From the NCBI RefSeq assembly GCF_000400465.1, contig NW_008806284.1, positions 300,001-332,000 of the forward strand: a DNA stretch of 32,000 bases. Reading direction: 5' to 3'. The notes beneath the pieces are model-generated. The model worked only from the letters and a program-made list of their open reading frames with translations, had not been told where the DNA came from and searched no databases. Below, piece after piece: positions 1 to 32,000 of this stretch. This stretch comes from Wallemia ichthyophaga EXF-994. Taxonomy: Eukaryota; Fungi; Basidiomycota. The position numbers and the translations under genes are program-made. Each line of letters opens with the position of its first letter. Position 1 is the stretch's first letter.

Positions 1-1202
1 CTCCCTATCACTCTCCATACCCTTCTGCAGACGTTCAGACTCCTTGCGCTCCTTCCATAGGGCAACATAGAGTTTTCTGTCGTCGCGGCGCTCAGCGAAA
101 TACGCCCAAGTCCACTTCTTATTGCGCTCGTGCACCTCATTGAGAATGGCCCTCGCAGCAAAAGAAAGCAGGGCACGAGGTTTGTTGGCATGCAACTCAT
201 CAGCATTCGGACGCAAGCGAATATATTGAGATTGACGGATGTGGAAATGGAAGTTATCAACCATGAGGAGAGCATCACGGTACTGCTCCTCGTTGAGCAT
301 AAAACCAATCCTGTCAAAGAGAAGTTCAATGTCAAGTTTGGGAGTGTCGCTGGTGGCCTGGTGGTTCATACGCAGACGACCCTCACCAGAAACAGGTTTG
401 AGAATGTATTGATGATTTGGAGTATTTTGTTTGTTGGCGATAAGGGAAGTGAATTTCTCGATGGCGATGTTTGTTGGGTGACCGAGGAGGGATTCAGCGT
501 CAGTATCCCAGTAAGCAGAAAGGGATTCAAGCTTAGCAAGCTTATGAATGCCTTCTCTATTCTCTTCGATGAAGGTGGGTAGCCAGTTAGAATCTGTGGA
601 AACAGCGCTAAAGCCGCTAAGGGTGAGACCAACGGCGAATAACTGATTATGATGACTAATACTATCTTGATAGCGTATATGGATGTTTTCGATAACGAGT
701 TGAAGATTGTTGAGGATCTTGGTGACTAGTGAATTGGCGAATGACTCGTTCTTCTTCTCGTCTTCTGGGGAGATACCAGGGGAGGCTTGTGAGTTTAACA
801 ACAACTCAGCACTATCAAGCCTTTCCTGCTTAACTTGTTGAGAGCGTTTATCATCTTCTTCGGCGTCAAACTGAGTGAAATTTAGCGGGGATTTTGAAAA
901 AGGGGTTAAGATACCTGACTAGCGCCCGCAGGTAGAGCAATGAGGTAGACATTATCAATGTTAATCTTGCATGGTTTCCCTTTAAGGTTACTCCACGGGA
1001 TACTGAGTGTTAGTTCACCGAGGTAACCCTCCTTGACGTCAACAGGCAACCTAAACTTATCCAAAGCGCTTTTCCTCAATTTAAGATTCTTTAGCTTGAC
1101 ATCTCCACTCCAAATGCCAACGTTAAGTTGGCTTGTGTCGAGATTATCGATGTACGCTGAGAGGAATCTATTGAGTAAGCCAGCGACGACACCTTCAAGC
1201 AT
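1..1202 (-). CDS. VPS13: Vacuolar protein sorting 13 (lipid transfer protein), N-terminal part; runs off the window start. Exons 1202-915 and 870-<1
   Basis: N-terminus [77 protein letters not shown] is the chorein-N signature. A 44-nt phase-0 intron 914-871 (GTATCT...GCTAA...CTCAG) is followed by [18 protein letters not shown]...[23 protein letters not shown]...[17 protein letters not shown]. Confidence 0.95.
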
Positions 1203-1420
1203 CTTTGGTATATTTAATTAGCTTATTTAATTAGATGATGGTTGTTGAGGGATAACAATAAATGACATCACATGCGCAGATCATTAAATGAAAATTGTTT
1301 TTTGATTAGTTTATAATGACCTTATAAAAGAATAAATCAATTAAAATGTGTCTAGTTGAATAATTATTAATTTGGGTTGGTTGCTAAAATTTTCATCCGA
1401 CATCCACAATTGTTTATTTC

Positions 1421-2317
1421 CTACTTTGACACTGGAACTGGTGCAGTGCCAGCTTCAGTAACAGCCTTCTTAACACTCGTCCTTCTACCGACAGATTTGT
1501 AAGTTTTGACGTAAAATGCGATAAAGAGGAAGAGGTAGCTGGTGAGTAAACCACAACCACAGAAAGCAGCGAAACGACTACCAGTACAATCACCAACGTG
1601 TGGCCAACCCCATCTATAACCGTAATGTTGATAAGTTGCAAAGTAAACGATGAAGATATCGATAATGAATTGAGTGATTTGCATTGTAGTGAGGTACTTT
1701 TTCCACCAAATTCTGGCACCACCAGCTGTAGCGTAGTAGTAGTAGTACATGAGTACGTGAACTGCCAAATTGAGTGAAATAACCACCCAACTAACAGCTG
1801 TTCTACCTTCAAGTTGGGTGTAACACAGAGCAGCTGTAGCAGCGTGATGGAATACGTGAAGGAATGCCAATGGCTTCTTCTTTAACACTAAGAATACCGT
1901 GTCTATTAATTCAATATACTTGAAGTAGTAGTTGATTATGTAGTAAAACTCTAACTTATCTGTCCACGCTTCTTCACTACAGATACTGTAATAGAAGCCA
2001 TGTTTGTAGATCATCGGCACCACTTCCTCAGCCATTAAAGCCAGTAATACCCCACTACCCACGTATAACACCGTGTTATGCAATTGAAACGCTATTTTCA
2101 ACTTGAATGGCTCACGTCCACGCATCAGTTCGCGTCCACCAAATATTATCGCTAAATACGCTACTATCGCTGATGCTACCCCTTCTAATGTACTCAACGG
2201 CGTTATACCAGGCACCCACTGCTGCAAATACGTTGGTAAATGATACTGCTGGGGTATATACGCGTGTGCCATTGATGAGAGCGTGTCGTAGATATTTATT
2301 TTATTTATCTTATCCAT
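1421..2317 (-). CDS. ELO: GNS1/SUR4-family very-long-chain fatty acid elongase (apparently intronless)
   Basis: Contains KYIELIDTVFLVLKKKPLAFLHVFHH (HxxHH box), NLAVHVLMYYYY and TTMQITQF motifs plus several TM segments. The start is more likely ATG 2317 or 2272 than the ORF-track ATG at 2446. Confidence 0.93.
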   Translation of the reverse strand: MDKINKINIYDTLSSMAHAYIPQQYHLPTYLQQWVPGITPLSTLEGVASAIVAYLAIIFGGRELMRGREPFKLKIAFQLHNTVLYVGSGVLLALMAEEVVPMIYKHGFYYSICSEEAWTDKLEFYYIINYYFKYIELIDTVFLVLKKKPLAFLHVFHHAATAALCYTQLEGRTAVSWVVISLNLAVHVLMYYYYYATAGGARIWWKKYLTTMQITQFIIDIFIVYFATYQHYGYRWGWPHVGDCTGSRFAAFCGCGLLTSYLFLFIAFYVKTYKSVGRRTSVKKAVTEAGTAPVPVSK

Positions 2318-2457
2318 TTCTCTCCGTTTCTTTTTCGCGTCTTGAAATACCTCGCTTCGAATTAGAAAATAACACGGACGCTTCCTCATACCAAAATTAG
2401 GGTTACTGAAATTTTTCATTTTTATTATTACATCGGTGTCTATCATCTAAAACGCCT

Positions 2458-5134
2458 TTATTGCCCTCCTCCTCCATTACCCATAGCCCTTACCTGCTGC
2501 TGCAGCTGTGGTGGCAGATTGGCGTTGTTAGCCCCCATAAGTGCTGCTTGCTGGAGTTGTGGGGAGTTGAATGGCTGTGTTGATTGTGCTGTTTGTGGTA
2601 CTTGATGCACTTGACCTGCTTGACCTGCTTGACCTGCTTGCCCTGCTTGCCCACCTTCTCCTACTCCCCCTCCTCTGGCTACAGCCGCAGCAGCAATTGC
2701 GACTGGGTGATTCGGCGGCAACATCCTCGGATTTCCCCCTTTCATTAAAAATGCCTGCGCCTGTCTATACGCCGCTGCTTGCTGTCTACGCACCAACTCC
2801 GCCTGTACCTGTCTATCCCGCTCCAACTTGAGCGTAGACATCACCACTGGATCTAGCTGTAAACGAGTAACATCCGTTGCATGTGTCTCATGCGCGAACA
2901 AACTAACACGCTTCGCTTGACCTTCTCGCTTGCTCATTTCCTTCTCACGCTTCTTGACCGATTTGCCTATTAGCGTTACTAGATGGCTACGTCGTTGGGC
3001 GCGTCGCGATTGGTCGCTAGGCAACTGCTTTTTCTTGGTGTCTTTTGTCTTTTTTGTCGTTTCTTTGACGTCTTTATCTTTGTCTTTCTCTCTCTCCTTC
3101 TCTCTCTCTCGCTCTTTCTCTTTTTCCCTTTCCCTCTCCTTATCCCTCTCTTTCTCCCTCCCCTCGCCGCTTTTCCACCTCTCGAAGCAATCCACTGGCT
3201 CGCGTCGATCAGCCGGTCTATGAGAAAAAGCCTGATGAGAGCCATTAAAGATATCAGCAACGAGTAACCAATTCCCTGTGTACTGTTGAGTGAGGGTGTG
3301 TAGTAGATTGTCTTCTTCCTCGCTCCACTGTAGACCAATCGCGGGGGATCCCTCTGGTCTATTTTCCCAGCAAGTATTTGCACTCCCGCTCTTGGTCTTT
3401 TTCCCGTGAAAAAGGTCACTAGCGCCTGTACCTGCACTTGCACCTACATTTCCCCCCTCCATGACACCATCGAGGGTATGTGTGTAGTTATCAAATGTAT
3501 CCACATCCCATGCCGACCGCGCACGATGTTTTCCAGGCTCGAGGGAAGACACGAGCATAGTTTTGTACTGCATCAGTCGACTAACATGTGCGACTCGGCC
3601 TGCTTGTGCACTGCTTGTGTCTACCCGACCATTTTCATTTCCATTTCCACCTAAGGCTGTTGCTGTCGCTGCTCCCACTCCTCGCTCCACCTTGGCAGTG
3701 TGTACGGGCGCGCGCATACTCTGTGGCGCGGTTGCGCTGGCAGTGACAGTATAGGGTGGGAGGTCGGGGAATAACTCACTCAAGTCACTAACCTCCCCAC
3801 CACTCATTTCGCTCATGTCCGCCATCACCCTCATTTCTCCCTCCAACAACGGTTTGCGGGCTTCTATTATATCTTTGTGTGGTGTGGTGGTGTGAGTGTT
3901 GGTGGTGGTGCTGGTGTGTGTCGATTGCGATTGTCCCGAGTACATTGAATGCCCAGATTGCGCCGAGCTCCCTGTATCTCCTCCCTCTTCCTCCTCCCTG
4001 ATATCTTGCTCGAGCGTAGGCGGTCTAGTGAGCTCGTCTATATCCATAGGCAAGTCGGTGTGAGTGTGTGAGTTTTTGAGTGCGGTAGCATCCTGCTCTT
4101 GCTCTTGCACCTGTTCCTCCTCCTGCTGGCGTAATATTCTCCCAGCCATATTGTCATCGACCATTCCCCTACCTGTTTCATTCTCCTCGTCTTTCTCACC
4201 TGTCACACCCCCCACATGCTCATTGATGGCGTCATTCACCTCCATTTCTGAGTCGATGGGAAGCATTTTTGTTTGCTGCTCTTGTTCCTCTCGCTCATGC
4301 TCATCTTGCTCGCGTCTTTTAAGCAGACTCTTCTGGGGAATTGAAGCATTAACACAGAGAGCCTTCTTGCCATCATGCCCAGCGCTATGCCATTCAGCGA
4401 CTTTGCTAGCGAGCAAGAAGGCGACTGAGAGTTTCCACCTGCGTTCCGCTTTGAAATCTGCCTGCAACCAACCCACCTGATCGAGGAGGTGATCCCAATG
4501 GGCGAGTGGAACAGCTACACCTCTATGTTTCTTTGGCTGTTTGAACGACCAGCCACCGCCAGCAACGCCAACACCACCATCCTCCTCCTCGTCCTGTTTT
4601 GCTGTATCCGCATCCGCATCGCGCGCTCGCAACGCCTGCAGATTGCCAATCCGCCGCACCACCTTGGCATACTTGACATCGTTGAATGCCACCCGCCAGT
4701 CAGTGAGGAAGAGCGCTTTGCTGGTGGTGGTGCCTCTGCCGATGACGGCGGCGGGGATGGGCTGGTATTCGTGGAGGGCATCTATGCGGTGGAAAGCGTT
4801 GCTCAGCGTGTTCTTCTTCTTGTGCTTGGGTTGGGTGACAGGAAAGGGGATCAGGCTGTGCGAGTAGCTCGGACTAGGCTGGCTGTCTGCTTGGTCTGTA
4901 GGAGAGTGGAGGTGGACAGGGGAAGGATCGAGGTGGCTAGTAAATTATAAGCCTGGCTCTTTGAATTGCTCGCGACGATTATATAACCCACCTCCTATCT
5001 AATTTCCAAGCCTCGAGGAAATCCATCGGGGGGGTATCACACTCGACCAGCCCAAAAGGCTTAAAATAAGGCGTGGAATATAGATTATATAGGTAATTTA
5101 TAAGCTCGAGCCTTTTATTGAGTATTTCTGTCAT
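2458..5134 (-). CDS. EAF1: NuA4 scaffold subunit Eaf1/Vid21 (HSA + SANT domains). Exons 5134-4992 and 4936-2458
   Basis: HSA-like HWDHLLDQVGWLQADFKAERRWKLSVAFLLASKVAEWH and SANT-like WSEEEDNLLHTLTQQYTGNWLLVADIFN...DCFERW, then a Q-rich tail. The frame stays open upstream of the ORF-track start (YQPIPAAVIGRGTTTSKALFLTDWRVAFN). A 55-nt phase-2 intron 4991-4937 (GTGGGT...TACTAG) joins it to MTEILNKRLELINYLY. Confidence 0.87.
3085..3165. repeat. TC/CT-rich low-complexity tract encoding the EREKERDKEREREKEKE run in Eaf1
   Basis: Pyrimidine-rich dinucleotide-like tract on the + strand; a charged run in the minus-strand translation. Limits are approximate. Confidence 0.8.
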
Positions 5135-5162
5135 ATAAATATAATAGTGATGGCTGTACCCG

Positions 5163-5881
5163 CTATACAAGCAATTCCTTGGATTTCGTCTGGTTATTGA
5201 GCTTGGTGGATGAATCGGTAAACATTTTCTGAAATTGCTTGTTAGACTCGTTGGACTAGTGATTTGTTAGGATAGCCTTGTAAATTGCTAGTCACCCACA
5301 TCAAACTCCCGCCATCCATAACCCAGGTACGCCTCATCCTCGTCCTTACGCAGAATATCCTGTACACTCGACAGCGCCGGCTTGTCCCCACTGGCCTGTG
5401 CCTGTATACCAATCAGCTTGGACGTAACACTCCCCGTAGTTGCCTTCTTATCCTCCTCCTCCTCCATATCCTCGACATCCTCCGTCTTCTTGGTCTTTAG
5501 CTGGTTGAGATTGACGCGCAACTGATAAATATCCTCCAGCTTATTCAAATGCAACTCCCCTTCCTGGATTATCCCCACAAAGTAATTAGTATTCACCCCC
5601 ATCAGCGTCGACGAGTACTCGAGCTTATCAATATCATTAGCCTTGTTATACACAATACCCCTCTTATCCAGCTCCGTATACAACTTGATCTTCTTATTCT
5701 CCTTCTTGATCTCTGCCTTGATTGGCCCACTCAAGTTACTCGTACTCGTCGGAAACTGCAACAAACTCAAACCTTTCATCTTCTTGTTCATCTTTATCGG
5801 TATACGCTTCACTAGTGGTGCTGTATGCGGTGGCAGCAAGTACTCTGGCAGGACTTGCACGCTCTCCTTATCGTCTTCCAT
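5163..5881 (-). CDS. RPC5: RNA polymerase III subunit Rpc5/C37 (Sin-like). Exons 5881-5300 and 5255-5163
   Basis: LVKRIPIKMN...LSLLQFP...YFVGIIQEGELHLNKLEDIYQLRVNLNQL fits the Sin_N/C37 pattern. A 44-nt intron 5299-5256 (GTGGGT...CTAAC...CACTAG) adds the last exon SNESNKQFQKMFTDSSTKLNNQTKSKELLV*. Confidence 0.75.
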
Positions 5882-6011
5882 GATGGTAGTGGTGGTTTGA
5901 GGCGAATATCCGCGTAATATACATCACAGGTACTCTACACCACTCTATCCAACCACACAAACATCCTCAATCACTCTCGCTCTCCCTTCCCCGCTGAAAA
6001 TATTCACCCTT

Positions 6012-6413
6012 TCAGACACTCCTCTCTGGTCTCTGTAGCGACTTCAACTTGGGTCTGCCGATATTACCATTGGAAGTAATCCCACTGCGATTCCTACTTG
6101 TCTCGCCAACATTCCCTATCCTACGTCTGTTCATCTCCTCACTCATCTCCTTCCCCAGCTGCATTCCCCTGCTATAAACTATTTCTGCCGCTGCTTTAAA
6201 CACATCATTACCCTGCTGTCCCCGCTGAAAATCTTCTTCGGCAATGTTCTCTTCCGAAGGAAAGACGCCACCGATACCCCAAACCGGCCTCTCTTTCAAC
6301 TTCCTCACGCGATTATTCTTTGCATCGATAGCGTCTCGTTTCTGATCATCTGGCTGTCTACTGTGAGCGCTAGTTGACAGTGACACACCCACACTCACAC
6401 TCATCCTTGCCAT
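6012..6413 (-). CDS. Small soluble protein homologous only to the cytosolic N-terminal region of the aquaglyceroporin at 20815-23012 (no MIP domain)
   Basis: AKNNRVRKLKERPVWGIGGVFPSEE matches AKHNEHMRRVKSKRPLWGIGGVFPAED; GNDVFKAAAEIVYSRGMQLG matches GQEVLNAAAEAVFSRGRELG; NGNIGRPKL matches TGNLGSTKF. A possible in-frame 45-nt intron at 6398-6354 (GTGAGT...GCTCAC...GACAG) would give 118 aa instead of 133 aa. Confidence 0.7.
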   Translation of the reverse strand: MARMSVSVGVSLSTSAHSRQPDDQKRDAIDAKNNRVRKLKERPVWGIGGVFPSEENIAEEDFQRGQQGNDVFKAAAEIVYSRGMQLGKEMSEEMNRRRIGNVGETSRNRSGITSNGNIGRPKLKSLQRPERSV

Positions 6414-6429
6414 TTATTTCTTTTTCCTA

Positions 6430-6493
6430 ATCGAAGCTTCACAAGATGTTGGAAGGTGCCGCCTTGATTTATTTTTGATTCCCGCTGACATCA
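6430..6493. promoter_or_regulatory. Conserved upstream footprints ATCGAAGCTT (6430-6439) and TGACATCA (6486-6493)
   Basis: The same two words recur at almost the same spacing upstream of the paralogous pseudogene (7376-7385 and 7431-7438), while the sequence between them has diverged. Confidence 0.45.
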
Positions 6494-6926
6494 TCCTTTG
6501 TAATCTCACTCAAAGTCGGCTCTAAATCGAGGTTTCACGGCAAATATGGTGCATCTCTGGTTTGACTTGAAATATAAATTAATTCAAATGCTAGCTGGTA
6601 AAGTATCAGAGCCTTGATTGTGTGATATAGTGACTCTTTTAACGCCTGGGCACCACTTTTGTCACCGTGCTTCTGCACTTGATCCCCTTGAATCGCAATT
6701 AAGCAATGAATCAATAACTATTCATCCAAACTCACCTCTACACAAATTTACATTCTTGCGCATTCTCACATTCTCCCACTTTCGCACTCATTTCATTGAA
6801 AATATTCACCCACTCACGAACCTCAAATGCTCTTCGCAGGTCTCAGCAGTGGCCTCAGCTGAGGACGCGTGAGTTTAGCAATGGTTCTGCTGCTGCTGCT
6901 TTTTAAATTCATCTTGATACTATCTT

Positions 6927-7297
6927 TCATGCTACTCTTGATGCTCTTGCTGCTTCTCTGTATATTGCGCTTGCACCTCTCGATTCCCTTTCGAGCTTAA
7001 TTTCATCGCTTAGCACCCTCCCTAATTGCATTCCCCTACTGTTTGTAATCTCTGCAGCAACTTTGAAAGCATTCTCTGTATCATTGCTATTGCTATTGCT
7101 CTTGAAACCACTACCACTTCGGGTCTGTTGAACCCGATGAAAATCTTATTCATCCCTCTCTTCTGAAGGAAAGACACCGCTGATACTCCACAAGTATCTA
7201 TGTTGATTCTTCGAGTGATCAGTGAGCTCATCTGGCGAGTAATTTTATTGGTTTGATTGTGTGCGAGTGTGCTTTGAGAGATTGTGCTGTGAGTCAT
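6927..7297 (-). pseudogene. Degenerate tandem paralog of the 6012-6413 gene
   Basis: A frame not shown in the ORF track reads NYSPDELTDHSKNQHRYLWSISGVFPSEERDE*DFHRVQQ...NAFKVAAEITNSRGMQLGRVLSDEI...*. An in-frame TAA replaces the Glu of EDFQR, and the 5' part is in another frame. The 5' limit is approximate. Confidence 0.75.
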
Positions 7298-7772
7298 TCT
7301 GCATCCCTCACAAAGCACACCTACTATTCCTATCGCTTTGCACTTCAAACTCTACCTCCTACTTTCCACTGTCTTATCGAAGCTTATAAAGGGATGGGAT
7401 CGTACTGGCGTCTTTATTATCGACTCGCACTGACATCACGTCACCCATTGCACTCTGCTTCCATAATAGGCCTTTGAACATTCAAATTCACATTCGAATT
7501 CGCCTCTTTCTCAACCCTTGCTCTTATCTCGCTTGCTGAGACATGTCAGTGGTCAAAATTAAAACAAGTCTGAATTCATTATAGTCTCGATCTATGCACT
7601 CATCGTGGCGCTTTAGGCACAAGTAAACCATTTCGTCATCTACTTCTTCACCGCATAAATTATCAGACCTGTCTCACTTTGTCGAAGCAAGTCTAATGTC
7701 GTTAAAACGTGTAGCATATATCATGACAATAAATTAGTCATTACAAATGGGGTATTGTCTACAGAAGCTTAT

Positions 7773-8735
7773 CTAGAGCAAGTCACCCTTGGAAGAGTCC
7801 CAGGAACCACTACCAGCTGATGTATCCTTGGTTGCGCCAGTGGCCCAGTCACCTGAAGTGCCCTTGCCACCCATCTTGCCCTTGCCTCCCTTTGGACCAC
7901 CCATCATACCTTGTCTCTTGAGCAAATCACCGCCTGAAGATTCCCATGAGCCACTACCAGCTGAGGTGTCCTTGGTTGCACCAGTGGCCCAGTCACCTGA
8001 AGTGCCCTTGCCGCCTTCGCGTGCCGTCAAGCCTCTCTTACCACCCTGGTAAAATTGACCTCTCTTGAGTAAATCACCCTCGGAGGAGTCCCAGGAGCCA
8101 CTTCCAGCTGAGGTGTCCTTGGTTGCGCCAGTGGCCCAGTCACCTGAAGTGCCCTTGCCACCCATCTTGCCCTTGCCTCCCATACCGTGTGCTTGTCTCT
8201 TCAATAAGTCACCGTCTGAGGAGTCCCAAGAGCCGCTGGTTGCTGCAGTGTCCTTAGTGGCACCATTGGCCCACTCACCAGACCCAGCGCCTTTGCCAGC
8301 ACGCTTGAGCAAGTCACCCTCGCTGTGGTCGTTTTCACCTGCTGAGGCGGCGCTGTCTTTAGTAGTACCGTAGTTCCATTCGCCAGCTAAAGGATATTAG
8401 CTAAGACATTTCGGAAAGTAAAAGTCAACTCACAACCACCACCTGAACGTCTTACTCCGTCAGCTGCACGGCTTTGGTACTGGATTACTGTTTAGTTACT
8501 TTAAAATGCATCGAATGATACTCACGCCACGCTTCAAAAGATCACCCTTTGAGCTATCGGTTTCGCCAGAAGTGGCAGCGGTGTCCTTGGTAGCGCCGTT
8601 GGCCCATTCACCAGAGCCTGCGCCTGAGCGAGCGATCTAATGTGCTTGTGAGCGCCGTCATAGGTGCAAATAGTCACGTACCGGAGCGGCTGTTGCAGCA
8701 GCAACCATTGCGATTAAAGCGATTGAGAACTTCAT
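7773..8735 (-). CDS. Secreted Kex2-processed repeat protein (KEP), 274 aa, six GDLL-ending repeats. Exons 8735-8682, 8636-8526, 8479-8434, 8386-7773
   Basis: Signal peptide MKFSIALIAMVAAATAAP, introns of 45, 46 and 47 nt with canonical sites, and exon lengths summing to 825 nt. Repeats SG(E/D)W..G.TKD...GDLL are separated by six KR sites. Confidence 0.85.
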
Positions 8736-9228
8736 AGTATTTGAATTGATGTGGGAGTGTTGTAAAGAAGAATTGTTTTAGAATCTCTTAAATTTATATT
8801 TCATTTTAGCGCCATTTTTAGCGTAGCATTCCGAAGATCCGGCACGAATATTCAAATTTCAAATGGCCGTGGCAAATATGATAGACGATGAGCAAGTGCG
8901 AGTAGCTAGACCATCCTTGATGTTCAACACGTGCTGAATTGAGTGATGGAAGCTGAAGCGGGAGAGAAGTATGTGAAAAATTCAAGTAATTCAAACGATG
9001 CTCTTAAAATGGTTTTCTTAAGGAACTTGTACACATTAACAAGCTTCTGCAAGCTCTATACACGGCAAGGCAGTAAGACATCGTGTCTTATTTTGATCAA
9101 ACACACGCATTCTAGATAGCAAACATTGTAATATGATAATTTCTAAAAACAAATAGACACATAAGCTTATTCATATCCCAAAGTAGTCATCATCTCTATT
9201 ATTTCAAGAAGTCATCGTAATTTTCCTT

Positions 9229-9798
9229 TTACATTATATTTCTCCTAAGCAGCTCAACCTCACTTTGATCACTTTCACCTGCTGAGGCAGCACTGTCCTT
9301 AGTATTACCATAGTTCCATTCAACATCTACATTGAATTAGCTCAGACATCCTTCAAAGTTATGCTAAACTCACTTCTACCAGAAAGCTTGAAGCTGCTGA
9401 CATCAAATTGGCCTCGACGACGCTCAAGTAAATATGCGTCAGAGTTGTCGCAAATGCCATTGCCTGCTGAGCTGGTCGAGGTAGCGCTGGTAGCCCATTC
9501 ATTGTCATCAACTGAGCGACCATTATAAAGACCTTGCGATTGAATTTTCAGCTACTAAAACTAGCGTGATAATTACACACACGCCAAGAGCACCATGTCT
9601 GGACTCCTGGAGATTGCCTTGCGACCCTTCTGTCTCGCCAGAAGTGGCAGCGGTGTCTTTGGTAGCACTGTTGGCCCATTCACAAGAGCCTGCTTGTGAA
9701 CGAGCGATCTAGTGTGCCTGTGAGCGCTGCAAAGAAACACGTACTGGAGCGGATGTTGAAGCAACAATTATGGCGATCAATGCGATTGAAAGCTTCAT
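9229..9798 (-). CDS. Diverged tandem paralog of the KEP at 7773-8735 (three repeats); possibly pseudogenising
   Basis: MKLSIALIAIIVASTSAP, then a 36-nt intron 9744-9709, then IARSQAGSCEWANSATKDTAATSGETEGSQGNLQESR, then LYNGRSVDDNEWATSATSTSSAGNGICDNSDAYLLERRRG, then a 47-nt intron 9373-9327, then VEWNYGNTKDSAASAGESDQSEVELLRRNIM*. The middle intron needs a weak phase-1 donor to keep the frame. Confidence 0.6.
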
Positions 9799-11217
9799 TT
9801 ATATGATTTTATGGGAATGTATTGAAAAGAAAAGGAAAGCTCTGTACTTTCTCATTTAGATCTCATTTAACACATTCTTGCGTCACTTTATCGTGGTAAG
9901 ATAGAGAGCCGGCATAAGGAAGCATTTTTAGCTGGGGCAGTTTCGTGGATACCCGAAGACTATCATTGGAGATACTAACGCTAAAGTGAATGGTGTGTTA
10001 TACCGTTGTAGTGATTAGCCAAGCGAAATACAAAACGCGATAAATCCCGAAGAATGTGGAAGTAGCTTGTTTTTGGACTGTTAGGCATTTACACCACATC
10101 AAGCTAGCTTTGGCGAGGATTGTCTGATATTCAAGACAGCAAGACGATTGGTCATAATGTGATCACGACGCACATCCTCGAAGTATCCCAAAATGATAAG
10201 ATGAGGTGTAGAAAACGAAGCTTCAATTACTCGCATTACTAGAAGTAGCCATCTGGCCGACATGTAACTGGAACCCCTCTCGATTTCTAAGAGTAACTTC
10301 AACGCACCCAACAATTATAATAGCATGGGTATCACGACATTTGAAGCGATCAAATGACCTCTTTCAGAATTCTAATTCATCTATTGTTACAGTTCATAAA
10401 GATTTCTGGCAACATTGCGCGACGGTTCAATGTGAATCTGAAAGTCAAAGCTACAGAGCGAATGCATCTTGTAAAGATTTATATCGGATCAAGCCCCTGC
10501 TGATAATCGAGTGGAGCTCAGAGTAAGATGGATTTATTTTATACCTTTGCCGAGGCAGTCAAACCGCCAAACTTTATCTAAAAAACCAGCCGTCTGGTCT
10601 CATATTGCTCCGACAAGATGGAGCATTTTGACAGCTTTGATCACTGATTCGTAACTGAAGCTGGCCACTGACATGTCATGAAACTAATAAACTTAATTAA
10701 ATCCGCTCCGCTGGCCGTTGATCGGCAAATATCCAATCGAGGACTTCATAACCGTTCATTTTGACAGCACCCTCAAATGTTGCCAGGAACTAGCCGCTTG
10801 TAGGACGTATGAAGCGCATTAGAAAATATCAGAAATCGCGAGTAAGTGTGTGAATCCATATTTTTTAGATTGATTCACGTCTTGACTGAGTGTAGAAATG
10901 GGTGACTGAATTGCGTATGATGTATGCAAGAGTAAGACAATGAAGCAGTAGCATAGAAAATTTTCGAAAGCATTTGTGGTTGTTTTACAGTCACTCTGTA
11001 TGAAGATAAAGGGGTCTGTTGATAGACGTGCATAAGCAGCAATGAATAGCAGCGACTGAAACATCTTATAGAAGTATGACGTTTGTGGAAATTGACCTCA
11101 GCCAGGTTTGCTTGATGTGATGACTAAATGCTGAACAAATACACTCATTAACACCGTGAACGGCTATGAGGATCCCTAGTATACCAAAATACAGTTTTAC
11201 TTGACTATATCAGCCTG

Positions 11218-11830
11218 GAGCTCTTACAGCAACAGAAGCTTTCCAACAACAAAATGTCCTTATTACAATACTATATATGCTCATATATACCCTTAATTTG
11301 CGCCACATAATGCTTCAGCCTCGTTAGCTTGGCAGAATGACGAGATGTGACTATAGCAGAAGAATCATCAGCCCAGCTGGCTTTATAAGAAGCGCTATAT
11401 CTCTCTTGCTTTTCTACATCCCAAAAGACAGAAATGTACTTCAACACCGCCAAAGCTCTCGCCGTTCTTGCATTCACTGGCACCATCGCATCAGCAGCAG
11501 TCACACAACCAGACAACATCGCCCGTCGCAGAGATGAGAAAGACGCCAACGCCATCAAAGACCACAAGGATGACTACAACTATGGTAATGGTGTCGATTC
11601 CAAGAATGACAACAACCACGGCAAATACGACAAGCAAGACAAGCTATCTCACGAAGAGGCACTCAAGAAGCATCGCGAGGAAGTTGAGAAGCAAATCAAG
11701 CTGAACAATGAGGCTGCTGAGAAGAACAAAGCGGATGTCAAGGTTGGTTGAAGTGATGTTTGGTGAAAATCAGCTTACACTGTTTTACCAGAAGACAGAC
11801 GAATACTGGAAGTCTGACAAGAAAGATGAC
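11218..11830 (+). repeat. Near-identical segment (promoter, exon 1, intron) duplicated in inverted orientation at about 30250-30859
   Basis: Identity starts abruptly at GAGCTCT (11218 versus 30859) and continues through the TATA-rich promoter, exon 1 and the intron into EYWKSDKK. Confidence 0.95.
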
Positions 11831-12448
11831 AGCGATGAAATCAACTATAAGAAGCACGATGGTAAGCACGACAGTAACGACGAGAAACAAGATAGCAAGT
11901 ATGTCAACAAGAAGTCCAGCCATATCAAGCACGAGGATGATCGTTATGGTGGCAACGACAAGAAGCACAGCGGCGATAAACACAGCGACAACAAAAAGGA
12001 AGAGGATAACAAATACCACATGAAACATGACGACCAAATTTCAAGCGGTAAGAAGCATAGCAACAACGACATGAAGCATGACGACAAGATGGACAAAAAA
12101 GTGAAGCACGAAAATAATGATAAGAAGCATGATAATGAGGATTTCAGCGGTAGCAAGAAGCACGATGACAATAAATACAACGAAAAGACGTCTGGGAACA
12201 ACATTAAGATTCATGACAACGACATGAAACACGACGATGGCAAGTACGATGATAGAAAGTTAACTGAGAACAATTACGGCAGTAACGACAAGACGCACGA
12301 TAGTGACGTTGAACACGGCAACAACGGCAAGAATCAAGGTGACAAGAAGCATTACAATAAGCACAACGAAAACGACAAAAAGGCCGAGAACAAAAACGGC
12401 GAGAAGAACAACAACAAATACGACGACGAAAATAATGAAAAGAATTAA
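11434..12448 (+). CDS. Secreted His/Asp/Lys/Asn-rich hydrophilic repeat protein, copy A (321 aa). Exons 11434-11742 and 11792-12448
   Basis: Signal peptide MYFNTAKALAVLAFTGTIASA, dibasic site IARRR, a 49-nt phase-0 intron 11743-11791 (GTTGGT...TACCAG), then many KH(D/S/E/G)-type motifs. Confidence 0.85.
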
Positions 12449-12513
12449 GCATGCTGATCACTGCACATAGTAATCTTTCTGAATCATGTATTGAATCACG
12501 AATGAACTAAATT

Positions 12514-12577
12514 GTCTTGAATATGAACGAAATTGGAACCAAAAAGTCTTGAATATAAATGCAATTGGAACCAAAAA
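12514..12577. repeat. 32-bp tandem direct repeat, two copies (29/32 identical)
   Basis: GTCTTGAATATGAACGAAATTGGAACCAAAAA followed by GTCTTGAATATAAATGCAATTGGAACCAAAAA. Confidence 0.9.
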
Positions 12578-12841
12578 TTCTTAGCAGATGTTCTAGCACA
12601 GCCACGGCAAGTAAATCTGCAGTACGCTGATACTTGTTGCGCCGAATGAGCTTGAGCCGAAGCGATCCGCGCAGCAGCGTAAGGAAAAAGTTTACTGGCC
12701 GGGAGAAACCCAAAAATAATTAATGTAATTCGTAAAGGGGAGCTCTGCGAACGGCAGGATTCCTGCGTTCGTCCGTCGGCCAATTTACACGGCCAAAAAA
12801 AGAACGAGCAGCACCCTTATATAGACGAGGGAGGATGAAAT

Positions 12842-13468
12842 TTGGAGTGTTCATCAACATCCAAAACAAGAAACATGCCAGCAGCTACAGCAGCAAAAAT
12901 ACCGATCCCCATATTCTCGAGCAGCATCCAGGGCTTCGATCCATGTACGGCGTGGTGTCCAACGCTCCATTTAACGACGCACTCTTCTATAACGAGCAGC
13001 GGTGAGCTACTCGTGGATGTGCTGCAGTTCAACGAGACTATTGCAACGATATCGCTCAAACCTAATGGCAGGGGAGGACTCGGTAGATTTGGATATCTCG
13101 AAATGCAATTCGATAAAGAGATACATATGATGCCTGATACCGGATACAGCGCTCTTAGTGCGAGTCCACCGCGCATCTCAACGCCCTACCTCTCCACAGC
13201 GAAATGTGTTGGAAACGTAATACGCACCCAGAAAGAAGTCCTGGCGGATTTTGTGGAGAACAAGGAGAAGACACACCCGCTATTCAGAAGCATGAGGTCG
13301 AAGGCACACCAAAATCGATCATTCATCAACATCTACAAGGATGAAGCGGTGAATGGAGTTGAGTGTTTTATTCTGATAGTGTGTCGCAAGCTTTTCGCGG
13401 GTATAGGGTTGAATGAGAAAGCGCACCCACCGCACAAGACAAGCCATCACAAAAGCGTCAAGGTGTGA
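12842..13468 (+). CDS. Hypothetical protein (about 200 aa), no family recognised
   Basis: A 208-codon open frame with globular composition, preceded by a TATA-like CTTATATAG at about 12817. The start could be ATG 12875 (MPAATAAK). Confidence 0.55.
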   Translation: MECSSTSKTRNMPAATAAKIPIPIFSSSIQGFDPCTAWCPTLHLTTHSSITSSGELLVDVLQFNETIATISLKPNGRGGLGRFGYLEMQFDKEIHMMPDTGYSALSASPPRISTPYLSTAKCVGNVIRTQKEVLADFVENKEKTHPLFRSMRSKAHQNRSFINIYKDEAVNGVECFILIVCRKLFAGIGLNEKAHPPHKTSHHKSVKV

Positions 13469-13671
13469 GGGGGATGTAGGCAGTCTACGCTCATCCCACC
13501 AGTCAATTTATATCCAGTCAGTCCTACTAAACCATCCCCGCTAATCTAGCAATTCTGCAATCTAACAAAAATGCATTTAAGGCGTATATGAGATGCGTAT
13601 CGTGATGAATTATATTATGAAGATCTAAAAATGGCTTGCGGTTATGATATATTTGCTTCGTCTGTCTGCAA

Positions 13672-14212
13672 CTACACGATGCGATATGTGATCTGTTCGA
13701 CAAACATGTTGCTACTATACTTGGTATTATACAGTGCACTCTGCAATTCGAAAACGAAGCTATATAGTGTGAGATTGTGAATCATACACATAAGACACCC
13801 ACCTATTCAGATAATCTTTCTCCTGCTCCAGATCTGCATTGCTCTTCTTAAGCAGCAGCACCTCCTCCTTGAGCTGCGCCGTGATACGCTGACGCGCGCG
13901 AAAGTTAGCAACGTTTTGGCGATTGCGTTCTTTGCGCGTCTGTCTCGTGGACACCTGCTTCCCAACACTTGGTGACGGTGTTTTAGATGTTTTTGCGGAG
14001 CAAGACTCGGAGGAGGCATCTAAGCGCGAGTGGGAGTCTGAGAACTGAGAATCTTCTGCTTTTAACATGTTTGGGAAGGGGTGAGCTGTGGATTCTATAG
14101 TGCGCATCAGCTGCAATGTCCTTGACTCTACGCACGACGTACGGCATCCTTCCACTCTTACTGGGTATGCGTAATTTGCCACTGCTGCCGCTGAATTGTG
14201 GGACATTATCAT
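13672..14212 (-). CDS. bZIP transcription factor 1. Exons 14212-13803 and 13759-13672
   Basis: Basic region RKERNRQNVANFRARQR. A 43-nt phase-2 intron 13802-13760 extends the heptads: LKEEVLL-LKKSNAD-LEQEKDY-LNSFVFE-LQSAL. The 5' end is uncertain. Confidence 0.72.
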
Positions 14213-14778
14213 CGGGTGTAAACTATTAAAGAGCTGATGCAGCTTTTATGGACGCTTCAGCCCCTTGTGTTTCTCATTTTTTGGGGTGCCGCTGAACCAA
14301 ATGACAAATCTAGGCACACGGAGAGTGAGAGGGGAAAATTGCCCTGAGGAGCGATGGAGGGAGAACTTATGAAATTCTGCAGCTAATGCGCCGTGTGCGG
14401 ATGTCAAATGAGACGTATTTGCTGTTTTTCTGCACCTTGGGATACACGCTGCAAGCACTACATTCAAGTTAGGAACGATTATGTGCCTTATACCAGCTAA
14501 TAAAACTAAGGAGTCAAATTAAACTGGGCCAAGAACTTTCGGGAGGCATTTGATGCTTCCAGAAAAAGCCACCAAATGTTACCAAAAGCTACCGCTGTGG
14601 AGATGGCCGAGAGCTGAAGTGGAGAGATGTCGAATAAGCCTAGAGTATAGATATTTTGACGGATATCTGGTAGTACAAAATATTAATTGGCCGATCTAGC
14701 AGCCAGAATGTGAGATATGCGGGTGTAGAATACACAGTGATATTGGGACATAGCGTTTGTATGACTACCGTAATTTTT

Positions 14779-15464
14779 CTAGAAGATCCTTTGTGTGTAC
14801 ATATTGCCCCCCTCATAATGGCCCTGCTGCTCGAGTGAAAGGCGTCTATTCTCATCCTTTAGCGCGAGATTCTCCCTCTGTAGGCGCACTCGCTCCCGCT
14901 TCAGCCAGTCGTTTTCCATCTGCAGTGACTCTGTTTTGTACTGCTGACGGATTCTGAATCTACTCGCAGCCTGCTTGTTCCTCTCGCGCTGCTGGAGCTT
15001 CTTATCGGCGTCGTTGGTATCTGAGATATTGTGCTGGGTAGTAGTGCTGTTGCTGCCGAGACTATCTGCGGTACTGGCATTGGTATTGGTATTTAAGGAT
15101 GACTTCCTGCTCGAAGTCGCATTGCTGCCTTCAGATTCATACGAGCTGCGACGCGATCTGGCGAACGAGGGTTGCTGATGTATGTAGTGCGGCAGCGCGA
15201 ATGGCGGTATCTCTCTTTCCGGTGCTAGGGTATTTCTATGTTAGAGACATAGCCGAGACGCACGCCACTCACAGGCTTTAATACCGGTAAATCCGTTGGC
15301 GGGGTATGTTTGGTAAAAGGGACTTAAATAGGAGGATTCTTGGTGGGAATGTTAGCTGAGTGAGACGTCAACACATCTCACTCACCCTGCTGCGCTGTAC
15401 AACTCGCGCTGGTCGCATTTGAGTTGCCGGGGCTGTCGTTGTAATTGGTTTTGGTTTTGGACAT
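14779..15464 (-). CDS. bZIP transcription factor 2 (196 aa; absent from the ORF track). Exons 15464-15386, 15338-15273, 15224-14779
   Basis: KKLQQRERNKQAASRFRIRQQYKTESLQMENDWLKRERVRLQRENLALKDENRRL has canonical N-x7-R-x9-L spacing. Introns are 47 and 48 nt (GTGAGT donors, CTAAC branch sites), and the exons sum to 591 nt. Confidence 0.8.
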
Positions 15465-16387
15465 TTGAACATGAACGTATGATCAGAACCAGCTGTCGAT
15501 GGCTTTGTTCAGATCGCCCTCCGATTTTAATCAGATTGATGATCTGGTAACGCAACCCACTCGCGTGTTCGCTTAATGAAGGCAGTGCCTTATGGATGGA
15601 GAAAGCGCGTGGCTATGTTTGTGTATTGCTTCATTTTACTTCCATTCCACGCTCTTCCTCACATGCCTATCTTCGCGGCAGCAAATTTAATATAAATGGT
15701 CAGATGAGAATGCATGGACACAATCCGAGAAGGGGAAAATAATTGCAACGTGTACCAAACAGCCACGGGATATCGTGGATTCTTTTTTGATCCAAAAGTA
15801 AGCGTTTTGAATCCTCCGAGGACTCAACCCGGAGAAGAGGCATTAGTCCGAGATGCGCCAGGGTATTTTTGGCGCTGGAGGCTTCTGGACGTAAATTGAG
15901 TTTTCATGCACATACACAATTACGCACCCATGTTTACATCACAAAACCTCCGATAGTCCAAATTGCATTCTAAATATATCTCCGATAAAAAGGACAGAGA
16001 ATCAAATACATATCCATGACAGCGCTGAAAGCAGTCCCACGATTCTCCCGCATACGCCAACATACCACCGCGCCATGTGACATAAATCTTCAATATGTAA
16101 ACATCAAGTGGAGGTTAGTCAGCTATGACTAAACATCCCGTGGCGGGTAAGAAGTGGGTGTAAGGATCTTTAGGGGATTACTGTCCAAAACAACAAGATT
16201 GTGCTATTGTTTTTGAAAATTGGCCGCGGAAATGAAGCTGCCAATGCTGGGGATGCATATGCATGATTTCATCTGTCCGATCAGTGCGGAAGTGAATAAG
16301 CAAGTGTGAAAGCTGCCGCTCAGGCGCTCAAGCCAGAGCCCGAGCCCAAGCCATAGCGTCCACGTCTTCTCCTCCTTCTCAACATCG

Positions 16388-17176
16388 ATGAGCGTCGATA
16401 TTGATTACACCAAGCTCGATCAAAGCCTGGCAGACAATCTGCTCAGCATTCTCAATGAGCGTCTCGAAGAGATGCAGAAACCATCGATCCTCGGCCACAT
16501 CGAGTTTACGAATCTGAGTTGGTGGGTTTGAAGATGGCGGGAGATGCGCACCGCTGACGCATCCGCAAGGGGAGATATGGCGCCTGATATTGAACTGGAG
16601 GAAATTGGAGAGCTTTCTGAGGAGTTCAACGAGAGCGATGAGGAGGACGTGAATGGTGAGGATGAGGCGCACGAGGCGGCAGATCTCAAACACCCGGCAC
16701 AAATTAGAGACAGCAACAACAACCACAACGCCAGTGAATCACAACCCAAAAGAGCCTCCTCAACAATCCCAAATATGCAGATACAGTTGCGCATTACGCA
16801 CGAATCAGATATGCGTTTAACGCTGCTCACGAATCTTCTCGTAAACTTCCCAAGTCCAGGCTTTATGAGTTTGCCCGTCAAACTCGCAGTGCGGGGGATT
16901 GTGCTCCACTCGAAAGCCATCATCGGCATCGACAGCCAGAGACGCCAGGTGCATTTCTCACTGGTAGAGCCATACGACGAGAACAGCGAGGATGACGACG
17001 ATGTACAGAATCACATTCTCCAGAGTCTAGTCGTCGAGAGTGAGATTGGGGATGTGGACAGACACACACTCAAGAATGTGCGCAAGGTCGAGAATTTCGT
17101 ACTCGAATACCTGCGTAATCTTCTCAATAACGAGATTGTATGGCCCAATTACCACACGTTCATTCTCGATGATTAG
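16388..17176 (+). CDS. MDM12: ERMES complex SMP-domain subunit Mdm12. Exons 16388-16521 and 16570-17176
   Basis: MSVDIDYTKLDQSLADNLLSILNERL...KPSILGHIEFTNLSW|GDMAPDIELEEI; LLTNLLVNFPSPGFMSLPVKLAVRGI; VESEIGDVDRHTLKNVRKVENFVLEYLRNLLNNEIVWPNYHT. A 48-nt intron lies at 16522-16569. Confidence 0.93.
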
Positions 17177-17476
17177 CGTGTGCGATTGGCAGGGGAGTTG
17201 CACAAAATATACCACAAGCACAGCAAAAACATAGCTCGATTGTATAGAATACTCAATGAATTTGTATATTAGACGGCTCGAGGCGAGCGCGGAGACTACT
17301 ACGGATACATCTCGCAGCTAGCACAAGAAGAATTTGAGAAGACAGCACAGTTAATAAAAGGGCTAAAACACCTACACGCGCCTCTAATATACTCTCACTC
17401 GATTTTAAATATTTTGAAAATTTGGTGACGAGAAGACTTTTTCGATGTGAGTTTCTTAGACCGCAACAGCTTCAGC

Positions 17477-17631
17477 GTGAGTAGAATTTTGAAGCAGGGA
17501 GAGTACGCAGGGTTAGAGAAGCCATGTGGAATTGCTGAGCTTGTTTTTCATACTTTGGTTGTTTTTCTTACTTGGCTTGCTCGCTTTCGTACTCCCCAGC
17601 ACCTACAAACACATCACTAACAAATCCACAG
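17477..17631 (+). other. 5'-UTR intron of RPL5 (155 nt; alternative donor at 17447) containing a predicted long hairpin
   Basis: GTGAGT donors at 17447 and 17477, ACTAAC branch site at 17616-17621, and CAG acceptor at 17629-17631, 4 nt before the ATG. Complementary arms lie at 17494-17524 and 17573-17600. Confidence 0.65.
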
Positions 17632-17635
17632 TAAC

Positions 17636-18580
17636 ATGCCATTCGGTAAATAGACCTACTGTACACTTGCCACACCTCCTAACAAACCCTTAGTCAAGGA
17701 AGCCAAGAGCAACGCTTACTTCTCTCGCTACCAAGTCAAGTACCGTAGACGTCGTGAGGGAAAGACCGACTTCTACGCTCGTAAGCGCCTTGTGACCCAA
17801 GCCAAGAACAAGTACAACGCACCAAAGTACAGACTTGTCGTCAGATTCACCAACACCAACATCATCTGTCAAATTGTCTCTTCAAAACTTCAAGGTGACG
17901 TTACTTTGACCCAAGCTAGTGCACGCGAGCTTCCAAACTATGGTATGAAGAACGGTCTCACATCATGGACTGCAGCCTACGCTGTTGGTCTCCTCGTCGC
18001 CAGAAGAGCGCTCACCAAGCTCGGTTTGGCCGACAAGTACGAGGGTGATGTCGAAGCCACCGGTGAATACAGTCTCACTGAGCCACTCGGTGATGACGAG
18101 CCAAGACCATTCAAGGTCTTCCTTGACGTCGGTCTTAAGCGTACCTCCACCGGTTCCAAGGTCTTTGGTGCCCTCAAGGGTGCCTCAGACGGTGGTCTCT
18201 ACGTCCCACACTCCGAAAACCGTTTCCCAGGTTACGACATTGAGTCCAAGGAGCTCGATGCTGAGATTCTCCAAAAGTACATCATTGGTGGTCACATTGC
18301 TGAGTACATGGAGTCTCTTGAGGAGGAAGATGAAGAGAGATTCAAGAAGCAATTCTCTCGTTACCTTGCCGACGGTGTTGGCTCCGATGACATAGAAGAC
18401 ATTGTCTCCAACACCCACGAGGCCATCAGAGCCAACCCAGAGTACAAAAAGACTGAAAAGAGCAAGGACTGGGCTTCCGAGAGCAAGAAACACAAGGCTA
18501 CTAAGCTCACTAAGCAACAACGTGATGCTGGTATCCAACAACGTATCCAGTACTTCCAACAAGCTGAGAACGCTGAGTAA
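17636..18580 (+). CDS. RPL5: 60S ribosomal protein L5 (uL18). Exons 17636-17645 and 17694-18580
   Basis: MPFV|KEAKSNAYFSRYQVKYRRRREGKTDFYARKRLVTQAKNKYNAPKYRLVVRFTN...LDVGLKRTSTGSKVFGALKGASDGGLYVPHSENRFPG. There is a 48-nt intron at 17646-17693 and strong codon bias. Confidence 0.99.
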
Positions 18581-19145
18581 ACTCTCTTGTAGCATGCTCT
18601 TATATATTAACTGTCTGTTGTTTTACATGAGTTTGAAGGTGTGGTTGATGTGTTTGAATTATATGAAATTTTTAATCTCTCATTAAAGCGGAAGCCTAGG
18701 TAGACCTAATGAATAATTTAAGCAACCAGTTGATTCATTTTCAAACCTTGTACCGCTTGTGTTGCTTTTAGAAATGGAACACGTGGAGAATATTTTGGAC
18801 ACGCGGAGAGATCAACGAGAATGCAATACCGGATAAGAAAGTGAGTTTTTGAGGCCAAGCATACGTATGGTATTGCTAAAAACTTCACGTTCACGTGTCG
18901 GAGTAATGGACAAGTAGTTAAGAGCTCAGCTTCAGCACATTTCCTCTTTTCAGTCTTGACATGGATAGTTGAGGACAATTGGTGGACACTGAATACTAGA
19001 TGAAGATACTAGACACTCGTGGACATTTAGTTGAAAGTACTTGCCTTAGCTGTCTTGGGAGCTGATCTTACATTATAGGTTGTGGCTACCTCGCCACTGG
19101 CATGTCTTCTCTATCACATATGCGCTTTATAATTTTCAGTTGCCT

Positions 19146-19538
19146 TCACTGTATGCTCACTCCTCTAAACCACTCCACAAAACCTGGCTGATCCGTGCGT
19201 GTATGGGCTTGGCATAATTTAGAAAATAATAAATCCCAAAAAGTAGAGGAAATGAATCTGACCAAGGCATAGTCTACTAACTTTAATTCAAACTTCGTCA
19301 TGACTTGGGTTGATGGTATTGAAGATGAAGACGCCAAAGCTGCTGAAACCGTTGGCATTTCTGAAGGCCTTGTATCATTAACTAGTGCTCTGATTTCATA
19401 TGGAAGATTGTTTGAGTCATTGTGACGCAAAATACCAGTGTTTGTGTGTACATAAGTCTCGGATGCGAGCAACTCTATGATTTTGGCCGTTTTCGAATGT
19501 AGCATCTTCATAAAAAGCAAGGTCTTGGTCGCCTTCAA
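19146..19538 (-). CDS. Possible exon of a spliced hypothetical gene
   Basis: A 130-codon frame with a plausible GTGAGC donor near its 3' end. No family recognised and the exon structure is unresolved. Confidence 0.25.
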   Translation of the reverse strand: MKATKTLLFMKMLHSKTAKIIELLASETYVHTNTGILRHNDSNNLPYEIRALVNDTRPSEMPTVSAALASSSSIPSTQVMTKFELKLVDYALVRFISSTFWDLLFSKLCQAHTRTDQPGFVEWFRGVSIQ

Positions 19539-20814
19539 GAGTTACATCTTCCTCGACAGGTGGATATGGCTCAGAAACTTGGAAGGCGACCTCTGAAACT
19601 GCAGTAAAAGTGCTAGAGAGCTACTTGTCCATTACAAGACCAAACCCGCCATAGATTACAATTGCTCGTATAAAAGCAACGCCGTCTGATTGAAACTTGC
19701 AAAGGTAGAATGATCAAAGGATAGCGAAGGGAAATGTTCAAGACACCGTTTTGGACCTGATCGAGAGGCGCGCAGAATTATTCAAATTCGTTAAACGCGG
19801 CGATCTTTGAAGCGGAAGGAAAATTAGGAAGTGGTGAGAGTAAACTTGTCAAAGGTTTAAACATAGTTATTTATTAACCTACCTTTATCTCCAACCACTG
19901 CTCCAGAGCTCAAAATTTGCATTCGAAGATCCCAGATAATGACAAACGCGTCTTGATTCCTATCATTTAGCCGAAATAAACACGTCAAAGTGAAAAGCCT
20001 CGACAAGTCCTATCATGCGCCCAAGTCTTCTTTTTAGAATACATGCGCAGCTTGACCTATCAATCATTTCTTAAGCCATGCATCCATGAACTTGTGCGAG
20101 GCAAATTACGGGAAGCAAGCTCATTAGCGGCGATTATCTGAGCACGCCTCCGCTGAAAAGATTCTCCTCTTTGAAGATTTTCAGACGAATATCGCCCTGC
20201 CCAAAGATCTCTTGGATACTTAAGTCCTGATTTGCAATAGCCCAAGATGACGAGATGTTTTAAAAGATTCAATTGTCACACATGATATTCATCGTCGTTC
20301 TAGCTATAGTCAGAGGACAATGTTCAACGGGTGCTGATGCTGTGGGAATTGAGTGCAAGCTTGCGACGGTGCTATCATTAAAGAACGTTAGTCTGAAATC
20401 TGCATTAAAGTTCAGACGATATGACGATGTGAAGACAGCAACGCCTTAATTCAATCATGGTGGAGGGCAATACATCAATTCACCAGATGATCAAGACATA
20501 TGCATAGGAATAGGGGTGAATTGCTAGATCTGTAGAGTTTCACTTACACGAAACACGATTGTATAGGTAATCTATTGTCGAAATACTTGAACAGCTCCTA
20601 GGCATAAGGTACAAGGCACGTCTCCTTCCAATTTATTCCGCTGGGCGAAGTTTAAGCTGAGTAGCTATGAAATCAACAGATAGGCATATAATAATTTAAA
20701 TATATTCATAATCCTGTCAACTTTGTTATACATACAATCAAGCTATCCTTATTATAGTAGAAATCAATAAATAGAAAGTCCTAAAGTGACGAGTGAAAGT
20801 GCAATGTCTCGCCG

Positions 20815-23012
20815 CTAAACAGCCTTGTTTCCCTTCTTATTTTCCAGCTCGTGTATTTCATTCTGTAAGTCTCTCTCCTTCCGATCTCTTTCCATCCGTT
20901 CAAGCCCAGCTTTTGCCATGTTGTGCGTTCGAAACATAGGGTTAATCAACCGTCGCCATTGTTTGCCGGTGAAGTTGACTGGACTACCCAGTCCACTATA
21001 GATGCAAAAGTCGTACGCTAATGCACCTAAGATCGAGCCGCCGAAGGATCCCAAGATGGGCCCAGTTAGCCACCTGCTATTGTGAGATGATGATGTGTGA
21101 TGAGAGAAAATTACCCACCACCATCTATCGTGCGTCCATAGCTCCTTCCCGTAGCCAACGCAACTGAGCATGATGCGTGGGCCGAGGTCGCGAGCTGGGT
21201 TCATGGCATATCTGGTGAGTGTGATTGCTCAGGGAAAATTCACGTGCTAAAGACACCACACTCACCCGCTTAAAGCACCTAGAGACGTACCTATGGCCAT
21301 AATGATTAGTGCAAGAACTAGAGCACCCAAAGACGCTCCAGGTGGCGTATTGTCACGATCACCAAGGGCTAAAACACTCGATGTCAATACTGCAGTCGCG
21401 ATGACTTCCTGATACACTGCAAGACCGATGGTAGTATTTTCTGTTGTGGGGATTGTAGGGAATAACGCAGCTGTGCCACTCGAAGACACCGTCTTTGCGG
21501 GATCTATGTTGTAAAGAGACTGACAGTACATTCCATAGACCGTAAAGCTTCCGATAAATGCACCTAGAACCTGTGCAATCCAGTATTTCCAAAGCATTTT
21601 CCAAGGAAATCCTCGAAATAAAGCAAGAAAAAGAGTGATGGCTGGGTTAAGGTGGCCACCAGAAACACCACCAGCAATGTAAACGCCAGTCATGACTCCA
21701 ACGCCGAATCCCCAATTCAAATTCGTATATGCAGCTGTCTGATTTGTATAAATAAGTGTCTGACAGCTGGCGCCAGTGCCAATAATCATAAATACACACG
21801 TCCCGAGCATCTCTGCGAGCGGTTCCCGCATGTATTCTCTAATGTTGAACCAAAAATTGTAAATGGGTTCATCAGGATTCTCATACTTTTCTTGTTCAAT
21901 GGGATCATCAAGCCACTTATTTTCCATTTCTCCAACCTGCCCAGTGCCACCGCCTTGTGGGTAATTTTGCGACTTGTCAGTGTTATATGACAGAGAGCGG
22001 TCCTGATCAGCGGCCGGTGTGTCCTTTTGACCATCTATAATCCCACCGACCTGACCTTCCTCCTTTCCCTGAGTATCGCGATTAGTTAAATCCTTATCGT
22101 CTGACTTCTTGTCTGCCATCTCCTTGTCTGCCTGCTCCTTGTAGTAGCTATGCTGCTGTGTCTGGGTAGGAAACCTTTTGCTAGGCTGAGGACGAGCAAA
22201 CGACGGTCTTCTGTTGTCATCGATAACACCCCCGACCTGAAATGGTGTTCTGCTTGATTTTGTACTTTTATTGTCTTCCATCATTCCGCTTACTTGGCCA
22301 AAAGGAGTATTATGCTGACCAGGTGTTATTCCAGGTGTTATTCCAGGTGTTGTTCCAGGTGTTGTACCCGGTAAATTGAAATAGTCACCGGCCTGGTTGG
22401 TGTGATGAGATGGTGGCTGGGAACTCGAGTAGCTAGAGCCGAATTTGGTTGATCCTAAGTTTCCCGTGGGGAGAGATGGTGTGTTACCCGTGATACTAGA
22501 CGCCTGCTGATAGCCTAGTTCCCTGCCTCTGGAGAAAACGGCTTCTGCAGCTGCGTTTAAGACTTCTTGGCCACTTCCGCTAATATCGTTGTTTCTGCCT
22601 TGAGTCTTTCCACTTTCATGATTGCTAGGCTTCTCTGAATCCTCAGCAGGGAAGACACCCCCAATGCCCCAAAGGGGACGTTTGCTTTTTACTCTGCGCA
22701 TGTGCTCATTGTGCTTAGCTGTAATATTATTTTGGTGCTGTTGCTGTTGTTGCTGCTTCTGCTCTTTCTGGTTCTTTATAAAGCTTTCTTCGTCGTTTGC
22801 CTGTTGTTGCTGAGAATCGGTGAGTTTATCCTGTTGCTCGGGTTGCTTGAGCTGATCTCCCCCTGTGGGTGCTTGTGATTGTGCTTGAGGGGATCCTACG
22901 TGTGGTGTGTTTGGTCTGCTCTCTTCTTCTGGCTCCTCTTTCAACGTATCGTGCGTTGATATCTATGAACGCCTTAGAACACTATCAGATACATAGACAT
23001 GGCACTCACCAT
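20815..23012 (-). CDS. Aquaglyceroporin (MIP family, GlpF/Fps1-like), 698 aa with a long cytosolic N-terminus. Exons 23012-23010 (ATG only), 22962-21266, 21211-20815
   Basis: Two NPA boxes (SGGHLNPAIT and SG|YAMNPARDLGPR). The ar/R filter is W/G/Y/R by alignment to GlpF motifs. Introns are 47 nt (23009-22963) and 54 nt (21265-21212). Confidence 0.95.
22319..22372 (-). repeat. 12-bp tandem repeat (about 4.5 copies) encoding PG-TTPG-TTPG-ITPG-ITPG in the aquaglyceroporin N-terminus
   Basis: + strand: CCAGGTGTTATT x2, CCAGGTGTTGTT, CCAGGTGTTGTA, CCCGGT. Confidence 0.92.
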
Positions 23013-23480
23013 AAAGTTGAAATTTTGTCCTTATCGTAAATTCCGAACGGCTTACCAAAAGTGAGGATTTTTGACAGTGTGTCATTCTGATTTCACCGAT
23101 TTTTCATATTTTTGAGTAATGACGACATGACTTTAAAGTTATATAACAGCCGTTGCCGTAAACCTTATATTATTAGCCGTTCCTTCTTAGCCCTGTAAAC
23201 CAAGCGCTGAATGTCCGTCTCGATGCCGGTGATGCCGCCGTTATCACGAGATATTTTACAAATTAGCTGCATTCGTAGATATACATGTACATTCCTGATC
23301 GCTAGCCGTGGCGTGCCTCAATAAAGAAGGAAAGGGTCCTTTGGTTTACAACGGAGTGCCTGATTTGCGAGAAAAGTGTATTTAGCGTGTTTAATTCGTC
23401 TGGATAAGCTTCCACAGGCTATACACCAAATCATGCCTCCGCTAAAATCTCTCTGACTCCCACTACCTTCACCCTACGTT

Positions 23481-24572
23481 ATGACGTTGCGAGGATTTCT
23501 GCAGAACGCCAGGCTGCCCGTCATACAAGCGCCCATGGCCGGTGCCAGCACGCCCAAGATGGCGATAAGCGCGAGTAACTGCGGTGTACTAGGAAGTATC
23601 GGCTGCGGAATGATGCAGCCTAACGCACTCAAGAGCGCAATTAGAGAGACAAAAGCGGGGACTGAGAGACCATTTAATGTTAATTTATTCGTAACGGACA
23701 ATCAAGAAGGATACAATGTGGACAGCGTCCGCGATAGGTTGGCGTGGCTATACGACTACTATACGGAGATGGGACTGGATTCACCACGTCCATCCACATT
23801 CGCACCCAAATTCGAGGAGCAGTTTGAAGCCCTCCTGGAAGCCCAGCCTCCTATTGCGTCGTTTGTCTTCGGTGGGATAGATATTGCACGCGTAAATGCC
23901 TTGCATGAGCGAAATATATCTGCAAGTGATGTAGCTTTACAATTCGCACTACTCACGACCATGTAATCTCAGGTAATAGGCGCCGCCACCACACCAACTG
24001 AGGCTGAATACTGGCAGAGAGTGGGTGCAGATGGGATAGTTTTGCAGGGAATAGAGGCTGGTGGACACAGGTGCAGTTTCCTAGATCCAGAAAATCCAGG
24101 CGAGCCGCTCAGTGAGCTGCTCAAAGCGACGAGACATCTACACACACCGCTCATCGCAGCTGGCGGGATAATGAATGGTAGGGACGTGAGAGGTGCTTTG
24201 AGGCAAGGAGCAGACTGTGCACAGCTCGGCACGGCATTTTTGACAACCGAGGAGTCACCTGTACCTGCATCATACCGTGAATCTCTCATCGCTGCCCATA
24301 ATGACGATACCACTCTCACAAAGGCCTTTTCAGGGAGATGGGCACGCGGTATTAGGAACAGATTTACAGATATGGCTGGAGTGCAATTCACAGCTCCTTA
24401 TCCAGTTCAGAATGCCCTCACTCAGCCTCTGCGTAGCAATGCAGCAACACATCACCGCTCAGATGAGTTATCACTGTGGGCAGGTATGGGTGTTGGGGCT
24501 GTTCGTGACTCTCCCTCTACTCCACACCTCATCGATAAGCTGCAGAGGGAATATGATGGCTATAATATATGA
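23481..24572 (+). CDS. Nitronate monooxygenase / 2-nitropropane dioxygenase family flavoprotein (346 aa). Exons 23481-23921 and 23973-24572
   Basis: PVIQAPMAGASTPKMAISASNCGVLGSIG; PFNVNLFV; GADGIVLQGIEAGGHR; PLIAAGGIMNG; AQLGTAFL; TKAFSGRWARGIRN; LSLWAGMG. The intron is probably GC-AG (23922-23972). Confidence 0.93.
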
Positions 24573-24679
24573 ACTTGAAGAATATATGTAATATTGTATT
24601 CAATTAACTCGCTTACAAAAATAAACTATAACAAGACTTGCGTTGCTGTGTTTCTGAAAATTTTCTTAGACTACCCAGG

Positions 24680-24973
24680 CTAGTAATCATAATCATTTGG
24701 GCCTGGCTCATAGTCTGTTACTTGAACGCGGTAAAACTTGTTCTTGCTGCCAGGAGTTTCATTTTCGTTGGGGTCTGCGTTGAGGAGTGTATGTGATATA
24801 CCGCCTCTCTTGAGCGGATAACGTGGCTTTTGCGGGTGTTCAGCGAGTTCAGTGTCTTTTGAATGCTCAGATTTCCTAGGGTGTTCGCAGTCACCCCCCT
24901 TTATTGGCACAGGCGATGCTGCTGTGACAACCACTAGCATAATTAAGAGCAGTGTACACAATTGCCAGTTCAT
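24680..24973 (-). CDS. Small secreted protein (97 aa) with one KR site
   Basis: Signal peptide MNWQLCTLLLIMLVVVTAASP, an internal EHPRK/EHPQK duplication, PLKR|GG, and an acidic Tyr-rich C-terminus. Confidence 0.65.
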   Translation of the reverse strand: MNWQLCTLLLIMLVVVTAASPVPIKGGDCEHPRKSEHSKDTELAEHPQKPRYPLKRGGISHTLLNADPNENETPGSKNKFYRVQVTDYEPGPNDYDY

Positions 24974-25564
24974 TTCTCAGAAGCAGTTCACTGTGCTCTT
25001 TGAACTGTGGCTGATGTTGCTCTAACTTCCACTTCTTCGCCACCTTCATACCATTCCATCCATCGGTGATTGAAATTTAGACTAAAGGCCGGGAACAATC
25101 CATGTGGAAAGATCAGCAGACAGATTTTGATGTGACGGGATAAATATAGGTAGGATACATGATTTACACAAGAATTATGAGAAACGTGGTGTGTCTTAAC
25201 ATTCAACCAAGTTGAAGTGATGACTGGAGAGTCAGTAAAGTTCTGGTAAGGCTGTAATACCCACTTGAGCCGGCTTGGCTGCTACTATTGGCATGAAAGC
25301 CGCTAACGATAAAAGGAAAGATTTGGATTCTTGAGGGACTCGTAGGTTTTGATGGTGAAGTAAAGTGGAGAGAAATATCACAAATACAGCAAACAACGTC
25401 ATCATATCATACCTGCTGCGCAAACATTTGCTTCCTTTTCAAAAGACAATATGCGATCAAGATGACATCAGAAAAAATCTTGGCTAATCAAACGCATTAT
25501 TGTAGAGTGATGTAAACATAGTATACAAGCAGGCGTTAAAGGCATGTCTAAGAAAATGAGACAT

Positions 25565-25833
25565 TTAAATAGCCTTGTCTAAGGCGCCGTTAGCAACGTC
25601 ATTCAAAAGACGCTTCTCTTCCTTCAGGAGGCTTAGTAAAAATGAAAACACACCACTTTAGTCCACACTTACAGTTCCACGCTTGAGGATCTTGTCAGCA
25701 GCGCCGTTGGCGACGTGGTCGAGGAGCTGAGCTGTTTTAGTATGCGGGTATGTGCTAGTAAAATTCCACTCACTGGTGCAGCAAAGGCGGTAGAGAGAAG
25801 GGCAATGGTGGCAGCGATGGCTGAGAGCTTCAT
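25565..25833 (-). CDS. 56-aa secreted two-repeat Kex2 peptide precursor (absent from the ORF track). Exons 25833-25774, 25726-25673, 25621-25565
   Basis: Spliced translation MKLSAIAATIALLSTAFAAP|LLDHVANGAADKILKRGT|EEKRLLNDVANGALDKAI*. Introns are 47 nt (GTGAGT...ACTAA...CTCAG) and 51 nt (GTAAGT...ACTAAG...GAAG), both phase 0. Confidence 0.82.
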
Positions 25834-26605
25834 TTGAGCGATGGAAGTTGTCTGAGGAAAGCGTGTTGCGCGAATATTTATTCATTCAACCCGCGTTTAC
25901 CTTCCTTTTCCGGATATGCTAAAATTTTACATTCAAGAGATGTCGCATGTGAGAATTGGAAATTGATTGATTGAATTAATACAGAATCAAAGTTTTTGAT
26001 GATTTGGTTGATGCTGTATCGTCAAATGGCTCAGCTAGTGTTTGGAAGGTCCTTTCTGGTTCTGAGAATTCCCTCAGCAAAGTTCTTAAATGAATCTTGT
26101 AGGATAGGATGTGCTGTGGATGACGTTGAAGTGGCTATAACGAGACCAGTGACGATTGCTAAAAATTTCATTGCCTTGTGAGGAGTAGATGCGCAAAGCT
26201 GAGGAAGAAGATTATAATATAAAAAGATGCCTGCCTGAATTACTTATTTCGGTGTTTATTTGATTTAATATGTCGCAGTTTTGACTCATATTTTTGAGCG
26301 AACGAGTGTGAACAGGCTAGGATTTATAACATTGTTCTGTTGATGATAAAGCATTTTGCCGGTAGAATAACAAATTATCGGTTTCTTTGTTGCCAGCGGT
26401 CACGTGAAATCGCTCGTAACGAACACCAACCATGACACACTAAGACATTTACAATCAATTTAGCCACTATAGAATGCGCTTGAAAGCGCTTAAAAACGTT
26501 CATTGACTCATTTATTCCATTGACTCAACTACGGATGACGAAACTCGGTCACCGCAGACCGAGCGACACTGAGAAATCACTTCATCGACAGCTTAATCGA
26601 AAACA

Positions 26606-27705
26606 ATGAGAGGATTATTTATTAAAGGCGAGCGTAGCGTTGAGATTAAAGACGTCGATCGACCAGCACTTGATGGACACAACGATATTCTCGTCGAGGT
26701 GGGTGATAAGCTCTCACAGGCACACCACGCTCACCAAACCACCAGGTTCACGCGGTTGCACAGAACCCACCCGACAGTTTCTCACTCCTCGGTAGTCCCG
26801 GTAAACCTGGCAATCGCCTGGGAAGTGACTATGCGGGTGTTGTCGTTGAATCAAAATCAGACTGTGTTAAAATCGGTGACAGAGTCTGTGGTATGGTATC
26901 TGGCAACCACTCACCCCACCAAGGCTCATTTGCTGAATATTTAGCTACTTCCGCAGATCTCACTATCAAGATACCATCAGCGATGTCATTTCAATGCGCC
27001 TCTACACTCGGCATGTCCCTCTTCACTGCCATTCAAGCGCTCTTTCTCAAATCACCACTTGCTCTCGACCCCAACCACACCAAGGCAGTCCTCATCTGGG
27101 GCGCTAGCACTGCTATTGGCATGTACGCGGTGCAACTCGCTCACATCAGCGGTATAAAGATAGTGGCTACCACGAGTGAGAGGAATAAAGATCTAATTTC
27201 CTCCCTTGGTGCCCACATCGTTTTTGATTACAAAGATGCAGACGTGGTTGAGAAGGTGAGGGAATCTACAAACGACAATGTCACCTTCGCAATTGATTGC
27301 GTCGGCTCGCCAGAAACTCTCAAAAGTACAGTCGCATGTGCATCTGATGCGCAGTCAGCTACCGTGCACACTGTCCTGCCTCCCGCGAAAGATTTCAAAG
27401 CTAAGGCAAGTTCGAACGTCGTCTTCTCGCTCGTACACTCCGGCTTCGCTGAGGACCTCTCTTGGGCTAACTACCTTTTTCCCCGCCCCGTTACGATGGA
27501 GGAGATGATGCAGGAGCGCAAGGAGGCTGTCGCGTTCTTCGGTTACGACAGAGGCACAATCCCCGGTCTTTTAAGAGATGAAATTCTCAAAACTACACCT
27601 ATCGTCGCGACCAGCAAAGGGCTGGAAAATATCTTACCTTGGCTGCTCAAGATGGAAAAGGGTGAAATCAGAGCTGGTAAAGTTGTACATCTTTTGAAGG
27701 AATAA
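26606..27705 (+). CDS. Medium-chain dehydrogenase/reductase, enoyl-reductase-like (TOXD/LovC-like), 350 aa. Exons 26606-26698 and 26746-27705
   Basis: ILVE|VHAVAQNPPD; LGSDYAGVVV; KIGDRVCGMV; GSFAEY; VLIWGASTAIGMYAVQLAHISG; FDYKDADVVEKVR; GKVV. A 47-nt intron lies at 26699-26745. Confidence 0.9.
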
Positions 27706-27994
27706 TACGTTTTGCGAATAAGCTCATGTGCTATTTTCTGTATACTTTATTGCTTGATCTAAAATTTCCAAATGAGGATGGTCATTTTGATGAATGGTCT
27801 TCTGGTCGTCTAATTCTTATGTTGTTCAGCGATGCATGATGTATCGCTTCATAGAAATTGATTGGGGGTAATTATGCAACCTAATCACATAAATTCCATC
27901 ACACTTCAAATCTCCCAGTTAATCCGACTTCTGTCTTTCTTTTCACATCGTCTTCGAGTGCATCGACAAGCATGACGCAGCAATGACTCACTGA

Positions 27995-28024
27995 AATCTA
28001 ATCAAAGACAATCTAATCAAAGAC
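27995..28024. repeat. Perfect 15-bp tandem duplication AATCTAATCAAAGAC x2
   Basis: Read directly at 27995-28009 and 28010-28024. Confidence 0.9.
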
Positions 28025-28179
28025 ACACATGAATTGGGCATATGACGGCGTGTATCATAGCGCAAATTAATTTCTCCTACATTATTCAATGCGTGCCTCG
28101 ACATGCATGATTCACATGTGCTTGTGAGAGCGTTCAAAAAGGAGGACAGTCACCATATCCTGTATTCATACAACCAAAA

Positions 28180-28494
28180 ATGACAATTGAAACAGGTGAC
28201 GAGAAGAAAGTATACAAAATCCGCCTTCAGCTCACGGCCACAGATGCCGCGTTCCAAGACATTTTCGAGCTTATCAATCAGAGTGAGGTGTTTTAGTGAA
28301 AGATGCTAGGCTTATACATTCACACAGCTAGCAATAGGGTATGCACACTTTTACAATACGAGTCAGCCGGTATCTATCGTTGGCTGGACGTTGTCTCCTC
28401 ATACAATTCCTTATACAGGCTGCAACACGAGTACTACGGCGGCGCAATTATAGAGGACTTCGTTCTCATAAACAACCTTCCTCCTCCTTATTGA
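28180..28494 (+). CDS. Small hypothetical protein (89 aa), possibly PB1/ubiquitin-like fold. Exons 28180-28282 and 28328-28494
   Basis: MTIETGDEKKVYKIRLQLTATDAAFQDIFELINQT|SNRVCTLLQYESAGIYRWLDVVSSYNSLYRL... A 45-nt phase-1 intron (GTGAGG...CACAG) joins the two frames. The fold guess is weak. Confidence 0.55.
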
Positions 28495-28572
28495 GTTGTC
28501 CGAACGCTTTTCAGTACCTTATTTGATTACTGCGCGCTAAATGCATTTGAAATTTCTTTTTGAATCGCATTC

Positions 28573-28914
28573 ATGACTCTTGGTGGGTGCACGCGTGTAC
28601 TCAGAACCTGTCTTAGCTTTAAAGTCTGTGTAGGCTTGTTTGTCGTAGTGTTCCACAATTCAACGCCAAAAGACCACATCTTACGATTGATGCGACTGCT
28701 GATGCTCTATGGTGGGTGGGTGGATAGGAATGTTGATAGTCTTACGAACATCAAGACAGGTGCTAATATACATGAATTCAACGACGACAAAAAAAATAGC
28801 ACGCAATTAGAGTTTGAAATTGAGGAAGAGAGTATGGTTATGCAGAATATGCGTAACGACCCACATATTTGGGAAGTCGCCAAGGCTAGTAACTTCAAAA
28901 AGGTAAAGCCATAA
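28573..28914 (+). CDS. Stand-alone peptidase inhibitor I9-like protein (about 96 aa after an in-frame 51-nt intron 28583-28633)
   Basis: MTL|GLFVVVFHNSTPKDHILRLMRLLMLYGGWVDRNVDSL...MQNMRNDPHIWEV resembles the I9 pattern Y/F-I-V-V-F-K...GG...L..DP.I..I. Confidence 0.5.
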   Translation: MTLGGCTRVLRTCLSFKVCVGLFVVVFHNSTPKDHILRLMRLLMLYGGWVDRNVDSLTNIKTGANIHEFNDDKKNSTQLEFEIEEESMVMQNMRNDPHIWEVAKASNFKKVKP

Positions 28915-29832
28915 ACAAGATATGCCCGCAAGTACTTTAATATCAATCTTAACACTTTAGATACCCCTATTTTTGTATCACTGGCTTTTTAAATAAGGTT
29001 TCATATTGTCCATTGTTGTGGTCGGCCAACTTTATTATGACGTGCTATTGCGACCATGCCTGGCCTTCGGTATGCCATTGCTCCAAAGTGGAGATGCTAC
29101 TGATAATAGATATTATATGATGTTTACGATTGCTATTTGCTGCGTATGTGAATATGAGACAATGAGAATAACGCAGGAACGCATGCACTGGCTCCACAAT
29201 GCATGATATTCGACTCAAACATCACAAGCGCGCTCTGCAGTCGATATAAAGTATATTTACCATGTAAACCACTCATATCTACTTCAGAGCCCCTGCATAA
29301 TCAACGAGAATTAATGATGCAGAGCTGCTATGGTGACTGATATCATCATGTCAGATAAGTAAATGTGTGCTGTATAATTAACAAATGAAGTCATTGCAGT
29401 ATGTTTGTAAATGTCATACATGTGTACTGTTTGACTTAATCCTCGTTGCGTATTTGCCAACAAATGTTCTCAAATCTCTCCTCAGATGTCCATCAGCAAT
29501 GCTTGAAGCTTAGCTGCAGATTGACGTACTAATCAAGCAATATCCATTGACTTGCCGCTAGTTTAGTATGATCCATTGTCTCGATTATTTTGAAAGGTAA
29601 ATTTTCAGCTTACTGTTTTTTTTCCACTTCAAGGATCGCCGAAGTTACTTCGATATTTGGCTGAATACTTGAAATCATACATCATAAACAGCCGGCGTGA
29701 GCTGAATATTCATAAAGCAGTAGGAAAGATAGTCCTAAAGCCGGGTTAAGGGTAAGAATCAGGCAAGTATACACATAAACTATTGATTGTTTAATACAAA
29801 AGCAGCATCGAAAGTATTAGATGCTAAGCAGC

Positions 29833-30643
29833 TCAGTATTTCTTATCGTCCTTGTACTTATCTTTGTTGCTGCTGTGCTGTTTGTCGTTGCTGTCGGACT
29901 TTTTGTCGCTTGACTTTGTATCGTCGGGCTTGCCATCGTCGTGTTTCATGTTGTTGTGCTTATCGTCGTAATTTTTATGCTGCTTCTTTTCACTTCCGTC
30001 CTTCTCACCACCATGCTTCTTGTTATTGTTGTCATGCTTCATTTCGTTATATTTCTTTTGGTCATGATACATGTCTTGCTCGTTGTCCTCGTAATTTTTG
30101 TTGTCGCTGTGCTTCTTGCCATTGTCAGTATACTGCTTATCTTGGTGCTTCATACCGCTGGACTTCATGTTGTCATACTTGTCATCATGTTTCTTGTCGT
30201 TGCTGCCGTGCTTGTCATCATAATTTTTGTCATTGCTTTCATACTTGTCATGCTTCTTGTCAGACTTCCAGTATTCGTCAGTCTTCTGGTAAAACATTGT
30301 AAGCTAATTTTCACCAAACATCACTTCAACCAACCCTGACATCCGCTTTGTTCTTCTCAGCAGCCTCATTGTTCAGCTTGATTTGCTTCTCAACTTCCTC
30401 GCGATGCTTCTTGAGTGCCTCTTCGTGGGATAGCTTGTCTTGCTTGTCGTATTTGCCGTGGTTGTTGTCATTCTTGGCATCGACACCATTACCATAGTTG
30501 TAGTCATCCTTGTGGTCTTTGATGGCGTTGGCGTCTTTCTCATCTCCGCGACGGGCGATGTTGTCTGGTTGTGTGACTGCTGCTGATGCGATGGTGCCAG
30601 TGAATGCAAGAACGGCGAGAGCTTTGGCGGTGTTGAAGTACAT
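29833..30643 (-). CDS. Secreted His/Asp/Lys/Asn-rich hydrophilic repeat protein, copy B (253 aa). Exons 30643-30335 and 30285-29833
   Basis: Exon 1 differs from copy A at 3 of 103 residues and has the same 49-nt intron. The repeat exon is shorter and rearranged (KKHDKY, MKHQD, MKHDN, MKHDDGK). Confidence 0.85.
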
Positions 30644-30859
30644 TTCTGTCTTTTGGGATGTAGAAAAGCAAGAAGGATATAGCGCTTCTTATAAAGCCAG
30701 CTGGGCTGATGATTCTTCTGCTATAGTCACATCTCGTCATTCTGCCAAGCTAACGAGGCTGAAGCATTATGTGGCGCAAATTAAGGGTATATATGAGCAT
30801 ATATAGTATTGTAATAAGGACATTTTGTTGCTGGAAAGCTTCTGTTGCTGTCAGAGCTC
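30250..30859 (-). repeat. Inverted copy of the 11218-11830 segment
   Basis: Reverse-complement match to the copy A promoter, exon 1 and intron. Confidence 0.95.
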
Positions 30860-31275
30860 TATCCACTCTCATCTCGACGGCAAGTGGGCTGATATGGCCA
30901 AATTGAGCTTAACTAGGATCTTTAAGCTGCTCGCGGAGTACAGGCATGTTAACGCCCAGTATATCTCGGAATAGATTTGGTGATAGCCGTTAGATCGCTC
31001 AAGAATTCTGATGGCTTTAAGCATTGCAATATAGCTTTCTAACGCAATAAGCCTCACGCATACACGCACATACGCACACCCAAGTACTGCATCCTCTAAG
31101 ATATCCACCGATGAGGCATCTCGGCTATATCCTCGGATGCGTAACACGCTGAGGAAACCAAAATTGCACGCCCGCGTACAGACCCTGCCCTCGAAAATCG
31201 CTTAAAGATTTTATCGAGCTCACCCCTTTAATAAAATCTCCACAATGCGGGGTGATCAGTTACCGCTCGACGCTC

Positions 31276-32000
31276 ATGACTAGCACCGAGAAAAGAAACA
31301 AGAAGTCGAAGATTACGCGGGCTGTGAGTTGTGCACGTGCCGATAACCGTCATCTAACGCTTTGACCAGTGCGACGGATGCAGGTGAATAGCGGCACCAG
31401 CAGCACGTACACTCTAACATCAGGGCCAGGAAGAAGAAAATCAAGTGCAATGCTGATATCACGTATCCCAACAAGTGCTCCAACTGCAAAAATATGGAAT
31501 GCATTTACACGAACAAGGGCTTCCACAGCCCGAGCTACGTTAGCGATTTGGAGACGAAGCTTGCCGAAAGCGAGGGCGTCATCGAAGAGTATAGGAGACT
31601 GCTCGACAAGTACGCACCGCCAGAAGTACTCGCGGCTGAGACGGACACTGCTAAGCGGAAGCGGAATTTTTCCATCCCCTCCCCCAGCGCGCAAATGCAC
31701 ATGCACATACACACAGAAGCCTCCGATATGAATGACGGCATTTATGTCGATGAGACGACGGAGAGCTGCAGGAAGGAGGGATGTCTGCTTAAGACACTTG
31801 GCGATGGAAAAACAGTTCATAATCACCCCGGAAAGCAAAAAAGATTCTTTGGAAAGGGGAGTATCCGTGGAATTATCGAGAGATTGAGCACTTATACTGG
31901 CTTCTCCCCTACTGGACTTTTAAGCGGGAAAAGACCTCACTTTTGGCAAGAGGATTTGCTTATCGATGGACTAGACTACCTTCCTGTGCATATGTTGAGC
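31276..32000 (+). CDS. Zn(II)2Cys6 fungal transcription factor, 5' part (absent from the ORF track). Exons 31276-31323, 31370-31383, 31430->32000
   Basis: MTSTEKRNKKSKITRA|CDGCR|KKKIKCNADITYPNKCSNCKNMECIY...SYVSDLETKLAESE...RFFGKGS...KRPHFW. Two 46-nt introns, each with a CTAAC branch site. Confidence 0.9.

Follow-up and report, generated by a model that had tools for sequence, protein, structure and literature searches.

Within a 32,000-nucleotide stretch of Wallemia ichthyophaga EXF-994 DNA (the window), which corresponds to ~290001-322000 of scaffold KE007234.1, a short reading frame beside RPC5 carries motifs of the cytosolic N-terminal tail of an aquaglyceroporin encoded elsewhere in the same stretch, and raises the question of whether a channel tail without a channel is a gene in its own right, how it came about, and what it does now. 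This mini gene (J056_000788, EOR00590.1, GME3022_g) is a real, lineage-restricted partial-duplicate gene of Wallemia, small, separate, and transcribed. A piece of ~300 nt within the large 5' exon of the gene for the aquaglyceroporin was duplicated to form it; an ATG, a tiny 5' intron, and a promoter of its own came afterward, and the reading frame has persisted from a time before the split between W. ichthyophaga and at least one other Wallemia species. Judged by sequence comparison, the gene was under purifying selection for much of the time since that split; it was duplicated later in tandem in W. ichthyophaga, and the second copy is dead. As to its present role, we put at a little below an even chance the reading that it codes for a currently functional tail mimic or tail-motif protein.

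A channel tail segment without the channel

The mini gene has two exons (Table 1). Unspliced, the reference ORF codes for 133 aa, and a look-up of that ORF gave no recorded match; with the intron removed, as in all NCBI annotations, the product is 118 aa and identical to W. ichthyophaga EOR00590.1. This mini-protein has a pI of 10.1, a GRAVY of -1.08, and 34% charged residues, contains no Pfam domain even at E≤1, and its profile has no match among PDB sequences at E≤1. Rfam, tRNA, and tandem-repeat scans of the region identify no element overlapping the mini gene. The MIP family (PF00230) is a six-helix channel domain with two NPA boxes; the mini-protein has no channel domain and is not a member of this family. 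The stop codon is only 130 bp from the RPC5 ATG (5881), and the only MIP-coding DNA in the window is that of the aquaglyceroporin gene, in agreement with the original prediction that there is no room for a MIP domain ahead of RPC5. The conserved stretch just 5' of the ATG is probably the core promoter or 5' UTR of the mini gene.

The mini-protein aligns with the aquaglyceroporin ORF at 21262..22944 (-) with 37% identity over 93 aa (BLASTP, E 1e-13) and with its blocks colinear, and a whole-window tblastn search with the mini-protein returns the same tail match. The channel, EOR00599, is nine genes from the mini gene and is one of three aquaglyceroporin-related proteins described in the genome paper. 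Block 1 (RPVWGIGGVFPSE) is colinear with RPLWGIGGVFPAE in the tail, and RPVWGIGGVFP at residues 27-37 fits the aquaglyceroporin tail motif [RK]P[LI][WF][GA][IVM]GGVFP, which is defined as following a basic stretch; block 2 (VFKAAAEIVYSRGMQLG) is colinear with VLNAAAEAVFSRGRELG, and residues 59-72 (AAAEIVYSRGMQLG) fit the second-block pattern AAA[ED]xVxSRGxxLG. Both are kept in the tails of other Wallemia species, and block 2 is seen in Wallemia only. The third block is weak: BLAST instead aligns the tail sequence GNLGST with another stretch of the mini-protein, GNVGET, and block 3 is absent from the sister-species ortholog and from other tails, with its first G polymorphic (G101D). Three tail-matching blocks in the same order had been proposed, of which the first two are solid and the third is not conserved elsewhere.

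The mini gene and the channel gene share a strand, the channel gene is the upstream one (MIP exons 14 kb away), and several genes separate the two. The mini gene can thus be no 5' exon of the channel; splicing to a MIP-coding exon, which had been raised as a way for the idea to fail, is implausible. The frame is thus what the original prediction took it to be, a copy, lacking the channel, of one part of the tail of the aquaglyceroporin 16 kb away, and the truncated duplication offered there as an alternative is right as to origin. The tail has a further repeated feature at ~21900-22400 (-), where there are three to five degenerate GQVGG[VI][IL]D[DG] repeats (e.g., FQVGGVIDDN and GQVGGIIDGQ); GQVGG[VI][IL]D repeats are also present in the tails of W. 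hederae, W. mellicola, and other Wallemia species, and block 1 resembles the first and most divergent GQVGG-type unit of the tail.

Tblastn also detects an unannotated 94-codon copy on the same strand, ~800 bp upstream of the mini gene, with 46 to 52% identity to the mini-protein. In this copy the motif is degraded to YLWSISGVFPSEE, an in-frame TAA (7146-7148) is common to all haplotypes, and one haplotype (L009-L011) has a second stop (RGM*LG); the copy is undetectable in the sister-species spacer. As a dead tandem duplicate, this copy provides an internal control for decay at this locus.

Table 1. The mini gene, its parts, and related features of the window (positions counted from the first nucleotide of the window)
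Feature	Position	Strand	Remarks
RPC5 (GME3021_g)	5163..5881	-	224 aa; downstream neighbor of the mini gene
Mini gene (J056_000788 / EOR00590.1 / GME3022_g)	6012..6413	-	Annotated
Stop codon of mini gene	6012-6014	-
Exon 2 of mini gene	6012-6353	-
Intron of mini gene	6354-6398	-	45 nt, in-frame, GTGAGT..ACAG
Exon 1 of mini gene	6399-6413	-	Encodes MARMS
Block 3, GNIGRPK	6048..6068	-	Residues 101-107; weak
Block 2, VFKAAAEIVYSRGMQLG	6153-6203	-	Residues 56-72; inside a predicted helix, pLDDT 80-87
Block 1, RPVWGIGGVFPSE	6252-6290	-	Residues 27-39; predicted disordered
Example peptide of the mini-protein			ERPVWGIGGVFPSEENIAEEDFQR
Conserved stretch just 5' of the mini gene ATG	6424..6503	-	~71% identity with sister species
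Decayed tandem copy of mini gene	6930..7211	-	Unannotated; 94 codons; tblastn
Aquaglyceroporin gene (EOR00599-type)	20815..23085	-	692 aa in P0003; MIP domain encoded at 20818-21852
Parental module in aquaglyceroporin N-tail	22447..22725	-	~residues 92-184 of the 692-aa protein

Relatives in Wallemia and in other basidiomycete channels

Stand-alone relatives are scarce. An exhaustive HMM search of 1.84 billion representatives returns four proteins: the mini-protein itself, two aquaglyceroporin N-tail fragments, and a 121-aa stand-alone ORF (P0020) on Logan contig L008 of run SRR25399871. The search returned no stand-alone homolog from the annotated proteins of W. mellicola and W. hederae or the rest of the 1.84 billion representatives. 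No extra stand-alone copy is present near the aquaglyceroporin genes of W. hederae, W. mellicola, and one W. sebi-complex species, in loci that do not include RPC5. Word-indexed searches with the mini-protein or a four-sequence profile find two W. ichthyophaga clusters only and miss the parental channel too, and a scan of JGI metagenomes with the two block patterns gives 221 pattern matches, none of which is confirmed.

The order on contig L008 is the end of a GK-rich repeat gene, a spacer of ~1.5 kb, the mini-gene homolog, and RPC5 (85% aa identity). The aquaglyceroporin tail in the same run is ~57% identical to the W. ichthyophaga tail and differs from that of W. hederae, and the source is therefore another Wallemia species; the presence of the mini gene in a sister taxon, which had been posed as a check, is thus borne out by a syntenic stand-alone copy beside RPC5. 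The L008 ORF has no in-frame ATG of its own, and an ATG at 1591 is followed by GTGAGT and by in-frame AG acceptors 37 or 49 nt on, from which we infer a splice that would recreate the short first exon and tiny intron of W. ichthyophaga. Block 1 reads NLVCGVGSVFP in this species, with the W and one G lost, and a TAG removes the last 20 to 40 codons; in-frame homology continues beyond it (ITRPKLKPIQ versus W. ichthyophaga IGRPKLKSLQ). EDF[QH]R and RGMQLG[KR]xxS[ED]E are common to all stand-alone copies, the dead one and those of the two species, whereas the tails have RG[RK]ELGY[QE]. Since these residues are absent from all tails, the duplication is older than the species split; recent gene conversion from the channel tail is excluded for the same reason, the shared residues being derived.

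Some other differences in gene order and annotation accompany these comparisons. The block containing the aquaglyceroporin, NMO, ADH, and adh_short genes (17792-27705) is inverted in W. ichthyophaga relative to the second Wallemia species (contig L006). In W. hederae, the channel directly follows uL18 on the same strand, and one gene model (P0004) wrongly fuses uL18 with the aquaglyceroporin.

Block 1 extends well beyond Wallemia. The motif is present in the tails of W. ichthyophaga (22650-22690, (-)), W. hederae, and another Wallemia species, and also in the N-tails of aquaglyceroporins of Pucciniomycotina yeasts (P0008-P0012); examples are Rhodotorula kratochvilovae (ARKPLWAIGGVFPKH), Rhodosporidiobolus species (DKPLFAMGGVFPKH and DRPLFAVGGVFPKH), Sporobolomyces pararoseus (KPPLWAMGGVFPKK), and Pseudohyphozyma bogoriensis (GRPRIWGIGGVFPQP). 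The W. mellicola tail has a weaker block 1 (KPVFGVGGPMP) and no block 2, and a Lachancea Fps1-like protein has EKPIWGL only. Because it is conserved in tails from Wallemiomycetes to Pucciniomycotina, block 1 is probably a short linear motif to which a conserved partner binds, and [RK]P[LI][WF][GA]xGGVFP is a concrete candidate regulatory site across distant basidiomycetes. By eye, it fits the loose MAPK docking pattern (R/K)1-2-x2-hydrophobic-x-hydrophobic, which is permissive, so that this is only a lead. The mini-protein belongs, as its sequence places it, to this basidiomycete aquaglyceroporin tail-module family. A literature search pairing the block 1 motif with aquaglyceroporin found no paper, papers on W. 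ichthyophaga osmoregulation name only the three channels, and tail-only aquaglyceroporin paralogs were not found in the literature searched.

Constraint between species and variation within W. ichthyophaga

In the 2-kb spacer, the only segments that can be aligned between the two species are RPC5, the core of the mini-ORF (65% nucleotide identity), and the ~80 nt 5' of the ATG (71%). In a nucleotide-level alignment made without protein guidance, differences at codon positions 1, 2, and 3 number 15, 16, and 37, respectively, with 74 sites each (chi-square, P = 0.001). Mini-gene indels between the species preserve the frame, and the ATG and 5' splice site are conserved; when neutral change is simulated to the same p-distance, 95 codons stay open in only ~5% of trials. 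Nei-Gojobori estimates between the species are pN 0.33 and pS 0.72 for the mini gene, 0.19 and 0.65 for the channel tail, and 0.11 and 0.82 for RPC5.

The mini gene is annotated in all W. ichthyophaga genomes, and no stops or frameshifts are present in the sequences seen. Nine 118-aa sequences were compared (eight annotated, and one Logan ORF read without the intron); a tenth, a 128-aa Logan ORF, differs in its called start only. At the DNA level, haplotypes L001, L004, and L009 differ at 18 codons of the mini gene, with 14 nonsynonymous and 4 synonymous changes, which is close to the neutral expectation of 3.9:1 (P = 0.78) and is a nonsynonymous excess over that expected at an omega of 0.2 (P = 0.003). 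An open reading frame within the species is expected by chance with a probability of ~0.4 to 0.56. Nineteen residues vary across the nine sequences, and just one of them (V29I) falls in blocks 1 and 2, which together make up 30 of the 118 residues (P = 0.028); both blocks may therefore still be protected while the remainder drifts. Protected motifs amid drift are typical of disordered proteins with short motifs.

Pairwise divergence is 3.5 to 4.0% in the mini gene, ~1.9% in the pooled noncoding flanks, 0.8 to 3.2% at synonymous sites of neighboring genes, and 0.17% in the RPC5 exon. The excess over the flanks (Poisson, P = 0.007 to 0.03) needs no positive selection, because genealogies switch along the region, and the deepest synonymous divergence in neighbors, ~3%, matches it. 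Relationships among haplotypes L001, L004, and L009 over 3125-7772 change along 4 kb, with the reference being the outlier at the mini gene and L009 the outlier in an HSA/Myb-domain gene further downstream, which suggests recombination between W. ichthyophaga lineages. Noncoding divergence has a local peak (~3%) around the mini gene. The HSA/Myb-domain gene itself has an 18-bp in-frame indel between lineages (2623-2640, (-)), in its Gln/Ala/Gly-rich C-terminal part (GQAGQAGQAGQ).

Selection on the mini-protein now seems weak and confined to blocks 1 and 2. Its weakness is indicated alike by the variation among W. ichthyophaga sequences, by the dead tandem copy, and by the damaged ortholog of the sister species, and the gene may be on its way to loss, as that ortholog suggests. 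It is a serious possibility, although one that we rate below probable, that the mini gene is a decaying relic, a once-functional partial duplicate that is now a transcribed, functionless ORF still lacking a stop in W. ichthyophaga. The neutral nonsynonymous-to-synonymous ratio, a diversity at or above that of the noncoding flanks, and an open frame of the kind that chance would leave are as expected of a relic, as are the tandem copy already dead, a sister-species ortholog without key block 1 residues and its C terminus, and the narrow distribution of the stand-alone gene. Other evidence fits a relic poorly: third positions change most between species, with frame-keeping indels and a conserved ATG, intron, and promoter; variants avoid blocks 1 and 2; expression exceeds that of both neighbors; and all nine of the 118-aa sequences are intact, whereas the 94-codon neighboring copy has one or two stops. 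On purifying selection of stand-alone versions, which had been posed as a check, the syntenic ortholog and third-position bias speak for it and near-neutral evolution within W. ichthyophaga against it; within the species dN/dS is near 1, an outcome that had been named as one that would refute the idea.

Predicted structure, expression, and comparison with known regulators

The AlphaFold2 model of the mini-protein, built from a 10-sequence alignment, has a mean pLDDT of 62 and a pTM of 0.25, with helices at residues 6-26 and 40-85, a pLDDT below 50 in block 1, and disorder across residues 86-118. In the full-length channel model, the tail has a helix at 59-101, then block 1 with a pLDDT below 50, then a helix at 141-158; the MIP core is confident, and there is no sign in this model of block 1 docking on it, a result that at so low a pLDDT speaks neither for nor against docking. 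The mini-protein is thus predicted to be basic, hydrophilic, and foldless, and to copy the layout of the tail, with a helix, a disordered RPxWGIGGVFP, and a helix containing AAAExVxSRGxxLG. Such a composition (pI and charge as above, with no predicted fold) would also suit a new function unrelated to the channel, such as that of a nucleic acid-binding or stress-protective basic disordered protein in which the tail blocks are historical baggage, and most of the sequence evolves fast and the gene shows no salt regulation. We consider this quite improbable, as the residues that are constant both within and between species are those of the tail-derived blocks 1 and 2.

Expression was taken from published RNA-seq (Table S4 of Zajc et al. 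2013), in which gene identifiers follow genome order. GME3022_g is assigned to the mini gene by position and length, lying between GME3023_g and GME3021_g; its 357 nt correspond to 118 aa plus a stop, and the 675 nt of GME3021_g correspond to the 224 aa of RPC5. The anchors are GME3023_g (a GK-rich protein) and GME3029_g (Mdm12), both checked by sequence, and GME3030_g, an 897-nt ribosomal gene, is taken as uL18. GME3022_g has 1,088 reads (RPKM 155.7) at 10% NaCl and 1,416 reads (RPKM 197.6) at 30% NaCl, a log2 change of 0.34. RPKM values are 79 and 149 for RPC5 (log2 0.91) and 16 and 40 for GME3023_g, so the mini gene exceeds both neighbors in a table that gives counts without transcript ends or read strand. 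The expected channel identifier, GME3031_g, is not among the expression-sorted Table S4 rows listed, which may reflect a lower RPKM for the channel. The mini gene is thus separate, annotated, and transcribed, as the original prediction required; a strong response to salt is not seen, with little change between 10% and 30% NaCl and no entry for GME3022_g in the differential-expression table for these salinities.

The least probable explanation is that the mini-ORF belongs to an RPC5 unit, with a long RPC5 leader carrying it as upstream ORF or first cistron, so that its translation or its RNA matters rather than the peptide; the 130-bp stop-to-ATG gap on the same strand, the conservation of this arrangement in the sister species, and read counts that leave transcript ends undefined are compatible with it, but the two genes differ in RPKM at 10% NaCl (156 versus 79) and in salt response (log2 0.34 versus 0.91), it is the amino acid sequence that is conserved between species, beyond the reading frame alone, an intron and a conserved upstream stretch both belong to the mini gene itself, and short spacers are normal in a 9.6-Mb genome that is 74% coding (genome paper).

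Two other features of the window were noted alongside. GME3023_g (7773-8708, (-)) contains 144-bp tandem repeats, codes for a G/K/S/W-rich protein of 265 aa that is reported to be 2.5-fold up at 30% NaCl, and has a 3' end that is conserved in the sister species. K/H/D/N-rich low-complexity ORFs at 11708-12448 (+) and 29833-30297 (-) are paralogous (47% identity, E 5e-27), and both carry FYQKTDEYWKSDKK near their start.

If the mini-protein does act as a tail mimic today, its most economical function would be to compete with the channel tail, since it keeps exactly the segment with the ancient motif and the helix. The partner of block 1 may be a kinase (Hog1, for example), some other regulator, or the channel itself through one of its surfaces, and a soluble mini-protein expressed at an RPKM of 150 to 200 could compete with the tail for that partner in the manner of a microProtein, shifting the gating of the glycerol channel. 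A decoy role of this kind is plausible. The more specific proposal, that the mini-protein titrates a WGIGGVFP-reading factor in trans and so sets the threshold at which glycerol efflux is gated in an obligate halophile, we regard as unlikely; if true, no microProtein-type regulator would have been described for an aquaglyceroporin before, and the mini-protein would offer a way to find the partner of the motif. Should the mini-protein be a competitor, the microProtein principle would reach membrane-channel regulation, and the mini-protein would be a ready bait for the tail partner; should it be merely a decaying duplicate, it is a tidy case of gene birth and death by partial duplication.

The closest functional reference is Fps1 of Saccharomyces cerevisiae, which is gated via its tails with Hog1 and Rgc1/2 (Lee et al. 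2013, PMC3861672), in agreement with the background to the original prediction; Ypk1 is also part of the known control logic of Fps1. The mini-protein is homologous to part of a long cytosolic N-tail like those of Fps1-type channels, but, unlike Fps1, has no MIP domain. Fps1 binds Hog1 through a MAPK D-motif at residues 213-220, which, like its regulatory domain, is adjacent to TM1 (Lee et al. 2013, PMC3861672), whereas the blocks of the parental tail are ~285 residues before TM1 (Fps1 being taken from its description), and WGIGGVFP is undescribed for Fps1 in the literature searched. Rgc1 and Rgc2 (Ask10) are soluble cytosolic regulators that set the open or closed state of Fps1 via its tails, as is proposed for the mini-protein, but both are large, contain a PH domain, act at the C-terminal tail by binding it, and are homologous to neither the channel nor the mini-protein.

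Two further classes bear comparison. Like microProteins such as Arabidopsis miP1a/b (PMC4807768), the mini-protein is small, derives from a larger multidomain protein, and retains a putative interaction module only, and it fits the structural definition of a microProtein, with 118 aa, a match of E 1e-13 to the tail of a 692-aa channel, and no other domain. Known microProteins mostly target transcription factor dimerization via a folded domain (PMC4807768), whereas the mini-protein is a disordered segment of a channel tail. It resembles unprocessed pseudogenes in its origin as the duplicate of an internal piece, its stop-bearing tandem copy, and its near-neutral evolution within the species. 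Unlike pseudogenes, the mini gene is intact in every haplotype seen, is transcribed, possesses a start codon and an intron of its own, and shows a coding signature in the comparison between species: Wallemia has a free-standing copy of exactly this tail segment, expressed and long kept.

Follow-up and report, generated by a model that had tools for sequence, protein, structure and literature searches.

A gene of Wallemia ichthyophaga EXF-994, GME3023_g, encodes a predicted secreted precursor with six internal repeats that would be cut into six linear peptides, all ending in GDLL. We consider it most probable (roughly 70%) that the gene is a Kex2-processed repeat precursor (KEP) whose peptides act by sequence-specific recognition at the cell surface or outside the cell, perhaps with a role at low water activity. 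The gene lies on the minus strand of a 32,000-nucleotide stretch of contig NW_008806284.1 (positions 300,001 to 332,000), referred to here as the window, and positions 1-19798 of the window were found to be identical (100%) to W. ichthyophaga EXF-994 scaffold KE007234.1. By published criteria (Le Marquer 2019), a KEP has a signal peptide, three or more internal repeats, and dibasic sites that separate them. Judged by its sequence, the gene is a KEP, with all three features present, and the reading of it as a Kex2-processed repeat precursor in a preliminary description of this DNA therefore stands at that level. The gene itself is already annotated and is included in a published expression table (Zajc et al. 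2013). We found no description of the family in the literature; the class of KEPs to which it belongs is known and very diverse.

Gene structure and precursor architecture

Splicing by hand placed the ATG at 8735 and the stop codon at 7773-7775, exactly the limits of the span (7773-8735) that the preliminary description had assigned to the gene. The coding sequence of 825 nt is made up of exons 8735-8682, 8636-8526, 8479-8434, and 8386-7773, and the three introns between them, of 45, 46, and 47 nt, all have GT..AG ends (Table 1). These exon junctions are the same as those in the published 265-aa GeneMark model. There, GME3023_g is annotated as a hypothetical protein that starts from M10 (window 8708), with the consequence that half of the signal peptide is lost from the database protein. 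The position of a TATAAA box favours the start at 8735 over the annotated one. Relatives of the gene were also observed to have an intron directly behind the signal-peptide exon, and we infer that in the neighbouring paralogue and in the relatives L008 and L009 an intron is likewise placed directly 5' of the GEWNYGTTK-type repeat. Two plus-strand ORFs (7789-8052 and 8065-8373) were considered as genes and rejected, given that they are antisense shadows of the repeats.

Table 1. Coordinates of the KEP gene, its parts, and its tandem paralogue in the window
Feature	Position	Strand	Remarks
Whole CDS, KEP gene GME3023_g (W. ichthyophaga EXF-994)	7773..8735	-	4 exons, 3 introns, 274 aa
TATAAA box	8793..8798	-	~60 nt 5' of ATG 8735; no ATG in between
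Exon 1, predicted signal peptide MKFSIALIAMVAAATAAP	8682..8735	-	hydropathy and conservation
Intron 1, 45 nt, GTACGT..TAG	8637..8681	-	
Repeat 1, alpha type, IARSGAGSGEWANGATKDTAATSGETDSSKGDLL-KR	8529..8636	-	profile match 74 bits
Intron 2, 46 nt, GTGAGT..CAG	8480..8525	-	
Exon 3, 46-nt micro-exon, spacer YQSRAADGVRRSGGG(S) with RR site	8434..8479	-	peptide also in published model
Intron 3, 47 nt, GTGAGT..TAG	8387..8433	-	
Repeat 2, beta type, GEWNYGTTKDSAASAGENDHSEGDLL-KR	8301..8384	-	
Repeat 3, alpha type with second Trp, AGKGAGSGEWANGATKDTAATSGSWDSSDGDLL-KR	8196..8300	-	
Repeat 4, gamma type, Gly/Lys/Met-rich arm, QAHGMGGKGKMGGKGTSGDWATGATKDTSAGSGSWDSSEGDLL-KR	8061..8195	-	
Spacer GQFYQGG-KR, nine residues	8034..8060	-	
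Repeat 5, gamma type, GLTAREGGKGTSGDWATGATKDTSAGSGSWESSGGDLL-KR	7914..8033	-	
Repeat 6, gamma type, GDLL then stop codon (7773-7775)	7773..7913	-	
Tandem paralogue EOR00592.1 / J056_000790 / GME3024_g, three diverged repeats	9229..9798	-	same signal peptide; intron 2 uncertain

The precursor begins with a signal-like peptide, a reading that rests on its hydrophobicity and conservation. Residues 3-17 have a mean Kyte-Doolittle hydropathy of 2.19, small residues stand before the likely cut, and this N-terminus is kept in the paralogue and in four other taxa, including W. mellicola, L008, and L009. Behind it follow six repeats, against the minimum of three that the KEP definition asks for, each with a 26-aa core ending in GDLL. 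The repeats share 13 invariant columns, and each matches the repeat profile with 60-74 bits. The spliced protein bears out the six repeats and the spacer GQFYQGG that had been reported from the sequence, and it contains the peptide that had been quoted as an example, as repeat 3. The last repeat does end in GDLL and a stop codon where a KR would otherwise stand, as had been noted, and the same ending was observed in W. mellicola gene 1. The account of the dibasic sites held in part: the six KR sites are there, while an RR inside the spacer before repeat 2 had been missed. The leading GLTAR of repeat 5 recalls the spacers ARLTR, ALLTR, and GLTVR of relatives.

At the nucleotide level, Tandem Repeats Finder reported a 144-nt period at 7772-8181 with matches of only 79%, and the repeat is thus chiefly a protein-level feature. 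An AlphaFold model of one repeat was a low-confidence coil throughout, with no secondary structure or strand tendency (mean pLDDT 58.6), and the 26-aa core is probably disordered.

Conservation of the repeat cores

Comparisons between the cores gave dN/dS values of 0.03-0.25 for most computable pairs and up to 0.6 in two pairs with repeat 1, with a proportion of synonymous differences of 0.34-0.82, which is near saturation. Repeats 1 and 3, for example, are 88% identical as protein and 67% identical as DNA. The cores are under strong purifying selection. Taken together, the dN/dS values and the synonymous divergence show that the repeats are old and held by selection at the peptide level, rather than being the result of recent duplication.

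Three core subtypes were found to recur across species: alpha (WANGAT[KS]xTAATSG), beta (WNYGTTKxSAASAGEND), and gamma (DWATGATKDTSAGSGSW). The alpha and gamma cores of W. ichthyophaga share 64-72% identity with those of W. mellicola, which is comparable to ELO (76%) and RPC5 (57%) among the genes at the same locus, where the HSA/Myb protein has 46% identity. The residues that do not vary in the cores are W, G, T, SG, and GDLL, showing that conservation follows position and not composition alone.

Relatives and distribution

A Pfam search with the precursor returned no significant match, including to MF_alpha or MF_alpha_N, and a PDB sequence search returned none. The preliminary description had suggested an HMM search of the repeat. 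An exhaustive HMMER run of a six-repeat profile against 1.84 billion representative proteins gave nine matches, of which eight were genuine relatives: pieces of the precursor as it occurs in further strains of W. ichthyophaga, the paralogue, two proteins of W. mellicola, and proteins from ENA/Logan assemblies. The ninth, P0009, a bacterial-type repeat protein of 573 aa, covers only profile positions 11-27 and was rejected as a chance low-complexity match. All genuine relatives in this search came from Wallemia or from Wallemia-like metagenome contigs. The named ones are labelled 'hypothetical protein', except for a chimeric W. mellicola model that takes its name from a transporter domain. With no Pfam or PDB match and with these labels, the proposal of an undescribed peptide family holds, although GME3023_g itself may already have been catalogued.

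One of the relative contigs has a G+C content of 32%, and its UTP23 shares 62% identity with the W. ichthyophaga protein and ~45% with agaricomycete proteins, which points to an unsequenced member of the same class as Wallemia. Two further relative contigs have 48% and 43% G+C. A search of JGI metagenome contigs based on a four-species alignment yielded 258 pattern matches and zero true relatives. The family thus appears to be lineage-restricted, with sequences found only in Wallemia-type fungi.

Dibasic sites and predicted processing

The precursor carries six KR and one RR. A KR stands behind each of repeats 1-5, and repeat 6 runs into the stop codon; every internal LL of the precursor is followed by KR. 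The seven [KR]R pairs compare with 1.5 expected from composition, and in 6/6 full-length proteins of the family such pairs are 4-5 times commoner than composition predicts. Across five Wallemia-type taxa, 49 of 51 repeat units close with [DE]LL or a similar motif and then either [KR][KR] or the protein's C-terminus, with both exceptions located in the degenerate paralogue of the window. The spacers between the units vary across species in length and sequence. GDLL-stop closes both GME3023_g and gene 1 of W. mellicola, and other family members end in GDLLR-stop or GDLLKRGY-stop. Given the LL-KR boundaries and the GDLL-stop, all copies would share one C-terminus after cutting and trimming of the basic residues.

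Digestion in silico, with KR and RR removed, gave fragments of 34, 10, 31, 33, 43, 7 (GQFYQGG), 38, and 46 aa. The six repeat peptides among them would have 31-46 aa and 3.0-4.4 kDa, with GRAVY values of -0.6 to -1.05 and 7-11 Ser/Thr each; five are acidic (pI 4.0-5.5) and the last one is basic. Two begin with Gln. Relatives have additional dibasic sites (GLKR, KLKR, VVKR) or conserved single-Arg sites (LTR, TVR, IAR, TAR) before the core, and the product may therefore be shorter, at ~26-30 aa, than a digest at KR alone would give. The Gly/Lys arms of the W. ichthyophaga peptides may stay attached or may be removed.

For such processing there is indirect support. For the W. ichthyophaga genome, one P_proprotein (kexin) protein and two Peptidase_S10 proteins are entered in Table S1 of the genome paper (PMC3849046), and Wallemia is absent from the Basidiomycota listed as being without KEX1, KEX2, or STE13 (PMC6339444 Table S1b). 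In other basidiomycetes, peptidomics has demonstrated KEX2/KEX1 processing of KEPs, together with pyroglutamate on N-terminal Gln (PMC9769878). From the arrangement of the sites, we infer that the precursor is cleaved by kexin, trimmed, and secreted.

Genomic context

W. ichthyophaga carries a paralogue 500 bp upstream of the KEP gene, and its hallmarks are partly lost (GNLQESR, AYLLERRR, VELLRR). This diverged three-repeat gene immediately upstream (9229-9798) had been omitted from the preliminary description. W. mellicola has two adjoining family genes, with six and seven repeats, at the syntenic place, where the neighbours are RPC5, the HSA/Myb protein, ELO, and VPS13; its gene 1 is merged with an SBF transporter in the annotation. 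In the fungus with 32% G+C, two family genes lie ~1.7 kb apart in another gene neighbourhood. The other genes of the window encode VPS13 (named as on the identical reference scaffold), ELO, the HSA/Myb protein, RPC5, the small gene product GME3022, a Lys/Asp/His-rich low-complexity protein, two bZIP proteins, MMM1/Mdm12, RPL5, an aquaporin, a nitronate monooxygenase, and a zinc-type dehydrogenase.

To this list no tailoring gene of the DUF3328/UstYa type can be added, in agreement with what had been seen from the sequence. DUF3328 (PF11807) had no match in the window ORFs of at least 120 aa or in the minus-strand ORFs of at least 60 aa that were scanned within part of 8001-16000, and the annotated neighbours in EXF-994 and W. 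mellicola gave none either. The HxxHC motif occurred once, as a stray case in a low-complexity ORF that is out of frame. These results thus do not support a clustered pathway of the dikaritin type.

Annotation and expression

W. ichthyophaga requires at least 10% NaCl (PMC3849046). In the one study with expression figures, which compared two salt conditions (Zajc et al. 2013), GME3023_g had an RPKM of 15.6 at 10% NaCl and 39.6 at 30% NaCl, a 2.5-fold increase (log2 ratio 1.34, FDR 2.7e-38; PMC3849046 Table S6). These figures thus show transcription and a moderate induction by salt. These published RNA-seq data rule out a silent gene, an outcome that the preliminary description had itself named as speaking against its reading.

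Three annotation errors mask the family: the signal peptide of GME3023_g is cut, an exon of the paralogue is read in a frame other than that of the repeat, and W. mellicola gene 1 is joined to a transporter. Either the truncated signal peptide or the W. mellicola fusion could hide a gene from proteome-based screens.

Interpretation

The sequence of events that we propose follows the established biochemistry of fungal secretion and begins with an 18-residue signal peptide that would direct the precursor to the ER. The fungus has a single kexin, which would act in the late Golgi and cleave after each LL-KR, after the RR, and after GG-KR, and a Kex1-type carboxypeptidase would trim the basic residues. 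Six related linear peptides and two short spacer peptides would then be set free. The repeat peptides are predicted to be hydrophilic, rich in Gly, Ser, Thr, and Asp, and to carry the -GDLL end throughout. Pyroglutamate is likely on the two that begin with Gln, as in the KEP peptides of other basidiomycetes, and the many Ser/Thr could bear O-mannose. Since no gene for a cyclising enzyme was found nearby, the products are probably linear. They would act at or outside the cell surface, as ligand-like or wall-binding peptides. The ligand-like reading draws on positional conservation in a core that is probably disordered, the three subtypes that have been kept, the exact C-terminus, and the modest mRNA level, while the possible role at low water activity is suggested by induction near salt saturation and by restriction to a mostly xerophilic or halophilic class.

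The alternative that survives best is that the peptides are bulk surface or matrix material, whether Rep1-like or an extracellular hydrophilin, which, perhaps O-mannosylated, would build up in the unusually thick wall or the extracellular matrix of Wallemia, would hold water or buffer ions there at low water activity through composition or self-assembly, and would need no receptor. Hydrophilins are characterised by more than 6% Gly and a hydrophilicity index above 1. The mature precursor has 23.8% Gly, and its mean hydropathy (GRAVY -0.96) falls slightly below the second of these cut-offs. This composition and the Ser/Thr content of each peptide are in keeping with bulk material, as are the confinement of the family to Wallemia-type fungi, the increase at 30% NaCl, the emphasis that the genome paper places on the wall in the salt response, and predicted lengths near those of the 37-aa Rep1 peptides (PMC6339444). 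Many copies per transcript would also fit a product needed in quantity. However, the expression table that gives 16-40 RPKM for GME3023_g has tens of thousands for a small, Cys-rich secreted protein (PMC3849046 Table S6), and composition as such does not call for conservation by position or for three kept subtypes. The peptides also have very few hydrophobic residues, so that an amphipathic repellent or an amyloid is not obvious, and AlphaFold gave no strand tendency. From the conservation pattern and the modest mRNA, a bulk structural coat seems less likely than sequence-specific recognition, and we regard the bulk-material reading overall as unlikely, while giving it real weight.

A second alternative is that the product remains an uncleaved, disordered Gly/Ser/Thr-rich repeat protein, secreted or wall-bound, whose dibasic sites are unused. 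Some sites are missing from the paralogue at 9229-9798, evidence that sites can decay, which speaks for such a protein. Yet the dibasic pairs sit precisely at repeat boundaries in five taxa while the spacers vary, the last repeat halts exactly at the would-be KR in two species, the 4-5-fold excess of [KR]R extends to all six full-length proteins, and the genome encodes a kexin, all of which make this reading very unlikely.

Even less credence is given to anionic antimicrobial or competitor-directed peptides for brine or low-water substrates. Roles of KEP peptides in biotic interactions have been suggested by Vogt et al., and the predicted products are acidic, salt-compatible, and multi-copy, but they have no amphipathic or Cys-stabilised structure, few competitors grow where W. 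ichthyophaga lives, and antagonistic peptides commonly diversify, whereas here strong purifying selection goes together with three stable subtypes. We find least reason of all to favour the precursor of a modified or cyclic, dikaritin-like RiPP with tailoring genes elsewhere in the genome, a reading to which the KEP architecture shared with dikaritin precursors and the Trp-containing cores of some DUF3328-linked KEP types lend some plausibility, but against which stand the lack of a DUF3328 match in the scanned ORFs and annotated neighbours of the two species, the usual location of DUF3328 genes at an average distance of 3 genes from their KEP, their association with only 6% of basidiomycete KEPs, and the conservation of an entire 26-aa unit instead of a 4-8-aa core within a variable repeat.

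Our preferred reading remains a KEP whose linear peptides would be recognised by their sequence. Although KEPs are common in fungi, a product or a role has been established for very few of them. Among known fungi, the class that hosts this family includes the most halophilic ones and some of the most xerophilic. Being small, well-defined, strongly selected, salt-responsive, and class-restricted, the gene is a tractable candidate for the study of secreted peptides at low water activity, and a peptidomics test would be straightforward, given the predicted masses and the shared -GDLL end. That the peptides make up an extracellular system particular to this class and support Wallemia where water activity is extremely low, as wall-bound or secreted peptides that the cell senses or that organise the thick wall and the multicellular clumps at high salt, is a speculative extension that we think doubtful. 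If true, it would be a peptide-based adaptation to dryness or brine without a counterpart in other fungi.

Comparison with known systems

With KEPs in general (Le Marquer et al. 2019; Umemura 2020), the gene shares the signal peptide, the repeats, KR or RR between them, and a last repeat that keeps register up to the C-terminus, while its repeat has no counterpart in Pfam or among characterised KEPs. KEPs number 7878 proteins in 1345 strains and are mostly of unknown function. The counts given in two KEP surveys are 6 and 7 KEPs for EXF-994, a fungus already noted as relatively KEP-rich, and GME3023_g may be one of them, catalogued though uncharacterised.

Rep1 of Ustilago maydis is likewise a basidiomycete KEP, with Kex2 peptides of ~35-50 aa, no known tailoring, and action at the cell surface. 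The Wallemia peptides are set apart from it, by description, in being very hydrophilic and acidic, with few hydrophobic residues and modest expression, and their GRAVY range argues against a Rep1-like amphipathicity.

Ascomycete MF-alpha precursors also have linear copies separated by KR, a final copy at the stop codon, one C-terminus, and KEX2/KEX1 processing. The Wallemia precursor differs in having no MF_alpha or MF_alpha_N match in Pfam and in peptides two to three times longer, and the residues that follow KR (GY, AG, QA, GQ, GL, QG) do not form the repeated X-A/X-P signature of STE13. The mating pheromones of basidiomycetes are lipopeptides of cytoplasmic origin, unlike the Wallemia precursor, which is predicted to be secreted. 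For dikaritins (the ustiloxin, phomopsin, and asperipin class), both defining features were lacking: a nearby DUF3328/UstYa gene among the scanned window ORFs and annotated neighbours, and a short core of ~4-8 aa, usually with Tyr, a residue that the gamma and alpha cores do not contain.

The KEPs of agaricomycetes, including Coprinopsis cinerea (Vogt et al. 2022), likewise give linear, minimally modified peptides with pyroglutamate at an N-terminal Gln. Their role is unknown, and kep knockouts had no phenotype (Vogt et al. 2022). Their sequences are unrelated and their peptides mostly 8-20 aa long, whereas the Wallemia family is class-restricted and salt-induced.

Annotation and assembly of the KEP gene

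In the reference annotation, the KEP gene, which encodes a predicted Kex2-processed repeat protein, starts at an internal methionine, M10 (8708, minus strand), rather than at the upstream ATG at 8735 on the same strand, and this annotated start halves the signal peptide. The ATG at 8735 is the conserved start and the first ATG past the TATA box. Given the halved signal peptide, secretome-based screens that rely on the annotated M10 start could overlook the gene. A different annotation problem was found in W. mellicola, where TIB80531.1 is a chimera in which the start of a small secreted protein and an SBF transporter are fused to a complete six-repeat KEP with a signal peptide of its own.

In the draft assemblies of a population study of W. 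ichthyophaga, contigs are interrupted within the KEP repeats, so that only fragments of the protein remain (L004, P0002, and P0003). Umemura 2020 lists 0–3 KEPs in these strains versus 7 in the reference, and breaks of this kind probably explain the low counts.

Local duplications

The tandem paralogue upstream of the KEP gene has partly lost the repeat hallmarks (GNLQESR, AYLLERRR, and VELLRR) and has gained two Cys residues. In the database model, exon 2 is translated in a frame other than that of the repeat. A model that stays in frame requires a weak GTGTAA donor. The paralogue may be decaying or changing function.

Features of the window and of the syntenic W. mellicola locus (L001)
Feature	Position	Strand	Details
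GME3022_g, small expressed gene	6015-6413	-	RPKM about 156-198
Unannotated ORF	6930-7145	-	between GME3022_g and KEP gene
KEP tandem paralogue, EOR00592.1 / J056_000790	9229-9798	-	three repeats
Inverted duplicate, copy 1	11218-11972		93.6% identity to copy 2
Low-complexity gene	11434-12448	+	annotated 321 aa; rich in Lys/Asp/His/Asn
ORF A	13763-14245	-	bZIP-like stretch
ORF B	14782-15240	-	bZIP-like stretch; bZIP_2, E 4e-7
Inverted duplicate, copy 2	30105-30859
TIB80531.1, 'SBF-domain-containing protein'	L001 10001-12653 (SPRC01000015.1)		708 aa

GME3022_g and the neighboring unannotated ORF have an AAEI..SRGMQLG-like stretch in common, which suggests a further local duplication; no relative was seen at the W. 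mellicola locus. Elsewhere, copy 1 of an inverted duplicate overlaps the low-complexity gene, for which no Pfam match was found. ORFs A and B, both with a basic-leucine-zipper-like stretch, resemble two small bZIP transcription factors arranged in tandem; the reference record gives no Pfam hits for either.

Related fungus in metagenome contigs

KEP-family relatives were also found on ENA metagenome contigs of up to 126 kb (L005-L007), whose source is a fungus of 32% G+C with short introns, seen on 24 contigs. The organism, apparently a not-yet-sequenced representative of the Wallemia class, has a UTP23 with 62% identity to the W. ichthyophaga protein. It has a KEP gene pair of its own, in a neighborhood unlike that of the window.

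Follow-up and report, generated by a model that had tools for sequence, protein, structure and literature searches.

A Wallemia-specific KEP family and a two-peptide mini-precursor gene in Wallemia ichthyophaga

Described peptide precursors and the window studied

The prepro-alpha-factor of Saccharomyces cerevisiae (MFalpha1/2) is built of tandem 13-residue copies and KR-containing spacers, and its last copy ends at the stop codon. In Ustilago maydis, the secreted repeat protein Rep1 is cut at KR into about ten peptides of 30-50 residues, which remain in the cell wall, where their action is one of bulk and not of signalling. The mating pheromones of basidiomycetes are normally lipopeptides, and to our knowledge Kex2-type peptide signals are not known in the basidiomycete lineage considered here, Wallemia. 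Prepro-alpha-factor serves as the reference member of the class of Kex2-processed repeat proteins, or KEPs (PMC6339444), which was defined by Le Marquer et al. 2019 (PMC6339444) and Umemura 2020 (PMC7329392). The operational rule of the former calls for at least three similar motifs split by KR, RR or KK, and in some alpha-pheromone precursors the repeats number fewer than three or four (PMC6339444). KEPs are a recognised, functionally obscure source of fungal peptides, and Wallemia has already been flagged as rich in them: W. ichthyophaga, listed with 6 KEPs, and W. sebi are both named among the KEP-rich species (PMC6339444).

We analysed a window of 32,000 nucleotides from the salt-loving fungus W. 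ichthyophaga EXF-994 (contig NW_008806284.1, positions 300,001 to 332,000 of the forward strand; all coordinates below are those of the window). It holds what are likely two unrelated kinds of secreted propeptide gene, the KEP pair A/B and the mini-precursor C, and our verdict is that A/B and C are ordinary members of the known class. What is new is one Wallemia-specific KEP family with its repeat logic, its intron history and a link to salt-induced expression, and a 56-codon, three-exon peptide gene under strong purifying selection that is missing from the annotation of the one strain locus inspected. The signal peptides of all genes described here were assigned by eye from sequence features, and the splice junctions rest on ab initio models and conservation. 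The analysis shows the structures of the genes, how far they are conserved, to which family their sequences assign them, and that A and C have no detectable homology; signal-peptide function, Kex2/Kex1 cleavage and the roles of the peptides are inferred.

The long KEP genes A and B and their relatives

Gene A, a long KEP (7773..8735, minus strand), comprises four exons (8735-8682, 8636-8526, 8479-8434 and 8386-7773) whose spliced model encodes 274 aa. The protein starts MKFS and opens with a predicted signal peptide (MKFSIALIAMVAAATAAP), in which a basic n-region, a hydrophobic core of ~12 residues and an A-x-A motif can be made out by eye, followed by six repeats of the pattern SG(E/D)W(A/N)xG(A/T)TKD..(S/A)G......GDLL. 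KR follows five of the six repeats and the sixth runs into the stop codon; at the DNA level, the array is a tandem repeat with a period of 144 nt. With six units and seven KR/RR sites, gene A qualifies as a KEP under the rule of PMC6339444. Like described KEPs, it has near-identical units, six in number, separated by KR or RR, the last of them C-terminal; the N-terminal signal peptide that such precursors carry is a predicted one here. It differs from them in that its units are long (a 27-residue core, with predicted products of 31-46 residues) and acidic, in that its homologues are confined to Wallemia-like fungi, and in that it has no Pfam match (the Pfam search returned no family for gene A, nor for C, D, E or the 11434 protein described below).

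Three short introns interrupt the gene on the minus strand: intron 1 (8637..8681; 45 nt, phase 0) lies directly after the signal-peptide codons ...TAAP, intron 2 (8480..8525; 46 nt, phase 0) after the first LLKRG, and intron 3 (8387..8433; 47 nt, phase 1), which the first-pass annotation had not mentioned, before (S)GEWNYGTTKD. These junctions recur in two independent ab initio models, TIB27615.1 and GME3023_g; the 2013 model of the gene begins at Met10 and thus truncates the signal peptide. As GME3023_g, gene A appears in published data with an RPKM of 15.6 at 10% NaCl and 39.6 at 30% NaCl (FDR 3e-38; PMC3849046 Table S6), i.e., it is expressed and rises 2.5-fold with salt. Within the portion of the PMC3849046 supplements covered, expression values were found for gene A and GME3036_g only.

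Gene B (9229..9798, minus strand) is a degenerate neighbour of A whose product, about 146-151 aa long, still lets three repeats be recognised. It opens with MKLS at 9798, carries its first intron at 9744-9709 (36 nt, phase 0, after ...TSAP) and an ambiguous second intron (31 nt in phase 0, or 46 nt in phase 1), and has lost the first dibasic site, reading LQES where A has LLKR. In the existing annotation it appears as EOR00592.1/J056_000790, with exon 2 frame-shifted. Scored against a profile of the 27-29-residue repeat, its units reach 29.1, 53.2 and 55.7 bits, with noise at 5.3 bits or less, which places B within the family. Both tblastn (E 1e-19 to 1e-23) and direct repeats (74-83% identity) clearly mark A and B as tandem paralogues.

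Both genes belong, on repeat profile and gene order, to a KEP family found only in Wallemia-like fungi. Its unit spans 27 residues, xGxW(A/N)xG(A/S/T)T...SG...GDLL, usually followed by KR or RR, and true repeats of the family all score at least 29 bits against the long-repeat HMM, those of gene A reaching 60-63 bits. A HMMER search of 1.84 billion representatives yielded 8 true matches, and those that were traced come from W. ichthyophaga, W. mellicola or Wallemia-like contigs. In W. mellicola, two tandem long KEPs adjoin HSA/Myb and ELO genes, which is the gene order of the window, and synteny is likewise kept in other Wallemia-like genomes. The part of the earlier suggestion that relates the long genes to one another is borne out by tblastn, by the repeats and by synteny.

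The introns of the family have different histories. An intron at the position of A intron 1 is present in 8 of 8 long KEP genes, with a one-codon shift in both W. mellicola genes, and intron 3 is matched in phase and position by B, L015 and L014. A counterpart of intron 2 was seen only in B, where it is ambiguous, and in L015, where it is displaced by six codons towards the 3' end; the other five of the eight lack it (L014, both W. mellicola genes and both L009 genes). As mapped across these eight genes, intron 2 is lineage-restricted and not ancestral within the long family.

In the processing route we propose, the A/B precursor would enter the ER via its N-terminal signal peptide, Kex2 would cleave after each LL(K/R)R in the late Golgi, and a Kex1-type carboxypeptidase would remove the basic pair. 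Gene A would then give rise to six acidic, Gly/Ser/Thr-rich, Trp-containing peptides of 31-46 residues and two short spacers. B is read as a decaying copy, in a family whose repeat number and spacers turn over fast around a fixed 27-residue core. One could suppose instead that A encodes an intact, repetitive, disordered secreted or cell-wall protein in which the KR sites are incidental. Its repeats are indeed Gly/Ser/Thr-rich and of low complexity, with no amphipathic signal in a hydrophobic-moment test, and B, though short of one dibasic site, is conserved in the W. ichthyophaga strain annotations that were traced. However, of 33 repeat units (seven genes, about five genomes), 29 have kept KR or RR at precisely one place behind DLL while the spacers vary without such constraint, and in two more the stop codon directly follows DLL. 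Terminal units stop just where trimming would leave the others, a hallmark of KEPs and of alpha-factor (PMC6339444), and we regard an intact, unprocessed protein as improbable. The peptides of gene A, if released as proposed, are most likely abundant extracellular or wall-associated products rather than a toxin. They resemble those described for Rep1 in size and number, but are hydrophilic and acidic whereas those of Rep1 are surface-active.

The mini-precursor gene C and its neighbours

Gene C (25565..25833, minus strand), about 16 kb from the tandem pair A-B, consists of three exons (25833-25774, 25726-25673 and 25621-25565) that encode 56 aa, read in exon order as MKLSAIAATIALLSTAFAAP, LLDHVANGAADKILKRGT and EEKRLLNDVANGALDKAI. 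A predicted signal peptide precedes LLDHVANGAADKIL-KR-GTEE-KR-LLNDVANGALDKAI-stop, so that the protein presents two 14-residue peptides with one exon each, of which the first precedes a KR and the second runs up to the stop codon. Its introns, of 47 nt after AAP (...AAP/GTGAGT) and 51 nt after LKRGT, are both in phase 0, and both are present in the orthologues at L005 and L012/L013. Identity among the three species is 68-91% in the exons and 37-53% in the introns, which cannot be aligned. Synonymous to nonsynonymous changes stand at 16:4, 25:9 and 20:8 in the three-species comparisons, and third codon positions account for between 18/23 and 31/44 of the substitutions; peptide 1 is invariant, peptide 2 shows one change and the spacer is variable. 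By this pattern of conservation, gene C is a real precursor of two KR-separated peptides under purifying selection in three Wallemia species.

The opposite reading, that C is no gene but a chance run of short ORFs and GT-AG pairs, could appeal to the fact that no gene is called in the NCBI annotation of the strain locus inspected (L006) and none was found in the portion of the 2013 supplements covered (PMC3849046), as well as to an alternative acceptor 3 nt upstream of exon 2, which leads to a different reading. It is nevertheless highly improbable, given that the three-exon structure is kept with canonical splice sites in three species, and given the gap between exon and intron identity, the third-position bias and the invariant first peptide.

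With two copies and two KR sites, gene C falls short of the three-repeat KEP rule of PMC6339444; by analogy of layout, it would nonetheless work in the manner of a KEP or alpha-factor-type precursor. Like prepro-alpha-factor, it has a signal peptide, here a predicted one, and short copies separated by KR, the last of which ends at the stop. Unlike it, C lacks a pro-region, carries the spacer GTEE instead of X-Ala/X-Pro dipeptides after KR, gives each copy an exon of its own, and shares no sequence similarity with it. A pheromone role for C is not implied by the analogy, since pheromones of the peptide type depart from the lipopeptides normal for basidiomycete mating. The 14-mers were also considered as clear amphipathic helices, but their hydrophobic moments of 0.33-0.36 were no better than those of shuffled sequences (p 0.07-0.21), and the claim was therefore dropped.

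Two further predicted secreted proteins are encoded beside C. Gene E (26031..26171, minus strand) is intronless and encodes 46 aa, MKFLAIVTG...HP-ILQDSFKNFAEGIL-RTRK..., with peptides of marginal amphipathicity (p about 0.02 against shuffles). Gene D (24680..24973, minus strand) encodes 97 aa with one PLKR/G site, the KR of which is kept in L005 and not in L012. C and E adjoin on the same strand in three species, and hhalign relates them with 91% probability (score 36.4, E 1e-6, 37 ungapped columns). Smith-Waterman comparison of C with the E orthologues of L005 and L012 gave z values of 3.7-8.6, and alignments of the mature regions only were not significant (p 0.06-0.49); the similarity lies mainly in the signal peptide and the peptide ends. 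Both proteins show a signal peptide ending in P, a 14-residue (I/L)L...(I/L)L peptide and a basic site. We propose a C/E mini-precursor group, in which the nearest detectable relative of C is its tandem neighbour E. We read C as an independent, unannotated mini-precursor, placed with E in a small E-C-D cluster.

A conserved stretch that lies between C and D can be read in L005 as a signal-peptide ORF with an intron, but it has no ATG in the window and is absent in L012, for which reason it was not used as a base-rate example of introns after signal peptides. Two degenerate-DNA scans of JGI metagenomes gave no match to the C peptides, and C, E and D were not found near the more distant ADH orthologues (W. 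mellicola L011 and the short contigs L016 and L017). It is conceivable, if rather doubtful, that the invariant 14-residue peptides of C, together with the leader peptide of E to which they are related, represent a previously unannotated class of Kex2-released diffusible signals in Wallemia. Were this the case, exon-per-peptide genes would form a class invisible to standard annotation.

Resemblances between A/B and C, and the window as a whole

The first-pass annotation had derived A, B and C from a common ancestor on the strength of their MK(F/L)S starts and the intron after AP and, for A and C, of the intron after LKRG(T), the ANGA core and the (L/I)L-KR repeat ends. All of these features are present where it placed them, but descent of C and A/B from one ancestor found no support in profile HMMs, hhalign, Smith-Waterman, the mapping of intron 2 or codons. 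Against the long-repeat HMM, the C exons scored 0-1 bit, ranking 82-215 among 6,355 six-frame fragments, which places C in the noise against the long repeat profile; in isolation they gave 1.1-2.6 bits, over (V)ANGA only. The reciprocal mini-peptide HMM matched A solely via the four residues ANGA, at a noise-level 2.8 bits. Smith-Waterman z values of C against long KEPs (-0.2 to 2.4) fall in the range obtained for C against unrelated secreted proteins. Profile alignment by hhalign joined C to the long family over 19 columns of signal peptide only (17.9% probability, score 19.4), as in the controls of C with D (17.4) and of the long family with E (20.0).

The shared 12-mer GCCAACGGCGCT, which encodes ANGA, occurs exactly twice in the window, both times on the minus strand and as an exact match, at 8592..8603 in repeat 1 of gene A and at 25700..25711 in peptide 1 of gene C. 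The expectation per word is 0.06, for a word picked post hoc, and by an arithmetic estimate 32 kb should hold on the order of a hundred chance 12-mer pairs. The site reads GCAAACGGTGCT and GCCAACGGTGCT in the orthologues of gene C, and the ANGA codons vary at synonymous sites in orthologues of both A and C. The tetrapeptide is rare, with 22 occurrences in the 213,634 six-frame residues covered, always within long KEPs or C genes. Even so, when the C 14-mer is shuffled, 3.4% of trials yield a tetrapeptide in common with A/B, a figure that rises to 14.5% for the mature region of 36 aa.

C might still have arisen from a long KEP, keeping the signal-peptide exon, the AP intron, ANGA and LKR while the repeat shrank from 27 to 14 residues in two copies. 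The rarity and confinement of ANGA speak for such an origin, as does the way in which both families close a peptide with (L/I)L(K/R)R and let the final copy run to the stop. So does a phase-0 intron right after the signal-peptide Pro, a shared and unexplained feature of C and 8 of 8 long KEPs that was not seen in five other secreted genes (D, E, the 11434 gene, L007:10001 and L011:983; a tiny sample). Yet beyond ANGA there is no profile signal between C and the long KEPs, hhalign scores the pair like unrelated signal peptides, the 12-mer differs in orthologues, and the invariant Trp, G-x-T and SG positions of the long family are missing from C. Intron 2, absent from five of eight long KEPs and variable in offset where present, is also found in the C gene of a species that is without it in its long KEP (L014), the significant relative of C, gene E, has no intron at all, and LKR is a functional requirement of Kex2 sites.

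We therefore consider origin from a long KEP quite unlikely, and convergence and coincidence best account for what A and C have in common (MK(F/L)S, LKRG, ANGA, the 12-mer and the placement of an intron close to the first KR), convergence on LKR being expected from the requirement of Kex2. Common descent keeps some probability, as peptides that are very short and evolve fast may no longer show any similarity that can be detected. This reading corrects the tempting view of A/B and C as one dispersed family, and cautions that start, tetrapeptide, 12-mer and intron placement can coincide in short secreted-peptide genes with no detectable homology between them.

Nor does the window form the secreted-peptide island that had been envisaged; it holds instead an inverted duplicate pair and two independent clusters, A-B and E-C-D, which are separated by RPL5, MDM12 and an aquaglyceroporin gene. 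In W. mellicola, the genomic context of the A/B block differs from that of RPL5. The RPL5 of the window is itself 99% identical to W. ichthyophaga E3P78_04034. As for the count of six Kex2 substrates, the dibasic sites at 11434, 24973 and 30643 do exist, but one KR or RR by itself speaks only weakly for cleavage by Kex2. The 11434 gene (11434..12448, plus strand; exons 11434-11742 and 11792-12448) encodes a K/D/H/N-rich, predicted secreted protein of 321 aa with a single RR, 10 residues past the predicted signal peptide. The 30643 gene (29833..30643, minus strand; exons 30643-30335 and 30285-29833; 253 aa) is its inverted paralogue, and the arms of the duplication, 11218-12003 and 30074-30859, are 92% identical.

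Structure and kinship of the long repeat genes

Rebuilt from sequence, gene A, one of two tandem long genes for Kex2-processed repeat proteins (KEPs), lies at 8735-7773 on the minus strand and comprises four exons encoding 274 residues. Its introns are a 45-nt phase-0 intron after ...TAAP (8681/8637, minus), a 46-nt phase-0 intron after the first LLKRG (8525/8480, minus) and a 47-nt phase-1 intron before (S)GEWNYG (8433/8387, minus), the last of which was absent from the first-pass annotation. The splice junctions are identical in two independent annotations (TIB27615.1 and GME3023_g, the latter from the 2013 genome paper), and introns are ~45-50 nt long across this fungal chromosome segment. 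The 2013 model of A begins at Met10, truncating the signal peptide. In the data of PMC3849046, A expression is 15.6 RPKM at 10% NaCl and 39.6 at 30% NaCl. The second long gene, B (9798-9229, minus), starts MKLS and has an intron after ...SAP as in A; for its second intron, two alternative models are possible. B retains three recognisable units (29-56 bits against the long-repeat HMM) and has lost its first dibasic site, and by its sequence it appears to be decaying. The NCBI model for this gene (EOR00592.1) appears wrong, as its exon 2 frame destroys the first repeat.

Across 33 units taken from seven long genes, the length of the unit core is fixed at 27 residues, with the pattern x-G-x-W-(A/N)-x-G-(A/S/T)-T-...-S-G-...-G-D-L-L. 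KR or RR follows 29 of these units, and another two are terminal, with a stop codon straight after DLL, which is where cleavage and trimming of the basic residues would leave the other units. The spacers between units bear no relation to one another from species to species. The long genes thereby carry the signature of KEPs as defined in PMC6339444, with cleavage predicted; the same survey, of 2019, lists W. ichthyophaga with 6 KEPs among 282 predicted secreted proteins and names it among KEP-rich species. From A, processing would release two short spacers and six mostly acidic peptides, each 31-46 residues long, and the predicted peptides of the family end ...GDLL.

A word-indexed protein search with A gave no matches, and Pfam had none for the long family. 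An exhaustive HMMER search with the last exon of A against 1.84 billion representative proteins recovered eight true relatives only, and all traced relatives belong to W. ichthyophaga, W. mellicola or Wallemia-like contigs (Logan and ENA assemblies). In W. mellicola, two tandem long KEP genes adjoin HSA/Myb and ELO genes, reproducing the gene order of the window at 1421-5000. By sequence, A and B are members of a Wallemia-specific family inside the known KEP class. A more divergent long KEP pair (L009 3852-4536 and 6274-6930, L010) has the unit SWNNGSTKDTSAGSGTWENE.GGDLLRR and is without ANGA; it adjoins importin and Fcf1/UTP23 genes, a context unlike that of the window, and an assembly gap interrupts one copy. 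In W. mellicola, the 708-aa model P0122 (L007/L008 10001-12653) wrongly joins the first long KEP gene with an SBF-family transporter and a small secreted ORF (MKFSLIGLSLVIAVATAGP...).

The mini-precursor gene C and its neighbour E

Gene C (25833-25565, minus), also rebuilt from sequence, encodes 56 residues in three exons, which read MKLSAIAATIALLSTAFAAP, LLDHVANGAADKILKRGT and EEKRLLNDVANGALDKAI and are separated by phase-0 introns of 47 and 51 nt (25773/25727 and 25672/25622, minus). It is without a gene call in the NCBI annotation at one W. ichthyophaga strain locus (L006). All three exons and canonical splice sites recur in two more species, a relative represented by L005 (Logan SRR25399871) and another by L012/L013 (ENA). 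Among the three species, identity is 68-91% in exons and 37-53% in introns, and synonymous to nonsynonymous codon changes number 16:4, 25:9 and 20:8. Of the two 14-residue peptides, the first does not vary and the second differs by a single change; the spacer between the KR sites varies. Judged on these comparisons, C is clearly a genuine, unannotated mini-precursor gene. KR follows one peptide copy and a stop codon closes the other, so that C would work like a two-copy alpha-factor-type precursor, its predicted peptides being (AP)LLDHVANGAADKIL and LLNDVANGALDKAI. With two copies, it fails the three-repeat rule of KEP surveys (PMC6339444).

The secreted-protein gene E (26171-26031, minus) is the same-strand neighbour of C in each of the three species. 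It has 46 codons in W. ichthyophaga, whereas in the relatives it encodes a repeat protein of 108-146 residues (L005 10526-10965; L012 1937-1611, minus) with (K/T)RQDAP-type spacers and repeats like DLGIDLDY.KINQNILNTIAGVL. The W. ichthyophaga version consists of a signal peptide and one C-like peptide, everything beyond the first peptide having been lost. Alignment of C with E by hhalign (91% probability, E-value 1e-6, score 36.4) covers 37 ungapped columns, namely the signal peptide and the whole first peptide, and by this measure C groups with E.

A further conserved stretch lies between C and the neighbouring secreted-protein gene D (window ~25230-25330, minus; L005 11685-11830). In L005 it holds an ORF resembling a signal peptide (MQFFTLLALAAIVPFLAARPIP), then an intron and a short second exon; in the window ATC takes the place of its ATG, and the L012 sequence does not align with it. 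The stretch could represent a mini gene in decay, or else the 5' UTR of D.

Is C related to A and B?

The first-pass annotation had proposed that C descends with A and B from one ancestor, citing their starts, introns, ANGA words and a 12-mer. Every one of these particulars was present on rebuilding, confirming the observation; the interpretation built upon it is partly supported. A feature in favour of common descent is the phase-0 intron directly after the final proline of the signal peptide, which is found in C and in all eight long genes, A and B included (it is universal in the long family), and in 0 of 5 other signal-peptide genes inspected. The second intron, also offered as an ancestral trait, fared differently when mapped across relatives: it lies one codon past KR in A and six codons past in L015, is ambiguous in B, and is absent from five long genes (L014, both W. 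mellicola genes and both L009 genes), so in the long genes it is a late, lineage-restricted feature. C, with both of its introns, is found in the contig set from which L014 came.

ANGA is rare, with 22 occurrences in 213,634 six-frame residues, all within the long and C families. Its confinement to both families stands, but a shuffled C peptide has some tetrapeptide in common with A/B in 3.4% of cases, and the whole shuffled mature region in 14.5%; one A/B tetrapeptide apiece is also present in D and in the protein of the 11434 gene. Of the 12-mer GCCAACGGCGCT the window has exactly two copies, one each in A and C, but the word is not inherited: C orthologues read GCAAACGGTGCT and GCCAACGGTGCT, and long-family orthologues use several synonymous versions. 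The MK(F/L)S start does not mark a family either, as it is also seen in E and in a secreted ORF of W. mellicola that is unrelated. LKR is a requirement of the Kex2 site.

The idea of a single family failed all sequence tests run. The long-repeat HMM, built from the 33 units, scored true units at 29 bits or more and the best unrelated six-frame fragment at 5.3 bits; the C exons reached 0-1 bit (ranks 82-215 of 6,355 fragments). Conversely, a mini-peptide HMM matched A via ANGA alone, at 2.8 bits, within noise. Smith-Waterman comparison of C with the long precursors, with segment shuffling, gave z = -0.2 to 2.4, the same range as unrelated secreted proteins of the window. In profile-profile comparison, hhalign matched C to the long family over the signal peptide only (17.9% probability, score 19.4), as it did in the control of C with D (5.7% probability, score 17.4), and a second control, the long family with E, matched over the signal peptide and the start of the mature region (10.6% probability, score 20.0). 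With C at noise or control level throughout, shared ancestry with A and B is improbable; it keeps a small residual chance because the base rate of the post-proline intron is limited to five controls.

Arrangement of the secreted-protein genes

The window does have seven genes for small secreted proteins, namely A to E and the 11434 and 30643 genes. In place of the proposed secreted-peptide island there are two independent clusters, A-B and E-C-D, with RPL5, MDM12 and an aquaglyceroporin gene between them. In W. mellicola, RPL5 and the A/B block do not share a genomic context. The RPL5 ORF (17792-18580) is 99% identical to W. ichthyophaga E3P78_04034 and 83% identical to its W. mellicola counterpart.

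The 11434 gene (11434-12448, plus; 321 aa) and the 30643 gene (30643-29833, minus; 253 aa) are inverted duplicates, whose 786-nt arms (11218-12003 and 30074-30859) are 92% identical and carry the promoter and first exon of each gene. The arms flank an 18-kb segment with RPL5, aquaglyceroporin, NMO, D, C, E and ADH; in L005, its MIP-NMO-D-C-E-ADH part is inverted relative to RPL5.

Six Kex2 substrates had been counted in the window. The dibasic sites are present, but three of the candidates have single sites: the 11434 and 30643 proteins, both K/D/H/N-rich, have one RR each, and D has one KR, kept in one of two relatives. We estimate from ordinary residue frequencies that a 100-residue protein has a ~40% chance of containing one KR or RR, which makes these three weak Kex2 candidates.

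The published genome measures 9.6 Mb and has 4,884 genes, with an average of 2.41 introns in each (PMC3849046). GME3036_g (28180-28491, plus), an 89-aa protein without known similarity, ranks first among the genes raised at 30% NaCl (log2 +11), but on 0 vs 12 reads (PMC3849046 Table S6). The NCBI model of D (24680-24973, minus; L006 12973-13342; 97 aa as rebuilt here) also looks wrong: it uses an upstream start in another frame, losing the signal peptide that is kept in L005 and L012.

Follow-up and report, generated by a model that had tools for sequence, protein, structure and literature searches.

KEX2-processed repeat proteins (KEPs) have been described in fungi (Le Marquer et al. 2019, PMC6339444; Umemura 2020, PMC7329392; Vogt et al. 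2022, PMC9769878), and their definition asks for three or more repeats and for four or more fragments on in silico cleavage at KR or RR (Le Marquer et al. 2019, PMC6339444). Wallemia ichthyophaga was scored with 6 KEPs in the corresponding survey, in which the genus stood high relative to the size of its secretome (PMC6339444). In the supplementary file of that survey, Wallemia occurs in the species rows alone, and hence is presumably absent from the list of species lacking KEX1, KEX2 or STE13. Linear peptides derived from KEPs have been detected by peptidomics in other basidiomycetes. A related layout is found in the alpha-factor precursors of Saccharomyces cerevisiae, especially in the two-copy MF-alpha-2, from which Kex2, Kex1 and Ste13 release near-alike peptides of about 13 to 14 residues. 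In the basidiomycete Ustilago maydis, Rep1 gives rise to numerous and much longer peptides (8 or more), which coat the surfaces of hyphae. The Qsp1 gene of Cryptococcus neoformans is tiny and codes for a signal peptide and a short propeptide, from which a secreted signaling peptide of about 11 residues is produced. Secreted peptide signals known from basidiomycetes are few, and the only well-studied one, to our knowledge, is Qsp1. We describe here a small three-exon gene of W. ichthyophaga, the most halophilic fungus known, and compare its predicted product with these systems.

The gene lies on the minus strand of a 32-kb stretch of the genome of W. ichthyophaga EXF-994, the whole of which is called the window below (Table 1). 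The initial annotation of this DNA, made from the letters alone, had proposed a three-exon splice model with the junctions 25774/25726 and 25673/25621. Splicing the minus strand of the window in this way gave a coding sequence of 171 nt and a 56-aa product with the order MKLSAIAATIALLSTAFAAP-LLDHVANGAADKIL-KR-GTEE-KR-LLNDVANGALDKAI, which bore out the proposed layout of the precursor (signal peptide, AP, core, KR, GTEE, KR, core). The coordinates were also correct, and the same model stands in GenBank: a word-index protein search matched the spliced protein to J056_000800 at 100% identity and 100% coverage, and this gene, on scaffold KE007234.1, covers exactly the same 269 nt. The gene model is already in GenBank and is not newly discovered. 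The genes of EXF-994 were predicted ab initio with GeneMark-ES in 2013 (PMC3849046). Since GeneMark-ES found all three short exons at that time, the claim that the gene was hidden, unannotated and would be missed by automated annotation is contradicted. MAKER, which was used to annotate other W. ichthyophaga strains (PMC6738226), also called the locus. Its model in these strains (L001-L003) has 73 aa and retains intron 2, because the in-frame TAA of this intron is AAA there. Comparison with relatives shows that the 73-aa read-through model is wrong. No mention of the locus tag J056_000800 was found in the literature searched.

Table 1. Features of J056_000800 and of the adjacent tandem ORF. 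Positions are those of the window, except in the two rows that name the relatives L005 and L007.
Feature	Position	Strand	Description
Whole coding span, three-exon gene	25565..25833	-	269 nt; J056_000800, 56-aa hypothetical protein, W. ichthyophaga EXF-994
Exon 1, ATG at 25833	25774..25833	-	60 nt; predicted signal peptide MKLSAIAATIALLSTAFA and A-P dipeptide
Intron 1	25727..25773	-	47 nt; GTGAGT...TACTAAAACAGCTCAG, ends in CTCAG; competing proximal AG at 25732-25733 inside
Exon 2	25673..25726	-	54 nt; peptide 1, KR and GT
Peptide 1 core LLDHVANGAADKIL	25685..25726	-	Identical in W. ichthyophaga strains, L005 and L007
Dibasic site 1, KR	25679..25684	-	RR in the most distant ortholog
Intron 2	25622..25672	-	51 nt; GTAAGT...TACTAAGCCTCCTGAAG, ends in TGAAG; in-frame TAA in EXF-994
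Exon 3	25565..25621	-	57 nt; EE, KR, peptide 2 and TAA stop
Dibasic site 2, KR directly ahead of peptide 2	25610..25615	-	AAG CGT in all three lineages
Peptide 2 core LLNDVANGALDKAI, C-terminus of the precursor	25568..25609	-	13/14 residues conserved
Conserved promoter blocks, CCGGAAAAGGMAGGT (25899..25913) and TATA-like TGAATGAATAAA... (25869..25888)	25869..25913	-	35-80 nt upstream of the ATG
Tandem 46-aa ORF resembling a paralog	26031..26171	-	Signal peptide, H-P, ILQDSFKNFAEGIL, RTRKDLPNTS; ~200 nt upstream of the gene
Counterpart of the tandem ORF in L005	8514..8954	-	146 aa
Counterpart of the tandem ORF in L007	~1626..1937	-	104 aa

The syntenic DNA of relatives was reached via the neighboring gene for an alcohol dehydrogenase (ADH), followed by tblastn with the exons. 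One relative is represented by a Logan assembly contig (L005), in which the ADH exon is 78% identical and the nitronate monooxygenase (NMO) 71% identical, and another by two ENA metagenome contigs (L007 and L008; ADH 70% identical). All three exons were present, unannotated, at the equivalent position and in the equivalent orientation in L005 and in L007/L008, and in L005 the ortholog lies between the genes for NMO and the zinc-type ADH. The orthologs have 56 aa, and their exon lengths of 60/54/57 nt are identical in all three lineages. The introns are canonical (GT..AG), with lengths of 47/51 nt in W. ichthyophaga, 44/47 nt in L005 and 47/48 nt in L007. Orthologous introns contain in-frame stops or break the frame, and the peptide downstream is in frame only once they are spliced out. 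The orthologous versions of intron 1 (44 and 47 nt) are 55-62% identical and their removal always restores the LLDH frame, and those of intron 2 (47 and 48 nt) carry in-frame stops. Across lineages the exons are 68-91% identical, versus 48-62% for the introns, which barely align. Third codon positions account for 17/22, 30/43 and 25/36 of the substitutions (about 70-77%) in the lineage comparisons. With lengths of 54, 25 and 28 codons from lineage to lineage, the unspliced reading of exon 1 is not conserved. Within W. ichthyophaga, 1 of the 171 exon positions varies among strains, versus 5 of 98 intron positions (Fisher p = 0.025). The recurrence of the 60/54/57 layout, of both cores and of both dibasic sites in two relatives is far beyond chance, and these comparisons show that the gene is real, coding for a protein under purifying selection in the spliced frame. 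In the intergenic region, which otherwise aligns poorly across the three lineages, no long runs other than the promoter blocks of Table 1 are invariant, and these blocks may be a binding site for a regulator.

The choice of the acceptor site of intron 1 bears on the frame of everything that follows the signal peptide. The initial annotation had pointed to an upstream AG (25732) as an alternative. This AG exists, and splicing at it would give a frameshifted, Ser/Thr-rich product of 45 residues (MKLS...APLSSSTTSPTALLTRSSSVELKRSVF, then a stop), but this second frame is not kept in the orthologs, and the use of the upstream AG was rejected on that ground. In all three lineages, the AG of the model lies about 10-12 nt beyond a branch site of the CTAA/CTCAC type. 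The proximal AG lies only about 5 nt beyond it in W. ichthyophaga and in L005, where a comparable, too-close AG is found at an offset of +4 instead of +5; L007 has no proximal AG. An AG so close to the branch site (about 5 nt) is normally skipped in splicing.

Beyond these relatives, searches with the protein returned little. The word-index search with the 56-aa protein gave only its own entry and a strain variant, and when the 36-aa mature part was compared exhaustively by phmmer with 1.84 billion representatives, it matched only itself. The 56-aa protein had no Pfam match and no PDB sequence match. In the JGI metagenomes, a degenerate DNA pattern for HVANGAADK had 0 matches, and of the 307 stretches matched by the ortholog alignment none was confirmed. 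Within the genus, no homolog was found in the annotated proteomes of Wallemia mellicola, and no ortholog was present at the W. mellicola loci of the ADH ortholog and paralog (L006 and L009) or on a 62%-identical Logan contig (L010), all of them loci that are not syntenic. A search with NMO at a strict E-value cut-off returned no W. mellicola protein. As far as seen in these searches, the gene appears to be confined to the Wallemia lineage. The protein is absent from the table of salt-regulated (differentially expressed) genes of Zajc et al. 2013, a table that is silent on whether the gene is expressed.

Peptide 1 is identical at 14/14 residues across lineages (pN = 0 versus pS of 0.32-0.56), and peptide 2 is identical at 13/14, with K12 to G, in both relatives, as its sole change. 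Taken together, 27/28 residues of the mature cores are identical, versus 70-78% identity for the flanking enzymes, and a neighboring secreted protein of 103 aa is about 56% identical between lineages. The stretch STAFAAP, comprising the c-region of the signal peptide and the A-P dipeptide, is invariant in all orthologs, and the signal peptide has a pN/pS of about 0.2. The linker is the fastest-evolving part of the protein: its four-residue spacer drifts from GTEE to GSEE to DPLE, and the segment KR-spacer-KR (8 codons) has a pN/pS of about 0.26-0.5. The dibasic sites read KR/KR/RR (site 1) and KR/KR/KR (site 2) across the three lineages, the change from KR to RR being conservative. This is the pattern of constraint that would be expected of a propeptide whose cores are functional products. 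The retention of the four basic residues, counted over only three lineages, is suggestive of cleavage and statistically weak. Conservation of the KR sites and of the cores in orthologs had been put forward as a check of the processing interpretation, and the dibasic sites (KR or RR) and the cores (14/14 and 13/14 residues) are kept in the two relatives. The description of the two peptides as near-identical was too strong, since they have 9/14 residues and 25/42 nt in common and are similar only.

These observations lead us to favor, as the probable reading, a small secreted precursor that is processed at dibasic sites into two 14-mers. Its N-terminus comprises an MK n-region, a hydrophobic core of 13 residues and A-F-A as the c-region. 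The mature part is hydrophilic, and the orthologs show the same layout. Both the cleavage site and the layout for secretion were judged by the (-3,-1) rule, which puts the predicted signal-peptidase cut between AFA and AP and leaves a signal peptide of 18 residues. As to secretion, each proteolytic step and the biological role, we infer the following course. The 56-residue product would enter the endoplasmic reticulum by means of its 18-residue signal peptide, which signal peptidase would remove by cutting after AFA. In the late Golgi, a Kex2-type protease would cut after KR36 and KR42, a Kex1-type carboxypeptidase would then trim the basic residues, and a Ste13-type dipeptidyl aminopeptidase would take off the N-terminal A-P. 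The end products would be two linear, mildly acidic 14-mers, LLDHVANGAADKIL and LLNDVANGALDKAI, and the GTEE spacer would be discarded. Removal of A-P by a Ste13-type peptidase, already proposed in the initial annotation, agrees with the comparative data: the A-P before peptide 1 is invariant, and an X-Pro also precedes the equivalent 14-mer in a tandem paralog. This placement of X-Pro fits Ste13-type trimming. On the whole, the original observation on the sequence was correct and the interpretation as a processed precursor is reasonably supported.

The tandem paralog is a short ORF upstream of J056_000800 with the full reading MKFLAIVTGLVIATSTSSTAHP ILQDSFKNFAEGIL RTRKDLPNTS. The two align without gaps over a signal peptide, an X-Pro, the pattern [LI]L-x10-[IL]L and then basic residues. 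No gene is called at this position (26031..26171) in any of the four W. ichthyophaga annotations, and both relatives have a conserved counterpart of the ORF (E about 1e-10 to 1e-11). In these, it extends into 2-3 more units of 35-38 residues (QDAPTDLGI...INQNI...), each of them directly after K/T-R. The ORF of W. ichthyophaga is shortened, and its repeat part survives only as a decayed remnant interrupted by two in-frame stops. Judging by these alignments, the precursors encoded at the locus form a small family with dibasic sites as delimiters, which strengthens the processing interpretation.

Among the proteins encoded by the neighboring ORFs are an aquaglyceroporin-type MIP protein, NMO, a zinc-type ADH and ribosomal protein L5. 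The first gene downstream on this strand (24680..25049, minus) is annotated and codes for the 103-aa secreted protein mentioned above, which has a conserved PLKRG dibasic site, a conserved C-terminal FYR[VI]QVTDYEP motif and no Pfam family. About 1.5 kb contains three successive small secreted-protein genes on one strand. The gene order near the locus differs from that of L005, where the genes for ribosomal L5 and Mdm12 are on the opposite side. The whole locus is bracketed by an inverted repeat of 786 nt (11218..12003 and 30074..30859), 92% complementary and with its arms 18 kb apart. Overlapping each of the arms is a gene whose secreted product is rich in Lys, Asp, Asn and His. Elsewhere in the window, a unit of about 145 nt occurs in three tandem copies (7772..8181). 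Two segments about 1 kb apart (8308..8655 and 9248..9727), 74-83% identical and each beside a signal-peptide-like N-terminus, may represent duplicated small secreted-protein genes.

The main rival of the processed precursor is a protein that is secreted but never cleaved, a mini-protein of 36-38 residues made of two short helices and a charged linker (KRGTEEKR), which would serve at the cell wall or surface. We give this a real but clearly smaller chance. AlphaFold, run on the single sequence, gave one long helix across residues 4-55 (pLDDT 77), which would suit an intact protein, but the model has a low pTM (0.31); it shows helical propensity and cannot separate the cleaved from the intact form. 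A hairpin could form by packing of the two repeats, and a proline, as in a turn, is present in the L007 linker (RRDPLEKR). Dibasic pairs also arise by chance in charged linkers, yet in this linker, which evolves fastest, all four basic residues have remained basic. The start of peptide 2 exactly after KR in all lineages, and that of the additional repeats of the paralog right after K/T-R, likewise argue for cleavage.

That the 14-mers are amphipathic helices with antimicrobial or membrane activity, as the initial annotation had envisaged, seems improbable to us. The hydrophobic or small residues at positions 1, 2, 5, 6, 9, 10 and 13 are present as described, and helical propensity is predicted, but the helical periodicity read into them is not above chance: in 26-33% of cases, shuffling the residues of the 14-mers gave a hydrophobic moment as high as their own (0.30-0.32 on the Fauchere-Pliska scale). 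The peptides are also anionic, with a net charge of -1 (-2 for peptide 2 of the relatives), their mean hydrophobicity is low, and both carry an N-G pair in the middle. The total invariance of peptide 1 would be unexpected, since by our reasoning generic amphipathic peptides tolerate substitutions. The class of cationic amphipathic antimicrobial peptides was rejected in view of the charge of -1 and the weak hydrophobic moment.

We regard as more doubtful still a precursor of the dikaritin/ustiloxin type, the cores of which would be cyclized or otherwise modified by clustered enzymes. The architecture, a signal peptide followed by repeated cores between KR, would fit, and the adjoining genes code for an enoyl-reductase-type ADH and a nitronate monooxygenase, an order kept in L005. 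Against this, no DUF3328/UstYa, tyrosinase or methyltransferase was found among the genes and long ORFs of the 32-kb window (for DUF3328, by long-ORF scans across the window and by Pfam matches of the called genes within +/-6 kb), and the cores are devoid of Tyr, Trp, Phe and Cys. KEPs linked to DUF3328 are moreover rare in Basidiomycota (only 6.1%). With no DUF3328 gene and no aromatic core, a dikaritin-type RiPP was rejected. Finally, the possibility that there is no gene at all but an artefact of ab initio prediction in intergenic DNA, which could draw on GeneMark-ES as the only direct basis of the GenBank model and on the lack of a Pfam family and of any homolog among the 1.84 billion representative proteins, appears effectively refuted by the comparative data, namely the third-position bias, the zero nonsynonymous change in peptide 1, the exon lengths kept while the introns diverge, and the splice sites and promoter blocks conserved in three lineages.

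For a precursor processed into two 14-mers, the identity of peptide 1 next to enzymes that drift to 70-78% favors a sequence-specific role, such as that of an extracellular signal or ligand, over a membrane- or surface-active one. From this invariance we tentatively propose that peptide 1 is recognized in a sequence-specific manner, for instance as a signal or ligand, although the chances that this is so are well short of even. With slightly less confidence, the gene and its tandem neighbor could be seen as a peptide signaling system specific to Wallemia, in which secreted LLDHVANGAADKIL acts as an autocrine or quorum-type signal. A two-copy mini-precursor of this kind would be missed by design in all published KEP surveys, since these require three repeats. 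If the signaling reading were true, LLDHVANGAADKIL might control the morphology of multicellular clumps or decisions on growth.

A 14-mer that stays constant letter for letter beside enzymes at 70% identity is a sharply defined candidate ligand that can be tested cheaply, and its host is an extremophile with a very small gene set. Knockouts of KEP genes in Coprinopsis had no detectable phenotype, which tempers expectations of an easy functional read-out. The locus also marks a blind spot of annotation, as KEP surveys, with their three-repeat cut-off, pass over precursors with two repeats. Of the two tandem genes, one is absent from all four annotations and the other has conflicting models (56 aa versus 73 aa) between strains. 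No established concept is changed by the finding.

Among the known systems, Qsp1 resembles J056_000800 as a very small basidiomycete gene for the precursor of a secreted short peptide. Unlike the Wallemia product, it contains its peptide only once and matures outside the cell through another protease, and there is no sequence similarity between the two. The Rep1 repellents of U. maydis also derive from a secreted basidiomycete precursor with Kex2 sites that gives several related peptides, but these are many and longer, and again no sequence similarity to the J056_000800 product exists. The alpha-factor precursors, and MF-alpha-2 in particular, share with it the design of a secreted precursor yielding two slightly different copies of about 13-14 residues. 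In contrast to them, the Wallemia product has no glycosylated pro-region and no X-A/X-P spacer after KR. The Ste13 signature of such precursors is absent, the KR sites being followed by GT and LL and the sole X-P dipeptide (AP) following the signal peptide, and the 56-aa protein matched neither MF_alpha nor MF_alpha_N among the Pfam families at E <= 0.01. An alpha-type mating pheromone was rejected on these two grounds and because the host is a basidiomycete, so that the analogy with alpha-factor drawn in the initial annotation is unlikely to extend to mating. Ece1 of Candida albicans, the source of candidalysin (named in PMC5784256), is likewise a small secreted polyprotein with KR-delimited peptides released by Kex2 and Kex1. 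Its peptides are non-repetitive and one of them is a cationic, strongly amphipathic cytolysin, whereas those of Wallemia are anionic, weakly amphipathic repeats.

The closest category is that of the KEPs. Like them, the J056_000800 product has a predicted N-terminal signal peptide for the endoplasmic reticulum, lacks a transmembrane segment and contains short cores that resemble one another, with dibasic sites (KR/RR) at their borders, and its core of 14 residues lies within their size class of 9-24 aa. Unlike them, it has only 2 repeats, giving 3 fragments (AP with peptide 1, GTEE and peptide 2), it has no pro-region, and it counts only 56 aa, split over three exons. By its layout, the predicted precursor would thus work in the manner of a KEP, in a minimal form that lies below the threshold of the definition.
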